Shown here in pieces: positions 1 to 64,000 of a stretch of 64,000 nucleotides of DNA. The DNA is from Candidatus Marinacidobacterium sp. (GTDB taxonomy: Bacteria; Acidobacteriota; Vicinamibacteria; Marinacidobacterales; Marinacidobacteraceae): NCBI GenBank assembly GCA_965204755.1, contig OZ242011.1, forward strand, positions 1,280,001 to 1,344,000. Direction: 5' to 3'. The translations under genes and the position numbers were made by a program. The notes beneath the pieces are model-generated. The model saw only the letters and a list, made by a program, of their open reading frames with translations, was not told where the DNA came from and did no database searches. Position 1 is the first letter of the stretch. Each line of letters begins with the position of its first letter.

Positions 1-2
1 TC

Positions 3-605
3 ACGCTGAAAGAGACCCAGTTGCAGTCGTTTTGGAAGAAGGAGCCGGAGCAGTTCTTCCGGGACACCTCGGCGCGCATCTACCTGTTCCGGGGAGTCAC
101 CGACAACAGCCTGCGGCACGGACTCGCCTGGGACTTCATCCGGCTCGGCAGGTTCATGGAGCGGATCCAGATCACCGCGGAGATCCTGGAGGTGCACCTT
201 CCCGGCCTCTCGGAACAGGGCGACCACATCGACTGGGCGTTGCTCCTGCGCAACTGCGCCAGTTTCGAGCCCTTCTGCAAGCACCATACGGCCGTGCTCC
301 GGCCGGACCGGGTCATGGAATTCCTGATGTACGAACCGGAGTCGCCGCACACCCTCCGGTTCGCCGCCGAAGAGATCCGGAACGGGTTGAACCGCATCGA
401 CCCGGCCGGCGGCGCCCGGCACCCGCTCCACTCGGCGCACCGGCTGGCCGGGCAACTGCGCGCCCTCCTCGCGTACAGCCCGACCCGGAGCGACGCCCTC
501 GCCGCTACGCTGGGTGAAGTGCGCGGCCTCAGCCGCGACCTCCACAACGAGATCTACTCGCGGTACATCAACTACACCGCCGATCAAGTGCTCCAGTTCT
601 CCTGA
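3..605 (+). CDS. Alpha-E domain protein (DUF403-like), 5'-truncated by the window edge
   Basis: Frame is open from the window edge. It has the LGRFMER motif and a W..LLR...S...F / P.(S/T)L.F pattern typical of alpha-E proteins, and lies directly upstream of a transglutaminase gene, the usual arrangement. Confidence 0.85.
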   Translation, partial: TLKETQLQSFWKKEPEQFFRDTSARIYLFRGVTDNSLRHGLAWDFIRLGRFMERIQITAEILEVHLPGLSEQGDHIDWALLLRNCASFEPFCKHHTAVLRPDRVMEFLMYEPESPHTLRFAAEEIRNGLNRIDPAGGARHPLHSAHRLAGQLRALLAYSPTRSDALAATLGEVRGLSRDLHNEIYSRYINYTADQVLQFS

Positions 606-616
606 CCGATCCCCCG

Positions 617-1558
617 ATGCCAAAGACCCGAGAAGCCGCCCTCTACCAGATCGAGCACTTCACGGCCTTCGAATACGAAGAGCCGGTGCGCGAGACCTTC
701 ATGACGGTGTTCTTGAAGCCCAAGAGCAGCCCTACGCAACAACTGGAGGCGTTCTCGATCACCACGAACCCCGGCGCCGAACTCTCCTCCTACGAGGATT
801 CGTTCGGAAACACCGCGCACTTCTTCGATGTCCCGGGAAAGCACGACCGGTTGACCGTGAAGGCGGAGTCCGTGGTCGCCGTCCATCCCTCCGGGTCGGA
901 ACCGGTGACGGAAGAGGCCTCACCCGAACCGGACGAGCAGCCGGACTGGGACGCGCTCAAGGAACTCCACACGCCGCGGCTGTGGCACTACCTGAACGGC
1001 ACCGACCTCACCCGGCCGACACCCACGCTGGCCAACTTCCTGCGGCAGGAAGAGATCGAGCGCGGCGCGACGCCGCTCGACTCCATCCGGGAGTTGACCC
1101 GGCGCATCCCGGAGGCGCTCTCGTTCCGCGCCGGAAGCACCCGGGTGGACTCCCCGATCGACGACGCGCTCACCGCGAAGAGCGGCGTCTGCCAGGACTT
1201 CGCGCACCTGATGCTGGCGGTCGTGCGGGGCTGGGGCATCCCGGCGCGGTACATTTCCGGGTATGTGTTCCCGTACCCCGGCGAGACCGCGGCGAGCCAT
1301 GCGTGGGTGGAATGCCTGCTCCCCGGTTTCGGCTGGGTCGAGGCCGACCCGGCGAACGGCGTCCGCCCCGGGGCGCAGCACATCCGGCTGGCCGCGGGCC
1401 GGGACTACCGGGATGTGCCGCCCACCCGAGGCCACTTCCTCGCCGCGACGCGCGAGGAGTTGACCGTGAATGTCCGGATCAGCGCGCTCGACGGCGCCTA
1501 TCGCCCGGAGGGGGAACGCCCGGCGTCCGCCGCCGGCAACGGAATTTCCGGGGCGTAA
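617..1558 (+). CDS. Transglutaminase-like protein (Bact_transglu_N plus transglutaminase core)
   Basis: Catalytic motifs GVCQDFAH, ARYISGY, SHAWVE, DPAN and GRDYRDVPP; N-terminal DSFGN motif. Confidence 0.93.
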   Translation: MPKTREAALYQIEHFTAFEYEEPVRETFMTVFLKPKSSPTQQLEAFSITTNPGAELSSYEDSFGNTAHFFDVPGKHDRLTVKAESVVAVHPSGSEPVTEEASPEPDEQPDWDALKELHTPRLWHYLNGTDLTRPTPTLANFLRQEEIERGATPLDSIRELTRRIPEALSFRAGSTRVDSPIDDALTAKSGVCQDFAHLMLAVVRGWGIPARYISGYVFPYPGETAASHAWVECLLPGFGWVEADPANGVRPGAQHIRLAAGRDYRDVPPTRGHFLAATREELTVNVRISALDGAYRPEGERPASAAGNGISGA

Positions 1559-1624
1559 CGGGCCCCGACGACCGAATGGGATGGACGAGATCGGCCCGAC
1601 CGCCCATCCCCACGCGAACGCCGA

Positions 1625-2104
1625 ATGACCGACTCCGCGCCGAGCGGCGCCGACGCGGCGGCGCCCGTGTCCTTCTCGCGCGAGATCGCCGCTGATCTCC
1701 AGGAACTCAGCCGGCTCACGGAGGAACTCGAGGAGTTTTCCGAGACGCATGGAGTCCAACCGGCGCAGGCCCAGCGCGTCACCCTCTCGGTGGACGAGTT
1801 GGTCACGAACATCATCAACTACGGCTCGCCGGACGGCTCGAGCGGGGCGATTCATGTCCGGGTCGAAGTCGCCGCCGGCGCGGTCCGAATCGAAATCGAA
1901 CACAAGGGCTTCCCGTTCAATCCATTCGAGGAAGTCGCCGCCCCGGACACCAGTCTGCCGCTCGAAGAGAGACCGATCGGCGGGCTGGGCGTATTCCTGG
2001 TCAAGTCCCTCATGACCAGTGTTCACTACGAACACCAAAACGGCAGGAACCTGGTCGTTCTCACCCGGTCGTTGGACGACGCCGGGAAGGAGGAAACCTC
2101 ATGA
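1625..2104 (+). CDS. Anti-sigma factor / RsbW-like GHKL kinase
   Basis: Motifs DELVTNIINYG, PFNP and GGLGVFLVKSLM; overlaps (ATGA) the STAS gene. Confidence 0.9.
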   Translation: MTDSAPSGADAAAPVSFSREIAADLQELSRLTEELEEFSETHGVQPAQAQRVTLSVDELVTNIINYGSPDGSSGAIHVRVEVAAGAVRIEIEHKGFPFNPFEEVAAPDTSLPLEERPIGGLGVFLVKSLMTSVHYEHQNGRNLVVLTRSLDDAGKEETS

Positions 2105-2439
2105 ACCTCACCGACGAGACCAAGAACGGAGTCATCGTCTTCTCCCCGGAAGGCCGGATCGACACCCGGTCGAGCAGCGCCTTCGAACAGGGCGTGATGG
2201 CGCGAGTGGACGGCGCCGAAGGCCCCGTCAACATCGTGATGAACTTCACGAAACTCGACTACATCAACAGCACCGGGATGCGCGTGCTGTTGATCCTGGC
2301 GAAGCGCCTCTCCGGTCTCAACGGGAAACTGGTCCTGTGCGAGATGAAGGAGCACATCCTGGAGGTGTTCAAGATCAGCGGGTTCAACCAGATCCTGAAG
2401 ATCGTCGGCACCGAAGACGAAGCGCTGGCGGAGTTCTGA
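2101..2439 (+). CDS. STAS-domain anti-anti-sigma factor (RsbV-like)
   Basis: Motifs GRIDT, LDYINSTGMRVLL and EVFKISGF; paired with the upstream RsbW-like gene. Confidence 0.92.
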   Translation: MNLTDETKNGVIVFSPEGRIDTRSSSAFEQGVMARVDGAEGPVNIVMNFTKLDYINSTGMRVLLILAKRLSGLNGKLVLCEMKEHILEVFKISGFNQILKIVGTEDEALAEF

Positions 2440-3428
2440 TCCGGCCGGCTCTTCGGGGGGCGGGCCCGACGGCCGCCCTCCTTGCCGGCGTCGGCCTCGC
2501 GGCCGGCGGAGGGCTCCCCGCGTGCGGCGGCGGGGGCACCGCGCCCCCGCCGCCCACCGCTCCCGAGCCGGCGCCGGTCGGAGGGGGCGTGGTGGCCCCG
2601 TTCGGCGGAGACCGGTTGGTGGAACACCGGATCGGCGGCGCCCGTCCGGCCCGCCTCCTGGTTCCCGCCGGAACCGGCCCTTCGACCCCCCTGCCGCTGG
2701 TGGTCAACCTCCACGGCTTCGGCAGCGACGGCCGGCAGCAGGATCTCTACTTCGGGATGTCACCGCGCGCGGCGGAGGCCGGTTTCGCCCTGGTGAGCCC
2801 GGACGGGACGCAGAACGGCGAGGGGCTGCGTTTCTGGAACGCGACCGACTACTGCTGCGACCTCGAGGGCGCCGGGGTGGACGATGTGGGCTACCTCGCC
2901 GACCTCGTCGAGGATGCCGAGCAGTTCTTCGCCGTTCGCGGCGTCTTCCTCACCGGGATGTCCAACGGCGGCTTCATGGCGTATCGGGCGGCGTGCGACG
3001 GCGCCGTGCCCGGCTTGACCGGCGTCATGGTGGTCGCCGGATCCTCGTGGTACGACGCCTCCCGCTGCGCTTCGCCTTCCGAGGTCTCCGTCCTCCATCT
3101 CCACGGCACGAAGGACGGGACGATCGGGTTCGACGGCTGGACGCCGCGGCCCGGCCCCAAGGGGGACGCCGGCCACCCCGGGGCCGAGGAGGTCGTCCGC
3201 CGCTGGGCCGAACGCGCCGGCTGCGACCCGACCCCGGCCGAATCCCCGGACGCCCTCGACCTGGACTTCGAAACGCCCGGCGCCGAGACCCGCATCCGCC
3301 GCTACCGCGGCTGCCGCGGCGGCCGCGCCGTCGAACTCTGGGTCATGAACGGCTCCGGCCATGTCCCGGACTTCGGCGGCGGTCTCGGCCGCCGCCTCGC
3401 CGACTGGATCACCCTCCGCCGGCGGTAG
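2436..3428 (+). CDS. Lipoprotein alpha/beta-hydrolase (LpqC / PHB-depolymerase-like esterase); start uncertain, probably CTG
   Basis: Motifs VNLHG, GMSNGG nucleophile elbow, HLHGTKD and C-terminal GH; lipobox-like LPAC. No ATG/GTG/TTG lies between the upstream stop and the lipobox; an in-frame CTG overlaps the TGA at 2437-2439. Confidence 0.8.
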   Translation: MIRPALRGAGPTAALLAGVGLAAGGGLPACGGGGTAPPPPTAPEPAPVGGGVVAPFGGDRLVEHRIGGARPARLLVPAGTGPSTPLPLVVNLHGFGSDGRQQDLYFGMSPRAAEAGFALVSPDGTQNGEGLRFWNATDYCCDLEGAGVDDVGYLADLVEDAEQFFAVRGVFLTGMSNGGFMAYRAACDGAVPGLTGVMVVAGSSWYDASRCASPSEVSVLHLHGTKDGTIGFDGWTPRPGPKGDAGHPGAEEVVRRWAERAGCDPTPAESPDALDLDFETPGAETRIRRYRGCRGGRAVELWVMNGSGHVPDFGGGLGRRLADWITLRRR

Positions 3429-3459
3429 GCGGCGCGCCCGGGGCGCCGGGCCGACCGGC

Positions 3460-4107
3460 CTACGCGGGCGGTTCGCCGGTCGGGCGTTCCGCTTCGGCCG
3501 GCCCGGGGTCCGCGCCGCCCGGGTCCCGCCCGTAGATCGGTTCGTCCTCGATGGGCTCCAGGTACTTCTCCACCCCCGGAGGCCCCAGCCGCCGCAGCGC
3601 GACGGTGCGCCCCTTGGAGAGCCACGCGGAGGCCCCCACCCGGACGAACATCTCCACTTCCACATCCTCCCAGAGTTCGCTGGAGAACATCCGGGCGGGA
3701 GAGTCCTTGGACAGGTAGTTGGAATCGGCGCGCAGGGTGTGCTCGACGCTGGCCTCGCCGGGCCGGAGCGGCCCCTCGGAAACGGAGTGGAGGTAACCGG
3801 TGCCCCAAGCCTCCTCCGGCGCGGACTCCCGGCGGAACACCGACATCACCTGGACATACTGGATGGGCTCCTCGTTCCGGTTCCGCAACCGGAAACGCAC
3901 CGCCGGCCGAATGTAGTTGTTGCCCTCGGTGTCCTGGCCGCGCACGGCCCAGTAAGCCACGAGGTCGGCCACCTCCATCCCGGCCGCATTCTCGTCCGCG
4001 CCCGCGTCGGTGCAGGCCGCGAGAACGAACAGGGCCAGCGGCGCCGAGAGCGCGAATGCCGCCGCTGCCGCAGCGGGCGAAGCAGCCGAAAAGCGCCGAA
4101 AACGCAT
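3460..4107 (-). CDS. Hypothetical lipoprotein
   Basis: C-terminal part of ORF 3460..5832 from the ATG at 4107: basic N-terminus, hydrophobic stretch, lipobox LAAC, then globular composition. Confidence 0.7.
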   Translation of the reverse strand: MRFRRFSAASPAAAAAAFALSAPLALFVLAACTDAGADENAAGMEVADLVAYWAVRGQDTEGNNYIRPAVRFRLRNRNEEPIQYVQVMSVFRRESAPEEAWGTGYLHSVSEGPLRPGEASVEHTLRADSNYLSKDSPARMFSSELWEDVEVEMFVRVGASAWLSKGRTVALRRLGPPGVEKYLEPIEDEPIYGRDPGGADPGPAEAERPTGEPPA

Positions 4108-4139
4108 GGAACGAGCCTCCGGGAACACGGTTTTCGGCC

Positions 4140-4147
4140 AGTATAAT
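4140..4147. promoter_or_regulatory. Overlapping divergent -10 boxes (TATAAT on +, TATACT on -)
   Basis: AGTATAAT in a GC-rich spacer between the divergent genes starting at 4107(-) and 4258(+). Confidence 0.6.
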
Positions 4148-4257
4148 GACCGGCTGACGCGGCTGCCGTCCGGTCGCCGAGCCCGTCCCGCGAGACGGGT
4201 TCGACGGGCCGGTCGTCGAGTGGCGGCCGTAGTTTCGCGAGCGTCGGATCGGCCGTT

Positions 4258-5298
4258 TTGGAACCCGTTGTCCTGGTCGACCGGGTCTCCAAGAGATACG
4301 GCGCGGCGCTCGCCGTCCGTGACCTGAGTTTCTCGGTCGAAAAGGGCGAAGTGCTGGGCCTGCTGGGGCCGAACGGCGCCGGAAAGACGACCACCATGCG
4401 GGTCATCGCCGGCTTCATGCCGCCGAGCGAGGGGCGGGTGCTCGTCTCGGGGGCCGATCCGTCCGTCGAGCCGCTCGCGGCGCGGCGCAAGATCGGGTAC
4501 CTGCCGGAGTCGCCTCCGCTCTACCCGGAGATGGAAGTGGCGGGCTACCTGGAGTTCGCCGCGCGGCTGCGGGGCGTCGCGCCGAAGCGGGCCGCCGCCG
4601 CGGTGGATCGGGTCGTCGAGCAGTGCGCGCTCGGCGAGGCCCGCGGCCGGCTGATCGGGAAACTGAGCCGGGGTTACCGCCAACGCGTGGGTTTGGCGCA
4701 GGCCCTGGTGCATGACCCCGACGCGCTCATCCTCGACGAACCCACTTCCGGGCTCGATCCGAAACAGATCCACGAAACCCGGGAACTGGTGCGCGGCCTG
4801 GCCGGCGACCGCACCATCGTCCTCTCGACGCACATCCTTCCGGAAGTCGCCGCCACTTGTGACCGGGTGGTGATCATCAGCCGGGGCCGGCTGCGGGCGG
4901 AGGACACGCCGGAGCGGCTGGCTGCGGACTTGAGGCGGCGGCGCGAGGCGGACGAACCGGCGGCCAGGATCGAGATCGAGACCGCCGCGCCCGCGGACGC
5001 CGCGGTCGAGAAACTGCGGGAAACCGCCGGCGTCACTCTCGTCGCCGCCGGCCCGAAGACGCCCGAAGGCGCCGTCGTCCTGCAGATCGAGACCCGCGGC
5101 AGCGAGGACCGCCGCTCGGAACTCGCCCGAACGGTTCTCGACTCGGGCCGTCCGCTCCTGGGGCTGCGGAAGACGACCGCGAGTCTGGAGGAGGTCTTTC
5201 TCGAACTGACCACCGACGAACCGGCGGTGGAACCCGTGGGCGACGAGGACGCCGACGGCGCCGAACCGACGGAAGGCGCGTCGGCCCGGTCCGGATGA
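4258..5298 (+). CDS. ABC transporter ATP-binding protein (GldA-like)
   Basis: Walker A GPNGAGKTT, signature LSRGYRQR, Walker B LILDEPT and H-loop LSTH; TTG start. Confidence 0.93.
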   Translation: MEPVVLVDRVSKRYGAALAVRDLSFSVEKGEVLGLLGPNGAGKTTTMRVIAGFMPPSEGRVLVSGADPSVEPLAARRKIGYLPESPPLYPEMEVAGYLEFAARLRGVAPKRAAAAVDRVVEQCALGEARGRLIGKLSRGYRQRVGLAQALVHDPDALILDEPTSGLDPKQIHETRELVRGLAGDRTIVLSTHILPEVAATCDRVVIISRGRLRAEDTPERLAADLRRRREADEPAARIEIETAAPADAAVEKLRETAGVTLVAAGPKTPEGAVVLQIETRGSEDRRSELARTVLDSGRPLLGLRKTTASLEEVFLELTTDEPAVEPVGDEDADGAEPTEGASARSG

Positions 5299-5813
5299 GC
5301 GGGCAGACGATCCGGGCGCCGACGCTTCGGGTAGGCGGGAAGTTCCGCGCCCGGGTGTTCGGCGCCGGCAGCGAAGCCGCGCGGGCGAGCGTGCGGTCCG
5401 CCCTGATCCGGCAACTGGCCGGTTCCTCGAGCGGGGGCGAGCCGGTGACCGTCCGGTTCGAGCGGTTCGTCCTCGAACTGACCACCGCGGCGGGGAGTCG
5501 GAAGATCTCGCGGGAGGACCTGACGGTCCGGCTGGACCTGGGCGACGCCGGCGGCGTCGCCGGCGCCGCGCCGCAGCCCGTCGCGACCGAAGGCGGCAAC
5601 GGGAGCGCGGTCCCGCGGGCGGCGCCCGAGTCCTACCGAGGCGACGACTTCCTGCGGATCCTGGTGAAGATGATGGTGCTGGTGTGGGCGATGGGGGACG
5701 AGGAAGTCGAAGACGACGAGGGGAACCCGGACGCGGATTCCGGGGACGACGGAGCAGACGGGGACGCCGAACCGGAGGAAGGCGGCGGCGAAGGCATGTT
5801 CGGGCTGTTCTGA
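5295..5813 (+). CDS. Hypothetical protein with acidic C-terminal tail
   Basis: Translationally coupled on both sides (ATGA at 5295, TGATG at 5811); no family recognised. Confidence 0.65.
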   Translation: MSGQTIRAPTLRVGGKFRARVFGAGSEAARASVRSALIRQLAGSSSGGEPVTVRFERFVLELTTAAGSRKISREDLTVRLDLGDAGGVAGAAPQPVATEGGNGSAVPRAAPESYRGDDFLRILVKMMVLVWAMGDEEVEDDEGNPDADSGDDGADGDAEPEEGGGEGMFGLF

Positions 5814-6586
5814 TGCGCGCCGCCCTCACCATCGCCCGGCGGGAGATCGGCAGCGCCCTCGCTTCGCCGGTCGCGTACGCGCTCTTCGGCGCGTTCGCCT
5901 TCCTCTACGGCTACTTCTTCTCGGACTACCTCGCCAGTTTCGTGGAAGCGGGAATGCGCATGACGCAGACCGGCGGTCTCGGGGGCGGCGTGTTGAATGT
6001 GAACGCCGACCTGATCCGCTGGCTCACGGCGAGCGCCGCCGTTCTGGTGCTGTTCCTGTTGCCGCTCCTCACCATGCGCACGATCGCCGAAGAGGTCCGC
6101 TCCGGAACGCTCGAACTCCTCCTGACGGCGCCGGTGACCGACGGCCAGATCGTCCTCGGCAAATTCTTCGCGGCGCTCTCGCTCTACGGGGTGATGCTCG
6201 TCCTGTCCGGCCCGCACCTCGGCGTGCTGTTCTTCTATTCCCGGCCGGACTTCCTGCCGGTGCTCTCCGGCTACCTCGGCCTCCTGCTGCTCGGCGCGGC
6301 GGTCGTCGCGCTCGGACTGTTCTTCTCCAGCCTGACCCGGAACCAAGTCGTCGCCGGACTGCTCACTTTCGGCGCCGTGCTCATGCTCTGGCTGCTGGAG
6401 TTCGCCGGACAGCGGGCCGGAGGCGCCGGGCGGTTCTTCGCCTACCTCTCGGTGACCGGCCACCTGGACGCCTTCGCCCGAGGCGTCGTCGCCACGCGCG
6501 ACCTGGTCTATTACCTCTCCTTCATCGCCTTCTTCCTGTTCCTCACCCGGGAGTCGCTGCGCTCCCGGCGCTGGCGGACTTCATGA
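5813..6586 (+). CDS. ABC-2 type permease (GldF-like)
   Basis: Motifs MRTIAEE..SGTLELLLTAP and IVLGKF, about six TM segments; ATG at 5813 within ORF 5684..6586. Confidence 0.9.
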   Translation: MRAALTIARREIGSALASPVAYALFGAFAFLYGYFFSDYLASFVEAGMRMTQTGGLGGGVLNVNADLIRWLTASAAVLVLFLLPLLTMRTIAEEVRSGTLELLLTAPVTDGQIVLGKFFAALSLYGVMLVLSGPHLGVLFFYSRPDFLPVLSGYLGLLLLGAAVVALGLFFSSLTRNQVVAGLLTFGAVLMLWLLEFAGQRAGGAGRFFAYLSVTGHLDAFARGVVATRDLVYYLSFIAFFLFLTRESLRSRRWRTS

Positions 6587-8199
6587 GCGCCCGGGAGGCC
6601 GGCCGGCTGCGGGCGGCTCGCCGCGCCCTCGCCCGCCGGAGCGCCCGGGAGGGCGCGAATGTCTCCGCGACAGCGCTCCTGCTCCTCGCGATGGCCGCCG
6701 GAGTCAACTACCTGGCCGACCGCCGGAATGTGTCCTGGGACTGGACGAGCGGCGGCCAGTTCAGTTTGGCGCCGCAGACGCTGCGCATCCTCGAGGAACT
6801 CGACCGGGAAGTGCGCCTGGTCGTCCTCGACGAGCCGCGCGCCGCCGCTCCGGTCATCGAACTGTTCGAGCGGTACGCCGACCGGAGCGATCGAATCACC
6901 TGGGAGGTCATCGACCAGGAAGCGGAGCCGGCCCGCGCCCGGGCCTACCGGGCGAGCGCCGAAGCCGGTATCCCGTTCGGCACGGTGGTCGTAACCGCCG
7001 GAGACCGGCGGGAGCGGGCCGCCGCGCCCCGGGAGCAGGACATCACCGGCGCGATCATCCGACTCCTGAGCGAGGACATCGACCGGATCTACTTCACGAC
7101 CGGACACCGCGAACGGTCGCTGGACGAGAGCGGCGCCGGCGGCCTCTCCGCGATCCGCTCCCGCCTCGTGGAGGCGAACTACGAGGTCTCCGAACTGGCG
7201 CTCCTCGAAACCGCGGCCGAGGGGCGGATCTCGATTCCCGGCGATGCGGCGGCGGTCGTCGTGGCCGGCCCCCGGCTGGACCTGTTTCCGGCGGAGGCCG
7301 AGGCGCTCGCCGCCCACTTGCGAGACGGCGGCAAAGTGATGCTCCTGGTGGATCCGCCGGAGCGGCTCGGGGCGGACGACGAGCGTTCCGAGTTGCGGGA
7401 CCTCGCCGGCGAGTTCGGGATCGTCGCCGCCGGCGATGTGGTGATCGACGCGAGCGGGGTCGGCCAACTGTTCGGGTTCGGGGTGGAGGCGCCCCTCGCC
7501 GCCTCGTACGGATTCCACCCGATCACGCGAGGCTTCGAGACCGCGGCCGCCGTGTTTCCGCTGGCGCAGAGCCTGATCGTCCCGGAACTCTCCGAACGAC
7601 CGGACGGGGTCACGCTCTCCGAACTGGTGATGACCTCCGAAGTGAGTTGGGGCGAGCGGGACGGGGAAGAGATCGCGAGCGGCGAAGTGGCGCCGGACGA
7701 CGAAGATCGCCGGGGGCCGTTGACCTTGGCTTGGGCGGCGCGGATCGCCCCCGAGGAGGACGGCGAACCGGACGGCGAACCGGACGGCGGCGGGGCGGAC
7801 GCGGCGCCGGACGACGCCGGCGGCGCCGCCTCTTCCGGGGAAGCCCCGGAGAACGCGCCGGAAGTTCCTCCCGGGCGGCGGGAGACGGCGGCGGACGAAG
7901 CGGAACCGGCGATGGACGAATCCGCCCCGAGCGACGGCCGGCTGGTCGTCGTCGGCGACACGGACTTCATCGCGAACAACCTGGCGCTCGCGCCGCTGGG
8001 GAACGCGGACCTGTTCCTGAACATGGTGAACTGGCTCACCGAGGACGAAGGGCTCATCGCCATCCGTCCGCGCGACCCGGAGGATCGGCGCATCACCATG
8101 ACCGCCGGACAGTTGCGGAATGTCGTGCTGGCGTCGCTGGTGTTCTGGCCGGGGTTCTTCCTCGTCTGGGGAATCGCCGTCTGGTGGTCGCGCCGCTGA
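6583..8199 (+). CDS. GldG-like ABC auxiliary protein
   Basis: Motifs WDWT...FSL, IYFTTGHRE, GRLVVVGDTDF and NADLFLNMVNWL; N- and C-terminal TM helices. Confidence 0.88.
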   Translation: MSAREAGRLRAARRALARRSAREGANVSATALLLLAMAAGVNYLADRRNVSWDWTSGGQFSLAPQTLRILEELDREVRLVVLDEPRAAAPVIELFERYADRSDRITWEVIDQEAEPARARAYRASAEAGIPFGTVVVTAGDRRERAAAPREQDITGAIIRLLSEDIDRIYFTTGHRERSLDESGAGGLSAIRSRLVEANYEVSELALLETAAEGRISIPGDAAAVVVAGPRLDLFPAEAEALAAHLRDGGKVMLLVDPPERLGADDERSELRDLAGEFGIVAAGDVVIDASGVGQLFGFGVEAPLAASYGFHPITRGFETAAAVFPLAQSLIVPELSERPDGVTLSELVMTSEVSWGERDGEEIASGEVAPDDEDRRGPLTLAWAARIAPEEDGEPDGEPDGGGADAAPDDAGGAASSGEAPENAPEVPPGRRETAADEAEPAMDESAPSDGRLVVVGDTDFIANNLALAPLGNADLFLNMVNWLTEDEGLIAIRPRDPEDRRITMTAGQLRNVVLASLVFWPGFFLVWGIAVWWSRR

Positions 8200-8298
8200 A
8201 CCGTCCGCCGGCCCCGAGGAAAACGCCGGCGACGCCGTGGAGGGCGCCGGGCCGCGGGAAGCCGGTACCCCGGAACCGAAGGTCCTGAAACGAACGCC

Positions 8299-9945
8299 AT
8301 GAACCGGACGACCGCAGCCGCCCTGCTCGCGGCGCTGTTGCTCGGCGGCTGGTTGTTCCTGTTCGAGCGCGGCGAACCCGGGGCCGGCGCGGACGGCGAG
8401 CCGGTTTTCGGAGTGTCGGCCGAGCAGGTCGCTTCGGTGTCCCTCCTTCGGCCGGAGACTCCCGCGGTCCATCTCGAACGCCGCCGCGGCGCGGCCGGCG
8501 GCGACGAGGAAGGAGGAACCTCCGCGGCATTCGCGATCCGCGAAGGCGGGGGCGCGCCGGAAGACGCGGACCCCACCGAAGTGGACCTCCTGCTGCAGAA
8601 CATCGAGTCGCTCCGGTTCGAGCGGCGGCTGTCCGGGGCCGCCGCCCTCGACCTCGACGCCTTCGGGCTCGCGGAACCGGATCTCACGGTGCGCGTGGAG
8701 CGGCGAAACGCCCGCGGCCCGAACGCGAACGCCGTCGAGGCGGGTTTCGGCGCCGAGACGCCGGCCCCCGGAAACCGCTACCTCAGGCTGGGCGACGGGG
8801 TGGTCATCGTCTCCGACTGGTCGAAGGAGAACTTCGACAAGAGCGCCTGGGACCTCACCGACAAACGGGTCTTCCGCTTCGACACCGCGGGAGTCCGGGC
8901 GGTTCGGATCAGCGCCGGCGGCCGCGAGGCCGCCATCGAGCGGAGGAACGGCGACTGGTGGATCGTCCGCCCCTACCGGTTCGCCGCCGACCCCTACGAC
9001 GCCTCCCAACTCGCGTCGAAGGTGCGCGAGGCGCGCATGATCGGGCGCGCGCGCCGGGACCGGGCCGCCGCCGAACCCGGCGCCGACGCCCCCGATCCCT
9101 TCGGTTTGGCGGCGCCGCGGCTGACCGCCCGTTTCGAGATCGCTCCGGACGAGGACGCCGGGGGCGAGGAACCGGCGGCGGCAGCCGAATCCGCGCGCGG
9201 GGAAACCGGCGGGATGCCGACGCCCCGAACCGGCGTTCTCCACTTCGGGAATCCGAGCGACGACCCCTCGGGAGTGTTCGCCCGCATCGAGACCGACGAC
9301 GGGCGATCCTCCGGGGAGGAGGACGCCGCGGTCTTCGTCGTCGCCGAATCCCTGTTCGACGAGTTGGCGGAGAGCGTGGGCGACGGGCTGACCGGAGTGC
9401 GCTCGGTGCAGCTGTTCCGCTTCTCCGCCTGGAAGGTCGTCGAACTGCGCCTCGCCGGCCCGGAGGGCGAGAGCGTCTTCCGGCGGGAAGAAGGCGAAGA
9501 CGGGGGACGGACCTGGACGCGCGAGCCGATCGGGCGCCGGACCGGCGGCGCGGAGACGACCCGCGCCGCATCCGACACCATGGACGACCTGCTCTACCGG
9601 CTGAACTCCACGAACGCCGCCGCGGTCACCGACTCCGAAGCGCTGCCGGCCGGGACGCCGGCCGGGACGCCGGCCTGGACGATCACGGTCCGGGAGGAAG
9701 AGACCCCGCTGCCCGGCCCGGAGACTCCGCCTCCGGCCCGCACGGAGACCGTCCGCATCGCCGGCGGCGGCGAGGAGGGGCCGCAGGCCCTCCGCGCCGG
9801 CGACGAACGGACCCTCCGGCTCCGCGAGGCGGATTGGGAGGAGATCACCGCGCTCCTCCGCTCACTCGATTCGCCGCTCGAAACGGAAGGCGCCCCGGAG
9901 GGGGAATCGGACCGCGATCCGGAACCCGGCGCTCCCGGGCCGTGA
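8299..9945 (+). CDS. DUF4340-like membrane-anchored protein
   Basis: N-terminal TM helix and repeated FGL..P.L modules; sits after GldG-like genes, the usual position. Confidence 0.75.
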   Translation: MNRTTAAALLAALLLGGWLFLFERGEPGAGADGEPVFGVSAEQVASVSLLRPETPAVHLERRRGAAGGDEEGGTSAAFAIREGGGAPEDADPTEVDLLLQNIESLRFERRLSGAAALDLDAFGLAEPDLTVRVERRNARGPNANAVEAGFGAETPAPGNRYLRLGDGVVIVSDWSKENFDKSAWDLTDKRVFRFDTAGVRAVRISAGGREAAIERRNGDWWIVRPYRFAADPYDASQLASKVREARMIGRARRDRAAAEPGADAPDPFGLAAPRLTARFEIAPDEDAGGEEPAAAAESARGETGGMPTPRTGVLHFGNPSDDPSGVFARIETDDGRSSGEEDAAVFVVAESLFDELAESVGDGLTGVRSVQLFRFSAWKVVELRLAGPEGESVFRREEGEDGGRTWTREPIGRRTGGAETTRAASDTMDDLLYRLNSTNAAAVTDSEALPAGTPAGTPAWTITVREEETPLPGPETPPPARTETVRIAGGGEEGPQALRAGDERTLRLREADWEEITALLRSLDSPLETEGAPEGESDRDPEPGAPGP

Positions 9946-9955
9946 GACCCCTCGC

Positions 9956-10681
9956 GTGACCCCTCGGCCGGCGGCTTCGTGTCCGGCCCACGGCCGGCGC
10001 GCGACGGGCCGCTGGCGCTACGGCGGCCTCGCCGCCGGTCTCGGACTCGGGCTCGCCGCGATCTGGGCGTTTTCTTCGCCGGACTGGGGGGCCTTCGCCG
10101 CGCCGGGGCCGAGCAACACCGGGCACGGAAACCTCGCGTGCCGGGAGTGCCATACGCCGGCGCCCGGCAACGCGATTCGCCAGGCGAGTTCGCAGATCTA
10201 CTACCGGCTCGGCTTGCGCCGGACCGCGCTGGAGTTCGGGGCGCGGCGCGTCGGCGCCGCCGAGTGCCTGGCCTGTCACCAACGCGAGGACGACCACCAT
10301 CCGGTCTCGCGGTTCTTCGAGCCCCGTTTCTCCGAGGCCCGCCGGGCGCTCGCCGCCCACCGGTGCGCCGGCTGCCACGCGGAGCATCGGGGGGAGCGGG
10401 TGACCCTCTCGACGATCGGGTTCTGCGACACCTGCCACCGGAACCTCGAACTCGCTTCGGATCCGATCCGGCCGACGCACGCGGAAATGGTGGAGGCCGA
10501 CTCGTGGAACACCTGCCTCCGCTGCCACGACTTCCACGGCAGCCACCGATGGACCGTTCCCGACCGGCTGGCGGCCGCGCCCGACGAACGCGAGGTCCGG
10601 GCCTACTTCGCCGGAGCGCCCTCACCGTACGGCGAGGTGAGGGAGGACCGGCGCGCCCTCGAGACCCGCTTCTCGCCTTGA
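9956..10681 (+). CDS. Pentaheme c-type cytochrome, membrane-anchored or exported
   Basis: Five CxxCH motifs (CRECH, CLACH, CAGCH, CDTCH, CLRCH) after an N-terminal hydrophobic segment. Confidence 0.88.
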   Translation: MTPRPAASCPAHGRRATGRWRYGGLAAGLGLGLAAIWAFSSPDWGAFAAPGPSNTGHGNLACRECHTPAPGNAIRQASSQIYYRLGLRRTALEFGARRVGAAECLACHQREDDHHPVSRFFEPRFSEARRALAAHRCAGCHAEHRGERVTLSTIGFCDTCHRNLELASDPIRPTHAEMVEADSWNTCLRCHDFHGSHRWTVPDRLAAAPDEREVRAYFAGAPSPYGEVREDRRALETRFSP

Positions 10682-11493
10682 GACTCCGCCACTTGGGCGC
10701 GGCGCTCTTCGCCGCCCTCGTCGTGTTGATCGTGGTGAACGCGCCTCCCGAGGACGAACTCGCCGAACCGGGCGGCGGCGCGATCCCGATCTCCGAAGTA
10801 TTCACGCTGCTCGAAGCGGAGAACGACACGGTTCGGGCGCTGTGGACCGAGGAGATCGTGGGCGCCGGACAGGAACGCGGACTGCGATTCGACGCCGACT
10901 GGCGCGAACCGGAGGTCGAAGCGGGCCCGCTGCCGGCGCTGTTCCTGCGCGAGACCGCGGAGAGTTTGCGCCGAAACCCGGTTCCGCTCTACCTGTTTCT
11001 CGGCTCCGACTTCCCGATCAACGACGCGAATCGGTTCAGCGGAGCGCAGCAGCGCCACTTCGAGGAGATCCGCCGAACCGGCGAGCCGCAGTTCTTCCTC
11101 GACGAAGACCTCGGCCTGCACACCGCGATGTTCTCCGACCTCGCCGTGGCGGAGGCCTGCGTCACCTGCCACAACGGGGAACCGGAGAGCGCGCGCACCG
11201 ACTGGACGCCGGGCGAAGTCATGGGCGCGACCACCTGGTCGTATCCGAAGTCGGAGGTAACGACCGCCGAAGCGCTTACCCTCGTCGCGGCCCTCCGCGC
11301 GGCGTTCCGCGACGCTTACGCGGCGTACCTCTCGGCCGCCGAGAACTTCGGCGCGCCTCCCGCCGTCGGGAGCGAATGGCCGGCCGACGCCTTCGCCCTG
11401 CCGTCCGCCGAAGTGTTCCTCGCGGAAGCCGAGCGGCGGATGTCGGCGGGGACCCTGCGCCGCCTGCTCCGGTCGGGACCGTCCGGGGAATAG
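10678..11493 (+). CDS. Monoheme c-type heme-binding protein (DUF3365 / Tll0287-like)
   Basis: TTG overlapping the upstream TGA, signal/TM segment, GSDFPIN motif, CVTCHN and W..GEVMGA pattern; C-terminal part of ORF 9979..11493. Confidence 0.75.
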   Translation: MRLRHLGAALFAALVVLIVVNAPPEDELAEPGGGAIPISEVFTLLEAENDTVRALWTEEIVGAGQERGLRFDADWREPEVEAGPLPALFLRETAESLRRNPVPLYLFLGSDFPINDANRFSGAQQRHFEEIRRTGEPQFFLDEDLGLHTAMFSDLAVAEACVTCHNGEPESARTDWTPGEVMGATTWSYPKSEVTTAEALTLVAALRAAFRDAYAAYLSAAENFGAPPAVGSEWPADAFALPSAEVFLAEAERRMSAGTLRRLLRSGPSGE

Positions 11494-12012
11494 GTGGCCG
11501 CGACGAAGGCGACCCGCAACGCCTCCGGGCCGTTCTTCACCCGGCTCTCCACCGTCCGCTGGCGCGTCGCCGCGGTCGTTCTCGCCGCGGCGTACGCCGC
11601 ACAGGATCATTTCGGCTGGCGCTGGAACACCCTCGCCGCCTTCCAGGCGGAGGACGCCTACGCCTTCCTCAGCGGAGTCCTGCTCGCCGGCTATGCGGCC
11701 TGGGTCGCCTCCCACTTCGCCGGCCGGCCCCGAGGCGCCGCGCTGCGCCGCCGAACCATCCTCCACCAGAAGGCCGGCGCCGCCGCCCCGGTCCTCCTCT
11801 ACCTGCACAGCGGCGAAATCGGCTACGGCTTCACCGCCCTGCTGAGTTCGGTCTTCCTCGGCGCCGTGCTGGTCGGCGTAGCCAGCCCTTTCGGCCTCCG
11901 CCTGCGCAACCCTCCGTACCACGATATCTGGGTCGCCGCGCACATCTTCCTCACGGCCCTCCTCGCCGTCCTCATCCTCTTCCACGCGTATGTCGCCATC
12001 TACTACGAGTGA
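11494..12012 (+). CDS. Small integral membrane protein, putative di-heme cytochrome b
   Basis: About five hydrophobic helices; two His pairs each 14 residues apart (HQKAGAAAPVLLYLH, HIFLTALLAVLILFH). Confidence 0.65.
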   Translation: MAATKATRNASGPFFTRLSTVRWRVAAVVLAAAYAAQDHFGWRWNTLAAFQAEDAYAFLSGVLLAGYAAWVASHFAGRPRGAALRRRTILHQKAGAAAPVLLYLHSGEIGYGFTALLSSVFLGAVLVGVASPFGLRLRNPPYHDIWVAAHIFLTALLAVLILFHAYVAIYYE

Positions 12013-12108
12013 CCGCGCGGCGGAGACCGGCCCGGTTCCGAGCGTCAGCCACCGGGAGGACGCGCCCCGTTCCCCCGTCGGGGACGACGAGCGCGCCGGG
12101 CGCGCGAA

Positions 12109-13278
12109 TCACAGCGAGCGCAGGAGTCCCGCCGTTTCGGCGACGCTTACGGCTTCCTGATTCTCGCCGAGCGGAAAGCGGTCTTCGCCGCCGTACACGA
12201 CGAAGGCGCGTTCCGCATCGAGGTCCCGGGAAGCCGCGGTGAAACTCCGGGTCCGGCGAGGCGCGGAAGTGCGCTTCACCTCGATCGCCCACGGACGCGT
12301 CTTCCCGGGAAGGTCGAGCACCAAGTCGCTCTCCGCTCCGTTCGCCGTCCGGTAGAAACTCGCGAGCGTTCCGTCCGGAGCGGCATCCAGCAGCGTTTCG
12401 ATCACGAAACCTTCCCAACTCGCACCGGCGACCGGGTGGCCGAGCAGGGCATTCAGGTCGGCGATACCGAGAAGTGAGTGGAGCAGGCCGCTGTCCCGCA
12501 CATAGACCCGGGGCGACTTCACCAACCGTTTGCCAACATTCGCATGCCGCGGCGGAATACGCCGGACGACCAGCAGGCCGGCGAGCAGGTCGATGTACGA
12601 AGTGACCGAGGGCGCGCTCCGGGCCAAACTTCCCGCGAGTTTGGCCGTGTTGAGGATTCCCCCTTGGCCGTGCGCCAACATGGTCCACAACCGCTCGAGT
12701 GTCACCGCGGGAATCCGCGGGCGGAACTGCGGCGCGTCACGCTCGAGATACGCGCGGACCAGGTTCCTCCGGTAGGCGAGACTCGCGTCGTCGGAGTCGG
12801 CGAGGAGACTCAGCGGCAAGCCGCCGCGCAGCCAGAGCCGACCCACGGCCTCGAAACCGGCCCCCGCCTCCAGCACGCTCAACGGATTCAAGTCGATGTA
12901 CTCGATGCGGCCGGCCAAACTCTCGGACTGTTTCAGGAAGGGAATCGCCGCCGAGCCCAAGATCAGGAAGCGGCCGAGGCCTCGGCCCCGGCGGCGGCCC
13001 TCATCGATGAGCCCGCGCAGTTCGGGGAAGATCTCCGGCATCCGGTGGATCTCGTCGAGCACCACCAGGCGGGTCTCGTTGGCCCTCACGAATCGAGGGA
13101 GGTCCGCGAGCCGGCTGCGGTCCTCGGACATCTCCAAGTCGAGCACGACTCCTCCGCGCCGCTCGGCGACCCGCCGCGCGAGCGTGGTCTTTCCCACTTG
13201 CCGGGCGCCGATCAGCCCGACCGCCGCTTGCCGGGAGAGAGCCGTCTCGATTCGAGATTCGGCGTGCCGTTCGATCAT
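12109..13278 (-). CDS. AAA ATPase with C-terminal DUF4143 (PD-(D/E)XK-like) domain
   Basis: Motifs GARQVGKTT, VLDEIH, ILGS, KSPRVYVRDSGL, WEGFV and ESDLV...IEVK. Confidence 0.92.
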   Translation of the reverse strand: MIERHAESRIETALSRQAAVGLIGARQVGKTTLARRVAERRGGVVLDLEMSEDRSRLADLPRFVRANETRLVVLDEIHRMPEIFPELRGLIDEGRRRGRGLGRFLILGSAAIPFLKQSESLAGRIEYIDLNPLSVLEAGAGFEAVGRLWLRGGLPLSLLADSDDASLAYRRNLVRAYLERDAPQFRPRIPAVTLERLWTMLAHGQGGILNTAKLAGSLARSAPSVTSYIDLLAGLLVVRRIPPRHANVGKRLVKSPRVYVRDSGLLHSLLGIADLNALLGHPVAGASWEGFVIETLLDAAPDGTLASFYRTANGAESDLVLDLPGKTRPWAIEVKRTSAPRRTRSFTAASRDLDAERAFVVYGGEDRFPLGENQEAVSVAETAGLLRSL

Positions 13279-13343
13279 TCAGGCATATTCTAGATTGACA
13301 TTTCGATTTACCTGTTTCCATGACCGAAGCCACGGTCGAGCGA

Positions 13344-15005
13344 TCACCGGATTCGGGCGAGGAGGCTCTCGAGCGCGTCGCTGTCCGGGGAGTGGGCGAG
13401 CGCCTCCCGGAGCGCGGCGACGGCCTCGGAGCGGCGGCCGACGCGAGCGAGCAGTTCGGCGAGCCCGGCGGCGGCGCCGGCGTGGCCGGGGGCGGCGCCG
13501 AGCGCCTCGCGGTAGCGCGCCTCCGCCTCCCGGTCCCGGGCGAGCATCTCCAGCGCGAGGGCGCCGTCCACCAGCGGCCCCGCCCGCGCCGGGCCGGAAA
13601 CCGAGTCCGCCAGGCGGTCGAAGAGGATGAGCGCCCGCTCCGGGTCGCCGGCGAGGGCGAAGGCGGTGGCCGCGCCGCTCAGGAGACCAAAGGAGATCGG
13701 CTCCGCCGCCGACCCGAGCACCCGGTCGAAGAGCGCGGAGGCGGCCCGGGGATCACCGCCCCGGAGGCGGGCCTCCGCGAGCCAGCGCGCCGCGCTCAGC
13801 GCCGGGCCGGAGAGCGCAGCCGGCGCCTCCGGGACGAGCGGCGCGAGAAGGTCTTCGGCGCGCCGGGACCCGTCGGGCGCGGTCAGCAAGAGCCACCTCG
13901 CCCGGGCGATGGGGAACGCCGGGTCGTCGGGGAAACGGAGGGAACCGGCCTCCAGGACCGACAGCGCCTCGGCCGCTTCTTCCGGAGCGCCGCCTCCCGG
14001 CGCCATCCCGTCGAGCAGCAGCCCGAGCAGTTGCGCCAGCGCATCCCGCAGTTCGAGGCCGGCGAGTTCCCCGCCGGTGACCATCGAGAGGAGCAACTGC
14101 TTTCGACGCTCCCGCAGCCGGTGTTCCTCGTGCCCGCGCAGCAGTCGCCGCCCTTCGGCGGCCCGGCGGGCTTCTTCGTCGTGCGCGAGCAGTTGGCCGA
14201 GCCGGAATCGCGCCGCGCGATCCCCGGGGGACTCCTCGACCGCCCGGCGCAGCCAGCGCTCCGCCTCGTCCTCCCGATCGAGCAGGGCGAAGCACCTCCC
14301 GAGTTCGAGGGCGGCCCCGGGGACCGGCGGTCGGGAGGACAGAACCCGCTGCAACGGGATGATCGCGCCGGCGCAGTCGTCCGCGGCGATGCGCAGCCGC
14401 GCCCGTTCCAGGGTGAGCGCCGGCGGTTCTCCGGCTTCCGGCGGGCCCAGCATCGCCTCCGCCGCCGCCGGGAGGCCGGCGCCCCGGAGCGCCTCGGCCA
14501 AGCCGGCTCTCCACCGCGGGGAGAGGGGCGACCCGGAGGCGGCGAGGGCCCGCGCGGCCTCCTCCGCCTCCCGATCCCGCCCGAGCAGGGCGAGAAGCCG
14601 CACCCGGAGGACGGAGGCGGCCGTGTCCGCCGGCGCGTGTTCCAGCGACTCGATCGCCGAGGCGTAGTCGAGCAGGCCGGTCAGGGCCTCCGCCCGCAGA
14701 CGGTGGAACTCCGGGGCCGCGTCCGGCGTCGCAAGCGCGTCCTCCACCGCGGCGAGCGCCGCCCCGAACTCCCCGGCGTCGAGCAGGCGGCGCGCTTCGA
14801 CCGCCGGGGCCGGCTGGGGGATGGGGGCGGCCGCGGGCGCGGGAGTCGCGGCGAGGGCCGCGAGAGTGAAGACAGCGCGGTATTGCGGCCGGCGCCGAGC
14901 GCCGAGGATCGCCGGGCCCCGACGACGCTCGCCGGCGCGTTCCGCGATCGGGTCCGGACCGGACGCCGACCGCGCCGGAGCGCGCGGGCCGCCGGAACGA
15001 CTCAG
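13344..15005 (-). CDS. Exported TPR-repeat protein; start uncertain
   Basis: C-terminal ~500 aa of ORF 13344..15962 has Ala/Leu-rich TPR-like helices (AERWLRRAVEESPGD, AEARYREALGAAPGH) after a signal-like segment. The nearest plausible start is a CTG overlapping the upstream TGA. Confidence 0.7.
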   Translation of the reverse strand: MSRSGGPRAPARSASGPDPIAERAGERRRGPAILGARRRPQYRAVFTLAALAATPAPAAAPIPQPAPAVEARRLLDAGEFGAALAAVEDALATPDAAPEFHRLRAEALTGLLDYASAIESLEHAPADTAASVLRVRLLALLGRDREAEEAARALAASGSPLSPRWRAGLAEALRGAGLPAAAEAMLGPPEAGEPPALTLERARLRIAADDCAGAIIPLQRVLSSRPPVPGAALELGRCFALLDREDEAERWLRRAVEESPGDRAARFRLGQLLAHDEEARRAAEGRRLLRGHEEHRLRERRKQLLLSMVTGGELAGLELRDALAQLLGLLLDGMAPGGGAPEEAAEALSVLEAGSLRFPDDPAFPIARARWLLLTAPDGSRRAEDLLAPLVPEAPAALSGPALSAARWLAEARLRGGDPRAASALFDRVLGSAAEPISFGLLSGAATAFALAGDPERALILFDRLADSVSGPARAGPLVDGALALEMLARDREAEARYREALGAAPGHAGAAAGLAELLARVGRRSEAVAALREALAHSPDSDALESLLARIR

Positions 15006-15955
15006 AAGGCGGCGGGAACGAAATCCGGCGGATTCCGAATGCTCGCGCTGGAGCCGACGACCCGGATCAGGAAGAAGCCCCGCCGCTCGGCATGCCGAAG
15101 CACGCTCTCGTCCGCCGAGAGGTAGGCGAGCGCCCCGTGGATGTTCATCCCGTTGCGGTCGAAGTCGGGCATCCAGAGCCGGAACTCCTCCATCCGCGTC
15201 CGGAACTGCCGGACATCTTCCGGCCGCAGCGTGGTCTTGACTTCGACGACCACCGACGCCTCCTCGCCCAAGGCGACCAGGTCCCACTCCCGGGTGTAGC
15301 CGCCGCGCGTGGCCGCCATGCGCCGGCGCGGCGGGGTGACCTCGATCCCGAAGTCGCCCAGGATCCCGGGCAGATCCCCTTCGGTGAGCGCCTCCATGAG
15401 GCGGCCCCAGCGGGCGTCGCCGTCCCCGATCACGCGGTGGATCTCCTTTTCGATCTTCCGCCAGCCCCTCTCGCGGTTGGCGTTCCACTCTCGAATGCCC
15501 TCCTGCACCGTGCCGAGGAACTCGTCGCCCGCCTGCCGGAAGAGCGCCACCTGCTCGTCGCCGGCCTTGCGCAGAAGAGCCAGGTGCTCGTCGTTGGCCT
15601 TCCGACGCAGCGCCAAGTCCCGGTCCGTCGCCTGACGCTGAGCCGCCAAGTCCTCGTCGCGGGCCTCCCGGCGGAGCGTCAGGTCCTCCTCGCGCTCCTT
15701 CCGGCGGAGCGATCGGTCCTCCTCGCGAGCCGCTCGATCTTTCTCGCGCTCCTTCCGACGGAGCGCCGAGTCCTCCTCGCGCTCCCGTCGCCGGATCGCC
15801 AGATCCTCCATCGCGAATCGGATATGCCACTCCTGATGGCGCTGCAACGCCTCCGCGAGAACGCGAAGAGCCCGCCACACCTCGGCGCGGTCGGCGTGGT
15901 AGCCCCGTCTCGGTCTCCGCCGCGCCGCTCGTCTCCTCACTGCCCGTCTCCTCAC
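15002..15955 (-). CDS. Coiled-coil protein with C-terminal PD-(D/E)XK nuclease-like domain (DUF3782-like); start uncertain
   Basis: Motifs WGRLMEAL and EWDLVA...VVEVKTTL, ending NPPDFVPAAF; N-terminal 11-residue repeats. Confidence 0.8.
   Translation of the reverse strand: MRRRAVRRRAARRRPRRGYHADRAEVWRALRVLAEALQRHQEWHIRFAMEDLAIRRREREEDSALRRKEREKDRAAREEDRSLRRKEREEDLTLRREARDEDLAAQRQATDRDLALRRKANDEHLALLRKAGDEQVALFRQAGDEFLGTVQEGIREWNANRERGWRKIEKEIHRVIGDGDARWGRLMEALTEGDLPGILGDFGIEVTPPRRRMAATRGGYTREWDLVALGEEASVVVEVKTTLRPEDVRQFRTRMEEFRLWMPDFDRNGMNIHGALAYLSADESVLRHAERRGFFLIRVVGSSASIRNPPDFVPAAF
15520..15800 (-). repeat. Degenerate 33-bp (11-aa) tandem repeats encoding a coiled coil
   Basis: Units REEDSALRRKE, REEDRSLRRKE, REEDLTLRREA, RDEDLAAQRQA, TDRDLALRRKA, NDEHLALLRKA and GDEQVALFRQA. 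Confidence 0.85.
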
Positions 15956-16040
15956 TCGCCATCCCGGGTGGGATCGTAGCGCGCGCCGGCCCGCGGGGCG
16001 ACGCGGCCCGATGGCGCGAGGAAGAGCGGCTCGATTCCCC

Positions 16041-17615
16041 TCAGCCGGCGGACGGAGGGCCGAACTCGATTCCCTGGGCCAGGGGCAGGTCCTCCGACCA
16101 GTTCACGGTGTTGGTCTGCCGGCGCATGTAGGCCTTCCAGGCGTCCGAGCCCGACTCGCGGCCGCCGCCGGTGTCCTTCTCCCCGCCGAACGCCCCGCCG
16201 ATCTCCGCGCCGGAGGTGCCGATGTTCACATTGGCGATGCCGCAGTCGGAGCCGCCGGCGGAGAGGAAGGTCTCCGCCTCGCGCACGCTGTCGGTGAAGA
16301 TCGCCGAAGAGAGCCCCTGCGGCACTTCGTTGTGGAGGCGGATCGCCGTCTCCAGCGAGTCGGTCTCCATCAGATAGAGGATCGGGGCGAAGGTCTCCTC
16401 GGCGACGAGGGGGCTCTGCCGCGGCATCCGCACCAGGGCCGGCTCCACCTGGTGGGGCCCGAGATCGGGCCGGCGGCCGCCTCCGCACACCACCGTACCG
16501 CCCTCGGCGACCGCCCGTTCGAGCGCCGCTTCCATCCCCCGCACCGCGTCCTCGGAGATGAGCGGCCCCATGAGCGTGGCCGGGTCGAGCGGATCGCCGA
16601 GGGCGACCTGGCGGTAGGCGTCCGCGAGCCGCGCCGTGAGCGGCTCCGCCACGGCGCGGTCCGCGAACACCCGCCGGGTGGTGGTGCAGCGCTGCCCGGT
16701 GGTTCCCACCGAGCCGAAGACGATGGCCCGAACCGCCAGGTCCAGGTCCGCCTTCGCGCTCACGATCACCGCGTTGTTGCCGCCGAGTTCCAGCAGGCAC
16801 CGCCCGAGCCGCCCGGCCACTGCCGAGGCCACCCGGCGCCCGACCGCGGTCGAACCGGTGAACGAGACCAGCGGGATCCGCCGGTCGGCGGCCAGCCGGG
16901 CGCCGATCTCGCCGCCCCCGACGACCAGGTTGAAGACGCCGGAGAGGCCGTGGTCCTCCATGACCCGGTTCGCGATCCGCTGCACCGCGAGCGCGCACAG
17001 CGGCGCCTGTTCCGACGGCTTCCAGATCAGCGGGTCCCCGCAGACCGCGGCGACGGCGGCGTTCCACGACCAGACCGCCATCGGGAAATTGAAGGCGGTG
17101 ATGACCGCCACCGGCCCGAGCGGGTGCCACTGCTCGAACATCCGGTGGCCGGGCCGCTCGGAGGCCATGGTGAGCCCGTAGAGTTGGCGCGACAGGCCCA
17201 CCGCGAAGTCGCAGATGTCGATCATCTCCCGGACTTCGCCGTGGCCCTCCGCCCGGATCTTCCCCACTTCGAGGGCGATCAGGTCGCCGAGCGGCTCCTG
17301 GTCCTCCCGGAGCGCCGCGCCGAGGTCCCGAACCAGGTCCCCGCGCTTCGGGGCCGGGAGGCGGCGGAACGACTCGAACGCTTCCGCGGCCGCCGCGGTC
17401 ACCCGTTCGAGCCCTGCCGCATCCGCCGGAACTACTTCTGCGATCGGTTTCCCGGTGTGGGGGTTGAGCGAAGCGAGCGCCGGCGCCTCGCTCAGGATCC
17501 AGGAACCCGGGCCATGACACGCTCCGGGCGCCCCGTCACCGAGTCCGAGCCGATCGAAGAGACTGTCCATAGCCGAAGAATCCTGCTCCCCGGCCCTGGC
17601 CGGCGACTCACCCAT
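16041..17615 (-). CDS. Aldehyde dehydrogenase, ALDH7 / aminoadipate-semialdehyde (P6C) dehydrogenase family
   Basis: Motifs ITAFNFPMAV, WKPSE, SFTGST, LELGGNNA, GQRCTT, EETFAP and GGGRESGSDAWKAYMRRQT. An alternative start is the ATG at 17570. Confidence 0.93.
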   Translation of the reverse strand: MGESPARAGEQDSSAMDSLFDRLGLGDGAPGACHGPGSWILSEAPALASLNPHTGKPIAEVVPADAAGLERVTAAAAEAFESFRRLPAPKRGDLVRDLGAALREDQEPLGDLIALEVGKIRAEGHGEVREMIDICDFAVGLSRQLYGLTMASERPGHRMFEQWHPLGPVAVITAFNFPMAVWSWNAAVAAVCGDPLIWKPSEQAPLCALAVQRIANRVMEDHGLSGVFNLVVGGGEIGARLAADRRIPLVSFTGSTAVGRRVASAVAGRLGRCLLELGGNNAVIVSAKADLDLAVRAIVFGSVGTTGQRCTTTRRVFADRAVAEPLTARLADAYRQVALGDPLDPATLMGPLISEDAVRGMEAALERAVAEGGTVVCGGGRRPDLGPHQVEPALVRMPRQSPLVAEETFAPILYLMETDSLETAIRLHNEVPQGLSSAIFTDSVREAETFLSAGGSDCGIANVNIGTSGAEIGGAFGGEKDTGGGRESGSDAWKAYMRRQTNTVNWSEDLPLAQGIEFGPPSAG

Positions 17616-17617
17616 CC

Positions 17618-17657
17618 GAAACGAAACGGGGCGGAGGCCGACCCGGCCCCCGCCCCG
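17618..17657 (-). terminator. Intrinsic terminator of the TonB receptor gene
   Basis: 14-bp GC stem (17627-17640 / 17644-17657, one G-U pair) followed by TTTCGTTTC on the minus strand. Confidence 0.75.
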
Positions 17658-17675
17658 AAAGAACTCGGCGCGGAC

Positions 17676-20543
17676 TCAGAACGCGAACTTCACCCCGACG
17701 AAGGCCCTCCGGGGATCGATCCACCGTTCGCCCACGCCGAAGAGCGACGATCCGAACGCCTGTGAACCCAAGTCCTCGGTCGCCGTCGAATTGAAGATGT
17801 TGAGAATGTCCACGAGCGGCTCGATCTTCCCGCGTTCGCCGAAGTAGAACGCCCTGGATATCCGCAGATCGAGAAGGTTCTGCACTTCCAGCCGCCGGGA
17901 GCCGGGCGAATTCAGGTAGATGTTGGTTCCACCCTGCGGAAGGACATCCTTCGGCACTCGATCCCTCACGCCCCATGGTTTGCCGTTGAAGAGCGCGTAG
18001 TTGAATCCGAAGAGGACATCGCCCGGAATCACGATCGCGCCGGTAACGCGGAAAGTATGCGTCCGGTCGTTCAGCAGGTGCCCCGTGGCGTTCGTGAACT
18101 GGTTCGGATCTCTCGCCAGTGAACTGTTATAGACCCTGGTCGTCTGGCTGGACGCGGCACCGAAACCGCTGGACGGCAACAGACCGTAGGCTCGGGACAA
18201 TACATAGGACACCTGCGCCTGCCACCGGTCCGCCATTCGTTTGTTCAGGATGAACACCAGCCCGTTGTAGTCCATGTAGAGGGGTCTGCAGTAGTACGAG
18301 ATGCCCTCGCAGGTCACATTGCTCAACCGGAAGTAGCGGTCGTTCGGGTCGGTGAGGATGGGATAGACATCGTAGGCCTGTCCGTCCTTCGCAGTCCAGG
18401 AAACGCGGCCGTAAGACGCGTTGTCGGTGTTCCAGCCGAGCATGTCGTTCTGGTCCTTGCGCACATAGGAAAAACCGAACGCGAACCCCGCGGAGAGTTC
18501 CCGGTCGAAACCGATCGAGAATTGGTCCGTGCGCGGCGACCGGCCGTTCGGGTCGAAACCGAAATTCGTCGCGGCCTCGTACTTCGGCCCTTCGATGTCG
18601 TACATCCCGGTCTCGGCGTTCCAATACCACTCCTGCGAGTTCCCCTGCCCCGGATGGACACCGGACATCTCGCCCGTGATCGCCGCCCGGTAGAAGCGCC
18701 CGAAATTGCCGCGAAGCACGGTGCGGCCGTCTTCGTCGAGTTTGATGTTGAAGCCGACCCTGGGCCCCCAGTTCGTCCATTCGTAGAGTTCCCCGGCGCC
18801 CGGCGCGGCGCCCTGCGCTTCGAATTGCATGTCCGCGATGTCCGTAGCCACGAGGTTGTCGAGATCCGGGCTGATCCCCCGCACCCGGTCGAATCGCAGC
18901 CCGGCGGAGATCGTGGCGCGGTTCCCGATGTTGAGCACATCCTCGGCGAAGACGCCCAACTCCCGGAATTCGCCGCCGACATTGTAGTTCGAACCGAGCG
19001 AGATGTAGTTGGGACTGCCGTCACCGTTGTCGTAATAGACGACCCCGCCCGGATAGTTCGGCCCGGGTGTATAGCCTCCGTGCGAACTGTGGTTTCCGAT
19101 CACATAGGAGACGCCGAACTTGAAGTCGTGGTCGCCGCCCATCCAGTCGCTGGCGTAGTGGCTCACCTTCGCCTTCACTTCCGTTCGCCCCTGCTTGAAG
19201 ATGTCGAACGAGGGCGCGCCGCCGGAGGCGATTCCGTTGTCGATGTCGTTTCGGCGCGGCACGCCCGGGTTGTTCGGCCGGCTGACATCACGGGGCGAGT
19301 AGAAACCGGAGAGGGCCAACTCGTAGAAGGTGCTGTCCGACAGGATGTGCGTGATGCGGCCGAAAGTCACCGCGGGGTTGTTGCCGCTGAAAGTCCACGC
19401 GGCCTCGAACGGACGGCTGACGGAGGGCGTGGACGGGATCACCCACCAGTCGTTGTGGTAGGTGTGCATGAACTTGACATTGGGCGTGATGTCGGCGGTT
19501 ACCTTCCAAAAGGCCCGGTGCGCCCCGAACTCTCGCGGATGCTCGGGATTCGTGCCCGGCTGGTTGTCCCAGTCCTGGAGATACTGGTATCCGCCATAGA
19601 TCCAAGCGCGGTCGCGAATGATCGGCCCCCCGACATGCGCCGTGGCATCGATGTACTTGTTGCGGGTGAAACCCCAACCGTCGGAGTCCATTTCGCCGTC
19701 CGCGTTGACCCGGACCGGCTTGGAAGTCAGGCGATCGAACATGCCGAAGTAGGCGCCATCGGCGCGATACTCGTTCGTGCCCTGCTTGGTCACGACATTG
19801 AAGACGGCCCCGGCGGCGCTTCCGTACTCGGCGGAGGCGCCGAGGGACACGATCTCCATTTCCTCGATCACATCGGTGTCCGGCCACGGCCAGGCGGCGC
19901 CCGACACCGGGGCGGTGAAGTCCACGCCGTCCATGAGGTACCGGTTCTCGTCCACGCCGGACCCGAACGCCGACACCCGGCTGCTCGTGCCGCTGGTCGG
20001 ATTCGTCGCCGACATCCCCGGGGCGCTCTTGGTGAAGTCGAAGAAACTGAAGCGCCGCAGCGGCGTATTCTCCATGTACTCGTTGGAGAAGTTCGTCGAG
20101 ACCCCGGACCTCCGCGTATCGACGACCGGACTCTCGCCGGTCACCGTCACCGTCTCGGCCACGGCGGCCAGCCCGAGCGAAACGGCCCGTTCCGTCGTCC
20201 CTCCGAGCAGCACGACCATCCCTTCCTCGATGTAGGTCCCGAATCCGGAGAGTTCCACCCGGAGCACATAGTCGCCGGGCGGCAGGTTCGGAAAGCGGAA
20301 ATCCCCGGTTGCGTCCGCGGTCGTCGCGAGTGTCCCCACGGCGAGCGCCTCCGAGGTGACGGTCACCGTCGCGCCCGGAAGGATGCCCCCCTGATCGTCG
20401 GTGACCGTTCCCAGAATCGCCCCGGTCGTCTGTCCCGAGGCCGTACCGACCGAGAACAGGAGTCCGACCAGCGCCGCCGCTCCGCGAAGAATGTGTGTTC
20501 CGGACACCGCGAACCCTCCTGAAGGGATGTTGGAACGCCGCAC
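17676..20543 (-). CDS. TonB-dependent receptor, Oar-like, with N-terminal carboxypeptidase-regulatory-like domain
   Basis: Signal peptide; motifs GTVTD.QG..LPGATVT, ETVTVTGESPVVDT and AEYG.AAGAVFNVVTKQG; C-terminal beta-strand ending in F. Confidence 0.92.
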   Translation of the reverse strand: MRRSNIPSGGFAVSGTHILRGAAALVGLLFSVGTASGQTTGAILGTVTDDQGGILPGATVTVTSEALAVGTLATTADATGDFRFPNLPPGDYVLRVELSGFGTYIEEGMVVLLGGTTERAVSLGLAAVAETVTVTGESPVVDTRRSGVSTNFSNEYMENTPLRRFSFFDFTKSAPGMSATNPTSGTSSRVSAFGSGVDENRYLMDGVDFTAPVSGAAWPWPDTDVIEEMEIVSLGASAEYGSAAGAVFNVVTKQGTNEYRADGAYFGMFDRLTSKPVRVNADGEMDSDGWGFTRNKYIDATAHVGGPIIRDRAWIYGGYQYLQDWDNQPGTNPEHPREFGAHRAFWKVTADITPNVKFMHTYHNDWWVIPSTPSVSRPFEAAWTFSGNNPAVTFGRITHILSDSTFYELALSGFYSPRDVSRPNNPGVPRRNDIDNGIASGGAPSFDIFKQGRTEVKAKVSHYASDWMGGDHDFKFGVSYVIGNHSSHGGYTPGPNYPGGVVYYDNGDGSPNYISLGSNYNVGGEFRELGVFAEDVLNIGNRATISAGLRFDRVRGISPDLDNLVATDIADMQFEAQGAAPGAGELYEWTNWGPRVGFNIKLDEDGRTVLRGNFGRFYRAAITGEMSGVHPGQGNSQEWYWNAETGMYDIEGPKYEAATNFGFDPNGRSPRTDQFSIGFDRELSAGFAFGFSYVRKDQNDMLGWNTDNASYGRVSWTAKDGQAYDVYPILTDPNDRYFRLSNVTCEGISYYCRPLYMDYNGLVFILNKRMADRWQAQVSYVLSRAYGLLPSSGFGAASSQTTRVYNSSLARDPNQFTNATGHLLNDRTHTFRVTGAIVIPGDVLFGFNYALFNGKPWGVRDRVPKDVLPQGGTNIYLNSPGSRRLEVQNLLDLRISRAFYFGERGKIEPLVDILNIFNSTATEDLGSQAFGSSLFGVGERWIDPRRAFVGVKFAF

Positions 20544-20740
20544 CGGCCACCGGCGAGCCGTCCATAGCCCGGCGCCGATCGGCGTAATTTGGAGGAGCGT
20601 ATTTATCCGATTCTCCGGGATCTGTCAAATCGAATCCGGCGGTTCACGGCGGCGGAGCAAGCCGCGCGGTCGCCGACGCCCGACGCGGACCTCGGGCGCC
20701 CGGGCTTCCGGCAGCCTCCCGCGCCGGCCGGGAACCGGGC

Positions 20741-20746
20741 GATAAT
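20741..20746 (+). promoter_or_regulatory. -10 box of a probable leaderless promoter
   Basis: GATAAT lies 7 nt before the ATG at 20754; no Shine-Dalgarno is visible. Confidence 0.55.
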
Positions 20747-20753
20747 CGGCCTG

Positions 20754-23069
20754 ATGACTCGGGGCCGCGGGCGAGTCGCCGGGGCGGGCATCGCCGCCGG
20801 ACTCGCCGGGATCGCCGCTCTCGGCCTCGGCAGGTGCGGGAGTTTTCCCGGAGGCGCCGACCCGATCCGGCCCCTGAATGTGGTCGTCGTCACCCTCGAC
20901 ACCCTCTCGGCGCGGCACCTCACCCCCTACGGCCAGACCCGGATCGAGACGCCGGCGTTCGAGCGCGTCGCCGCCGAGGGCGTCCTGTTCGAGCAGGCGG
21001 CGGCCACCGTCCCGCTGACCCTGCCCTCGCACTCCTCGATGTTCACCGGGACCTACCCCATGTTCCACGGGGTGCGGGACAACGGCGGCTACTACCTGCC
21101 CGAGGACTCGGAGACCCTCGCGGAGGCGCTCGCCGCCGCCGGGTACCGCACCGGGGCATTCACCGCGGCCTTCGTCGTGGACTCCCGATGGGGCCTCGAC
21201 CAGGGCTTCGAGCGGTACTTCGACGACTTCGATTTCCGGGAGTTCGAGCGGATCAGTCTGGACAGCGTCCAGCGGCCCGGCGACGAAGTCCTCGACGAAG
21301 CGATCCGCTGGATGGAGGGCGTCCGGGGCGAGCGGTTTTTCGCCTGGCTCCACTTCTACGACCCCCACTGGCCCTACGAGCCGCCGGAACCCTGGCGGTC
21401 CGCCGCCGGTGACTACCCGGAAGCCGCCTACGACAGCGAAGTGGCGTTCACCGATTCCCTCGTCGGCCGGCTGCTCGACTGGCTGGACGAGACCGGGCTG
21501 GCGGAAGACACCCTGCTGGCGCTGATCGCCGACCACGGCGAGAGCCTGGGGCGCCACCGGGAGGGCGCCCACGGGTTCTTCATCTACGACGCCACGATGG
21601 CGGTCCCCTTCCTCCTGCGGACGCCCTACCGGCAAGTCGGCGGCGGCCGCCGCGTTTCGGCGCAGGTGCGCGGCATCGACCTGATGCCCACGGTGCTCGA
21701 CCTGGTGGGCGTTCCCGTTCCGGAAGCGGTGCAGGGGGAGAGTCTCGTCCCGCTGGCGGACGGCTCGGTGGACGACCTGGGGCTGTGGGCCTACTCGGAG
21801 AGCCTCTACCCGAGGAACCACTACGGCTGGTCGCCCCTCCGGTCGCTCCGGAACGGCATCCTCCACTTCATCTCCGCCCCCCGCCCGGAACTCTTCGAAG
21901 TGGCCTCCGACACCGGCGAAACGACCGACCTGGCGCGGTCCCGGCCGGGCCAGGTGCGCCAACTGGAACGGCTGCTGGCCCGGATCACCGACGAGTTCTC
22001 GGCGGAGGAGCGGAGCGGCGCAGAGCCGGAAACGCTGGACGAGGACACCCGCGCCCAGTTGGCCGCCCTCGGCTACCTGGGCGGCTCGTCCCGGGTGGCG
22101 GTGGAGGAAGGGGCGGCGCTGGCGGACCCGAAGGACAAGATCGCGCTCTACAACCTCCTGAAGGCCGCCGGGACCGACTCCTCGGAGGATCGGGTGGACG
22201 AGGCGCTCGCCAAGGTGGGGCGGGTGCTGGCGGAGGACGACGCCATCCTCGAGGCGCACCTGGTCCGGGGCAACCTGCTGCGGAAACTCGAGGACTGGGA
22301 CGGGGCGGTCGCCGCCTACCGGCGGACGCTCGAACTCGACCCCGGGTACAAGTCGGGGATCCTCGGCCTGGCGGACGCCTACCGGCTGGCGGAGCGCTAC
22401 GAGGAGGCCGCCGCCGGCTACCGGCGCCTGCTGGAACTCGACCCGAACGACAACAAGGCGCACTTCCACCTGGCGGAGATCCGCGCCGCGCAGGAGGACT
22501 ACGACGCCGCGCTGGAAGTGCTGGCCGGGCTCGAGGCCACCGGGGAGGAGCGCGCCCCGGCGCGGAACCTGAAGGGGCAGGTCCTGCTCAGCCTCGGCCG
22601 GCTCGACGAAGCGGAAGCGGAGTTCCGCCGGGCGCTCGCCATGGACGACGAACTCTCGGACGCCTGGTACAACCTGGCGCTGCTGTTCGAGCAGCGGGGC
22701 AACGCCGACCGGGCGCTCGACGCCTACGAGACGCGGCTCTCGATGGCGCCCCGGGACTTCCGGTCCCACTTCAACGCCGCCAAGTTGTACGGGGCGCTGG
22801 GGGACCGGGAGCGGATGGAGGCGTCCTTCCGCGCCGCGGTGGAGGCGAACCGGGAGTTCGCCGTGGGCCATCTCTACCTGGCGAAGGCGCTGCTCGACCG
22901 GGGGGAACTGGCGGAGGCGGAAGAAACCGCGCTCCGCGGACTGGCCCTCGACCCGGAGCGGGAGATGGCTCCCCTCGGCCACTTCGTCCTCGCCGATGTG
23001 TACAACCGCCTGGGCCGCCCGCGGGACGCGGAGCGCGAAGTCGCCCGGGCGCGCGCCCTCTCCCGCTGA
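20754..23069 (+). CDS. Sulfatase-like hydrolase with C-terminal TPR repeats
   Basis: Motifs NVVVVTLDTL, TLPSHSSMFTG, WLHFYDPH, ADHGE and IDLMPT; about eight TPR units; ATG at 20754 inside ORF 20589..23069. Confidence 0.9.
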   Translation: MTRGRGRVAGAGIAAGLAGIAALGLGRCGSFPGGADPIRPLNVVVVTLDTLSARHLTPYGQTRIETPAFERVAAEGVLFEQAAATVPLTLPSHSSMFTGTYPMFHGVRDNGGYYLPEDSETLAEALAAAGYRTGAFTAAFVVDSRWGLDQGFERYFDDFDFREFERISLDSVQRPGDEVLDEAIRWMEGVRGERFFAWLHFYDPHWPYEPPEPWRSAAGDYPEAAYDSEVAFTDSLVGRLLDWLDETGLAEDTLLALIADHGESLGRHREGAHGFFIYDATMAVPFLLRTPYRQVGGGRRVSAQVRGIDLMPTVLDLVGVPVPEAVQGESLVPLADGSVDDLGLWAYSESLYPRNHYGWSPLRSLRNGILHFISAPRPELFEVASDTGETTDLARSRPGQVRQLERLLARITDEFSAEERSGAEPETLDEDTRAQLAALGYLGGSSRVAVEEGAALADPKDKIALYNLLKAAGTDSSEDRVDEALAKVGRVLAEDDAILEAHLVRGNLLRKLEDWDGAVAAYRRTLELDPGYKSGILGLADAYRLAERYEEAAAGYRRLLELDPNDNKAHFHLAEIRAAQEDYDAALEVLAGLEATGEERAPARNLKGQVLLSLGRLDEAEAEFRRALAMDDELSDAWYNLALLFEQRGNADRALDAYETRLSMAPRDFRSHFNAAKLYGALGDRERMEASFRAAVEANREFAVGHLYLAKALLDRGELAEAEETALRGLALDPEREMAPLGHFVLADVYNRLGRPRDAEREVARARALSR

Positions 23070-23149
23070 GTGCCCCTTCCGGGCCGGAACCCGGCCACCG
23101 GGAGCGAAGGCCGGCGACGATGCCCCCGGGGCGGCCGGACGAAGACGAG

Positions 23150-23482
23150 GAGGGGACACGCAACAGGGAAATCCCGAGGGGACATCCAAAGGGACGACCG
23201 GCGCCCCAAAACCGGGAGGGTCTTGGAGTAATGTCATATTTTTCAACCAGTTATCGAGAGGAATACGGCGCGTCCCAAGGGACATCGGAGGGGACGCCGC
23301 AGAGGACATTTCCGGCGCCGGAACAGGGCTCGGAAGAACACCCGGAAAAGGACAAGATAGTGGACATATGGTTTGACAAAATGGAGGACATTTTCGAGAA
23401 GTATCGTGTATAAATATAAGTAAATATTGATATTTTCCATGATTCGATCCGGGACATCGGTCGTGACATAGCAAGGGACATT
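23150..23482 (+). repeat. Array of 12-bp-phased GGACA/TGACA boxes in four clusters with AT-rich spacers
   Basis: Box starts: 23154, 23180, 23192; 23280, 23292, 23304; 23350, 23362, 23374, 23386; 23452, 23464, 23476. Weaker in-phase TGATA at 23428 and TGATT at 23440. Confidence 0.8.
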
Positions 23483-23489
23483 CCTGCGC

Positions 23490-23495
23490 TACACT
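23490..23495 (+). promoter_or_regulatory. -10 box of a probable leaderless fic promoter
   Basis: TACACT lies 6 nt before the GTG at 23502. Confidence 0.55.
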
Positions 23496-23501
23496 TGCCC
23501 C

Positions 23502-24749
23502 GTGAGCGAGTCGGGGCGGCCCTACCGCCAGTCCCATCCATGGCTGACTTTCCGCATGGACCTCTCTCGCGCCCCGCCTTCGCTGTGGGCGCTGCTGGGA
23601 CAGGCGCTGGCGATGTGCCGGCAAGTCGCCACCGCGATCCTCCCGGCGCCGGCGCGGGCGCAACTTCGGCATCTCTACCTGACCAAGGGCGCGCAGGCCA
23701 CGACGGCCATCGAGGGCAACACGCTCTCCGACGAGGAGGTCGAGGCCGTGATCGAGGGGACGGCGAACATTCCTCCCTCGCGGGCCTACCAAGAGACGGA
23801 ACTCCGGAATGTGGTGCAGGCCTTCGACGAAACCCTGCAGGCGCTCGACCGGGACCCCGATACGCGGTTGACGCCCGATCGGATCACCGCCTACAACCGC
23901 GGAGTTCTCAACGGCCTCGAGGAGCGCCTCGAAGAGGGAGTGGTCCCGGGAGAGATCCCCGAACACTCGGTCGGCGTCCGGGGAGCCGGGTACCGAGGCG
24001 CTCCGCGAAGCGACTGCGACTACCTGCTCGCGGAGTTGTGCCGGATGGTGGAACCTTCGGCGCAACTCGCGGCCGCCTTCCCGCCGGACGCCGAAAATCG
24101 GATGGCGACCGCCCTCGCGCACGCGATCCAGGCGCACCTCTATATCGCCTGGATTCATCCCTACGGCGACGGGAACGGGCGCACGGCCCGCCTCGTCGAG
24201 TTCTTCCTGCTGGTCCGCGCCGGCGTCGCGCCCGAGTGCGCCCACCTGCTGAGCAACCACTACAACCGAACGCGCCCCTCCTACTACTACGAACTCCAGA
24301 GGGCGAGCGCGGCGAATCGAGGAGCCGGCGACCCGCTGGGGTTCGTCGTCTACGCCCTGCGAGGGTTCGTGGATGGCCTGAGGGAACAGATCCGGGATGT
24401 GGAGCGCTTCCAGGAACGAATCGCCTGGGACAGTTTCGTCCAGGAGGTCGCGCGAGCCGAAGGGGGTTCGGCCGCGATGGCGGAGCGCCGCCACCGGGTC
24501 GCCGTCGCCCTGGCGGACACCGGCCCCACTCGAATGCGGGCCATTCCCGGCCTGACACCCGACTTGGCGCGACGCTACGCCGGCAAGGCGCTCAGGACGC
24601 TGAGCCGCGACCTGCGCTGGCTCGTAGAGCATGGTCTTCTCAAGGAGACAGACGGCGCGTTCGCCGCGCGCACCGACCTCCTAAGAGCCATCGGACTCTC
24701 CACGCGGCGGGCCGCTCGCGACGACGCCGCCGGGCGCGGTCAGAATTAG
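23502..24749 (+). CDS. Class II Fic-domain protein with C-terminal winged HTH
   Basis: Fic motif HPYGDGNGRTAR, N-terminal inhibitory motif TTAIEGN, and C-terminal RTLSRDLRWLVEHGLL helix-wing. Confidence 0.92.
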   Translation: MSESGRPYRQSHPWLTFRMDLSRAPPSLWALLGQALAMCRQVATAILPAPARAQLRHLYLTKGAQATTAIEGNTLSDEEVEAVIEGTANIPPSRAYQETELRNVVQAFDETLQALDRDPDTRLTPDRITAYNRGVLNGLEERLEEGVVPGEIPEHSVGVRGAGYRGAPRSDCDYLLAELCRMVEPSAQLAAAFPPDAENRMATALAHAIQAHLYIAWIHPYGDGNGRTARLVEFFLLVRAGVAPECAHLLSNHYNRTRPSYYYELQRASAANRGAGDPLGFVVYALRGFVDGLREQIRDVERFQERIAWDSFVQEVARAEGGSAAMAERRHRVAVALADTGPTRMRAIPGLTPDLARRYAGKALRTLSRDLRWLVEHGLLKETDGAFAARTDLLRAIGLSTRRAARDDAAGRGQN

Positions 24750-24816
24750 GAACCCGGCGGCCGGAAGGGCGGGGCGAATCGCCCTCCCGGAGCGCGCCGC
24801 CAACGGAGCACCCCCC

Positions 24817-26946
24817 ATGACCAGAATCACCCCCCGGCTGGCCGCCGGCGCGGCGGTGGCGTTCGCCATCGGCTGCGGCGGCGGGAACGAGAGCGAGATG
24901 ACCGACAACCCCTTCCTCTCCGAAAGCACCCTCCCCTACCACCTGCCGCCGTTCGACCGGATCGAGGACGCGCACTTCCGCCCCGCCTTCGAAGCCGGGA
25001 TGGAGGCGCACCTCGCCGAAGTCGAAGCCATCGCCGCCTCCGGGGAAGCGCCGACTTTCGAGAACACGCTGGTGGCGCTGGAGCGGTCCGGGCGGCTGCT
25101 CGACCGGGTGGCCCGGACCTTCTTCAGTTTGGCCTCGGCGGACACGAACGAGGAGATCAACGCCATCCGCGCGGAGATGGCGCCTCGACTGGCGGCGCAC
25201 GCCGACGCCGTCCTGCTGGACGCCGACCTGTTCCGTCGGGTGGAGACCCTCTACGGGCAGCGCGCCGACCTGGGCCTCGGTCCGGAAGAGGTGCGTCTGG
25301 TCGAGCGCCACCACCGTGACTTCACCCGCGCCGGCGCGCGGCTCGCCGACCCGGAGAAGGAGCGGATGCGGGAGATCAACGCGGAGTTGGCCTCGCTCTC
25401 CGCCGAGTTCTCGGACAACACCCTGGACGAAGTGAACGCCTCGGCGATCGAGGTGGAGACCGCCGCCGAACTCGCCGGACTCTCCGAGGGCGAGATCGCA
25501 GCGGCCGCCGAAGCGGCGAAGGAACGAGGCGCCGAGGGCCGGTATGTCCTCGCGCTCCTGAACACCAGCGGCCAGCCGGCGCTCGCTTCATTGGAGGATC
25601 GCGCGCTCCGGGAGCGGATCATGAAGGCGTCCCTCGCCCGGGGCAGCAGCGGGGGCGAGCGCGACAACCGGGAAGTCATCGTCCGCATCGCCGCGCTCCG
25701 CGCCGAACGGGCGGCCCTGCTCGGCTACCCGAACCACGCCGCCTTCGTCCTCGAGGAACAGACCGCGCAGACCCTGGAAGCCGTCGACGAACGGCTGGCC
25801 GGCCTCACGCCGGCGGCCGTGGCGAACGCCCGGCGGGAGCGGGACGCGCTGGAGGCGCTCGCTCGCGCCGAGGGGGACGACCTCGACATCGCCGCCTGGG
25901 ATTGGTCGTACTACACGGAGAAACTGCGCGCGGAGCGCTTCGACTTCGACGAATCGCAACTGAAGCCCTACTTCGAAGTGGACGGCGTTCTGGAGAACGG
26001 CGTCTTCCACGCCGCCGCCCGCCTCTACGGCCTCCGGTTCGAGGAGCGCCCCGATCTTCCCGCCTACCACCCCGATGTCCGCATCTGGGAGGTCTTCGAG
26101 GAGGACGGGACGCCGCTCGGCCTGTTCCTCGGCGACTTCTACGCCCGGCCCTCGAAACGGGGCGGCGCCTGGATGAACGCCTATGTCCCGCAGTCGGGCC
26201 TCTTCGGGACGAAACCGGTCGTGGCGAACCACCTGAACATCCCCAAACCGCCGGAAGGCGAGCCGACGCTGCTGACCTTCGACGAAGTCATCACCCTGTT
26301 CCACGAGTTCGGCCACGCCCTCCACGGACTGTTCTCCTCGGTCCGCTATCCCACCTTCGCCGGCACTTCGGTGCCGCGCGACTTCGTGGAGTACCCCTCG
26401 CAGGTGAACGAGATGTGGGCCACCTGGCCGGAGGTGCTGCAAAACTACGCCGTCCACCACGAGACCGGCGAACCCATCCCGGCCGACCTCCTGGAACGCG
26501 TGCTCTCGGCCCGGACCTTCAACCAGGGCTTCGCCACCACGGAATACCTGGCGGCGACGCTGCTCGACCTCGCCTGGCACCGGCTGACGCCGGCGGAGGT
26601 CCCCGAGGCGTCCGGGGCGCTCGCCTTCGAGGAGTCCGCGCTCGAAGCCGCCGGGGCGTCGTTCGCCCCGGTCCCGCCACGCTACCGCAGCACCTACTTC
26701 TCCCACATCTGGAGCAGCGGCTACTCCGCCGGTTACTACTCCTACATCTGGAGCGAGGTGCTCGACGCCGACTCGGTGGAATGGTTCCGGGAGAACGGCG
26801 GCCTCACCCGCGAGAACGGCGACCACTTCCGCCGGACGCTCCTGTCGAAGGGCGGCAGCGTGGAGGCGATGGACCTCTACCGCGCCTTCCGGGGACGGGA
26901 CGCCGAAGTCGAACCGCTGCTGGAGCGCCGCGGCCTCGGCGGCTGA
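24817..26946 (+). CDS. dcp: M3 family metallopeptidase (peptidyl-dipeptidase Dcp), lipoprotein
   Basis: Motifs FHEFGHALH, KRGGAWM, RDFVEYPSQVNE and GYSAGYYSYIWSEVLDAD; lipobox AIGC. Confidence 0.92.
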   Translation: MTRITPRLAAGAAVAFAIGCGGGNESEMTDNPFLSESTLPYHLPPFDRIEDAHFRPAFEAGMEAHLAEVEAIAASGEAPTFENTLVALERSGRLLDRVARTFFSLASADTNEEINAIRAEMAPRLAAHADAVLLDADLFRRVETLYGQRADLGLGPEEVRLVERHHRDFTRAGARLADPEKERMREINAELASLSAEFSDNTLDEVNASAIEVETAAELAGLSEGEIAAAAEAAKERGAEGRYVLALLNTSGQPALASLEDRALRERIMKASLARGSSGGERDNREVIVRIAALRAERAALLGYPNHAAFVLEEQTAQTLEAVDERLAGLTPAAVANARRERDALEALARAEGDDLDIAAWDWSYYTEKLRAERFDFDESQLKPYFEVDGVLENGVFHAAARLYGLRFEERPDLPAYHPDVRIWEVFEEDGTPLGLFLGDFYARPSKRGGAWMNAYVPQSGLFGTKPVVANHLNIPKPPEGEPTLLTFDEVITLFHEFGHALHGLFSSVRYPTFAGTSVPRDFVEYPSQVNEMWATWPEVLQNYAVHHETGEPIPADLLERVLSARTFNQGFATTEYLAATLLDLAWHRLTPAEVPEASGALAFEESALEAAGASFAPVPPRYRSTYFSHIWSSGYSAGYYSYIWSEVLDADSVEWFRENGGLTRENGDHFRRTLLSKGGSVEAMDLYRAFRGRDAEVEPLLERRGLGG

Positions 26947-27017
26947 CGCCCGGGGCCCGCGCCGGCCGGGAGAGCGCCGGGCGCGGGCCGCCCCGCAGCG
27001 CCTTGCCGGCCGGCGCC

Positions 27018-28211
27018 TTACTGCTCGCGGAGGGCGCCGACGACGCTCCGGCGGGCGGCGCTGATCGCCGGGAACAGGCCGCCGACCGCGCCGATGAACA
27101 GCGCCAGCGTGATGCCCTGGGCGAGGAGCGCGGCGTTGACCTCGAAGGCGAACGCCACCTGGCTGAACGAGGCGAAGTTGATCGTCGCCGCCCGGAACCC
27201 GTCGAACAGCAGGTAGGAGGCGCCGCCGCCCACCAGGGCGCCGAGGAGGGCGAACACCAGCGACTCGACGATCACCGAGAACACCACCGGCAGCCGCGCG
27301 AAACCGAGCGCCCGCAGCGTGGCGATCTCCCGCGACCGCGTGGAGACGGCGGCGTACATGGTGTTCAGCGCGGCGAACACCGCGCCGGCCGACATCATGG
27401 AGACGATGATCCAGCCGAGCGCCGAGATGAAGATCTCCATCGGCCGGGACTGCGCCGCCAGGTACTCGGTCTCCCGCTCGGCGCCCACATTGAGCCGGGG
27501 ATCGTCGTCGAGCGCCGCCGAGAAGCCGTCGAACGCCGCGGCGTCGGTCAGCCGGACGAAGGCGGCGTTGTACGAGTTGCCGCGCCGATACGCCTGCTGC
27601 AGCATCCGCGTGTCGGTCCAGATCTCCGACTCGGAGACCCCGCCGCCGGCGAACCGGCCGACCACTTCCCAGGAACTGCGGCCCACGGCGATCCGGTCCC
27701 CCACCAGGAGTCCCTCGAAGGCGGCGGCCGCCCCCTGCCCGACGATCACTTCGTTGCGGCCTTCCTCGAACATCCGACCCTCGACGATCTCGAGGTTGTC
27801 GCGCACGGCGAAGGCCGCCGCTTCGACCCCTCTGAGGGGCACATTGGCGTCCGTGCCGGCGCCGATCTTCTTGCGGTCGATGATGACGAAGAGTTCCGGG
27901 GACACGAGCGCGCCGCTCGGGCCCCGGGCCACGCCGGGCGCCTCTTCGATCGCCTCGATGTCCTGCCGGGAGAGGATGCTGACCGACTCGCCGGTCGAGC
28001 CCGACCGCAGGACGACCGCCACCTCGTCCCGGGCCTGCCCGGTCACCACCGAGCGGAACCCGGCGGCGATGGAGAGCACGGCCACGAGCACCCCGACCAC
28101 CCCGGCGATGCCGAAGACGGCGACGACGGAGACCCCCCGCCGCTCCCAGATCGTCTCCAGGTTGTAGCGGGCGACCGCCCGGCACTGCCTCAGGAAAGAA
28201 CCGAAACGCAT
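27018..28211 (-). CDS. MacB/FtsX-type ABC permease
   Basis: ATG at 28211; motifs LNTMYAAVSTRSREIATLRALGF and GGLFPAI.AAR. Confidence 0.9.
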   Translation of the reverse strand: MRFGSFLRQCRAVARYNLETIWERRGVSVVAVFGIAGVVGVLVAVLSIAAGFRSVVTGQARDEVAVVLRSGSTGESVSILSRQDIEAIEEAPGVARGPSGALVSPELFVIIDRKKIGAGTDANVPLRGVEAAAFAVRDNLEIVEGRMFEEGRNEVIVGQGAAAAFEGLLVGDRIAVGRSSWEVVGRFAGGGVSESEIWTDTRMLQQAYRRGNSYNAAFVRLTDAAAFDGFSAALDDDPRLNVGAERETEYLAAQSRPMEIFISALGWIIVSMMSAGAVFAALNTMYAAVSTRSREIATLRALGFARLPVVFSVIVESLVFALLGALVGGGASYLLFDGFRAATINFASFSQVAFAFEVNAALLAQGITLALFIGAVGGLFPAISAARRSVVGALREQ

Positions 28212-28261
28212 CGTCGTCCTCTTCGCACCCGGGGTGTTCGGTCGGTGATCGGGCCCGCCGC

Positions 28262-29422
28262 CTACAGTCGGCGGAGCGCGAACGCGGGGCGGAGGCGCAT
28301 CGCCCGCCGAGCCGGGAAGACCCCGGTGACGAGCCCGGTGAGGAACGCCAGCGCGATGCCGAGGAGGATGTCCTGCGGGCGGAGGAAGAGACCCGGGAAG
28401 TAGGTCGCGAGAGTCGGGCGCAGCGCGGCGGCGATCCCCGAGGCGAGGAGCAGCCCGAAGAGTCCCGCCGTGGTGGAGAGCGCCACCGACTCCAGGAGGA
28501 TGAGCCGCATCACCCGGTTCGAGGTGAAACCCACCGCCTTGAGCAACCCGATCTCGCCGACGCGCTCCCGGACCGACTGGGCCATCGTGTTGCCGGCCAC
28601 CAGCAGGACGGTGAAGAACACCGCGCCGAGGATCGAGGTCACGATGAGCCCGATGTTGCCGATCTGGTTGGCGAAGCCGGCGGCGAACGCGCCCTCCGGC
28701 TCGCTCTTGGTTTCGGCTTCGGAGTTGCGGAACAGCGTGTCTATGGCCTCCGCGGTCTCGGCCGCGCGGTCCGGATCGGCGATCCGCACCATGTACCAGC
28801 CGACGGTTCCGCGTCCGAAACTCCGGGCCTCGTCGAAGAAGTCGTAGCGGAACAGGAACTGGGTCTGGTCGAAGCCCTCGACCTCGGAGTCGTAGATCCC
28901 CACCAACTCGAACTCCCAAGCCGCGTCTCCCCGTCCCTGCTGCGTCCAGATCGTCGGGCGGATCGGGATCCGGTCGCCGACCTCCCAGCCGTACCGTTCG
29001 GCGTTCGCCCGGCCGGTGACCGCCCCGTTCCGGGTCTCGATCCAGCGCGCCTTCTCCTCCTCGGTGAGTCGGACTTCCGGATACATGTCGAGGTATTCGG
29101 CCGGGCGCACCGGCGACTGCATGAAGAAGTTGGACGGATCCTGATAGACCCCGCCGAACCAGGTCATGTGGACCGCGTCCACCACGCCGTCCAAACTCTC
29201 GATGTCCGCCTCGTAGGACTCGGGCAGCATCTGGAAAAGCGAGACCCGGTGGCGGACCACCAGCCGGTCTTCGTTCGCGATGTCCACGCCGGCGGCGAGC
29301 GCCACCCGCAGCATCGCCAGGACGCCGAAGATCAGGAAGGCGAAGAGGACCGAGGAGAAGGTGAGGAAGGTGCGGGTCTTCTTGCGCCGGAGGGCGGCGC
29401 CGATCAGCGGGAGCGAACTCAC
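28262..29422 (-). CDS. MacB/FtsX-type ABC permease
   Basis: GTG overlapping the ATPase stop; motifs NTMAQSVRERVGEIGLLKAVGF and RRKKTRTFLT. Confidence 0.9.
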   Translation of the reverse strand: MSSLPLIGAALRRKKTRTFLTFSSVLFAFLIFGVLAMLRVALAAGVDIANEDRLVVRHRVSLFQMLPESYEADIESLDGVVDAVHMTWFGGVYQDPSNFFMQSPVRPAEYLDMYPEVRLTEEEKARWIETRNGAVTGRANAERYGWEVGDRIPIRPTIWTQQGRGDAAWEFELVGIYDSEVEGFDQTQFLFRYDFFDEARSFGRGTVGWYMVRIADPDRAAETAEAIDTLFRNSEAETKSEPEGAFAAGFANQIGNIGLIVTSILGAVFFTVLLVAGNTMAQSVRERVGEIGLLKAVGFTSNRVMRLILLESVALSTTAGLFGLLLASGIAAALRPTLATYFPGLFLRPQDILLGIALAFLTGLVTGVFPARRAMRLRPAFALRRL

Positions 29423-30141
29423 GCCGCCGGGGCCGCGGCCAACCGGCCGTCTTCGAGGTGGAGGGTGCGCGAAGCGCGCGCCGCCGCCAACGGGTCGTGG
29501 GTGACCATCAGGATGGTCTTGTCGTGTTCCCGGTTCAGCGCCGACAGGAGGTCGAGGATCTCCCCGGTGGTCACCCGGTCGAGGTCGCCGGTCGGCTCGT
29601 CGCACACCAGGAGCGCCGGGTCGGCCACGATCGCGCGGGCGATCCCGACCCGCTGCTGTTCTCCGCCCGAGAGTTCGCGGGGGTAGTGCGCGCCCCGGTC
29701 GGAGAGCCCCACGATGTCGAGCGCGATCTCCACCCGGCGGCGCCGCTCCTTCCGGGAGAGCGAAGTGAGCAGCAGCGGCACCGCGACATTCTTCCGGGCG
29801 TTCAGCGCCCCGAGCAGGTTGGCGAACTGGAACACGAACCCGACCTGGCGCGAGCGCCAGGCGGCCAGCCGGCGCTCGGACAGCCGGTGGATCGCCGCGC
29901 CTCCGACGACGACCTCCCCCTCTCCCGGCCGGTCGAGACCGGCGACCAAGTTCAGGAGCGTGGACTTCCCCGATCCGGAAGGCCCCATCAACGCCAAGAA
30001 CTCACCCCGTTCCATGGAGAGGCTCAGGCCGCGGAGCACCGGCACGGTCCTCTTCCCCTGGCGGAAGACGCGGGTCACTTCCCGGACTTCCACCATCGGC
30101 GATCCCGCCTCGGCCGGCGGCGCCGGCGTCTCGTCACTCAT
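29419..30141 (-). CDS. ABC ATP-binding protein (LolD/MacB-like)
   Basis: Motifs GPSGSGKST, LSGGEQQR, DEPTGDLD and VTHD. Confidence 0.95.
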   Translation of the reverse strand: MSDETPAPPAEAGSPMVEVREVTRVFRQGKRTVPVLRGLSLSMERGEFLALMGPSGSGKSTLLNLVAGLDRPGEGEVVVGGAAIHRLSERRLAAWRSRQVGFVFQFANLLGALNARKNVAVPLLLTSLSRKERRRRVEIALDIVGLSDRGAHYPRELSGGEQQRVGIARAIVADPALLVCDEPTGDLDRVTTGEILDLLSALNREHDKTILMVTHDPLAAARASRTLHLEDGRLAAAPAA

Positions 30142-30181
30142 TCCGGTGATTCCTTCCCGTTTGCGATCCGGATCCTCCGGC

Positions 30182-31450
30182 TCAGCCGGAGGCGTTCGAC
30201 CCTTCGGCGGTTTCCTCGACCACTTCCGCGCCGTCGGCGAGTTCCGCCGGGCCGGCCACCACGACTCGATCCCCTTCCGCCAGACCGGAAAGGACGAACA
30301 CCTCGTCTTCCCGCGGATCCCCGAGCCGCACGGCGCGCCGCTGCACCCGGCCGGCGCGAACCAGGTACACCAGGTCGCGGCCGGTGTCCGCGAACACCGC
30401 GGCCCGGGGCACGAGCAATCCGCCGGCGGTCTGCCGCGGCGCCGCTTCCGTAGCGCGGAAACTCACCCGGACGCCCATGTCCGGCAGGATTCGCGGCTCG
30501 AGTTCCTCGAACCCGATCCGCACGCGCACGGTGGCCCGATCCCGGTCGGCGGTGGGGATGATGGCGATCACCCGCGCGGGAATCTCCGAGTCCGGGTAGG
30601 AGTCGAGCACCGCCGCCACCGGCTGGCCGGGAGACACCCGGTTGATGTACGCCTCGTTCACATCCACTTCGATTTCCCGCGAGTCCATGTCCACGATGGT
30701 GCCGATTCCGGTGCGGGTGAATCCGGCGCCGCCGGCGATCGGCGACATCATCTCGCCGGGCTGGGCGTTCTTGGCGGTGATCACGCCGTCGAACGGCGCG
30801 CGAACCACCGTGTCCTCGATCTGCTGGCGGATCACATCCACCTGGCGCTCCGCCACGGCGATGTCCTCCCGCTGGCGGTTCCGCCGGGCTTCGAGGGTCG
30901 CCACCTCGCCGTCCACGGCGTCGAGGTCCGCCTGTCCGAGCACCCGCTCCGCCACCAGGCGGCGGGTCCGCTCCTGGCGCAGCCCGGCTTCCGCGATCTG
31001 CGCCTCCACTTCGAGCAGCGACTTCCGGGCCGAGTCCGCCTGCGCTTCGGCCAGGCGAAGGCTCCGTTCCAGGTTCGAGGAGTCCAGCCGCGCCAGCACC
31101 TGCCCGGCGGTGACCGCCATCCCCTCCTCGATGGAGACCTCGGTGATCTGCCCGGCCATCTTCGAGGACACCGTGGCCTGCCGCCGGGCGGTCACATAGC
31201 CGCTCGCGTTCAGCACCGTGGTCCCCGCCGACATCGCCGCGGCCCGCACCCGGGCGGTGCGGACGACGACGGCCTCCGGCTCCCGGCCGAAGAGGAACGC
31301 CGCCGCGACCACGCCGGCGAGCGCGAGCGCGCCGCCGAAGACCGCGGTCCAGAGCGCGATCCGGCCGGAACCGCGCTCCTCTTCCTCGATCTTCAGTTCG
31401 CCGAGCCGGGTGGCGGCCCGGGCCCCGGGCCGGTGTTCGGCGTCGGTCAT
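30182..31450 (-). CDS. Efflux periplasmic adaptor (MacA-like membrane fusion protein)
   Basis: TM anchor; motifs ASGYV, VRAPFDGVI and EVDVNE; coiled-coil hairpin. Confidence 0.92.
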   Translation of the reverse strand: MTDAEHRPGARAATRLGELKIEEEERGSGRIALWTAVFGGALALAGVVAAAFLFGREPEAVVVRTARVRAAAMSAGTTVLNASGYVTARRQATVSSKMAGQITEVSIEEGMAVTAGQVLARLDSSNLERSLRLAEAQADSARKSLLEVEAQIAEAGLRQERTRRLVAERVLGQADLDAVDGEVATLEARRNRQREDIAVAERQVDVIRQQIEDTVVRAPFDGVITAKNAQPGEMMSPIAGGAGFTRTGIGTIVDMDSREIEVDVNEAYINRVSPGQPVAAVLDSYPDSEIPARVIAIIPTADRDRATVRVRIGFEELEPRILPDMGVRVSFRATEAAPRQTAGGLLVPRAAVFADTGRDLVYLVRAGRVQRRAVRLGDPREDEVFVLSGLAEGDRVVVAGPAELADGAEVVEETAEGSNASG

Positions 31451-31510
31451 TCGTCGAAGCGGAAGTCGTCCGGGAAGGTCGGCGAGAGAGGGGGAGGGGG
31501 TCGCCCGCCC

Positions 31511-31555
31511 GCGTCCGGGAGGCGTCCGGAAGGCGTCCGGAAGGCGTCCGGGAAG
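31511..31555 (+). repeat. Four tandem ~11-bp repeats GCGTCCGG(G)AAG upstream of the exporter operon
   Basis: Units start at 31511, 31522, 31533 and 31544; two further GTCCGGGAAG copies at 31468 and 31600. Confidence 0.85.
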
Positions 31556-31693
31556 GCCACTACGCCGCCCGCGCGCCGAGGTTCCCGACCGGAGGGCCGG
31601 TCCGGGAAGCCGTCCGCCCGCCGTTTCGCCGGTTGGCTCCGCCGGAAGTCTCGGGCGTCCCCGCCCCCGTCCTACTCCCCGGCGGGAGGAACC

Positions 31694-32407
31694 TTACGCG
31701 CCCGCGTCGGCGGCGGGCGCCGACTCCCCGTCGGAGCCGGGCGGGGGACGGCGGGCGACCGGGACTTCCGCCGGAAGAAGCAGGAAGACGCCGTAGCCGC
31801 GGCAGACCGGATCGGAGACATAGTCGGCGAGCAGCGCCCGCGCCCGGAAACCGAGACGGAGTTGGACGCTGACCGTGGGGTCGAAAGTCTCCCCGGCGAC
31901 CACTCGCCGGTAGTACTCCTCGGCCGGGAGGCGGTCGGCCACCGCGCCGTAACCGCTCAGCAGCCCCACGGTGACTTGACCGGAGAGCCCGCGCCGCTGC
32001 ACCAGCCGGTGGCGCGCGGCGTAGAGCGCCCGGGCCATGCCCCGCCGGCGGTAGTCGGGATGGACCGCGAGGTCCACGCCGTAGAGCCAGGCGCCGTCCG
32101 GGTCGTGGGCGCCCAGGAACCCGCCGCCGAAGATGTCCTCGAAGGAGTGCTCCGGCCGGTCGAGGTCCGTGTCCAGCCGCACCGTGGTGGTGGAGGCCAC
32201 CGGGATGCCGGGCATCTCCCCGGCGACGGCGGCGAACTGCCCCTCGGGGAACATGGCCACATGCCGCCGGTAGTGGGCGGCCTCGAACCGCTGGCGCGGG
32301 TCCAGGGTGGGGAATACCCGGCGCTGGAGCGCGGCCAGGGTCTCCGCGTGTTCGGGCGCGGTCGGGACGACCCTCCACCGGGCCATCGGGTCCGGGCGGG
32401 GCGTCAT
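31694..32407 (-). CDS. GNAT family N-acetyltransferase
   Basis: Motifs FPEGQF, LYGVDLAVHPDYRRRGMARALY and DPTVSVQLRLGF. Confidence 0.9.
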   Translation of the reverse strand: MTPRPDPMARWRVVPTAPEHAETLAALQRRVFPTLDPRQRFEAAHYRRHVAMFPEGQFAAVAGEMPGIPVASTTTVRLDTDLDRPEHSFEDIFGGGFLGAHDPDGAWLYGVDLAVHPDYRRRGMARALYAARHRLVQRRGLSGQVTVGLLSGYGAVADRLPAEEYYRRVVAGETFDPTVSVQLRLGFRARALLADYVSDPVCRGYGVFLLLPAEVPVARRPPPGSDGESAPAADAGA

Positions 32408-32417
32408 CGGGGCGGAC

Positions 32418-33908
32418 TCACCCGGCGGCCGGCCGGGGACGAAGACCCAGCGTGCCGAGCCGCCCGTGTTCGGCGATCGGCCGGCCCCCGGAGTCCGTGA
32501 GCCGCCGCGGTGGATGGGAGGCGCCGGTCAGGATCGAGACCGCGACCATGGCCGCGAAGGACAGCGGCATGGCGATCAGGGCGTTCGGCAGGGCCGTCGC
32601 GCCGGCGAACAGCGCCCCGCGCAGCACCAGCGCCAGCCAGACGCCGAGGCCGGTGAGGATGCCGGCGACGGCGCCCGGCCCGTTCGCCCGCTTCCAATAG
32701 AGCCCGAGCGTGAGGGGCGCGAACAGCGCGACCATCATCACCGTCCACGACTCCACCATCAGCGTGTACACGCTCCCGAACAGGAGCGCCACCGCCAGCG
32801 CGAGCCCGCAGAACACGACGACGCCGGCGCGTACGGCGACCAGGACTTCCTTCGGGGACAGGTCCTTCGCCACATTGCGGACGATGTTCTGGCCGAACAC
32901 GCTGGCGGGCGCGAGCAGGCCGCTGTCCGCGGAACTCATCATCGCGGAGAAGAGCGCCCCCAGGAACAACGCGAGCCCTACCGGCGGCAAGTACTCCATC
33001 GCCAGCCGGGGCACGATCTCCTCCGGGTTCGAGAGACCGGGCATGAGCACCGAACCCACCATCCCCAGCGCCACCGGAATCAGCCCTACCACGAGATAGA
33101 GCCCGCCGCCGAAGTAGGCGCTCCACTGGGCGATCCGTTCGCTCCGGGCGCTGAGCGCCCGCTGCATCAGGTCCTGACCGGGAAGGTTGCCGACCCCGAT
33201 GAGCAGCCACGCCTGCAAGAAGAACGCCCACTCGAGGACGCCGCCCGCCGGCAGGAAGCGCGTATGGCCCTCCCGCATCCGCTCGACCGCCGACGAAACG
33301 CCGCCCGCTTCGCCCAGGACCAGCGGCAGGAGGACGGAGATCGCGGCGATGAGGACGACGGCCTGGAAAAAGTCGGTCAGCGTGACCCCCCACATCCCGC
33401 CGAGGACGGTGTACGCGAGCACGATCGCGGCGGCGATCATCACGCTGGCGACGAAGGGAAGGTCGGCGTACGCGGAGAGCACCGTTCCCACCGCCAGGAG
33501 TTGGGAGCCCACCCAGCCGATATAGGCGGGCAACACCGAAGCCGCGCCCAGGATCTCGGCCGTCCTCCCGAATCGCCGACGGAAGAAGTCGGCGACGGTG
33601 AGCAGCCGCAGCCGGCGCAGCACCCGCACATAGAACGCCCCGGCGAGAAGCAGGCAGAGCGCCGCGCCGAACGGATCGGCGACCACCGCGGAGAGTCCGC
33701 CGGAGTACGCGGCTCCGGCCGCCCCGATCATCGTGCCGCCCCCGAACCAGGTGGCGAAGAGGGTGAAGGTGCAAAGCCCGATCCCCAGCCTCCGCCCGGC
33801 GACGACGAAGTCGGTCGCGTTCCGGATCCGCCTCGACGAGAGCGCCCCGAGCGTCAGCAGCGCGAGCAGGTAGAGCGCGACGGTGATGCCGACGAAGGCG
33901 TCGCTCAC
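32418..33908 (-). CDS. Sodium:solute symporter (SLC5, choline-transporter-like)
   Basis: Motifs DFVVAGR, ATWFGG, YTVLGGMWGV..TDFFQ, QDLMQR and SAMMSSADS; about 13 TM segments. Confidence 0.92.
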   Translation of the reverse strand: MSDAFVGITVALYLLALLTLGALSSRRIRNATDFVVAGRRLGIGLCTFTLFATWFGGGTMIGAAGAAYSGGLSAVVADPFGAALCLLLAGAFYVRVLRRLRLLTVADFFRRRFGRTAEILGAASVLPAYIGWVGSQLLAVGTVLSAYADLPFVASVMIAAAIVLAYTVLGGMWGVTLTDFFQAVVLIAAISVLLPLVLGEAGGVSSAVERMREGHTRFLPAGGVLEWAFFLQAWLLIGVGNLPGQDLMQRALSARSERIAQWSAYFGGGLYLVVGLIPVALGMVGSVLMPGLSNPEEIVPRLAMEYLPPVGLALFLGALFSAMMSSADSGLLAPASVFGQNIVRNVAKDLSPKEVLVAVRAGVVVFCGLALAVALLFGSVYTLMVESWTVMMVALFAPLTLGLYWKRANGPGAVAGILTGLGVWLALVLRGALFAGATALPNALIAMPLSFAAMVAVSILTGASHPPRRLTDSGGRPIAEHGRLGTLGLRPRPAAG

Positions 33909-33961
33909 GAGCGGTCACCCCGACCGGCCGGCCGGCGGGGAAGGCGCCGCGCTCCGGGCGT

Positions 33962-34990
33962 TCACCCGGAAACGCCGGTGCGTCTCCTGTAGGCGTCGGT
34001 CTCGTACACCTCCGGGTTCACGCAGTTCGGCGCGCGCCCCCGCCCCAGGTGCGCCAACGCGTTCTCGGCGCACATGGTGGCCATGCGGTCGCGCGTCGCC
34101 CGGCTGGCGCTCGCGATGTGCGGGAGGATCACCACCTGCTCCAGGCCGACGAGGCCGGGATGGACCTGCGGCTCGTTCTCGAACACATCCAGCCCGGCGC
34201 CGGCGATCCGGCCGTCCTTGAGCGCCTCCGCCAACGCCGCCTCGTCCACGACCGGGCCGCGGGCGGTGTTGACGAGGAAAGCGGTCGGCTTCATCCGCCG
34301 GAAGGCCTCGGCGTCGAACAGGTGATGCGTCGAGGCGTTCAGGTCCGAGTGGATGGTCACGAAGTCACTGCGTTCGAGCAGCGCCGGGAAGTCGGCGTAC
34401 TCCACATCGTCCCGCGCCTCGATGATCTCCCGCATCGGCGGATCGAAGGCCAGCGCTTCCATTTCGAAGCCGTGCGCGCGCCGGAGCATCGCCTGCCCGA
34501 TCCGGCCGAAACCCACGATGCCCAGCGTCTTCCGGCGGCCGTCCCCGCCCGGGCTGATGTCCGCCCCCAGCATCAGCGCCGGGCCCCAGATCCGGTAGCG
34601 GCCCTCGCGCAGGTAGCGGTCGGCCGGGACGACCCGCCGGGCGACGGCCATGAGCAACGCCCAAGCGAGGTCGGCGGTAGTGTCGGTCAACACTCCCGGC
34701 GTGTTCGACACCGGCAGCCCCAACTCGGTGGCCGCGGGCACATCCACATTGTTGAAGCCGACCGCGTAGTTCGCCACGCCGAGCAACTGCGGCCCGGCTT
34801 CCATCAGTTCCCGGTCCACCGCCTCCGTGAGGAGCGACACATGGACATCGGCGGACCGCGCGCCCCGGAGCACCCGCTCCCTCGGCGGGCCGGCGTCGTC
34901 CCTCGTTTCGGCGATTTCGACCTCGGCGGCTTCCCGCAGCAGCGAGAGTCCGGCCTCCGGAATCGAACGGGTCAGGAAGATGCGGCTCAT
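33962..34990 (-). CDS. D-isomer-specific 2-hydroxyacid dehydrogenase (glyoxylate/hydroxypyruvate reductase)
   Basis: Motifs AVGFNNVD, NTPGVLTDTTAD, GFGRIG, NTARGPVVDE, GLDVFENEP and PHIAS; ATG at 34990. Confidence 0.93.
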   Translation of the reverse strand: MSRIFLTRSIPEAGLSLLREAAEVEIAETRDDAGPPRERVLRGARSADVHVSLLTEAVDRELMEAGPQLLGVANYAVGFNNVDVPAATELGLPVSNTPGVLTDTTADLAWALLMAVARRVVPADRYLREGRYRIWGPALMLGADISPGGDGRRKTLGIVGFGRIGQAMLRRAHGFEMEALAFDPPMREIIEARDDVEYADFPALLERSDFVTIHSDLNASTHHLFDAEAFRRMKPTAFLVNTARGPVVDEAALAEALKDGRIAGAGLDVFENEPQVHPGLVGLEQVVILPHIASASRATRDRMATMCAENALAHLGRGRAPNCVNPEVYETDAYRRRTGVSG

Positions 34991-36294
34991 GCGGCGATCC
35001 CCACGGCGACGGTGTCGTCGAGAAAACGCCGAAACCCGTCGCGGTCGGCGGCTCCGGCGGCGATCCTCCCGATGCCGTCGCGGAGCGAGTCCAGGTCGGC
35101 GGCGTACGAGAGACGGAGGAAGTCCTGTCCCTCGCTGCCGATCACTCCGAAACTGCGCCGGTCCACCAGGGCGACGCCGTGGTAGTAGAGGAGGAACCGG
35201 GACACCAGGGTGGCGGGACTGCTGAGGCGGCGCGCTTCCTCCGGAAGACCCGCGAAATACTCGGTCGCGCCCAGCGCGGCGCACATCCCGGAGATGTTCG
35301 GGAACACATAGAACGCGCCCAGCGGCAGGGCGCAGCGGACGCCGGGAATCTCGTTCAACGCCGGAACGACATAGTCGCGCCGCCGCCGGAACTCTTCCAC
35401 CATCGAGGCGACCACGCCGGCGGTGAGCGGGCTCTCCAGGGCTTCGCGCGCCGCCTCCTGGATGAACGGCGGGACACAGGACACGGTGTTGATGTTGATC
35501 TGCTTGAACCGGAGCGCCTCTTCCGCGGTCGGCAGCACGCACCAGCCGAGCCGCCAACCGGTCATCGCGAATCCCTTGGAGTGCCCGCTGGCGATGATCG
35601 TGCGCTCGGCCATTCCCGGCAGGGAGGCCGGCGAGGTGTGCTCGAAACCGTCGAAGGTGATGTGCTCGTAGATCTCGTCGGAGTAGATGCGGAGATCGGG
35701 ATTCCCCTTTTCGCGGACGAGTTCCGCCACTTCGGCGAGCAGGCTCTTCGGCAGCACGCCGCCGGTGGGGTTCGACGGCGAACAGAGCATGAGCACTTTC
35801 GTCCGGGGGGTGAGCAGCCGTTCGAGGTCTTCGGCGGTGAAGGAGAAGCCGCGCTCTTCCCGAAGCAGGAGCGGTTTCGGAACGCCGCCCAGGTAGGTGA
35901 CCCAGGACTCGTAGATCGGGAATCCGGGGCTCGGGTAGATCACCTCGTCTCCCGGGTCCACATAGGCCATCATGGTGTAGCCGATGGCCGGCTTGGCCCC
36001 CGGCAGGACGATGATCCGGTCGGCGGTCACTTCGAGGCCGCGGGTCTTCGAGACATGGCCCGCGAGGGCCTCCCGGAGCGGCGCCACCCCCGCGGGGTCG
36101 GTGTAGTGCGTGTCGCCCCGGCGGATGGCCCGGACCCCGGCCTCGTTGATGTGGGGCGCGCTGTCGAAGTCCGGTTCCCCGATGGTGAAAGGGATCACTT
36201 CCCGGCCCCGGGCGCGGGCGCGGGCCATGTCCTCGGCGATCTTGAACGCGTTCTCGGTGCCCATCCGCCCGAAACGCTGGGCGAAGAGAGGCAT
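34987..36294 (-). CDS. PLP-dependent aminotransferase class I/II
   Basis: Motifs IGEPDF, SPSNPTG, DEIYE, SKGFAMTGWRLG and GAFYVFP; ATG at 36294. Confidence 0.93.
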   Translation of the reverse strand: MPLFAQRFGRMGTENAFKIAEDMARARARGREVIPFTIGEPDFDSAPHINEAGVRAIRRGDTHYTDPAGVAPLREALAGHVSKTRGLEVTADRIIVLPGAKPAIGYTMMAYVDPGDEVIYPSPGFPIYESWVTYLGGVPKPLLLREERGFSFTAEDLERLLTPRTKVLMLCSPSNPTGGVLPKSLLAEVAELVREKGNPDLRIYSDEIYEHITFDGFEHTSPASLPGMAERTIIASGHSKGFAMTGWRLGWCVLPTAEEALRFKQININTVSCVPPFIQEAAREALESPLTAGVVASMVEEFRRRRDYVVPALNEIPGVRCALPLGAFYVFPNISGMCAALGATEYFAGLPEEARRLSSPATLVSRFLLYYHGVALVDRRSFGVIGSEGQDFLRLSYAADLDSLRDGIGRIAAGAADRDGFRRFLDDTVAVGIAA

Positions 36295-36362
36295 GGAAGG
36301 TTCTGGAATGTCCCCGGCGGTCCGCCGGGGTTCGGGGTCGTGGGCGGCGCGGCCGGTGGCGG

Positions 36363-36372
36363 ATGATATATT
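36363..36372. promoter_or_regulatory. Overlapping divergent -10 boxes (TGnTATATT on +, TATCAT on -)
   Basis: ATGATATATT in the spacer between the divergent genes starting at 36294(-) and 36429(+). Confidence 0.55.
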
Positions 36373-36428
36373 GGCGCCGGCCTCCCGAAGGGGGGCGTTT
36401 CGAGTCAGTTTCCGGCGGCGGGTTGGCG

Positions 36429-37991
36429 ATGCGTTCCGGTTCACCGGCCGCTGTCCGGCGCCGCCGGCCCGTCGTTCGGCGCGGCCTCGCCGGGTGCGCG
36501 CGACCCGGTCGGGGCCTCCTGTTGGGGGGCGGCGCGGCGTGGCTCGCGGCGGCGGCGGTAGCCGGTCAGGAGCGCCCGCGGTCGGCGGCGCCGGAGGAAG
36601 AGGCCGGCGAACGCGGAGCGGCGGCCCCCGCTGCCGCCGAGGGCGACCCCGCCGCCGAGTACCCCTTCGAGGCGCCCGCGGACCTGACGCTCGGGACCGA
36701 GCCGCAGAGCGCCGATGTCACCGGCCAGTTGGGGGTCCCCGACGGGGACTACATCCCCGAGGTCTTCCAGTATCGGCGGCGCGGGACCCAGCGCACCCAG
36801 GCCGGTCTCGGGGGCGAGCACCGTTCGGCCGCGCTCACCGAACTCCGGGTCATCGACGGCTTCGTGGAGCCGGGCGGCGTGGTGCGGGGCATCGCCCGCG
36901 TCGAGCCGGCGTTCGAGAAGGGGCGGCGTTTCGTCGCCGAGTTCTGGAGCCAGGACTACGGCCGCGCGGCGGTGGTGTACATGAACTTCCGCCCCCACCG
37001 GAAGGACAAGAACCTCTATCTCGGCCGGGGCCGGGTGGACCGCCACCATCCGGGCGGCCGCTACAACATCGGCTCGACGATGATCACCGACGAACACGGT
37101 CACAAGAAGGCCTACTCCAGCGAGTTCAACCCGGTGATGCGCGCGGCGGACGGCACGCCGGCGTTCTTCGTCGTGGCGGAGAACGAGGAGGCGGACCTCA
37201 CGCCCCCGACCCTGGTTTCGCTCGAGGTGCTGACGCCGGAAGTCGGCCCGGGCGAAACCGTCCGGGTGGAGGCCTTCGCCGAAGACGACCTCGCCGGCCC
37301 GACCCAGGCGCGGACGGTGTTCGTGAGTCCCTCGGGCCGCCGGAGCGTTCGCGCGGACCTGATCGGGGACGCCCGCCGTCCCGGCCGCTTCCTGGGCGCC
37401 TTCACGATTCCCGAGTGGTACGAGGGCGGGAAGTGGACCGCGCAGCAGGTCGCGTTGTACGACGCCGCCCGGAACGAGGCGCTGCTCTTCGCCGCGACCG
37501 ACCCGGCGCTCCGCGGCGCCGTCGTCACGGTCGAGGCGGATCCGGGGAAACGGGACGACGAGCCCCCGGTGCTGCTCGCCCTCGAACTGCCGCAGCGGGA
37601 AGCGGCCGCCGACGAAGCGATCCCGGTGGCCGCCCTGGTGACCGACGAGGGAAGCGGCGTGGACGAGGTCCATGTGTCCTTTCTGAGCGCGAGCGGCGCG
37701 GACCTGGTGCGCGTGGAACTCCTGAGCCGCAACCCGCCGCTCAACCGTCCGTCGCTCGTGCCGCAGCCGAATGTGTTCCGCGGCGCGCTGAAGATCGAAG
37801 ACTGGCGCGAACGCGGGCGGTACGCCGTGTCGCGGGTGAACCTGTCCGACCGGGCCCGGAACTACCGGAACCTGAACCCGGTGCGGGACGAGTCGGTGCG
37901 CGGCCTGTCGGTGGTCTACCTCGGCGGGGAACCCGACGGCGAACCGCCGGAGCCGCCGCCGGACCGGGCGCCGCGCGGCGGCCGCCGCTGA
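36429..37991 (+). CDS. Exported hypothetical protein with three Ig-like beta-sandwich repeats
   Basis: Signal peptide; repeats marked by DLTPPTL / DDEPPVL, (ED/TD)..(AG/SG), F.S.SG and G.(W/Y)......D.ARN. Confidence 0.7.
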   Translation: MRSGSPAAVRRRRPVVRRGLAGCARPGRGLLLGGGAAWLAAAAVAGQERPRSAAPEEEAGERGAAAPAAAEGDPAAEYPFEAPADLTLGTEPQSADVTGQLGVPDGDYIPEVFQYRRRGTQRTQAGLGGEHRSAALTELRVIDGFVEPGGVVRGIARVEPAFEKGRRFVAEFWSQDYGRAAVVYMNFRPHRKDKNLYLGRGRVDRHHPGGRYNIGSTMITDEHGHKKAYSSEFNPVMRAADGTPAFFVVAENEEADLTPPTLVSLEVLTPEVGPGETVRVEAFAEDDLAGPTQARTVFVSPSGRRSVRADLIGDARRPGRFLGAFTIPEWYEGGKWTAQQVALYDAARNEALLFAATDPALRGAVVTVEADPGKRDDEPPVLLALELPQREAAADEAIPVAALVTDEGSGVDEVHVSFLSASGADLVRVELLSRNPPLNRPSLVPQPNVFRGALKIEDWRERGRYAVSRVNLSDRARNYRNLNPVRDESVRGLSVVYLGGEPDGEPPEPPPDRAPRGGRR

Positions 37992-38045
37992 GCGGAGGCG
38001 CCGGCCTCCGAAGCGACCGCCGCCACGCGAAGAGGAACGCCTACG

Positions 38046-39287
38046 ATGCTGCCGATGGAACTGGACCGCCGGACATTCCTGGGAGCCGGCTTGGGCGCCG
38101 GCCTCGGTTCCGGGCTCGCCGCCGGACTCGGTGCAGCCGAGCCCGCCCTGGCCGTCGGGCGGGACGAAGGGGTCCCCGACCGCAGTCTTCGCGCGAAACA
38201 CCTCGTCGTCATCATCTACGGCAACGGCTGCCGGAAGAAGGACACCGTCGAGGACCCCGCCCACGCGCCCCATCTCGCCCGGATGATGAAGGACGGGACC
38301 GTCTTCACCGAGGACTTCGGCGAGACCGCGAACCTGCACGGCTACCTGTACACGGAACTGCTCACCGGCCGGGAGACCGTCTCGGAGCACCCGCTCTACC
38401 CCACCTGGACGGAGATCTGCCGGAAGGAACTGGGCGGCTCCCCGAACGACTACTGGATGCTGCAGGGCGTCAGTTACTACCGGTCGTGGGTGTACGACCG
38501 CAAGCACTGGAGCGCCCACCCGGAGGGCGGTCTGCAGTTCGGCGCGAACTCGCTGACCATGAACAAACTGTTCCACGACGACGAGCGGCGCTCTCCCGCC
38601 CGACTCGTCCGGGAGAACATCGAACTCGGGCTCGGCCACACGAAGACCAGCCTACGGGCGGTCGAGGACTGGATCGCCGACGCCGTGAGCCGGAGGCTCG
38701 ACCTCCCGGCCTCGACCCGGACGCCCTTGGTGGACCGGGAAGTTCCGCTCGGCGACGGACAGTGCTTCGAGATCGCGAAGCACCTGCTCGCCGCGTTCCG
38801 CCCCAAACTGATCACGATCCAGATGCTCGCGCTCGACGACGCCCACGCCGACGCCGGTTTTTGGGACTACGACACCGACTACGAGCAGTACCGGCAGCAC
38901 ATCGCGGCTACGGACGAACTCATCGGGAACCTGTACGACTTCATCCGGGCCGACCCGCGCCTCCGGGACACGACCGCGATCCTGCTGCGCCCGGAGTGCG
39001 GACGCGACGACGAAGTGAACGCGTACGGCCAACTCCACCACTCGCAGGGGAACTACTACGCCCACAATGTGTGGACCTTGGGAGTCGGGCCGGACTTCCG
39101 GGAGGGGGCGGTGTTCCCCGAAAAGGTGATGCGGCGCGACCTCTGCCCGACGGTGGTGTACGCGCTGACCGGACGGGACCTGGCCCGGCGCGCCTCCGGA
39201 TCGGTCCGCACGCAGTTGTTCCGGGACGAGCACCGCCTGCCGCGGTACATCCGGCGCGACCGCTTCGGGAACCCGGTCGCGGATTGA
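38046..39287 (+). CDS. Tat-exported alkaline-phosphatase-superfamily-like protein
   Basis: Twin-arginine signal DRRTFL; AlkP-like core strands KHLVVIIYG, LDDAH, TDELIG.L, TAILLRPECGR and DLCPTV. Confidence 0.7.
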   Translation: MLPMELDRRTFLGAGLGAGLGSGLAAGLGAAEPALAVGRDEGVPDRSLRAKHLVVIIYGNGCRKKDTVEDPAHAPHLARMMKDGTVFTEDFGETANLHGYLYTELLTGRETVSEHPLYPTWTEICRKELGGSPNDYWMLQGVSYYRSWVYDRKHWSAHPEGGLQFGANSLTMNKLFHDDERRSPARLVRENIELGLGHTKTSLRAVEDWIADAVSRRLDLPASTRTPLVDREVPLGDGQCFEIAKHLLAAFRPKLITIQMLALDDAHADAGFWDYDTDYEQYRQHIAATDELIGNLYDFIRADPRLRDTTAILLRPECGRDDEVNAYGQLHHSQGNYYAHNVWTLGVGPDFREGAVFPEKVMRRDLCPTVVYALTGRDLARRASGSVRTQLFRDEHRLPRYIRRDRFGNPVAD

Positions 39288-40057
39288 CCGCGGGGAGCGG
39301 AGGGGTGCCCGGTCGCGCGCGCGGACGGCGAACGGACGCCGGCATCGGGCTCGTCGTCGGTCCGGTCCTCGGGGTCGCTCCGCGGTTCGTCGTCGCGGCG
39401 CTGGCCGCCGCGCTCCTCCTGCTGCCCGGCGTGTCCGGCGCGGACGGCCGGACCGCCGGCCGGCAGCCGGTCTCGGCCGGCGGCCCCGCGGACCGGAGGG
39501 CGCCCGTCGCCCGGCCGCCGCAGCATCCCGGGCCGCGGCGGCCCACGCTGGCGGAGGCTGCCCGCCGGAACCGGGAACGGATCGCGAGGAGCCGCCGCCG
39601 GGGAGGACCGGCGCCCCGATACGACGACGCGGCCTTCCCCGCCGAGCGCGCCCCCGACGGCGCGGATCCCGGGCCGGCGGAGTCGTCGGCGCCCCGCTCC
39701 GTCCCCTCCGCCGCCGGCCGGCGGAGCGGGGAAGGATCCCCGGAAGGTGAGCCGTCCCCCGAAGCCTCGGAACGCCTCGGCCTCCGCGACTCCGGATCTC
39801 GAGGAGAGACCTCCGCCGAGGACCGAGCCGCGGCCCGCCGGGAGCGGGAGCAGGCCCTGCGCGAACGGCTGCTCGACCTGGAGTGGTCGCTCGCCGCCGT
39901 CGGCGCGAGCGGCCTCCCGTACGCGCCGCGGAATCCGAACCGGGCGCTCGACCCCCTCGGCGCCGGGCGGCTCCGCGCTCGGCAGGAGGAGATCCGCCGG
40001 GAACTCGCCGCCCTGGCCGAGAAAACCGCCGCCGGGAAGAGACGACCGCCCCGGTAG
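39284..40057 (+). CDS. Exported hypothetical protein
   Basis: TTG overlaps the upstream TGA; hydrophobic signal-like segment, TLAEAARR motif and C-terminal coiled coil; 3' part of ORF 36110..40057. Confidence 0.55.
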   Translation: MTAGSGGVPGRARGRRTDAGIGLVVGPVLGVAPRFVVAALAAALLLLPGVSGADGRTAGRQPVSAGGPADRRAPVARPPQHPGPRRPTLAEAARRNRERIARSRRRGGPAPRYDDAAFPAERAPDGADPGPAESSAPRSVPSAAGRRSGEGSPEGEPSPEASERLGLRDSGSRGETSAEDRAAARREREQALRERLLDLEWSLAAVGASGLPYAPRNPNRALDPLGAGRLRARQEEIRRELAALAEKTAAGKRRPPR

Positions 40058-40066
40058 GGGCCGGCC

Positions 40067-40088
40067 CGCCGCCGGGCCGCCGGCGGCG
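40067..40088. terminator. GC hairpin between convergent genes
   Basis: Perfect 9-bp stem CGCCGCCGG / CCGGCGGCG with a 4-nt loop; no U-tract. Confidence 0.4.
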
Positions 40089-40091
40089 ACT

Positions 40092-41048
40092 TCAGCGGAG
40101 CGTGAGCAGCAGCGGGGGCCCGTCCGGGCGTTCGAGCAGGACGGACTCCGAGGGTTCGATGACGGCGACGCGGTATCGGCCGATCCGGTCGCCGGCGGTC
40201 ACCAGCACCGTCTCCCCCTCGTGGAAGAGCGCCGCCCGCACCGGCTCACCCGACCCCAAGTCCACGAACCCGTGGAGTTCGGGCGCCCGCGGAACCTCCG
40301 GCGGGCGGAACGGCGCGGGCGGCTCTCGCTCCACCGAAGGCGCCGCGCGCCCGGCGGGTTCACGCGGCCGGGGCGGCGGCGCAGCGGCCCGGAGTTCCCG
40401 ACCGGCCGCGGGAAGCCGCGCTTCGAGCCAATCGGAAACGGCCTCGATCTCCTCGATCTCCTCGTCGAGGCGGGCATCCCCTCCCGCGGCGGCGCCGGAG
40501 TCCACGCCCTCCTCCGGCCACAACACCGATGCCGCGGCGGTGAGAACCGTCGGCCGGCCGGCGCCGGCGGCGCTCGGCTCGGTGAGTTGCGCCCGGTCGA
40601 ACCGGAGCGGCCAGCCGCCGGCTTCCATCGCGGACACGAACTCGATCAGGTCCGCTGTCCGCCCTTCGGCGGTGAGTTGGGCCTCGGCGCCGGCGGTTCC
40701 CCGCGGCGGGCGGGCGAGCGGCGCGAGCCGAACCGAAGTGAGGTCCACGCCGCGAGGCGCGGCGAGATCGAGGAGGCGCGCCCGGACCTCCGCCACGCTC
40801 CGGGGCCCGGGGGGGCGCCGGTCGAGCAGCGCCGCCAGCCGGGCCAGGCGCTCCTCCCGTTCCCTTCCCCGCTCGACTTCCCGCCGGGCGCGCTCCGCGT
40901 ACTGCTCGGCCGAGGCTCGCTCGGAACGCCGGTCGAGCGCCGCGCGCCGCTCGATCCAGACGAGCGCGGTCAGCGCCGCGAGGAGCACCGTGAGGAGCGC
41001 CCGCAGTCGGAGGGAAACCCCGGCGCCGTGAACGAAACCCGCGGTCAC
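40092..41048 (-). CDS. PilO/GspM-like protein with C-terminal PilP/GspC-like domain
   Basis: TM helix, coiled coil and ferredoxin-like segment (LTAEG...LIEFVSAME), then Pro linker and ELHGFV...AL...GDRIGRYRV..I....VLL; GTG at 41048. Confidence 0.6.
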   Translation of the reverse strand: MTAGFVHGAGVSLRLRALLTVLLAALTALVWIERRAALDRRSERASAEQYAERARREVERGREREERLARLAALLDRRPPGPRSVAEVRARLLDLAAPRGVDLTSVRLAPLARPPRGTAGAEAQLTAEGRTADLIEFVSAMEAGGWPLRFDRAQLTEPSAAGAGRPTVLTAAASVLWPEEGVDSGAAAGGDARLDEEIEEIEAVSDWLEARLPAAGRELRAAAPPPRPREPAGRAAPSVEREPPAPFRPPEVPRAPELHGFVDLGSGEPVRAALFHEGETVLVTAGDRIGRYRVAVIEPSESVLLERPDGPPLLLTLR

Positions 41049-41638
41049 GGCGCCCCTCCTGGTTTTTCGCGGCCTTCCGCCCGCTCTTCGGTACCGGGGA
41101 CGGCAGGCGGTTCGGTGGAGATCCGGGAGGTGATCTCGACGACCACGCTCCCGTCCCGCTGCCGCCGCTCCGAGATCACTTCCGCCGCCAGCACCGCGTC
41201 CGACCGAAGCAGCGCGCCGAGGAGGCCGGCCACCGCTGCGGCGTCGGACGCTCGGGCGGACAGGGACGCCTCGGCCGCCGCGCTCCCGCCGGCGGCCGGC
41301 GCCGGCCGGATCGCGACCCCCGTCAACCGGACTCCGGGCGGAGCCGCGCCGCGCACCGTGGTGAACGCTTCCGCCAGTCGCACTCCCCCGACCGCGCCGG
41401 ACAGCATCAACACCGCAGCCTCCCGGCGCGCCGCCGCGGCGTCCGTCGCCGGCGCGACGGCGGCGGCCGCGCCTCCGGGCGCGGGCGCCTCGGCGGCCCC
41501 TTCGGCCCGCAACCGGAAGAGGGACACGGCGCCGGTCACGGCCGCGACCGCAAGGCCCGCGAGGGCCGCGTCGAGCAGGAACCGCACTCCGGGGCGCGGA
41601 CGCCGACCGAGTTGGACTCCCGGCGGAATCCGCGCCAT
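41045..41638 (-). CDS. PilN-like protein (degenerate)
   Basis: TM helix then PPGVRLTGV motif; lies between the pilM-like and pilO-like genes. Confidence 0.55.
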   Translation of the reverse strand: MARIPPGVQLGRRPRPGVRFLLDAALAGLAVAAVTGAVSLFRLRAEGAAEAPAPGGAAAAVAPATDAAAARREAAVLMLSGAVGGVRLAEAFTTVRGAAPPGVRLTGVAIRPAPAAGGSAAAEASLSARASDAAAVAGLLGALLRSDAVLAAEVISERRQRDGSVVVEITSRISTEPPAVPGTEERAEGREKPGGAP

Positions 41639-41659
41639 GGGTCGGGCCGCGCCGGGGAC

Positions 41660-42616
41660 CTAGACCGCGGCCGCCGGTCGGGAGGCCAGCGCGGACGGCC
41701 GGACGCCGACCCTTCGGAGGAGCGCCGCGAGCGCATCCTCCCGAATCGGGGGCGCCGGGCCGGAAACCGACTCGCCGGCGCCCGGCGGTCGGGCGCGGGT
41801 GTCCGGTTCCGCCTCCCCGGCCGGCGAACCGCCGGGCAGCCCGAGCAGCGCCCGGACTTCGGCGGCCCCTTCCCCGCGGACGGAGACCGCCTCGGCGCCG
41901 GCGCTCCCCGTCAGTTTGCGGACCGCGGCCGCCGGCGGTTCCGGATCGAGCGCCGCGCGCAACTTGAGCCGGAAGGCCGTGAGCCGGTTCCCGGCGGCGG
42001 CGGCGACGGCGAAATGCCTCCGATGGAGCGCCGCCAGGATCCGCTCTCCGGCGCCGCGGCCCGCCGCGAGCCACTCGGGAAGGATCGCCAGCGTCGGCGT
42101 GTCCACCCAGCGCACTTCGAGGCCGACCGCCGCCGCCACCGATTCGTACTGCGAGACCACCGCGGCCGAGGCGCAGGCGCCGAGCAGCGAGCGCCGCCGA
42201 AGCGGGCCGCTCGGGATCGCGCCGAAGCGAACCCGGCCCGGCGCCGGCCGCGACCCGGGGTCGCTCCCGGCGGCGAGGCCGGCGGCGAGATCCAGCAGCA
42301 ACCGCCTTCGCCCCCCCGCGCCCGGCGTCTCGGCGAACGCCACCGCCACCGCCCGGTCCGGGATCGCGAGCACGGCCTCGGTGAACGGCCCGCCCGGGTA
42401 TTCGCCGTCCGGTTCCGAGAGCCGCTCCAAGGCGCTCCCGAGCGCCCGCGCCGCGTCGGCGGTCGAGGAGAGGTTCGGCTCGGAAGAGGACGCGCGCAGG
42501 AGGTTCTCCGGGAGACGCCTCTCGACCCACCGCCCGTCGCCGGAGCGGAGGAACAGCCGCTCGGCGCCGAACGCGATTCCGACGGTGCGGCGGCGTTTCG
42601 ACCGGAACCGGCGCAT
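41660..42616 (-). CDS. PilM/GspL-like actin-fold protein (degenerate)
   Basis: ATG at 42616; motifs VGIAFG, LPENLL..S..EPNL, AVLAIPD and VVSQYE.V..AVGL....VD. Confidence 0.6.
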   Translation of the reverse strand: MRRFRSKRRRTVGIAFGAERLFLRSGDGRWVERRLPENLLRASSSEPNLSSTADAARALGSALERLSEPDGEYPGGPFTEAVLAIPDRAVAVAFAETPGAGGRRRLLLDLAAGLAAGSDPGSRPAPGRVRFGAIPSGPLRRRSLLGACASAAVVSQYESVAAAVGLEVRWVDTPTLAILPEWLAAGRGAGERILAALHRRHFAVAAAAGNRLTAFRLKLRAALDPEPPAAAVRKLTGSAGAEAVSVRGEGAAEVRALLGLPGGSPAGEAEPDTRARPPGAGESVSGPAPPIREDALAALLRRVGVRPSALASRPAAAV

Positions 42617-42645
42617 CTTGGTGCAGGGAAGCCCGAACGCCGCCG

Positions 42646-42655
42646 ATGGTACAAT
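42646..42655. promoter_or_regulatory. Overlapping divergent -10 boxes (TGnTACAAT on +, TACCAT on -)
   Basis: ATGGTACAAT lies between the pilM-like gene (-) and the EF-G paralogue (+). Confidence 0.6.
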
Positions 42656-42769
42656 TCGCGGTTCGCCCGGCGGCGGTTCGCCGGGTCTCTCTCCGATACT
42701 TCTTGCGTTTCTTCTCGGAGCCCCTCGAACGCCCGTTCGATCCACCCGCTTCCGGCGCCGACGATGGCC

Positions 42770-42870
42770 GCCCGTGGAGAAAGTCCGGGGAGCGGTCCTC
42801 GGCGCGAAGCGCCGATCGGGAAGGCGCGCCGGAAGGGGGTGTCCACTTCCCCGCGACAGCCAGCGGGGGC
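42770..42870 (+). repeat. Partial (left-end) copy of the MITE-like element at 45015-45235
   Basis: GTGGAGAAAGTCCGGGGAGCGG and TCGGCGCGAAGCGCCGA are identical to 45021-45062, and similarity continues to CCCCGCGA.AG...GCGGGGG. Confidence 0.8.
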
Positions 42871-42947
42871 TTCGGGCCTTCCGGTGGAGGAGCGGAGGGC
42901 GGAGCGCTTCTTCCGCGGCCTGACCGCGCCCCGACGCCGACGGAAGC

Positions 42948-45014
42948 ATGAATTCGAAAGGCCTCCCCCACCTCCGCACCCTCGCGGTCGCCGGACACGG
43001 CACTTCGGGCAAGACCACCTTGGTGTCCGCGCTGCTCTACCAGGCCGGCGCGGAGACCCGACTCGGCCGGATCGAGGAAGGCAACACGGTCACGGATTAC
43101 GACGAAGACGAGATCGAACGGGGAATCAGTCTGGGAGCGGCCCTCGCCTCCTGCGAGTGGAACGAAGTCCACCTGAACCTGGTGGACACCCCCGGATACG
43201 GCAACTTCATCACCGAGGCGAGTTTGGCGATGCCGATCGCCGACACGGCGCTCGTCTCGGTGTGCGGCGTGGACGGCGTCCAGGTGAACACCGAGCGGGT
43301 CTGGGGATTCGCCGAGTCGGCGGGCGCCGCCGCGATGCTGGTCGTGAACCGGCTGGACCGGGAACGGGCGTCGTTTACGCGCGCGCTCGCGGGGATTCAG
43401 CGAGCCTTCGGCCGAACCGCGATTCCGGTGCAGTTGCCGATCGGAGAAGAGGCGGAATTCCGCGGCGTCCTGGATCTGATCTCCATGAAGGCGCATCTCG
43501 GCCCGGGCCCGGACGGCCGGACCGTTTCCCTCTCGGAGGCGCCCGGCGAGATGCAGGCGGCGGCGGAGACCGCAAGATCGGAACTCATGGAGATGATCGC
43601 CGAGTCCGACGAGGAACTGCTCGAACATTTCTTCGAGGCCGGTGAACTGAGCGAGGAGCAGATGCTTCGCGGCCTCGCCGCCGGGGTGGCCTCCCGCTCC
43701 ATCTTCCCGGTGTTCGCCGCCGCCGCGGCGCGGAACATCGGCACGACCGCGCTCCTCGACGCCATCACCGCCGTCGCTCCGGCCCCGGCCCGACGGGGCC
43801 CGGCCAAGGGCCGCGGGCCGGACGGCGAGCCGGCGGAGCGCGAGGTGTCCACTTCGGCGCCGGCGAGCGTCTATGTGTTCAAGACCATCGCCGACCCGTT
43901 CGCCGGGCGGCTGAGCCTGTTCCGGGTGATGACCGGCTCCGTGAGCGCCGACACGCCTCTCCGCAACCTTCGCACGGGCGGAGCGGAGCGGCTGGGAAGC
44001 GTGTACCGGATGAACGGCAAGGCGACCGACGCAGTGGCCTCGCTCGGCGCCGGAGACCTCGGCTGCTTCGCGAAACTGCGGGACACGGCGACCGGAGACA
44101 CCCTGGCGGTGGACGACGCCGTCCGCTATCTCCGTCCGGAAGTGCCGCGGCCGGTCATCAGTTTCGCCATCGAACCCAAGTCGCGGGGTGACGAAGAAAA
44201 GATCTCCCAAGCCCTCCAGCGCCTCGGCGAAGAAGACCTCACGCTCACTTTCGAGAGGGACCGGGAACTGAGACTCTCCGGCACGGGCCAACTCCACATC
44301 GAAGTCGTAGTTTCCCGGCTGAAGCGCAAGTACGGCGTCGAAGTGACGCTCAAGCCTCCGCAAGTGCCTTACCGGGAAACGATCACCGCCAGCGCGGAGG
44401 CGCACGGACGGCACAAGAAGCAGACCGGCGGACACGGACAGTTCGCGGATTGTCATGTGCGCGTCGAGCCGCTTCCCCGCGGCGCAGACTTCGTCTTCGA
44501 GAGCAAGATCGTGGGCGGCGTGATCCCCAAGCAGTTCATTCCCGCCATCGAAAAGGGTTTCCAGGAAGCGCGGCAGAAAGGGTATGTGGCCGGCTATCCG
44601 GTCGTGGACTTCAAGGCGACCGTCTTCGACGGCAAATTCCACGCGGTGGACTCCTCCGAGATCGCTTTCAAGATCGCCGCGTCGCTGGCGTTCCGCGACG
44701 CCATGTCCCGGTGCCGTCCCACTCTGCTGGAGCCGGTGATGGCCGTGGAGATCACGGTTCCCGAAGAGTCCACCGGCGATGTCCTCGGCGACCTGAACGC
44801 GCGCCGGGGCCGGACGCAGGGCATGGACACGAAGGGCGATACGATCGCGATCACCGCGCAGGTCCCGATGGCCGAGATGCTCACCTACGAACCGACCCTG
44901 ACCTCGCTCACGGGCGGCCGCGGCGGCTTCCGGATGGAGTTCTCCCATTACGACCCGGTGCCGCCGAACATCGCCAAACAACTGATCGACGCCCACAACG
45001 CCGACAGCGAATAG
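42948..45014 (+). CDS. fusA2: Elongation factor G paralogue (EF-G2-like)
   Basis: Motifs GHGTSGKTT, ERGISL, DTPGYGNF, NRLD, KKQTGGHGQF and DSSEIAFK; G-domain motifs are of the divergent EF-G II type. Confidence 0.9.
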   Translation: MNSKGLPHLRTLAVAGHGTSGKTTLVSALLYQAGAETRLGRIEEGNTVTDYDEDEIERGISLGAALASCEWNEVHLNLVDTPGYGNFITEASLAMPIADTALVSVCGVDGVQVNTERVWGFAESAGAAAMLVVNRLDRERASFTRALAGIQRAFGRTAIPVQLPIGEEAEFRGVLDLISMKAHLGPGPDGRTVSLSEAPGEMQAAAETARSELMEMIAESDEELLEHFFEAGELSEEQMLRGLAAGVASRSIFPVFAAAAARNIGTTALLDAITAVAPAPARRGPAKGRGPDGEPAEREVSTSAPASVYVFKTIADPFAGRLSLFRVMTGSVSADTPLRNLRTGGAERLGSVYRMNGKATDAVASLGAGDLGCFAKLRDTATGDTLAVDDAVRYLRPEVPRPVISFAIEPKSRGDEEKISQALQRLGEEDLTLTFERDRELRLSGTGQLHIEVVVSRLKRKYGVEVTLKPPQVPYRETITASAEAHGRHKKQTGGHGQFADCHVRVEPLPRGADFVFESKIVGGVIPKQFIPAIEKGFQEARQKGYVAGYPVVDFKATVFDGKFHAVDSSEIAFKIAASLAFRDAMSRCRPTLLEPVMAVEITVPEESTGDVLGDLNARRGRTQGMDTKGDTIAITAQVPMAEMLTYEPTLTSLTGGRGGFRMEFSHYDPVPPNIAKQLIDAHNADSE

Positions 45015-45235
45015 CAGCCTGTGGAGAAAGTCCGGGGAGCGGCTGTCGGCGCGAAGCGCCGACCGGGGCGGGGTGCGGGGAGGGAGTATCCCCCTCCCCG
45101 CGATAGTCGGCGGGGGGAATCGCGCAGCGATTCGCGCCGCCGGTCCGTGGGAAGAGCGCCCCGCCGGGAAACGCGACAGGGACTTCGCGTCCTCCGCTCG
45201 ATGAGCAGAGGGCGGGGTGCTTTTTCCACGGGCCG
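45015..45235. mobile_element. MITE-like non-autonomous element (~220 bp)
   Basis: Imperfect terminal inverted repeats CAGCCTGTGGAGAAAG / CTTTTTCCACGGGCCG, three internal hairpins, a second partial copy 2.2 kb upstream and no transposase. Confidence 0.65.
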
Positions 45236-45255
45236 ATAACGGCGCCGGACGGACC

Positions 45256-48200
45256 ATGCCGTCTCTACCGGTCGGGCTTCCCGCCCGCTATACGGATCCC
45301 GAGACCGGATTCCGTGACCTGTGCCGGTTCCTGGGCATCCCGAATCGGCAGTACCTGCAGCGTCTCGCGGCCCACCAGCGCGTCAGGGAGTTCTTCCGGC
45401 GCGAGAAGGCGTCGTTCAAGAACCTGAAGACGGCGGAGCGTCTCCGCGCCAAACTCACCCGGTTCCTTTCCGATCCGTCGAGCCGCCGGGAGATCTGGAT
45501 CGTACGGCGCAAGGATTCGCGGATCGCGTTTCCTTCTTTCGAACTCCAGGCGCTCAAGCCATACGACGAAAGCGAGAAGGCGCCTTCCGAAGAGGCCCTT
45601 CGCCGGAGTTTGGAGGACATTCCGAAGACCGACGGCATTCCGGGGAAGACGAGCGAGTGGCAGACACCGGCAGTCAACGCCTGGCCGGCGATTCGCGAGG
45701 ACATCAGCCGCTTCGACGAATTGGACGAAGAACACCGGGAAGTCGCCTCGGCCGCGGTATTCGCGGTAGCGACGCTGCTCGATCACCGCGGCTTCCTCGA
45801 ATGGGCGGCCGAGTCCGTGGACGACCTGGAGCCCGAGTTCGCTTTCGCCCTGGGCGTGGAAGATCCGAGCGAGGAAGACATCGCGGAGTGGTCGCGCGTA
45901 CACGACGAGAAGTGGGAAGACGCTTACGGTGAGTTCTTCGACTTCGTATCCGCCGCAGGACGAAGCGGCGTACCCCCCGACCGCTTCGACGAGACCATCC
46001 GGAGGGTGGAGGCGCTCGGCCGTTTGCGGGACGAGATCGTCGCGGATCGGGCGGCGGCGCTCCTGCTCGGGGAACTCTTCGAGAAACTGCACTCCATCCT
46101 GAAGGGGGCGGCGGAGAAGTGCGGGGCCGCATGGCTCACCGCGCTGCTTCCCGAGACGAAAGAGCGGTGGAAGACGCGGTACTCGCCGGTCGGAACTGAA
46201 GGCAGGGAGGCGTTCCAGGCCGATCTGTCCCGTCTCGGCGAGGCGCTGCCCGATGCGCTCGAGTCCTGGGAGCGCGCCGATATCGAAGTGGGCGAAGCCG
46301 AAGCGGAGCGGCAGCGACTTGCTTCGGAGGGCTCCCCGGAAACCGACTGGACGATCGAGGACCGGATCGTCGGGCTGCAGGAGCGAGTCGCGGCGGCGTC
46401 CCGGCGCCGCGTGGAAGCTCGCCGCCGCGTCATCGAGATCATCGCGCCCCGACCCGACGCCCCCGACCCGCCGAAACCGCGGCCGACGAAGAAGAAGGCG
46501 CGCCGCGGGAAAGCGCCCGACCGGGCAGCGAAGGGGAAGCGCGCGGGAACCACCGGGGAGCCGGCGGCCGAGGGCCCGGCGAAGGGAGCGAGTCGCCGCG
46601 CCGCGGCCGAGCGGGATCCGGCGAAGGAAGCCCGTGCGGCGGAGGGGCGGGGAAGACCGTCGAAACCGAAATCGGCGGACGCCGAACGACAACCGCCGGC
46701 CCGCCCCGAGGAAAGGCCGAAGGAGGGACCCGGAGAGACCCCGAAGGGGCGGCCGACCCGACGGCCCGAGGGACCGGCCGGTCGAGCGCCCCGGTCCCTT
46801 CCGGGCCCGGCGAAGACCGCCGGCGCAGCCGAGGCCGACAGGGCGCCGGCCGCGCCGCCCCCCCGACCACCTCCGCCGGCCGTCGTTCCGGCGCCCGAGC
46901 CTCATCGGGAGGCGGCAGCCGCTTGGACCGCGCTCCACGAAGGACGACCGGGCGCGGCGTTCTTCATCGCCCGGCTCGCGGACCCGCAACCGGACCGCGC
47001 TCCGGTGCTGCCCCCCGCCGACCTGATTGCGGCGACCGCGCTCGCCGCCGAGGTCCGGGCGCCGGGCGACGAGTTCGCCGCCGCCCTTCGCCCGATCCTC
47101 TCCGCCATCGACCCGGAGGGCTTCGCGGCCGCGGACGCCCGCGGCCAGGATGCGCTCAACCTCCTGCTCTTCAGTTCGACCCTGGCGCCCGCGCTCTTCG
47201 CGCCGGCGACCGGCGCTCCGTCGCTGCTGAGGCGGATCCACACGACAGAGCCGCTCTCGGCGGTCTATACCTTGGCTACCCGTATCGCCGAATACGCCGA
47301 GCGGCTTCACGGCACGCCGCTCGATATCTCGCTGCTGAGGAGCGCCCTGGGAACGGCGAGCCGCGAAAAGCAACTGGACGAGGTGGGCCGGCGAATCCGC
47401 GAGTGGTCGGTGGCCGTAAAGGCGAAGACCAACCCCCTGCCGCGGGCGGCGCAGGTGCTCACGGCCCTGCTCACCAACGGCTGTCTGGCCGACCTGACGG
47501 AGGCAGTCGCTTCCGGCCGACCGGCGGACCGCGGCCGGGTCGAGCGAATCCTGGAGGAGTTGGGCGCCACGCGGCTTCCGGCGCTGTCCGAAGGGGTAAC
47601 CCGCGAGTTCGAAGCGCTCGTCCACCACAGCGACCGCCGCACCGGCGCGCGGCCGATCAACGAGAAGGCGCTTCGGCAACTCTGGAAACATGTCCACCCG
47701 GCCATCGAGCACGCCCACGAGTGGCTGCGGCTGGTGTCGCGATCGACCGGAGAACGGAAGGGGTACCTGCGGGACCTGATCGTCTCGCTGCGCCGGGACC
47801 TCGAAGAAGAGAGCGACAAGGCGCTGTCGGCGATCTCCGAAGTCGAGGCAGCCGCCCCGGACGCTTCGGAATTGGCCGCCGGTCTGTCGCGCGCCCGGTC
47901 CGCGATCTCGACGCTCCGGCACATCTTCGATCGTCGGGCGCTGTCGGCGGCGCCGCCGCCGAAGCCGGAGATCGTTCGGTACGGCGACTTGGCGTTGGTG
48001 ACCGCGCTGGACCTGGGCGCCGACCTTCGCCCCCGCGCGCCATTCGACCGGGGCGCGGTGCTGGAGGTCCTGCTCGACCGGGAAGGACACGCGGCGACCC
48101 GTTCGGCGGCGTTCCGAGGGCGCCTCGCCCGCGTGGATCTGGTTGGCGCCGGCCTCGCGCTCTCGACGATGGAGGCTCGCGGCGACGAGGGGACCGCCGA

Positions 48201-51200
48201 CTGCCGGCGCGATCTCATCGAGACGGCCGAGCAGCGCCGCTTCACGCTCAACGAAGAACTCGCCAAGGAGACCGCCCGGATCGAAGGCGCGTTCTGCCAA
48301 GGGCGGCTGGGTGACGAACGAAACGACCTGGCGGCGCGGCTGGTCTCACTGGCGCAGGCGCTCGCCGCGCCGGGACGGCCCGGTGAGCCCGGCGCCGGGG
48401 TAGTGGAAGCCGTGGTGGGCGCCGAGCGCGAACTCGAGGAGATCCGGCGCGCCGCCGGGACGATGAGCGCCAAGCGGATTGCCGCCGCCCGGCGTCGGCT
48501 CGAGGAACTCCCCGAGAGCGCCGACCGGCAGGGGCTCGCCGAGGCGCGCGCGGCCATAGACGCCGGACACCTGCTGACCGCCCACGAATACCTGCTCCAA
48601 CTCGAACAGGGGGAGTCGTTCCTGCGTCCGCCGGAGGAGCCGAGCCCGTTCCGGGAGTTCGTCTCCCGGGCGGCCGTCCTCGACGAGGCCCTGCCGCGGT
48701 ACGAACCGGAGCGCGTCATCGCCGGCCTTTCCCGGCGGCAGGGGTTGGCCGGAATCCGCTTCGGCGAACTCGACGCCGAACAGGCGGAGCGCGGAGCGCG
48801 GCTGTTGAAGGCCTGGTATCGACTGGCGGCGAAGCGCGCCTACGACCAGCCGCTGCTCCAGCGATTCCTGGAGGAACTGGGGTTCACCGGCTGCCGCGTG
48901 TCGGCGGACCGGGGAACTCGCTCCTACTTGGGGTCCATGGACTTCGAGCGGCTCGCGGACCGCGACCTCTGCCCGTCCCGGCAGTTCGGGTCGGAAGCGG
49001 ACGGCCGCTACCGCCTGCTGCTGAACTGGGCGCCGAATGTGGAGGAGGCGATCACGCGGTCCGTAGGGGTTTCCGGCGACTCGCCGACCCTCGTACTCCA
49101 CTTCGGCTGTCTCGGCGCGAGCCGGGAGGGCCTGCGCCGGCTGGCCCTGCGCGATCAGCGTCTCTTCCTGGTCCTCGACCATTCGCTCGCAGTCTTCCTC
49201 GCGAGTCGGGGCTCGGGCCTTTCCGCTTTCTTCCGCGCGGCGTTGCCGTTCGCTTCCGCCGACCCGTACGCGCCCACTTCCGGCGCCGTGCCCCCCGAAT
49301 TGTTCTACGGCCGGGAGCGGGAGCGCCGCGACATCGCCGACCGCTCCGGCGCCTGCTTCATCTACGGCGGACGACAACTCGGGAAGACCGCCCTGCTTCG
49401 CCGCGTCGAGAACGATTTCAACGAGACCTCCGGTCAGGTGGCGCTGTGGATCGACCTCAAGGTGCACGAGATCGGTTACGCCAGAGGGCCTCGCGACATC
49501 TGGCCGCTCATCCGGGACGGCCTTTCGGAGCGGGGAGTGCTGTCCCGCCGGCGAGGAGAGTTGGACCCGGCGAACCTCCGCCACATCGAGACCCTGCTGA
49601 AGGCGATGGCCGAATGGGTGGCCGGACGCAAGGACCGCCGCCTCCTCCTGCTTCTCGACGAGGCGGACGAATTCCTGTCGCAGGACGCCGGCAGCGACTT
49701 CCGGGAATCGGCCCGCCTCAAGGGGCTGATGGACCGGACCGACCGCCGGTTCAAGGTCGTGTTTTCCGGACTCCACAATGTACTGCGCACGACGCAACAG
49801 GCGAACCATCCGCTCGCCCACTTGGGCGAGCCGGTTCGAGTGGGGCCGATGCTGGGCGGGCGGGACGAGCGGAAGAGCGCCGAGGCGCTGGTTCGCCAAC
49901 CGCTCGAGGCGGCCGGCTGCCGCTTCGAACGGGACGATTTGATCCACCGCGTCCTCGCGCAGACGAACTACTACCCGTCCCTCATCCAACTCTACGGCGC
50001 CGAACTCGCCCGCCGGGTGCGCGACCTCCAAAAACCGTTCCCCTATCTGGTCTCGGACGCGGAACTCGACGAAGCGTACGGCAGCAGCGAACTGCGCGAC
50101 GCCATTCGAGAGCGCTTCTTGCTCACGCTCCAACTCGATCCTCGATACGAGGTCATCGCCTATGCGCTCGCCTTCGAGTTGAAGGATCACCCGGTCCTGA
50201 ACGACGGGATGGGACGCGACGAGATCCGGGATGCCGCAGAGGGCTGGTGGCCGGACGGCTTCCGGATCCCCGATATCGAGTTCCACATGCTGCTCGAGGA
50301 GATGGACGGACTCGGCGTCCTGCGATCGCTGGACGGGAGTCGCTACACCTTGCGCAACCCGAATGTGCTGCTGTTGCTCGGCAACACGGAGCAGATCGAG
50401 AAGAACCTCGACAAGCCGCGGTCGCTCCCGGCGACTTACGAGCCGGCGTCGTTTCGGGCTCGCTACCCGCGCGAAGGCCCGCGAGCGAAACGCCGAGGGC
50501 CCTTGACCTATCTTCAGGAGGACCGTTTGAGACGCCCCGGCGTCGCCGTGGTCACCGGGAACCGCGCCGCCGGCCTCGCGGAAGTAGAGGCGTTCCTGTC
50601 ACAGCGAAGCGAACAGCGGAACGGGGTGGAGGAGTTTCGCGTACTGCCCCGACCGAACGGGCTGGACGACTTCGTTCGGCGCCTGGGCCGGATCTCGCCG
50701 CCGGCCGCGGGCGTCTCGGTCAACCTCGTACCGCTGGACACCCGCTGGAACACCCAGTGGCTCGACGCTGCCCGGCAGTTCTGCCGGACGCGCCGCAACA
50801 GCCTTCGGATCCGGGTCGTCTTCCAGGCCGACCCGGAGCAGTTGTGGCGTCTCGAAGACGAATTCCCGGTGGCCGACTGGCCCGGGATCGACCGCATCGA
50901 AGTCCGTCCCTGCGACGCGATCTTCGTGCGCAGTTGGCTGGACGATGTCAACCTGCAGCACGACGAGGAGACGATCACCGAACTCCTCGAGGTCACCGGC
51001 GGCTGGCCGGCCGGCCTGTTCGAACTCAACACCGGCCCCACCAAGGACTGGAGTTTCCGCATCGCCGAACTGCGGAAGAAGGCCGCCCGCACGCCGAGCG
51101 GGGAGCAACTCGGCCTGGCGTCGAATCCGGCCGCGGCAGAGGCGCTCCGGCGGTTGGCCGAACTCGAGGAGCCGTTCTCCCAGGAAACGATCGAACTGTT

Positions 51201-51345
51201 GGCCGAAGACAGCGCCGCGGCGGGCGCCACGATCCGCCGCCAGGTGGAATGGGCCCGGCGTCTCGGACTCGTCGAAGCCGGCGGAACCGGCGTCTTCCGG
51301 TTGAACTCCCTGGTCCGGAGTCGCCTCGCCGAGTTCACCGACTGA
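45256..51345 (+). CDS. Giant (~2030 aa) STAND-like P-loop ATPase
   Basis: Motifs DPY......PPELFYGRERE, Walker A GGRQLGKT, Walker B LLLLLDEAD, KVVFSG, TNYYPSLIQ and a wHTH-like LGVL......YTL. ATG at 45256 is preferred because the ORF-track start lies inside the MITE end. Confidence 0.85.
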   Translation: MPSLPVGLPARYTDPETGFRDLCRFLGIPNRQYLQRLAAHQRVREFFRREKASFKNLKTAERLRAKLTRFLSDPSSRREIWIVRRKDSRIAFPSFELQALKPYDESEKAPSEEALRRSLEDIPKTDGIPGKTSEWQTPAVNAWPAIREDISRFDELDEEHREVASAAVFAVATLLDHRGFLEWAAESVDDLEPEFAFALGVEDPSEEDIAEWSRVHDEKWEDAYGEFFDFVSAAGRSGVPPDRFDETIRRVEALGRLRDEIVADRAAALLLGELFEKLHSILKGAAEKCGAAWLTALLPETKERWKTRYSPVGTEGREAFQADLSRLGEALPDALESWERADIEVGEAEAERQRLASEGSPETDWTIEDRIVGLQERVAAASRRRVEARRRVIEIIAPRPDAPDPPKPRPTKKKARRGKAPDRAAKGKRAGTTGEPAAEGPAKGASRRAAAERDPAKEARAAEGRGRPSKPKSADAERQPPARPEERPKEGPGETPKGRPTRRPEGPAGRAPRSLPGPAKTAGAAEADRAPAAPPPRPPPPAVVPAPEPHREAAAAWTALHEGRPGAAFFIARLADPQPDRAPVLPPADLIAATALAAEVRAPGDEFAAALRPILSAIDPEGFAAADARGQDALNLLLFSSTLAPALFAPATGAPSLLRRIHTTEPLSAVYTLATRIAEYAERLHGTPLDISLLRSALGTASREKQLDEVGRRIREWSVAVKAKTNPLPRAAQVLTALLTNGCLADLTEAVASGRPADRGRVERILEELGATRLPALSEGVTREFEALVHHSDRRTGARPINEKALRQLWKHVHPAIEHAHEWLRLVSRSTGERKGYLRDLIVSLRRDLEEESDKALSAISEVEAAAPDASELAAGLSRARSAISTLRHIFDRRALSAAPPPKPEIVRYGDLALVTALDLGADLRPRAPFDRGAVLEVLLDREGHAATRSAAFRGRLARVDLVGAGLALSTMEARGDEGTADCRRDLIETAEQRRFTLNEELAKETARIEGAFCQGRLGDERNDLAARLVSLAQALAAPGRPGEPGAGVVEAVVGAERELEEIRRAAGTMSAKRIAAARRRLEELPESADRQGLAEARAAIDAGHLLTAHEYLLQLEQGESFLRPPEEPSPFREFVSRAAVLDEALPRYEPERVIAGLSRRQGLAGIRFGELDAEQAERGARLLKAWYRLAAKRAYDQPLLQRFLEELGFTGCRVSADRGTRSYLGSMDFERLADRDLCPSRQFGSEADGRYRLLLNWAPNVEEAITRSVGVSGDSPTLVLHFGCLGASREGLRRLALRDQRLFLVLDHSLAVFLASRGSGLSAFFRAALPFASADPYAPTSGAVPPELFYGRERERRDIADRSGACFIYGGRQLGKTALLRRVENDFNETSGQVALWIDLKVHEIGYARGPRDIWPLIRDGLSERGVLSRRRGELDPANLRHIETLLKAMAEWVAGRKDRRLLLLLDEADEFLSQDAGSDFRESARLKGLMDRTDRRFKVVFSGLHNVLRTTQQANHPLAHLGEPVRVGPMLGGRDERKSAEALVRQPLEAAGCRFERDDLIHRVLAQTNYYPSLIQLYGAELARRVRDLQKPFPYLVSDAELDEAYGSSELRDAIRERFLLTLQLDPRYEVIAYALAFELKDHPVLNDGMGRDEIRDAAEGWWPDGFRIPDIEFHMLLEEMDGLGVLRSLDGSRYTLRNPNVLLLLGNTEQIEKNLDKPRSLPATYEPASFRARYPREGPRAKRRGPLTYLQEDRLRRPGVAVVTGNRAAGLAEVEAFLSQRSEQRNGVEEFRVLPRPNGLDDFVRRLGRISPPAAGVSVNLVPLDTRWNTQWLDAARQFCRTRRNSLRIRVVFQADPEQLWRLEDEFPVADWPGIDRIEVRPCDAIFVRSWLDDVNLQHDEETITELLEVTGGWPAGLFELNTGPTKDWSFRIAELRKKAARTPSGEQLGLASNPAAAEALRRLAELEEPFSQETIELLAEDSAAAGATIRRQVEWARRLGLVEAGGTGVFRLNSLVRSRLAEFTD

Positions 51346-51449
51346 GCGCCCGGCGACCGGGCGGAGCGACCGGGTTCCCGCGCCGGGTCGGCATGCGCCG
51401 GCCGCGGCCCGACAACGGGTCCCGACCGGCCGTAAGGCGGAAGTCCCTG

Positions 51450-51803
51450 CTACTCGACGAACTCGATTCGAGCCATGGGGGCGCCGTCGCCGGCCCTCGG
51501 CCCCAGTTTCAGGATCCGCGTATAGCCCCCCGGCCTGGTCTGGAACTTCGGCCCGACCTCGGAGAAGAGGTGGCGGACCACCTCCTTCTGCGGCAGGACC
51601 TGGAGCGCGCGCCTTCGGGCGGCGAGATCCGAACGGCGGGCGAGAGTCACGAGCCGCTCCACGAACGGCCGCACCTCCTTCGCTTTGGCGAGCGTGGTCC
51701 GAAGATGCCCGTGCCGGATGAGCGTAGCCGCCAGATTCCGCAGCAACGCTCGGCGGTGCGAGGGGCGGCGCCCCAACTTCCGGTGGGCGTTACGGTGCCG
51801 CAT
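51450..51803 (-). CDS. rplQ: 50S ribosomal protein L17
   Basis: MRHR...KLGR and [19 protein letters not shown]. Confidence 0.97.
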
Positions 51804-51816
51804 CTTCCCGTGCCCC

Positions 51817-52764
51817 TCAGCCGGCCCCCATGCCGAGATGGAGGTTCATGTTCTTCAGCACCTTCTCGATTTCCTCGATGCTCTTCCGCCCGAGGTTGCG
51901 CTCCTTCATCAACTCCTCGGCAGTCCGCACGACCAGTTCTCCGATCGTGCCGATGTCCGCGTTCCGAAGGCCGTTGAAGGCTCGCACCGAGATCTTGTCG
52001 CCGATCTCGTCGATCGACTTGTAGCGATGGGTCTCGAAGGCGATCTGCTCCTCGTTGACCACGACTGCTTCGGCGTCCTCGCCGTCCCCTCCGGAAAAGA
52101 TGCCGAGCATCTCCCGGAGCACGCGAGCCGAAGTGAACAGCGCATCGGTGGGTTTCACCGAGCCGTCCGTGTGCACATCGATGACGAGTTTGTCGAGATC
52201 GGTGTCCTGGCCCACGCGCGCCGGCTCCACCGTGTAGTTCACCTTGCGGACCGGGGAGTGGGTCGAGTCGAGCGGGATGTAGCCGATGTCGAGATCCTCG
52301 TCCCGGTTCTGGTCCGCCGGAATTCGACCGCGCCCGTTCTTGACCCGCATCTCGATGTCGAGGTCGCCCGGCTCGGTCATCGTGGCGATGTACACATCGT
52401 CCTGCAGGACTTCCACATTCGGATCGGTCTCGATGTCCGCCGAAGTCAGGACCCGGGGTTCCTTCGCTCGCAAGCGAATCGTCCGGGGAACATTCCCGTG
52501 CAGCCGAAGCGGAACCGTCTTCAGGTTCAGGATCATGTCCATCGTGTCTTCCTTGACTCCGGAGATCGTGGACATCTCGTGCCGCACTCCCGCGAACCGG
52601 ACGGCGGTGACCGCCGCGCCCCGGATCGAGTCGATCAGCACGCGGCGAAGGGAGTTCCCCACGGTCACGCCGTAGCCGCGCTCGAAGGGCGCCGCCGAAA
52701 AGCGACCGTAAGTCTCCGTGCTCTCGACGACCTTGACGGCGCGAGGCCGCTGCAGTTCAGACAT
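51817..52764 (-). CDS. rpoA: RNA polymerase alpha subunit
   Basis: [42 protein letters not shown] and NLGRKS. Confidence 0.97.
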
Positions 52765-52789
52765 ACGCCTCTCTCGTTTCCTCGCGGCG

Positions 52790-53422
52790 TCAGCGCGAGT
52801 ACAACTCGACGATCAGCTGCTCGCGGATCTTGAGTTGCGGATCTTCACCGCTCGGAAAGGTCAGCACCCTCCCCCCGGCGAATTCTTCGGTCTCCCGCTC
52901 CAACCACTCGGGAACCTGCCGGCCTTCGGCCGCTTCCAGCACGCGGTTGAAGAATTCCTTCTTGCGGGTCTTTTCCCGTACGCGGACCACATCGCCGCGA
53001 GTCAGGATGCGGGACGGGATGTCCACCCGGCTGCCGTTCACCTCGACATGCCCGTGCCGCACGAACAGCCGCGCGGCCGCCCGCGAGGGCGCGAACCCCA
53101 GCCGGTACACGACATTGTCCAGCCGCCGTTCCAGCAACTGCAGCAGGAAGGTCCCGGTCACCGCCCGCTCGCGTTCCGCGCGCTTGAAGTAGAGCCGGAA
53201 CTGCCGCTCGAGCAGGCCGTAGGCGCGCTTCGCCTTTTGCTTTTCGCGCAACTGCAGGCCGTAACCCTGGACGCGGCTGCGCCGCGTCTTCCCGTGCGCT
53301 CCGGGAGCGAAGTTCCGCTTGTCTATGGCGCACTTCGCGCTCAGGCAGCGGTCCCCCTTGAGGAACAGTTTGGCCCCCTCCCGCCGGCAGAGCCGGCAGA
53401 CGGGCCCGCGGTATCTGGCCAC
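52790..53422 (-). CDS. rpsD: 30S ribosomal protein S4 (Zn-binding type)
   Basis: MARYRGPVCRLCRREG, LERRLDNVVYRLG and EQLIVELYSR. Confidence 0.98.
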   Translation of the reverse strand: MARYRGPVCRLCRREGAKLFLKGDRCLSAKCAIDKRNFAPGAHGKTRRSRVQGYGLQLREKQKAKRAYGLLERQFRLYFKRAERERAVTGTFLLQLLERRLDNVVYRLGFAPSRAAARLFVRHGHVEVNGSRVDIPSRILTRGDVVRVREKTRKKEFFNRVLEAAEGRQVPEWLERETEEFAGGRVLTFPSGEDPQLKIREQLIVELYSR

Positions 53423-53434
53423 GAGCGGTCCTCC

Positions 53435-53836
53435 TTAGGTCCGGCGCTTCTTCGGCGGCCGGCAGCCGTTGTGGGGAAGCGGAGTCACATCGCGGATCGT
53501 CCGCACTTCGATTCCGGCGGCGGAGACGGCGCGGATGGCGGCCTCCCGTCCCGATCCCGGCCCCTTCACGCGAACTTCCACCTCGGTGCAGCCGAGTGCG
53601 CGCGCTTCCCGCGCCGCCGCGCCGGCCGCCTGCTGCGCCGCGAACGGCGTCTGCTTCCGCGACCCGGTGAATCCCTGCGCCCCGGCGCTCGACCAGCAGA
53701 CCACATTCCCGGCCGGGTCGGCGAAAGTGATGATCGTGTTGTGGTAAGTGGCCTGGATGGAGACGACACCGGTCGTCAGAGTCCGACGCTCGCGCTTCTT
53801 CCCGGCGCGGCGGCGGGAGGTTTTCTTCTGAGCCAT
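53435..53836 (-). CDS. rpsK: 30S ribosomal protein S11
   Basis: KGPGSGRE and [17 protein letters not shown]. Confidence 0.98.
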
Positions 53837-53881
53837 GGTTCCTCCGGAGTTTCGATCTCGGCGCTGCTCGACCCGGGACGC

Positions 53882-54247
53882 TCAGCGCCGCCGTACGCCG
53901 CCGCGCCGCGACCCGCGGCGGGTGCGGGAGTTCGTGCGGGTGCGCTGGCCGCGCGCCGGAAGCCCGCGGCGGTGGCGCAGCCCCCGGTAGCAGCCGATGT
54001 TCATGAGACGCTTGAGATCCATCGAGATCCGCTTGCGCAGGTCCCCTTCTACGCCGCCTTCTTCTTCCATGACCCGCGAGATCGTGCTGATCTCCTCCTC
54101 GGTGAGTTCGCTCACCCGGCGGGCCGGCGCGATCCCGGCTCGGCGGAGGATCTCCGCCGACCGAGCCGGCCCGACGCCGAAGATGTGCGTCAGTCCGATG
54201 TCGATCCGCTTGGCGCGCGGAAGGTCAACGCCGGCGATTCTGGCCAT
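53882..54247 (-). CDS. rpsM: 30S ribosomal protein S13
   Basis: [10 protein letters not shown] and [23 protein letters not shown]. Confidence 0.98.
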
Positions 54248-54298
54248 GAGTCGTACCTCGGTTCGTTTCCGGGAGGGCGGAGTGGAGTCTCGTCCGCG

Positions 54299-54412
54299 CT
54301 ATCCCTGTCGCTGCTTGTGCCGCGGGTTCTCGCAGATCACCCGGACGACGCGGCGGCGGCGAACGATCTTGCACTTGGAGCAGATGCGGCGGACGGAGGC
54401 GCGTACTTTCAT
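54299..54412 (-). CDS. rpmJ: 50S ribosomal protein L36 (Zn type)
   Basis: [19 protein letters not shown]...[13 protein letters not shown]. Confidence 0.98.
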
Positions 54413-54422
54413 GGGATTTCCC

Positions 54423-54644
54423 CTACTTGCACCGGTACACGATGCGGCCGCGGCTGAGGTCGTACGGAGACAACTCCACGACCACTCGATCTCCCGGCAA
54501 CACCTTGATGAAACTCTTGCGCATCTTGCCGGACACATGCGCCAGCACCTGATGGGATCCCTTGTCCAGTTTCACCCGGAACATGGCGTTCGGAAGCGGT
54601 TCCACGACGGTGGCCTCGACGGAAATGGCGTCCTCTTTGGACAT
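54423..54644 (-). CDS. infA: Translation initiation factor IF-1
   Basis: [15 protein letters not shown] and [10 protein letters not shown]. Confidence 0.98.
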
Positions 54645-54648
54645 GTCT

Positions 54649-55479
54649 TTACTCGTACAGGTCCTTCGCGGCCGTTTCGGCGGACCGGTCTCCCTCCGGC
54701 GGGAGGCTGCGCCCGGCCGCCGGCTTTCGCCCCGGAGGTTCGGCGAGCACCCACGGCCCGGACTCGGTCACGGCGATGGACCGTTCGAAGTGCGCGGAAA
54801 GGCTCCCGTCGGCGGTGACCACCGTCCAGCGGTCGCGCTTCACGCGCACCTTCGGCCCGCCGCGGTTCACCATGGGTTCGATGGCGAGAACCACGCCCGG
54901 CACGAGTCGCTGACCCCGGCCGGGAATCCCGAAGTTGGGAACCCACGGCTCCTCGTGGAGAGCGGTTCCGATCCCGTGTCCCCCGAAATCCCGCACGATG
55001 GAGTAGCCGTTCCTCTCCACCCGGGTCTGGACCGCGTTCCCGATATCGGAGAGCCGGCCGCCGGGTTGCGCGGCGGCGATACCGGCGTAGAGCGCCGCCT
55101 CGGCGACTTCGAGGAATCGGGAGAGATCGCGGCCCACTTCGCCCACCGGAACGGTGGTGGCGTTGTCTCCGTAATACCCGTCCACGATGCAGCCGAAGTC
55201 CAGCCCCACGATGTCCCCCCTCTTCAGGCGCCGCCAGCGGGAGGGAATGCCGTGCACCACTTCGTCGTTGATGGAGACGCAAAGCGAGGCCGGGAAGCCT
55301 TGGTACCCCTTGAAGGCCGACTTCACGCCGTGGCGGCGCAGGTTGCCGGCAGCGACCCGGTCGAGGTGGGCGGTCGTCACTCCGGGCTCCACGCTGCGGC
55401 GCAGGAGGTCCAAGGTTTCGACCGTGATGGCGTTCGCTTGGTGCAATTTGTCGAGTTCGTTCGCGGTGCGCGAAATCAT
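54649..55479 (-). CDS. map: Methionine aminopeptidase type I
   Basis: [34 protein letters not shown] and SAHFE. Confidence 0.97.
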
Positions 55480-56057
55480 ACGGGAGCCCCCGTCAGAACC
55501 CGTTCCGGAAGCGCGGCCGCCAGCCGCCCCGCGATCTCGTCCGGCGAGCCGACTCCGGAGATCTCCTCCACGCGCCCCGAGTAGTAGGCGAGCAGCGGAC
55601 GCGCCTCGGTTTCGTGCACTTCGAGCCGGCGCCGAAAGGCGTCCTCCCGGTCGTCTTCCCGACCGGCCGCCTCTCGCCGCCCGCGCACCCGCGCCTCGAG
55701 TTCCTCCCGAGGAACCGCCAGGTTCACGATGCGGCAGGACGCGCCGAGCCGGCCGAGCACCCGGTCGAGCGCTTCGGCCTGCGCCCGGTTCCTGGGATAT
55801 CCGTCGAGGAGGAAACCGGCTTCGCAGTCCGGGGCCGAAATCCGATCTTCCACGATGCCCAACATGATCCGGTCACCCACCAAACCGCCGGCTTCCATGA
55901 CCTCCTTGGCCTCCCGGCCGAGCGCCGTGTCGTCGGCCACCGCCCGCCGGAGGATCTCGCCGGTGGAAATGTGCGGCGCCCCCAGTCGGCTGGCGAGCCG
56001 CTCCGCCTGGGTCCCCTTGCCGGCGCCCGGAGGGCCGAGCAGGATGATGGCGGTCAC
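55476..56057 (-). CDS. adk: Adenylate kinase (short LID)
   Basis: GPPGAGKGTQA, HISTGEILR, LLDGYPR and R.DD; GTG at 56057. Confidence 0.95.
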   Translation of the reverse strand: MTAIILLGPPGAGKGTQAERLASRLGAPHISTGEILRRAVADDTALGREAKEVMEAGGLVGDRIMLGIVEDRISAPDCEAGFLLDGYPRNRAQAEALDRVLGRLGASCRIVNLAVPREELEARVRGRREAAGREDDREDAFRRRLEVHETEARPLLAYYSGRVEEISGVGSPDEIAGRLAAALPERVLTGAPV

Positions 56058-56068
56058 GCTCCGCGCCT

Positions 56069-57451
56069 TCAGCGCCTTCCCCGGACCCGGCCTCGAGCCA
56101 GGAAACCGTCGTAGTTCCGCATGATGAGTTGACTCTCCACCTGCTGGGCGGTGTCCATCGCCACGCCGACCACGATCAGGATCGAGGTCCCTCCGAAATA
56201 GAAGGTCACTCCGAGGCCTTCCGTGACGAAGGTCGGGAGTACGGAGTCCAGCCAAGCCCCGATCACCGGGATGGGGGCGACCGTGAAGCCGTTCAGCAAG
56301 AACTCGGGCAGCACCGCCACCGCCGCCAGGTAGATGGCGCCCACGAAAGTGAGGCGTCCGAGTACGGAGTCGAGGTACTGCGCCGTGGGCCGGCCCGGCC
56401 GGATGCCCGGGATATACCCTCCGCTCTTCCGCATGTTGTCCGCCACATCGGCCGGCTTGAACACGATCGCGGTGTAGAAGTAGCAGAAGAACAGGATCGC
56501 CGTCACATAGAGCAGCGTGTAGAGCGGCATCCCCCAGCGCAACTGCTCGGCGATCGCCGTCATCCACCGGCTCGCCGGGAACAACGAGGCGAAAGTCTGC
56601 GGCAGGGCGATGATCGAACTGGCGAAGATGACCGGAATCACGCCGCCGGTGTTGATCTTGAGCGGAATGTGCGTGGCCTGGCCTTGGTACATCCGGCGGC
56701 CCACGAACCGCTTGGCGTACTGCACCGGGATCCGGCGCTGACCGCGCTCGATGAACACGATGAACGCGAGCACCGCCACCATGAAGACCACCAGCAGCGC
56801 CACTCCGAGCACGCTCTGCTGGCCTACCCGGATGTTCTGCACGGTGGTGACGATCGCCGACGGGAACATGACCACGATGCCGGCGAAGATGAGGAGGGAC
56901 ATGCCGTTCCCGACGCCCCGCTCGGTGATCTGCTCGCCGATCCACATGATGAAGACCGTGCCGGCGGTCATCGTCAGCACCGTCATCAGCGTGAACCCGA
57001 GTCCGCCCTCTTCCACGAGGCGCATCCCGTCGGCGACCGTCTGGCTTTGGAGGAAGACGGCGATGCTGGCCGATTGGATCACGGCGAGGATCACCGTCCC
57101 GTAGCGGGTGTACTGGGTGATCTTCTTCCGCCCCAAATCGCCTTCCTTGCTCAGTTTCTCCAGATAGGGCCAGACCAGGGTGAGCAATTGCAGGATGATG
57201 GAGGCGCTGATGTACGGCATGATGCCCAGCGCGAACACCGTCACCTGGGACAGGTTCCCGCCGGAGAACATGTCCACGAAGCCGAACCAGGTCGCTCGGT
57301 TCTGCTCGAAGAACGCGGTGAGCGCCGTCGGATTCACTCCCGGAGTGGGAATGTGGTTGCCCAGCCGGTACACGGCCAACATGCCCAGGGTGAAGAGGAT
57401 CCGGACCCGAAGGTCCGGAATCCGGGCGATGCTGCGGAGGCTGGCGAGCAC
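56069..57451 (-). CDS. secY: Preprotein translocase SecY
   Basis: FALGIMPYISASII, GVGNGMSL, GVIPVIFASS, IPGIRPG and FGGTSILIVVGV. Confidence 0.98.
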   Translation of the reverse strand: MLASLRSIARIPDLRVRILFTLGMLAVYRLGNHIPTPGVNPTALTAFFEQNRATWFGFVDMFSGGNLSQVTVFALGIMPYISASIILQLLTLVWPYLEKLSKEGDLGRKKITQYTRYGTVILAVIQSASIAVFLQSQTVADGMRLVEEGGLGFTLMTVLTMTAGTVFIMWIGEQITERGVGNGMSLLIFAGIVVMFPSAIVTTVQNIRVGQQSVLGVALLVVFMVAVLAFIVFIERGQRRIPVQYAKRFVGRRMYQGQATHIPLKINTGGVIPVIFASSIIALPQTFASLFPASRWMTAIAEQLRWGMPLYTLLYVTAILFFCYFYTAIVFKPADVADNMRKSGGYIPGIRPGRPTAQYLDSVLGRLTFVGAIYLAAVAVLPEFLLNGFTVAPIPVIGAWLDSVLPTFVTEGLGVTFYFGGTSILIVVGVAMDTAQQVESQLIMRNYDGFLARGRVRGRR

Positions 57452-57483
57452 GACTCTCTACCGGCGGCGGCGCGGGCGCGAAG

Positions 57484-57990
57484 TCACCCCTCGGCCCCGA
57501 TCGTCTCGACGGCGCCGCCGGCGCCCTCGATCTTCCGGCGCGCCGATTCGCTGAACGCGTGCGCCCGAACCGTCAAACGGCGCGTGAGTTCCCCGTCACC
57601 GAGCACCTTGACCCGGAAACCGCGGGAACGCACGAGCACCGCCTCGCCGTCGGGCGACGAGGGGGCGTAGAGCCGGGCGCCGTGGACGAAACCGGCCGCC
57701 ACCAACTCGACCTCGGAGACGACGGCGCCGTCTTCGAACCGGTTCAGGTCCGTGAGGTTCACGATCTGGTACGGGCGGCGGAAGATGTTCGTGAAACCCC
57801 GCTTGGGAACGCGGCGGATGAGCGGCATCTGCCCGCCTTCGAAACCGCGCCGGCGGGAGTACCCGGACCGGGAGCGGGCGCCCTTGTGTCCCCGGCCCGA
57901 AGTCTTCCCCGTGCCGGAGCCGGGCCCCCGGCCGATTCGCCGGCGCGGACGCACCGCGCCGGGCGGCGGGCTCAACTCGTGAAGGCTCAC
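57484..57990 (-). CDS. rplO: 50S ribosomal protein L15
   Basis: [18 protein letters not shown] and [17 protein letters not shown]. Confidence 0.97.
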
Positions 57991-58009
57991 CGCTTCCTCC
58001 GGTCGCGCC

Positions 58010-58258
58010 TCACGCGGACTCGCCGGGCACGATCCGCACCAGGTGCGGCACCCGCGCCACCATCCCCCGAATCATCGGGGTATCCGGGCGAACCGCGACG
58101 GCGCCGATGCGCCGAAGCCCCAACCCGCGCACGACTTCCCGCTGGTACCGGGTCGCGCCGGCGAGGCCGCGGACGAGTTGCACCCGGATCCGCGGCGGCG
58201 CCGCCGGGACCGCGGTCTTGCTCCCGGCCATGTTCCCCGATCGTCCTCCGCCGCTCAC
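58010..58258 (-). CDS. rpmD: 50S ribosomal protein L30 (start may be 58231)
   Basis: GLGLRRI and [15 protein letters not shown]; gene position. Confidence 0.93.
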
Positions 58259-58818
58259 GCGCGCATCCGGGATTCGATCTCGGAGACCGTCTTCCCGCGG
58301 AGTTCGGCGACGCCTTCCTTGGAGCGCAGCGAGAGAAGCCCGGCCATGGTGGCCTCGACTACATTCTTGGGGTTCGAAGTGCCGATGGACTTGGTGAGGA
58401 TGTCGCGGATGCCGGCCAACTCGATCACCGCGCGCACGGCGCCTCCGGCGATCACTCCGGTTCCCTTGGAAGCCGGCTTGAGCAGCACCCGTCCGGCGCC
58501 GAAAACGCCGACGACCTCGTGGGCGATGCTGGCCCCGTCGCGCGGGATCGCGGTCAGGTTCTTCTTGGCGATCTCGATCCCCTTCTTGATGGCGGCGGGC
58601 ACTTCCCGCGCCTTGCCGAGACCGAAACCCACCCGACCGTCCTCGTTGCCCACGACCACCAAGGCCGAAAACGACAGGTTCTTGCCGCCCTTCACGACCT
58701 TGGTCACCCGGTTGATGGAGACCACCTTGTCCTTGAGGTCCGGGTCGCCGGTGCGTTCGAGTTGGGTGTTCCGCGGCGTCCGGGGCCCGCGGCGAGTCGG
58801 GTCCGGGGCAGTCAGCAC
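58255..58818 (-). CDS. rpsE: 30S ribosomal protein S5
   Basis: [20 protein letters not shown] and [12 protein letters not shown]. Confidence 0.97.
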
Positions 58819-59165
58819 GAGACGCCTCCCTCGCGCACGGCGTCGGCGAGGGCCTTCACCCGGCCGTGGTACTTCGACCCGCCCCGGTCGAACACGACCC
58901 TCGTGACTCCGAGGGCCCGCGCCCGCTCGGCCAGCACGGCGCCCACGCGGGCGGCGCCGGCGGAGGCGCCGCCCGCCTCCATACCGCTCTCGCGGCTTCC
59001 GGCCGCCGCGAGAGTCCGCCCGGAGTCGTCATCGATGACCTGGGCGTAGATGTGGCGGAGCGAGCGGAACACGGCGAGCCGCGGCCGCTCGGCCGTGCCG
59101 GTGATCTTGCGGCGGATCCGGGCATGTCTGCGCCGGCGGGCGGCGCTTCGGGTCAGGGGTCGCAT
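58812..59165 (-). CDS. rplR: 50S ribosomal protein L18
   Basis: [15 protein letters not shown] and VVFDRGG.KYHGRV. Confidence 0.97.
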
Positions 59166-59186
59166 GGATGCGTCGTGCCTCGAGCG

Positions 59187-59720
59187 TCAGGCGCCGGTCT
59201 TGCCGGCCTTCTTGATCAGGCGTTCGCCCGTATAGCGGACGCCCTTTTGCTTGTACGGGTCGGGCTTCCGAAGCGCGCGCATCTTCGCCGCCACTTGGCC
59301 GACGGCCTGTTTGTCGAACCCGGACACCACGATGTGGGTGTTCTTCTCCACCTGCACCTCCACGCCGGCAGGAAGTTCGATCTCGACCGGATGGGAGAAA
59401 CCGAGGGCGAATGCGACCTTGCGGCCTTCCACGCGCGCCCGGTACCCGACGCCCACGATGTCGAGTTCCTTCTTGAAGCCCTCGGAGACGCCGGTCACCG
59501 CGTTCGCGAGCAGGGCGCGCGCCAGCCCCCAGCGCGCCCGGTCCGTATTCCCCTCGGCGAGCGAGGTCCGAAGCGTCCCGTTCTCGTGCTCCACCCGAAT
59601 TCCGGACGGGACCGGCGTGACCAGCGACCCCTGCGGGCCGCGAACCGAGACCTCCGACCCCCGGACGGAGACTTCGACCCCGGCCGGGATCGCAATCGGT
59701 TTGGCGCCGACTCTGGACAT
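59187..59720 (-). CDS. rplF: 50S ribosomal protein L6
   Basis: MSRVG..PI, GVGYRA, LGFSHP and PDPYKQKGVRY. Confidence 0.97.
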   Translation of the reverse strand: MSRVGAKPIAIPAGVEVSVRGSEVSVRGPQGSLVTPVPSGIRVEHENGTLRTSLAEGNTDRARWGLARALLANAVTGVSEGFKKELDIVGVGYRARVEGRKVAFALGFSHPVEIELPAGVEVQVEKNTHIVVSGFDKQAVGQVAAKMRALRKPDPYKQKGVRYTGERLIKKAGKTGA

Positions 59721-59736
59721 CGCTCGTAACCCGGTT

Positions 59737-60132
59737 CTACCAGACGCGGCACAGCACTTCGCCGCCCACGCGCAGGCGGCGCGCCTGGTCGCCGGTCATG
59801 ACGCCGCGCGAAGTCGAGAGGATGGTGATTCCGAGACCGCCCTGCGTGCGCGGGATGCGGTCGTACGACACATACACCCGGGTTCCCGGGCGGGAGACGC
59901 GGTCGAGTCCGGTGAGCGCGTCGCGGCGCCCCGGAAGCCGGCGCAACTCGATGCGCAGCGAGGCCTGCGGACTTCCTTCCCGGCGCTCCCAACCGTCCAC
60001 ATACCCCTCCTCGTGCAGGATGCGGGCGATCTCCTGCTTCACGCGGGAAGCGGGGACCTCCACGGAGTCGTGGCGGGCGAGGATCGCGTTCCGGATGCGC
60101 GTGAGCATGTCGGAGATGGGGTCAGACCACAC
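59737..60132 (-). CDS. rpsH: 30S ribosomal protein S8
   Basis: DPISDMLTRIRNA, SRPG.RVY, STSRGVMT and GGEVLC.VW. Confidence 0.97.
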   Translation of the reverse strand: MWSDPISDMLTRIRNAILARHDSVEVPASRVKQEIARILHEEGYVDGWERREGSPQASLRIELRRLPGRRDALTGLDRVSRPGTRVYVSYDRIPRTQGGLGITILSTSRGVMTGDQARRLRVGGEVLCRVW

Positions 60133-60144
60133 GGGACTTCCCTC

Positions 60145-60330
60145 CTACCAACTCGCCTTGATGACGCCCGGAATCTCTCCGGCGAGCGCCAATTTGCGGA
60201 AACACAGGCGGCACAGCCCGAACTTGCGCAAGTAAGCGCGGGGGCGTCCGCAGTTCAGGCAGCGGTTGTACCGGCGCACGGAGAACCGAGGCCGGGCTTT
60301 CGCCTTGGCGATCAACGATTTCTTGGCCAA
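60145..60330 (-). CDS. rpsN: 30S ribosomal protein S14, short Zn-binding type Z
   Basis: RCLNCGRP...[11 protein letters not shown] and GEIPGV.KASW; TTG at 60330 gives 61 aa. Confidence 0.97.
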
Positions 60331-60364
60331 AGGAGTGTCTCCCGATTCGCGAGGCTCGAGGCGC

Positions 60365-60913
60365 TCAGGCGTCACTCCGGGCGAACGGCATGCCGAATCC
60401 CCGGAGCAGCGCCCGCGCCTCGCTGTCGGTGGCCGCCGTGGTGCACATGGTCACATTCATCCCGCGAATCGCCTCGATCTGCGAGTAGTCGATCTCGGGG
60501 AACACCGACTGGTCGGTGAGGCCGAGCGTGTAGTTGCCCCTTCCGTCGAACGCCCGGTCGGAGACGCCGCGAAAGTCGTGCACCCTCGGCAGCGCGATGT
60601 TGATGAGCCGGTCCAGGAACTCGTACATCCGCACCCCGCGGAGCGTGACGCGGGCGCCCACCGGCATCCCGTCCCGGATCTTGAAGTTGGCGATGGACTT
60701 CCGGGCGCGGGTGACCACCGGACGCTGCCCGGTGATCGCCGACAAGTCGGACACCGCCGCTTCGATCAACTTGTGCTCCCGCGCGCCGTCGCCGACGCCC
60801 ATGTTGACGACGACCTTGGTCAGTCGGGGCACCGCGTGGACATTGCCGATGGACAGTTGCTCCCGGAGGCCCGGCGCGATCTCGTCGCGGTACCGGTCGC
60901 GCAGGCGGCTCAT
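60365..60913 (-). CDS. rplE: 50S ribosomal protein L5
   Basis: [15 protein letters not shown] and [17 protein letters not shown]. Confidence 0.98.
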
Positions 60914-61254
60914 CGGTCGAGGACTCCCTCGGACCTGACGCTCACGCGCACCTTGCGCCCGTCGCTCAGCCGCGTGCGGCGGATACGGGTGGGCGCGTTC
61001 GTCTCCGGATCCACCAGCATCACATTGCTCACCGCGACGGGCGCCTCGCGCTCGACCACGCCGCCCTTGATGTTCTGACGGGGATTCGCCTTGGTGTGGC
61101 GCCGGATCAGGTGCACGCCCTCGACCAGCACGCGGCCCGTCTCGGGAAACACCCGGAGGACGCGGCCGCGCTTCCCGATGTCGCTGCCCGCCATGATTTG
61201 GACCATGTCGTCCTTCTTCACATGCAGGCGAGTTCGTTCGCCGCGCCCGCCCAT
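60910..61254 (-). CDS. rplX: 50S ribosomal protein L24
   Basis: VKKDD.V.I.AG.D.GKRG, VLVEGV and EAPVAVSNV; ATG at 61254. Confidence 0.96.
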
Positions 61255-61256
61255 CT

Positions 61257-61625
61257 TCAGAGGACCTCGGGCGCCAGCGAGACGATCTTCATGAACTGCC
61301 GCTCCCGGAGTTCCCGGGCCACCGGCCCGAAGACGCGCGTTCCGGTCGGTTCCCGCGCTTCGTTGATCAAGACGGCGGCGTTGTCGCCGAACCGGATGTA
61401 GGAGCCGTCGGACCTCCGATGCTCCTTCCGGGTGCGCACGATGACCGCGCGGACGACGGCGCCCTTCTTGACGGCGCTCCCCGGCGCCGCTTCGCGGACC
61501 GAGGCCGTGATGACATCGCCGAGCCGCGCGACCCGCCCCACGCCGCCCCCGAGGGGCAGGATGCAGGTGACGCGGCGAGCGCCGGAGTTGTCGGCGACCT
61601 GGAGAACCGACTGCATCTGGATCAT
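61257..61625 (-). CDS. rplN: 50S ribosomal protein L14
   Basis: [29 protein letters not shown] and [10 protein letters not shown]. Confidence 0.98.
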
Positions 61626-61867
61626 GTCGCGCGCTCCAAGACTTCGAGCAGGCGCCAGCGCTTGGTCCTGGACAGCGGCCGGCACTCCTCGATCCGCACG
61701 CGGTCGCCGAGGCGGCCCTCGTTCCTCTCGTCATGCACCGCGAACTGCGAGGACTTGCGGTAGCGCCGCTTGTAGAGCGGATGCTGCACCAACCGTTCGA
61801 CGCGAACGGTGATGGTCTTGTCCGCTCGGTTCGCCACGACGGTTCCGGTTCGGATCAGTTTCGGCAT
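61622..61867 (-). CDS. rpsQ: 30S ribosomal protein S17
   Basis: DKTITV, HPLYK, HDE.N and [15 protein letters not shown]; ATG at 61867. Confidence 0.97.
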
Positions 61868-61913
61868 GTTCGATCTTCCAGAAGGGAGCGGAGTCTTTCG
61901 GCGCCTTCGACGC

Positions 61914-62153
61914 TCAGTCTCCGTTCGCTTCGGGCGCCGCATCCGCGGGCGCTTCCGAGGCGATCTTCAGGCGGCGGCCGCGGGAGATCGTCTTGAGCCG
62001 GGCCAAGTCCCGCCGGAGCGCCTTCACCTTGTGCGTGTGCCCCAACTGCCCGGTCGCCGCCTCGAGCCGGGCGTCGAAGAGTTCCCGAGTGGCCTCGGTG
62101 AGTTTCCGTTCCAACTCCTCGTGGCTCAACTCGCGGATCTCCTTGGCCTTCAT
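61914..62153 (-). CDS. rpmC: 50S ribosomal protein L29
   Basis: [17 protein letters not shown] and RRDLARLKT; gene position. Confidence 0.96.
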
Positions 62154-62572
62154 GTCGTTCCCCGCTCGAAACGGGTGACGAAACGCGTCGCCACGGGCAA
62201 CTTGTGGCCGGCCAGACGCATGGCCTCGACCGCCTGCTCCTCCGGGACACCTTCGATCTCGAACAGGATGCGTCCCGGGCGGACGACCGCCACCCAGCCC
62301 TCGGGGCCGCCCTTCCCCTTGCCCATGCGGGTCTCCTGCGGCTTCTTGGTGAACGGCTTGTCCGGGAAGATGCGGATCCAGAGGCGGCCGCTGCGACGGA
62401 CGAAGCGCGTGATGGCCACTCGCGCGGATTCGATCTGGCGGTTGCTGATCCACCCCGGCTCCAGCGTCTTGAGCCCGTAGTCGCCGAAGGCGACGGTCTG
62501 CCCGGTCCAGGACTTGCCCTTCATCCGCCCGCGCTGCTGCTTGCGGTAGCGGGTCTTTTTCGGCTGAAGCAC
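62150..62572 (-). CDS. rplP: 50S ribosomal protein L16
   Basis: RQIESAR and [23 protein letters not shown]. Confidence 0.98.
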
Positions 62573-62587
62573 GAGGGCGGTTCCTCC

Positions 62588-63325
62588 CTACTCCGCCGGC
62601 GGGGCGGCTTCCGCTTCGGCCGGGCCGGCGGGCCGGCGGACGGGGTCCGGGCGTTGGGGCGACTCGGGGCGCTCCCGAATCTCCGGACGCGACCGGCCTC
62701 CCGGATCTCCCTCGCCCCGATAGATCCAGCACTTGACGCCGATCTGTCCGTAGGTGGTGAACGCTTCGGCAAGCCCGTACTCGATGTCCGCGCGCAGGGT
62801 GTGGAGCGGCAGTTGCCCTTCCAGATACCACTCCGAGCGGGCGATGTCCGCGCCGTTCAACCGTCCGGCGCAGCGGATGCGGACACCTCTCGCGCCGTTG
62901 CGCATCGTGTTCTCGACCGCCTTGCGCATGGCTCGGCGGAAGGCGATCCGCTTCTCGAGTTGCAGCGCGATGGACTCGGCGACGAGTTGGGGATCGAGTT
63001 CCGGCTTGATGACCTCGAGCGGTCGGATGTGGACTTCCTTGCCGGTCCGGCGGCGCAGGTCGCGGGTCAGTTTCTCGACCTCGGTCCCCTTGCGGCCGAT
63101 GATGATTCCCGGGCGGGAGGTGTAGATGTAGATGTTGAGTTTGTTGCCGGGGCGTTCGATCTCCACCCGCGAGATCCCGGCGTGGTAGAGCCGCTTCTTG
63201 AGCAGCCGACGCAACTGCAGGTCTTCGTGGAGCGCGTCCCGGTACGAAGCCGAGGCGAACCAGCGCGAGCGCCAGGTCTTGGTGTAGCCCAGCCGGAAAC
63301 CGCGCGGATGAACCTTCTGACCCAT
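62588..63325 (-). CDS. rpsC: 30S ribosomal protein S3
   Basis: [32 protein letters not shown] and PLHTLRADI. Confidence 0.98.
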
Positions 63326-63327
63326 GC

Positions 63328-63687
63328 CTAGTCCTCGTCTTCCGCGGTGACCCGAATCCGGTAGTGCGTCGTCCGCCGCCGGATCCGGCGCATTCGGGTG
63401 CGGCGGCCGCTCCGCGCGATCGTCCGCGCCGGGCCCCCGTCGGCGACGGCTTCGGCGACGACGAGTCGGTCCTCGTCGAGGCGCCGCGCTTCCTGGAGAG
63501 CCTTGGTCTGCGCATTGGCGATCGCCGAACGGAGGACCTTCTCGATGATCGGCGCCGCTCTCCGATTGGTGTTCCGGAGCACGGCGATGGCGTCCACGGC
63601 CTTCTTGTTCCTGATCAAGTCGAGCACCAACCGCGCCTTCTGGACCGATCCCGGAACCGCGGTAGCCCGCGCCACGGCCTCGATCAT
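63328..63687 (-). CDS. rplV: 50S ribosomal protein L22 (divergent)
   Basis: [20 protein letters not shown] and D.GP...RTTH; lies between rpsS and rpsC. Confidence 0.95.
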
Positions 63688-63968
63688 CTCCGGGCTCCGG
63701 CCTTCTCGGTCTTCACCTTGTGCCCCTTGAAGGTGCGGGTGGGCGAGAACTCGCCCAACTTGTGGCCGACCATGGTGTCGGTCACATAGACCGGAATGAA
63801 CTTCCGTCCGTTGTGAACGGCGAAAGTGAGCCCCACCATCTGCGGCACGATCATGGAGCGTCGGGACCAGGTCTTGATGATGGTCTGGCGGCGCGCGGTG
63901 ATCGCGTCTTCCACCTTGCGGAGGAGGCTCTCCTCGATGTAGGGCCCCTTGTGTCGTGAGCGCGGCAT
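63684..63968 (-). CDS. rpsS: 30S ribosomal protein S19
   Basis: KTWSRRS, HNGRKF and [13 protein letters not shown]. Confidence 0.98.
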
Positions 63969-64000
63969 GTCTTCCTCGACTCGTTCTTCCTCGACTCGTC

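Follow-up and report, generated by a model that had tools for sequence, protein, structure and literature searches.

A gene in Candidatus Marinacidobacterium sp. encodes a giant STAND-type ATPase. On balance, the protein is best regarded as belonging to an undescribed, STAND-based conflict system, of which it would be a member without an effector. It belongs to a large, unnamed and horizontally spread family whose usual form is a two-gene operon, with a same-strand gene for a protein of ~370 residues lying downstream in 66 of 80 loci. The copy described here, which lies in the 64-kb stretch of DNA analysed (the window), appears to have lost this partner and yet to have stayed under purifying selection, and it is for this reason that it is read as a sensor or switch without its effector. 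The first-pass annotation of the same DNA had presented the gene as an orphan and as a single-gene system; neither description is upheld, given thousands of relatives and a conserved downstream partner.

The giant ATPase gene occupies positions 45256..51345 on the + strand and encodes 2029 residues plus a stop, the call resting on an open frame and on full-length relatives at 34-96% identity. The ~2030-residue reading frame originally proposed is thus intact. The frame is open from a GTG at 45217 to the stop at 51345, and the ATG at 45256 is the likelier true start, since the GTG falls within a repeat element and the alignment with the protein of a congener begins at the equivalent residue. 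The same gene, with its junctions, is present in metagenome contigs from other studies; among the public runs listed as containing it, none is of RNA. Upstream lies an EF-G paralogue (42948-45014, + strand), and downstream rplQ and rpoA, from 51450 on the - strand, are convergent with the giant gene, in keeping with the earlier placement between fusA2 and the ribosomal superoperon. Between the EF-G paralogue and the giant gene, and outside the latter, is a copy of an interspersed repeat of ~220 nt (45015..45240). The supposed MITE-like element just 5' of the gene is a true repeat, and this copy stops ~16-30 nt short of the ATG. The repeat has 46 matches in its own genome at 78-100% identity, some of them in tandem (four tandem copies stand at G000:316624-317514), and contains internal inverted repeats; no Rfam family corresponds to it, and an Rfam scan of 40 to 56 kb was empty. 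The 104-nt spacer following the giant gene (51346..51449) corresponds to the site of the partner gene in relatives and here runs into the end of rplQ. Promoter and terminator scans gave scores no better than those of shuffled sequences. The gene had been thought to use more T/A-ending codons than core genes, but the difference is marginal: GC3 is 0.843 against 0.855 for the EF-G paralogue, 0.854 for rpoA and 0.873 for rplQ. Similarly, one AGCT site does lie inside the gene, although the window holds three such sites (9410, 46416 and 52815) and not two.

The protein had been divided by eye into a series of segments, and both the charge and composition profile and the positions of the motifs agree with that division (all coordinates on the + strand). 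The variable N-terminal head (aa 1-397; 45256..46446) has a basic start, with a net charge of +13 over aa 1-90, followed by an acidic helical part, with a net charge of -30 over aa 91-397. A stretch at ~aa 17-40 has a helix-turn-helix look, judged by eye only. The head is an exchangeable element preceding the family core: it is detected by BLAST in only ~40-50% of 338 relatives, and the type found in the window protein is common to 208 of 295 family members. It has no Pfam or PDB match, and searches of limited sensitivity found neither shorter stand-alone relatives of the head nor relatives longer than 3552 aa. The head is joined to the core by a Pro/Lys/Arg/Ala-rich linker, recognised by composition (~aa 398-555; 46447..46920), in which aa 398-553 hold 36 Pro and 37 Lys/Arg per 156 residues. 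The linker is 21% identical to that of the congener, with pN approximately equal to pS, and contigs from two runs carry an in-frame 3-nt indel within it at 46758-46761.

The family core, of ~1470 aa, begins with a helical region and an alpha/beta domain; these are followed by an active NTPase, which includes a helical domain and a winged helix, and by a C-terminal unit. The first part of the core, the conserved helical middle region (aa 556-1209; 46921..48882), is covered in 84-99% of the 338 relatives, aligns with the cyanobacterial form of the protein (hhalign probability 97.4) and can also be aligned to a plasmid form fused to pPIWI-RE. It has no match in Pfam, PDB or the Atlas (query aa 556-1210). 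This region had been described as ~700 aa of helical repeats; Pfam and PDB searches found no repeat family within it, and a Pfam tally of 42 N-terminal halves returned scattered coiled-coil noise only. The alpha/beta domain which follows (aa 1210-1334; 48883..49257) bears the motifs FGSEADGRYRLLL at aa 1244, TLVLHFG at 1278 and FLVLD at 1304, and is predicted to consist of strands and helices at a pLDDT of ~80-96. Gly 1245, Gly 1250, Tyr 1252 and Asp 1308 are invariant. Across 72 sequences Asp 1308 is the sole invariant acid of the segment, with no invariant Lys or second acid, and the residue after it is Glu in most members and His in the window protein. The segment had first been suggested to be a restriction-endonuclease-like fold; an active site of that kind is not supported, since the catalytic acids and Lys of PD-(D/E)XK enzymes are not conserved. 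The structure-match lists of the model were taken up by the NTPase unit (model residues 148-573) and barely covered the alpha/beta part.

The active NTPase unit (aa 1336-1722; 49261..50421) has the STAND order of domains, a nucleotide-binding domain, then a helical domain, then a winged helix. The Walker A motif GGRQLGKT (aa 1371, nt 49366-49389) and the Walker B motif LLLLLDEAD (aa 1463, nt 49642-49668) occupy columns which are invariant or nearly so in the family, and the unit matches Pfam AAA_22 at 28.8 bits (cut-off 27). The identification of a STAND-like ATPase with an intact NTPase was thus correct. The C-terminal unit (aa 1727-2029; 50434..51342), delimited by conserved columns and the secondary structure of the model, consists of a strand-helix domain in which the Gly-rich loop GVAVVTGNRAAG lies, a helical part that bears TGGWP (aa 1914) and a winged-helix-like end; VAVVTGNRAAG lies at aa 1763. 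The earlier idea of a second, degenerate P-loop unit agrees with the pattern of strands and helices predicted here and with the TGGWP motif, and the C-terminal unit may be an inactive second NTPase-like unit. Its profile has no PDB sequence match, and its hhalign alignments, with probabilities of 0.4 against the active unit and 0.8 against the partner, are not significant; in these weak alignments TGGWP falls opposite TNYYPSLIQ, and GVAVVTG opposite the first strand of the partner. As first noted, no recognisable effector is present on the protein in Pfam, PADLOC or NCBIfam profile searches.

A full-length search gave 251 matches at E <= 0.001 among 8000 scored candidates, and among the 120 matches listed are relatives of ~2000 aa with 33-96% identity. 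The C-terminal 880 aa matched 3352 cluster representatives at E <= 0.001 (for 2015 of these, E was <= 1e-30), and this module was confirmed in 364 places across 185,579 GTDB species genomes, in Acidobacteriota, Pseudomonadota, Cyanobacteriota, Spirochaetota, Binatota and other phyla. The distribution is patchy: the giant ATPase is present in 8 of 31 relatives and in 5 of 201 genomes of the phylum (its own included; 4 of the other 200), in accordance with the initial expectation that the gene is not vertically universal. In the family tree the phylum labels require 21 changes against a minimum of 15, and copies from the same bacterial family are placed in the other major clade. Family members occur in 28 plasmid records, among them the Salinibacter plasmid pSR118, in which the giant gene and its partner are flanked by transposase genes. 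None of the phage records holds the module. Its identity of ~40% across phyla is unusually high for an immune sensor, which counts against a defence reading.

The partner gene starts within ~210 nt of the stop of the giant gene, or overlaps it, in 63 of the 66 loci. In the partner, a Walker-A-less AAA+/STAND-like domain is joined to a helical domain bearing RNxLAH, a motif whose R340, N341, L343 and H345 do not vary among 35 sequences. HEPN domains are four-helix domains with an Rx4-6H motif where helix 3 ends, plus a polar residue after the R (PMC3710099). In the partner model RNxLAH ends the third long helix (327-344), and helix 351-362 comes next, so that both the motif in the 35 sequences and its place in the predicted structure agree with HEPN. 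Pfam HEPN_Swt1 (PF18731) gives weak, sub-threshold matches in 15 of the 35 partners (best E 0.014), and DUF4145 and HEPN_Apea each match one partner. The helical domain is thus probably a Swt1-like HEPN RNase, to judge from motif and model, and the partner would be expected to have RNase activity. The partner profile found nothing significant in PDB, the partner structure search covered residues 1-263, and no significant similarity between the partner and the 880-aa module emerged from hhalign. A complex prediction for one pair (L012; NTPase and C-terminal part with the first 260 residues of the partner) scored 0.00, which speaks neither way.

Variants of the operon have been found in Cyanobacteria and on plasmids. 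In 8 cyanobacterial loci the downstream gene encodes an HKD+SNF2 protein (PADLOC PDLC01075, 2e-63), and in 8 giant ORFs of the cyanobacterial variants a full sigma-70 is fused in frame at the N-terminus. An Azospirillum plasmid protein has pPIWI-RE X, MID and RNaseH domains fused to the core and aligns to aa 636-2007 of the window protein. The head of the window protein is itself not detectably sigma-like, since, when the N-terminal half was compared by hhalign with the sigma-fused cyanobacterial head, only the start of the core matched. The ~370-aa partner and HKD-SNF2 are the sole neighbours conserved across clades; around the 80 loci lie mostly ordinary genes (SDR, symporter, solute-binding protein, amidohydrolase), with defence-like neighbours only scattered among them (AAA_14-DUF4143 in 6 loci, AAA_27 in 3), a further point against a defence reading. 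AAA_27 (SMC-like) was considered as a core component and rejected, its cluster being found in 3 of 80 loci (L038, L052 and L083). It is immediately upstream in L052 and L083 and not adjacent in L038, and by tblastn it is present as well in L004 (which is one copy with L083) and L005, both of them same-family loci.

No partner was found in the 64-kb window with 35 partner queries, or in the whole genome with one. The window copy and that of the congener together have nine rows as their sister group (SH-aLRT 99), all of which have the partner, and the tree indicates that the two lost it after the split from the partner-bearing Vicinamibacterales lineage. The 7 kb between the giant gene and rplQ in the congener was considered and set aside, as it contains no Pfam family and no partner. 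Other copies without the partner are L011, L033, L035, L083 and the same-family L003-L007, and their occurrence in several loci implies that the giant protein can persist alone. Both the window copy and its congener keep every family-invariant residue (all invariant columns of the alignment), and the frame of ~6 kb is open in both although they differ at 40% of residues. Between the two, dN/dS is ~0.39 overall and ~0.2 in the NTPase unit, rough values as dS is near saturation (pS 0.43-0.52), and in the core, unlike the linker, pN is far lower than pS. By these measures, the window copy is under purifying selection.

In the favoured reading, the giant ATPase would be both the sensor and the switch: its nucleotide state or assembly would be altered by a cue connected with nucleic acid or transcription, and the changed state would release or activate a partner nuclease. 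At most loci this nuclease would be the HEPN RNase, and in the cyanobacterial form with fused sigma-70 a DNA-targeting HKD-SNF2 enzyme. The window copy might then serve an unlinked effector, or have taken on another role. Should the defence role and activation logic of the family hold, this would be a widespread two-gene immune or conflict module, spanning thousands of sequence clusters, many phyla and some plasmids, which current catalogues have missed. Its anatomy would be unusual, with an active STAND ATPase and a putative inactive unit on one chain and a third, inactive unit on the HEPN protein. The sigma-70 and pPIWI-RE fusions would give a direct handle on how STAND proteins read nucleic-acid or transcription states, and the window copy would represent a natural experiment in which a sensor has long been kept without its effector. 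A more specific version, transcription-coupled surveillance, is speculative and distinctly less probable. Exchangeable heads (sigma-70, pPIWI-RE or the HTH-like head of the window protein) would, on foreign DNA, direct the STAND switch to RNA polymerase, promoters or R-loops. The HEPN RNase or HKD-SNF2 would then be armed by the switch, and the window lineage would have shed the effector and kept the sensor, domesticated as a regulator by the rpoA operon.

That the protein is a self-contained defence system, with a cryptic effector in the head or alpha/beta domain and a dispensable partner, appears unlikely, despite the persistence of partnerless copies in several lineages under purifying selection. 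The alpha/beta domain sits directly before the NTPase, as effectors do in Avs proteins, and the head occupies the position of sigma-70 or pPIWI-RE in other members, a place suited to an effector or sensor. Furthermore, among NTPase conflict systems there are some whose effector slot is filled by ECF-sigma-like HTH domains (PMC8195603). However, no enzymatic family was found in aa 1-1334, the alpha/beta segment has one invariant acid and no invariant Lys, and most loci of the family do carry the partner. This segment also belongs to the core of partner-bearing members and is therefore unlikely to replace the partner.

It would likewise be unlikely that the protein has no immune role and is instead a regulator or remodeller connected with transcription, comparable to the MalT/LAL-type STAND regulators though very large, whose head docks on DNA or RNA polymerase. 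The sigma-70 fusions and the SNF2 partner would then reflect a role in transcription, but such a role sits poorly with the very patchy distribution within the phylum, the conflict between tree and taxonomy, and the copies on plasmids and between transposases. The invariant RNxLAH of the partner, the HKD nuclease fused to the SNF2 partner and the pPIWI-RE fusions point the same way, and the position next to rpoA is common only to the window copy and its congener. A decaying remnant, functionless after loss of the partner and merely unbroken so far, is highly improbable. The absence of the partner from window and genome would suit it, as would split or frame-shifted giant genes elsewhere (L032, L071) and the sigma head encoded as a separate ORF in L047, whilst the open frame in two diverged congeners, the constraint on the core but not the linker, the retention of all invariant residues and the intact gene in contigs from other studies argue against decay. 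The preferred reading thus remains that of a sensor or switch maintained after loss of its effector.

As had been anticipated, searches of Pfam, PADLOC, NCBIfam and PDB gave no match to a described system or family. Nothing significant was found in PDB with the whole protein, the 880-aa profile or the N-terminal 1149-aa profile, NCBIfam had no match to the giant ATPase, and in the Atlas the C-terminal 880 aa matched AAA_22 and nSTAND1-type clusters only. PADLOC v2.0.0 has no model for the giant ATPase or the ~370-aa partner, the only PADLOC-DB 2.0.0 row for the former being mad8 (E 0.049, 65 residues). Literature searches with family-member accessions, and for pPIWI-RE with STAND, which covered the main texts of papers, returned no description, and broader searches yielded analogies only. 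The archaeal Walker-type ATPases PABY2304 (2qen) and SSO1545 (2fna), of Pfam ATPase_2 (PF01637), are 16-17% identical to the NTPase unit, and the Pfam match is below the cut-off (16.9 against 33.2 bits). They are of ~350 aa and have no counterpart of the 1330 aa that precede the unit or of the 300 aa that follow it.

Typical STAND proteins have a superstructure-forming repeat sensor (TPR, WD40 or LRR) C-terminal of the NTPase. Avs/AVAST proteins, plant NLRs and CED-4/Apaf-1 differ from the window protein on several counts: no PADLOC Avs, NLR or other model matches the giant ATPase, and no TPR, LRR or WD40 sensor was found in it. Pfam detects no C-terminal repeat sensor, the last 300 aa being predicted to form a strand-helix domain, helices and a winged-helix-like end. 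Instead, the NTPase is preceded by ~1330 aa and followed by a putative inactive unit, and the candidate effector is encoded by a separate gene. The BREX proteins BrxC, an active ORC/STAND-like ATPase, and BrxB, an inactive STAND, form a comparison pair for the giant ATPase and its partner. No BrxC, PglY or DUF499 model matches the giant ATPase, however, and no conserved PglZ or methyltransferase gene lies beside the family loci; the ATPase is in the C-terminal half here, not at the N-terminus as in BrxC, and the partner has a HEPN-like domain. Finally, distant family members bear a complete pPIWI-RE module on the polypeptide of the core, although the window protein itself has no PIWI domain. 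Burroughs et al. (2013, PMC3702460) describe pPIWI-RE as a stand-alone gene and as one of three genes, the others encoding a REase and a DinG helicase, and the ATPase fusion differs from both of these forms.

The product of the gene at 45256-51345 on the forward strand belongs to a large two-gene family, of which it is an effector-less member. Its open frame runs from 45217 to the stop at 51345. ATG 45256, which gives a protein of 2029 residues, is the likely true start, because GTG 45217 falls within a repeat element and because the alignment with the protein of a congener, another Candidatus Marinacidobacterium sp. (locus L011), begins at the same residue. The observation made in the first-pass annotation was confirmed as a whole. 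The anatomy described there is borne out by the charge profile (net charge +13 in residues 1-90 and -30 in residues 91-397, then 36 Pro and 37 Lys/Arg within residues 398-553), and every quoted motif lies at its claimed position, including GGRQLGKT at nt 49366 on the forward strand. The codon-usage difference is weaker than was claimed, with a GC3 of 0.843 for the gene versus 0.854-0.873 for its neighbours.

Pfam recognises AAA_22 and AAA_16 only, at residues 1350-1508, whilst PADLOC and NCBIfam profiles gave nothing significant against the protein. An AlphaFold model of residues 1150-2029, built on a 72-sequence alignment, has a mean pLDDT of 89.3, and its structure-match lists are dominated by the NTPase unit. 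Residues 1336-1722 match plant NLRs (scores of 17.4 and 16.6), ORC2/Cdc6 (about 14-15), MuB and TnsC (13-14.6), CED-4 (14.2), MalT (12.3) and BrxC (12.1), with Foldseek concordant. On the predicted fold, this region is the unit that STAND/ORC-type ATPases build from nucleotide-binding, helical and winged-helix domains; both Walker motifs are intact, and the reading of the protein as a STAND-like ATPase thus stands. For the last 300 residues the prediction is an alpha/beta domain of five strands bearing a Gly-rich loop, then a helical part carrying TGGWP and a winged-helix-like end. In the model they look like a second, inactive unit, with profile comparisons falling below significance. The N-terminal 1149 residues had no match in any library searched.

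The gene had been described as an orphan, and this was not borne out. A word-indexed search with the whole protein (8000 scored candidates) returned 251 matches at E <= 0.001; among the matches listed are many proteins of about 2000 residues that align over 99-100% of the query with 33-42% identity, together with closer relatives at 65-96%. An exhaustive scan with the C-terminal 880 residues, run without profiles, found 3352 cluster representatives at E <= 0.001, 2015 of them at <= 1e-30. Furthermore, a pattern scan over GTDB, with one genome for each species, confirmed 364 places of the family, in Acidobacteriota, Gemmatimonadota, Pseudomonadota, Cyanobacteriota, Spirochaetota, Binatota, Nitrospirota, Bacillota and other phyla. 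The module is present in 28 plasmid records, and none of the phage records searched had a match. Where databases name these proteins, they are "hypothetical protein", "ATP-binding protein" or "AAA family ATPase". Coverage among 338 relatives is 84-99% along residues 556-2029 and just 40-55% along residues 1-550; the family therefore consists of a core of about 1470 residues and a variable head.

The distribution of the family is patchy at close range. A match was found in at least 8 of 31 close genomes, a floor set by the stricter criterion of a first look, and all of these fall in the window's own taxonomic family (7 of 18 genomes without the window's own). A phylum-wide sample gave a match in 5 of 201 genomes, own genome counted. 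A quick maximum-likelihood tree was computed for 77 rows under LG+G4, with SH-aLRT as its sole support measure and a midpoint root used just for display. Phylum labels must change 21 times along it, against a minimum of 15, and five genomes of the same taxonomic family carry copies in the opposite major clade from the window copy. Near-identical modules occur in bins labelled Latescibacterota and Gemmatimonadota (L018 and L020, tree path about 0.075), the result of recent transfer or else of faulty binning or labels. The flanks of family loci are conserved among close kin only and hold mostly ordinary metabolic genes; AAA_14-DUF4143 lies near six loci, and an AAA_27 cluster is found in 3 of 80, immediately upstream in L052 and L083.

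Nor is this a single-gene system, as had been proposed. The suggested check of homologue neighbourhoods for lost partner genes was run on 80 loci, with crude six-frame ORF calls and all-against-all clustering, and a partner emerged. The sole neighbour conserved across clades is a gene of about 370 codons, on the same strand and directly downstream in 66 of the 80 loci. In 63 of these 66 loci its start lies no more than about 210 nt from the stop of the giant gene, or the two genes overlap, in many cases by 4 nt. Pfam and PADLOC assign its product to no family. Its model (pLDDT 92.6) has a helical domain at residues 262-362, in which the third long helix ends with R340, N341, L343 and H345, invariant in 35 sequences. 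The Rx4-6H motif of HEPN domains sits at the same helix end, typically with N after R, according to the part of a HEPN survey that was available (PMC3710099). Weak matches to Swt1-like HEPN came from 15 of the 35 partners (best E 0.014). On balance we favour an inactive STAND plus HEPN RNase protein, and the partner would then act as an RNase.

The window copy has lost this partner. Only 104 nt separate the end of the gene from that of rplQ, and the partner was found neither in the window with 35 partner queries nor in the whole genome (89% complete) with one. The congener has the same order, from the EF-G paralogue through the giant gene to rplQ and rpoA, and also has no partner; about 7 kb of DNA absent from the window lie there between the giant gene and rplQ (L011:12685-19770), with ORFs of about 900 residues and no Pfam family except one weak fn3 match. 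Nine Vicinamibacterales-type rows, every one with the partner, form the sister group of the two copies (SH-aLRT 99), and the loss is thus placed on the branch leading to window and congener. Partnerless copies are also found at L033, L035 and L083 and in the same-family clade; L035, from an Arenicellales MAG, has two divergently oriented giant genes, both without a partner, at 1-5646 (-) and 6683-12718 (+).

The gene is maintained despite this loss. The window copy retains all invariant columns of the 72-sequence alignment. Compared with the congener by the Nei-Gojobori method, and with pS near saturation, the gene as a whole has a dN/dS of about 0.39; the value falls to about 0.2 in the parts that form the NTPase and winged helix and reaches about 1 in the linker. 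Runs of other studies yield contigs in which the gene is likewise intact and joined to rplQ in the same way; one such contig covers 45206-52500 and differs at 36 letters. In contigs of two runs, each from a different study, an in-frame 3-nt deletion lies at 46758-46761 in the Pro/Lys/Arg linker, which fits weak constraint on that segment.

The surroundings are as first described: an EF-G paralogue precedes the gene, and the convergent genes rplQ and rpoA lie downstream of it. The element between the EF-G paralogue and the gene (45015-45240) proves to be an interspersed repeat; it is about 220 nt long and has 46 matches at 78-100% identity in the 3.98-Mb genome, several internal inverted repeats and no Rfam match; four head-to-tail copies lie at G000:C1:316624-317514 in the same genome. 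Within the window ACGT is absent (111 expected), AGCT occurs three times (119 expected), not twice as had been counted, and CTAG three times (44 expected). Such strong avoidance of some palindromic tetranucleotides may be due to pressure from restriction or methylation in this lineage. The stretch at about 39000-42500 has 78% G+C versus 70% for the window, and long overlapping ORFs lie on both strands in and around it (for example 36110-40057, 39747-41663 and 41612-43645), to which Pfam assigns no family.

Variant architectures point to nucleic-acid conflict. In eight cyanobacterial loci an HKD(PLD)-SNF2 gene takes the partner's place downstream, intact in five (1089-1115 residues) and split or fragmentary in three; its product is picked up by the PADLOC 'HKD+Snf2' model (2e-63), and there are DrmD-like matches too. 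Eight cyanobacterial giant ORFs, of about 2150-2440 residues, carry in-frame sigma-70 regions 1.2, 2, 3 and 4 (best Pfam E 1e-23): L041 (Brasilonema), L042, L045, L048, L057, L067, L080 and L087, besides one broken copy. An intact or split HKD-SNF2 gene follows six of the eight, as in Brasilonema (5471-12664 and 12708-16055); the contigs of L057 and L067 stop before a downstream gene could be visible. One sigma-70-fused copy lies on a Phormidium plasmid. On the Azospirillum oryzae plasmid NZ_CP054617.1, a full pPIWI-RE module, with X, MID and RNaseH domains, is fused to the ATPase core in a protein of 3256 residues (L091:2002-11772), which aligns to residues 636-2007 of the window protein at 27% identity; the available part of the pPIWI-RE paper describes no such fusion. 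Seven of the 28 plasmid matches are named 'RNaseH domain-containing', and matches so named that are similar to L091 occur on Bradyrhizobium, Azospirillum and Microvirga plasmids. Finally, the canonical pair on Salinibacter plasmid pSR118 is flanked by transposase genes.

The context of the gene fits conflict systems, and we infer both a defence role for the family and its activation logic. Two main rivals concern what the window protein does. One holds that a cryptic effector is built into the giant protein itself, the gene being maintained where the partner is lost. A restriction-endonuclease-like fold had been suggested ahead of the NTPase; the alpha/beta domain there, at residues 1210-1334, shows a single acidic residue that is invariant across 72 sequences and no lysine that is, a pattern that argues against an active PD-(D/E)XK site. 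The other assigns the protein a transcription-linked, non-immune role. Of the initial interpretation there remain a STAND-like ATPase of a type undescribed in the libraries and literature searched, where no paper on the family was found, and a conflict-like context; its orphan, single-gene character does not. The literature offers two analogies. In certain NTPase conflict systems the position of the effector is taken by ECF-sigma-like domains, according to the part of PMC8195603 that was available. The other is BREX: in the available portion of PMC12839542, the active ORC/STAND-like ATPase BrxC pairs with the inactive STAND protein BrxB, and BREX-related systems use HKD-helicases as effectors.
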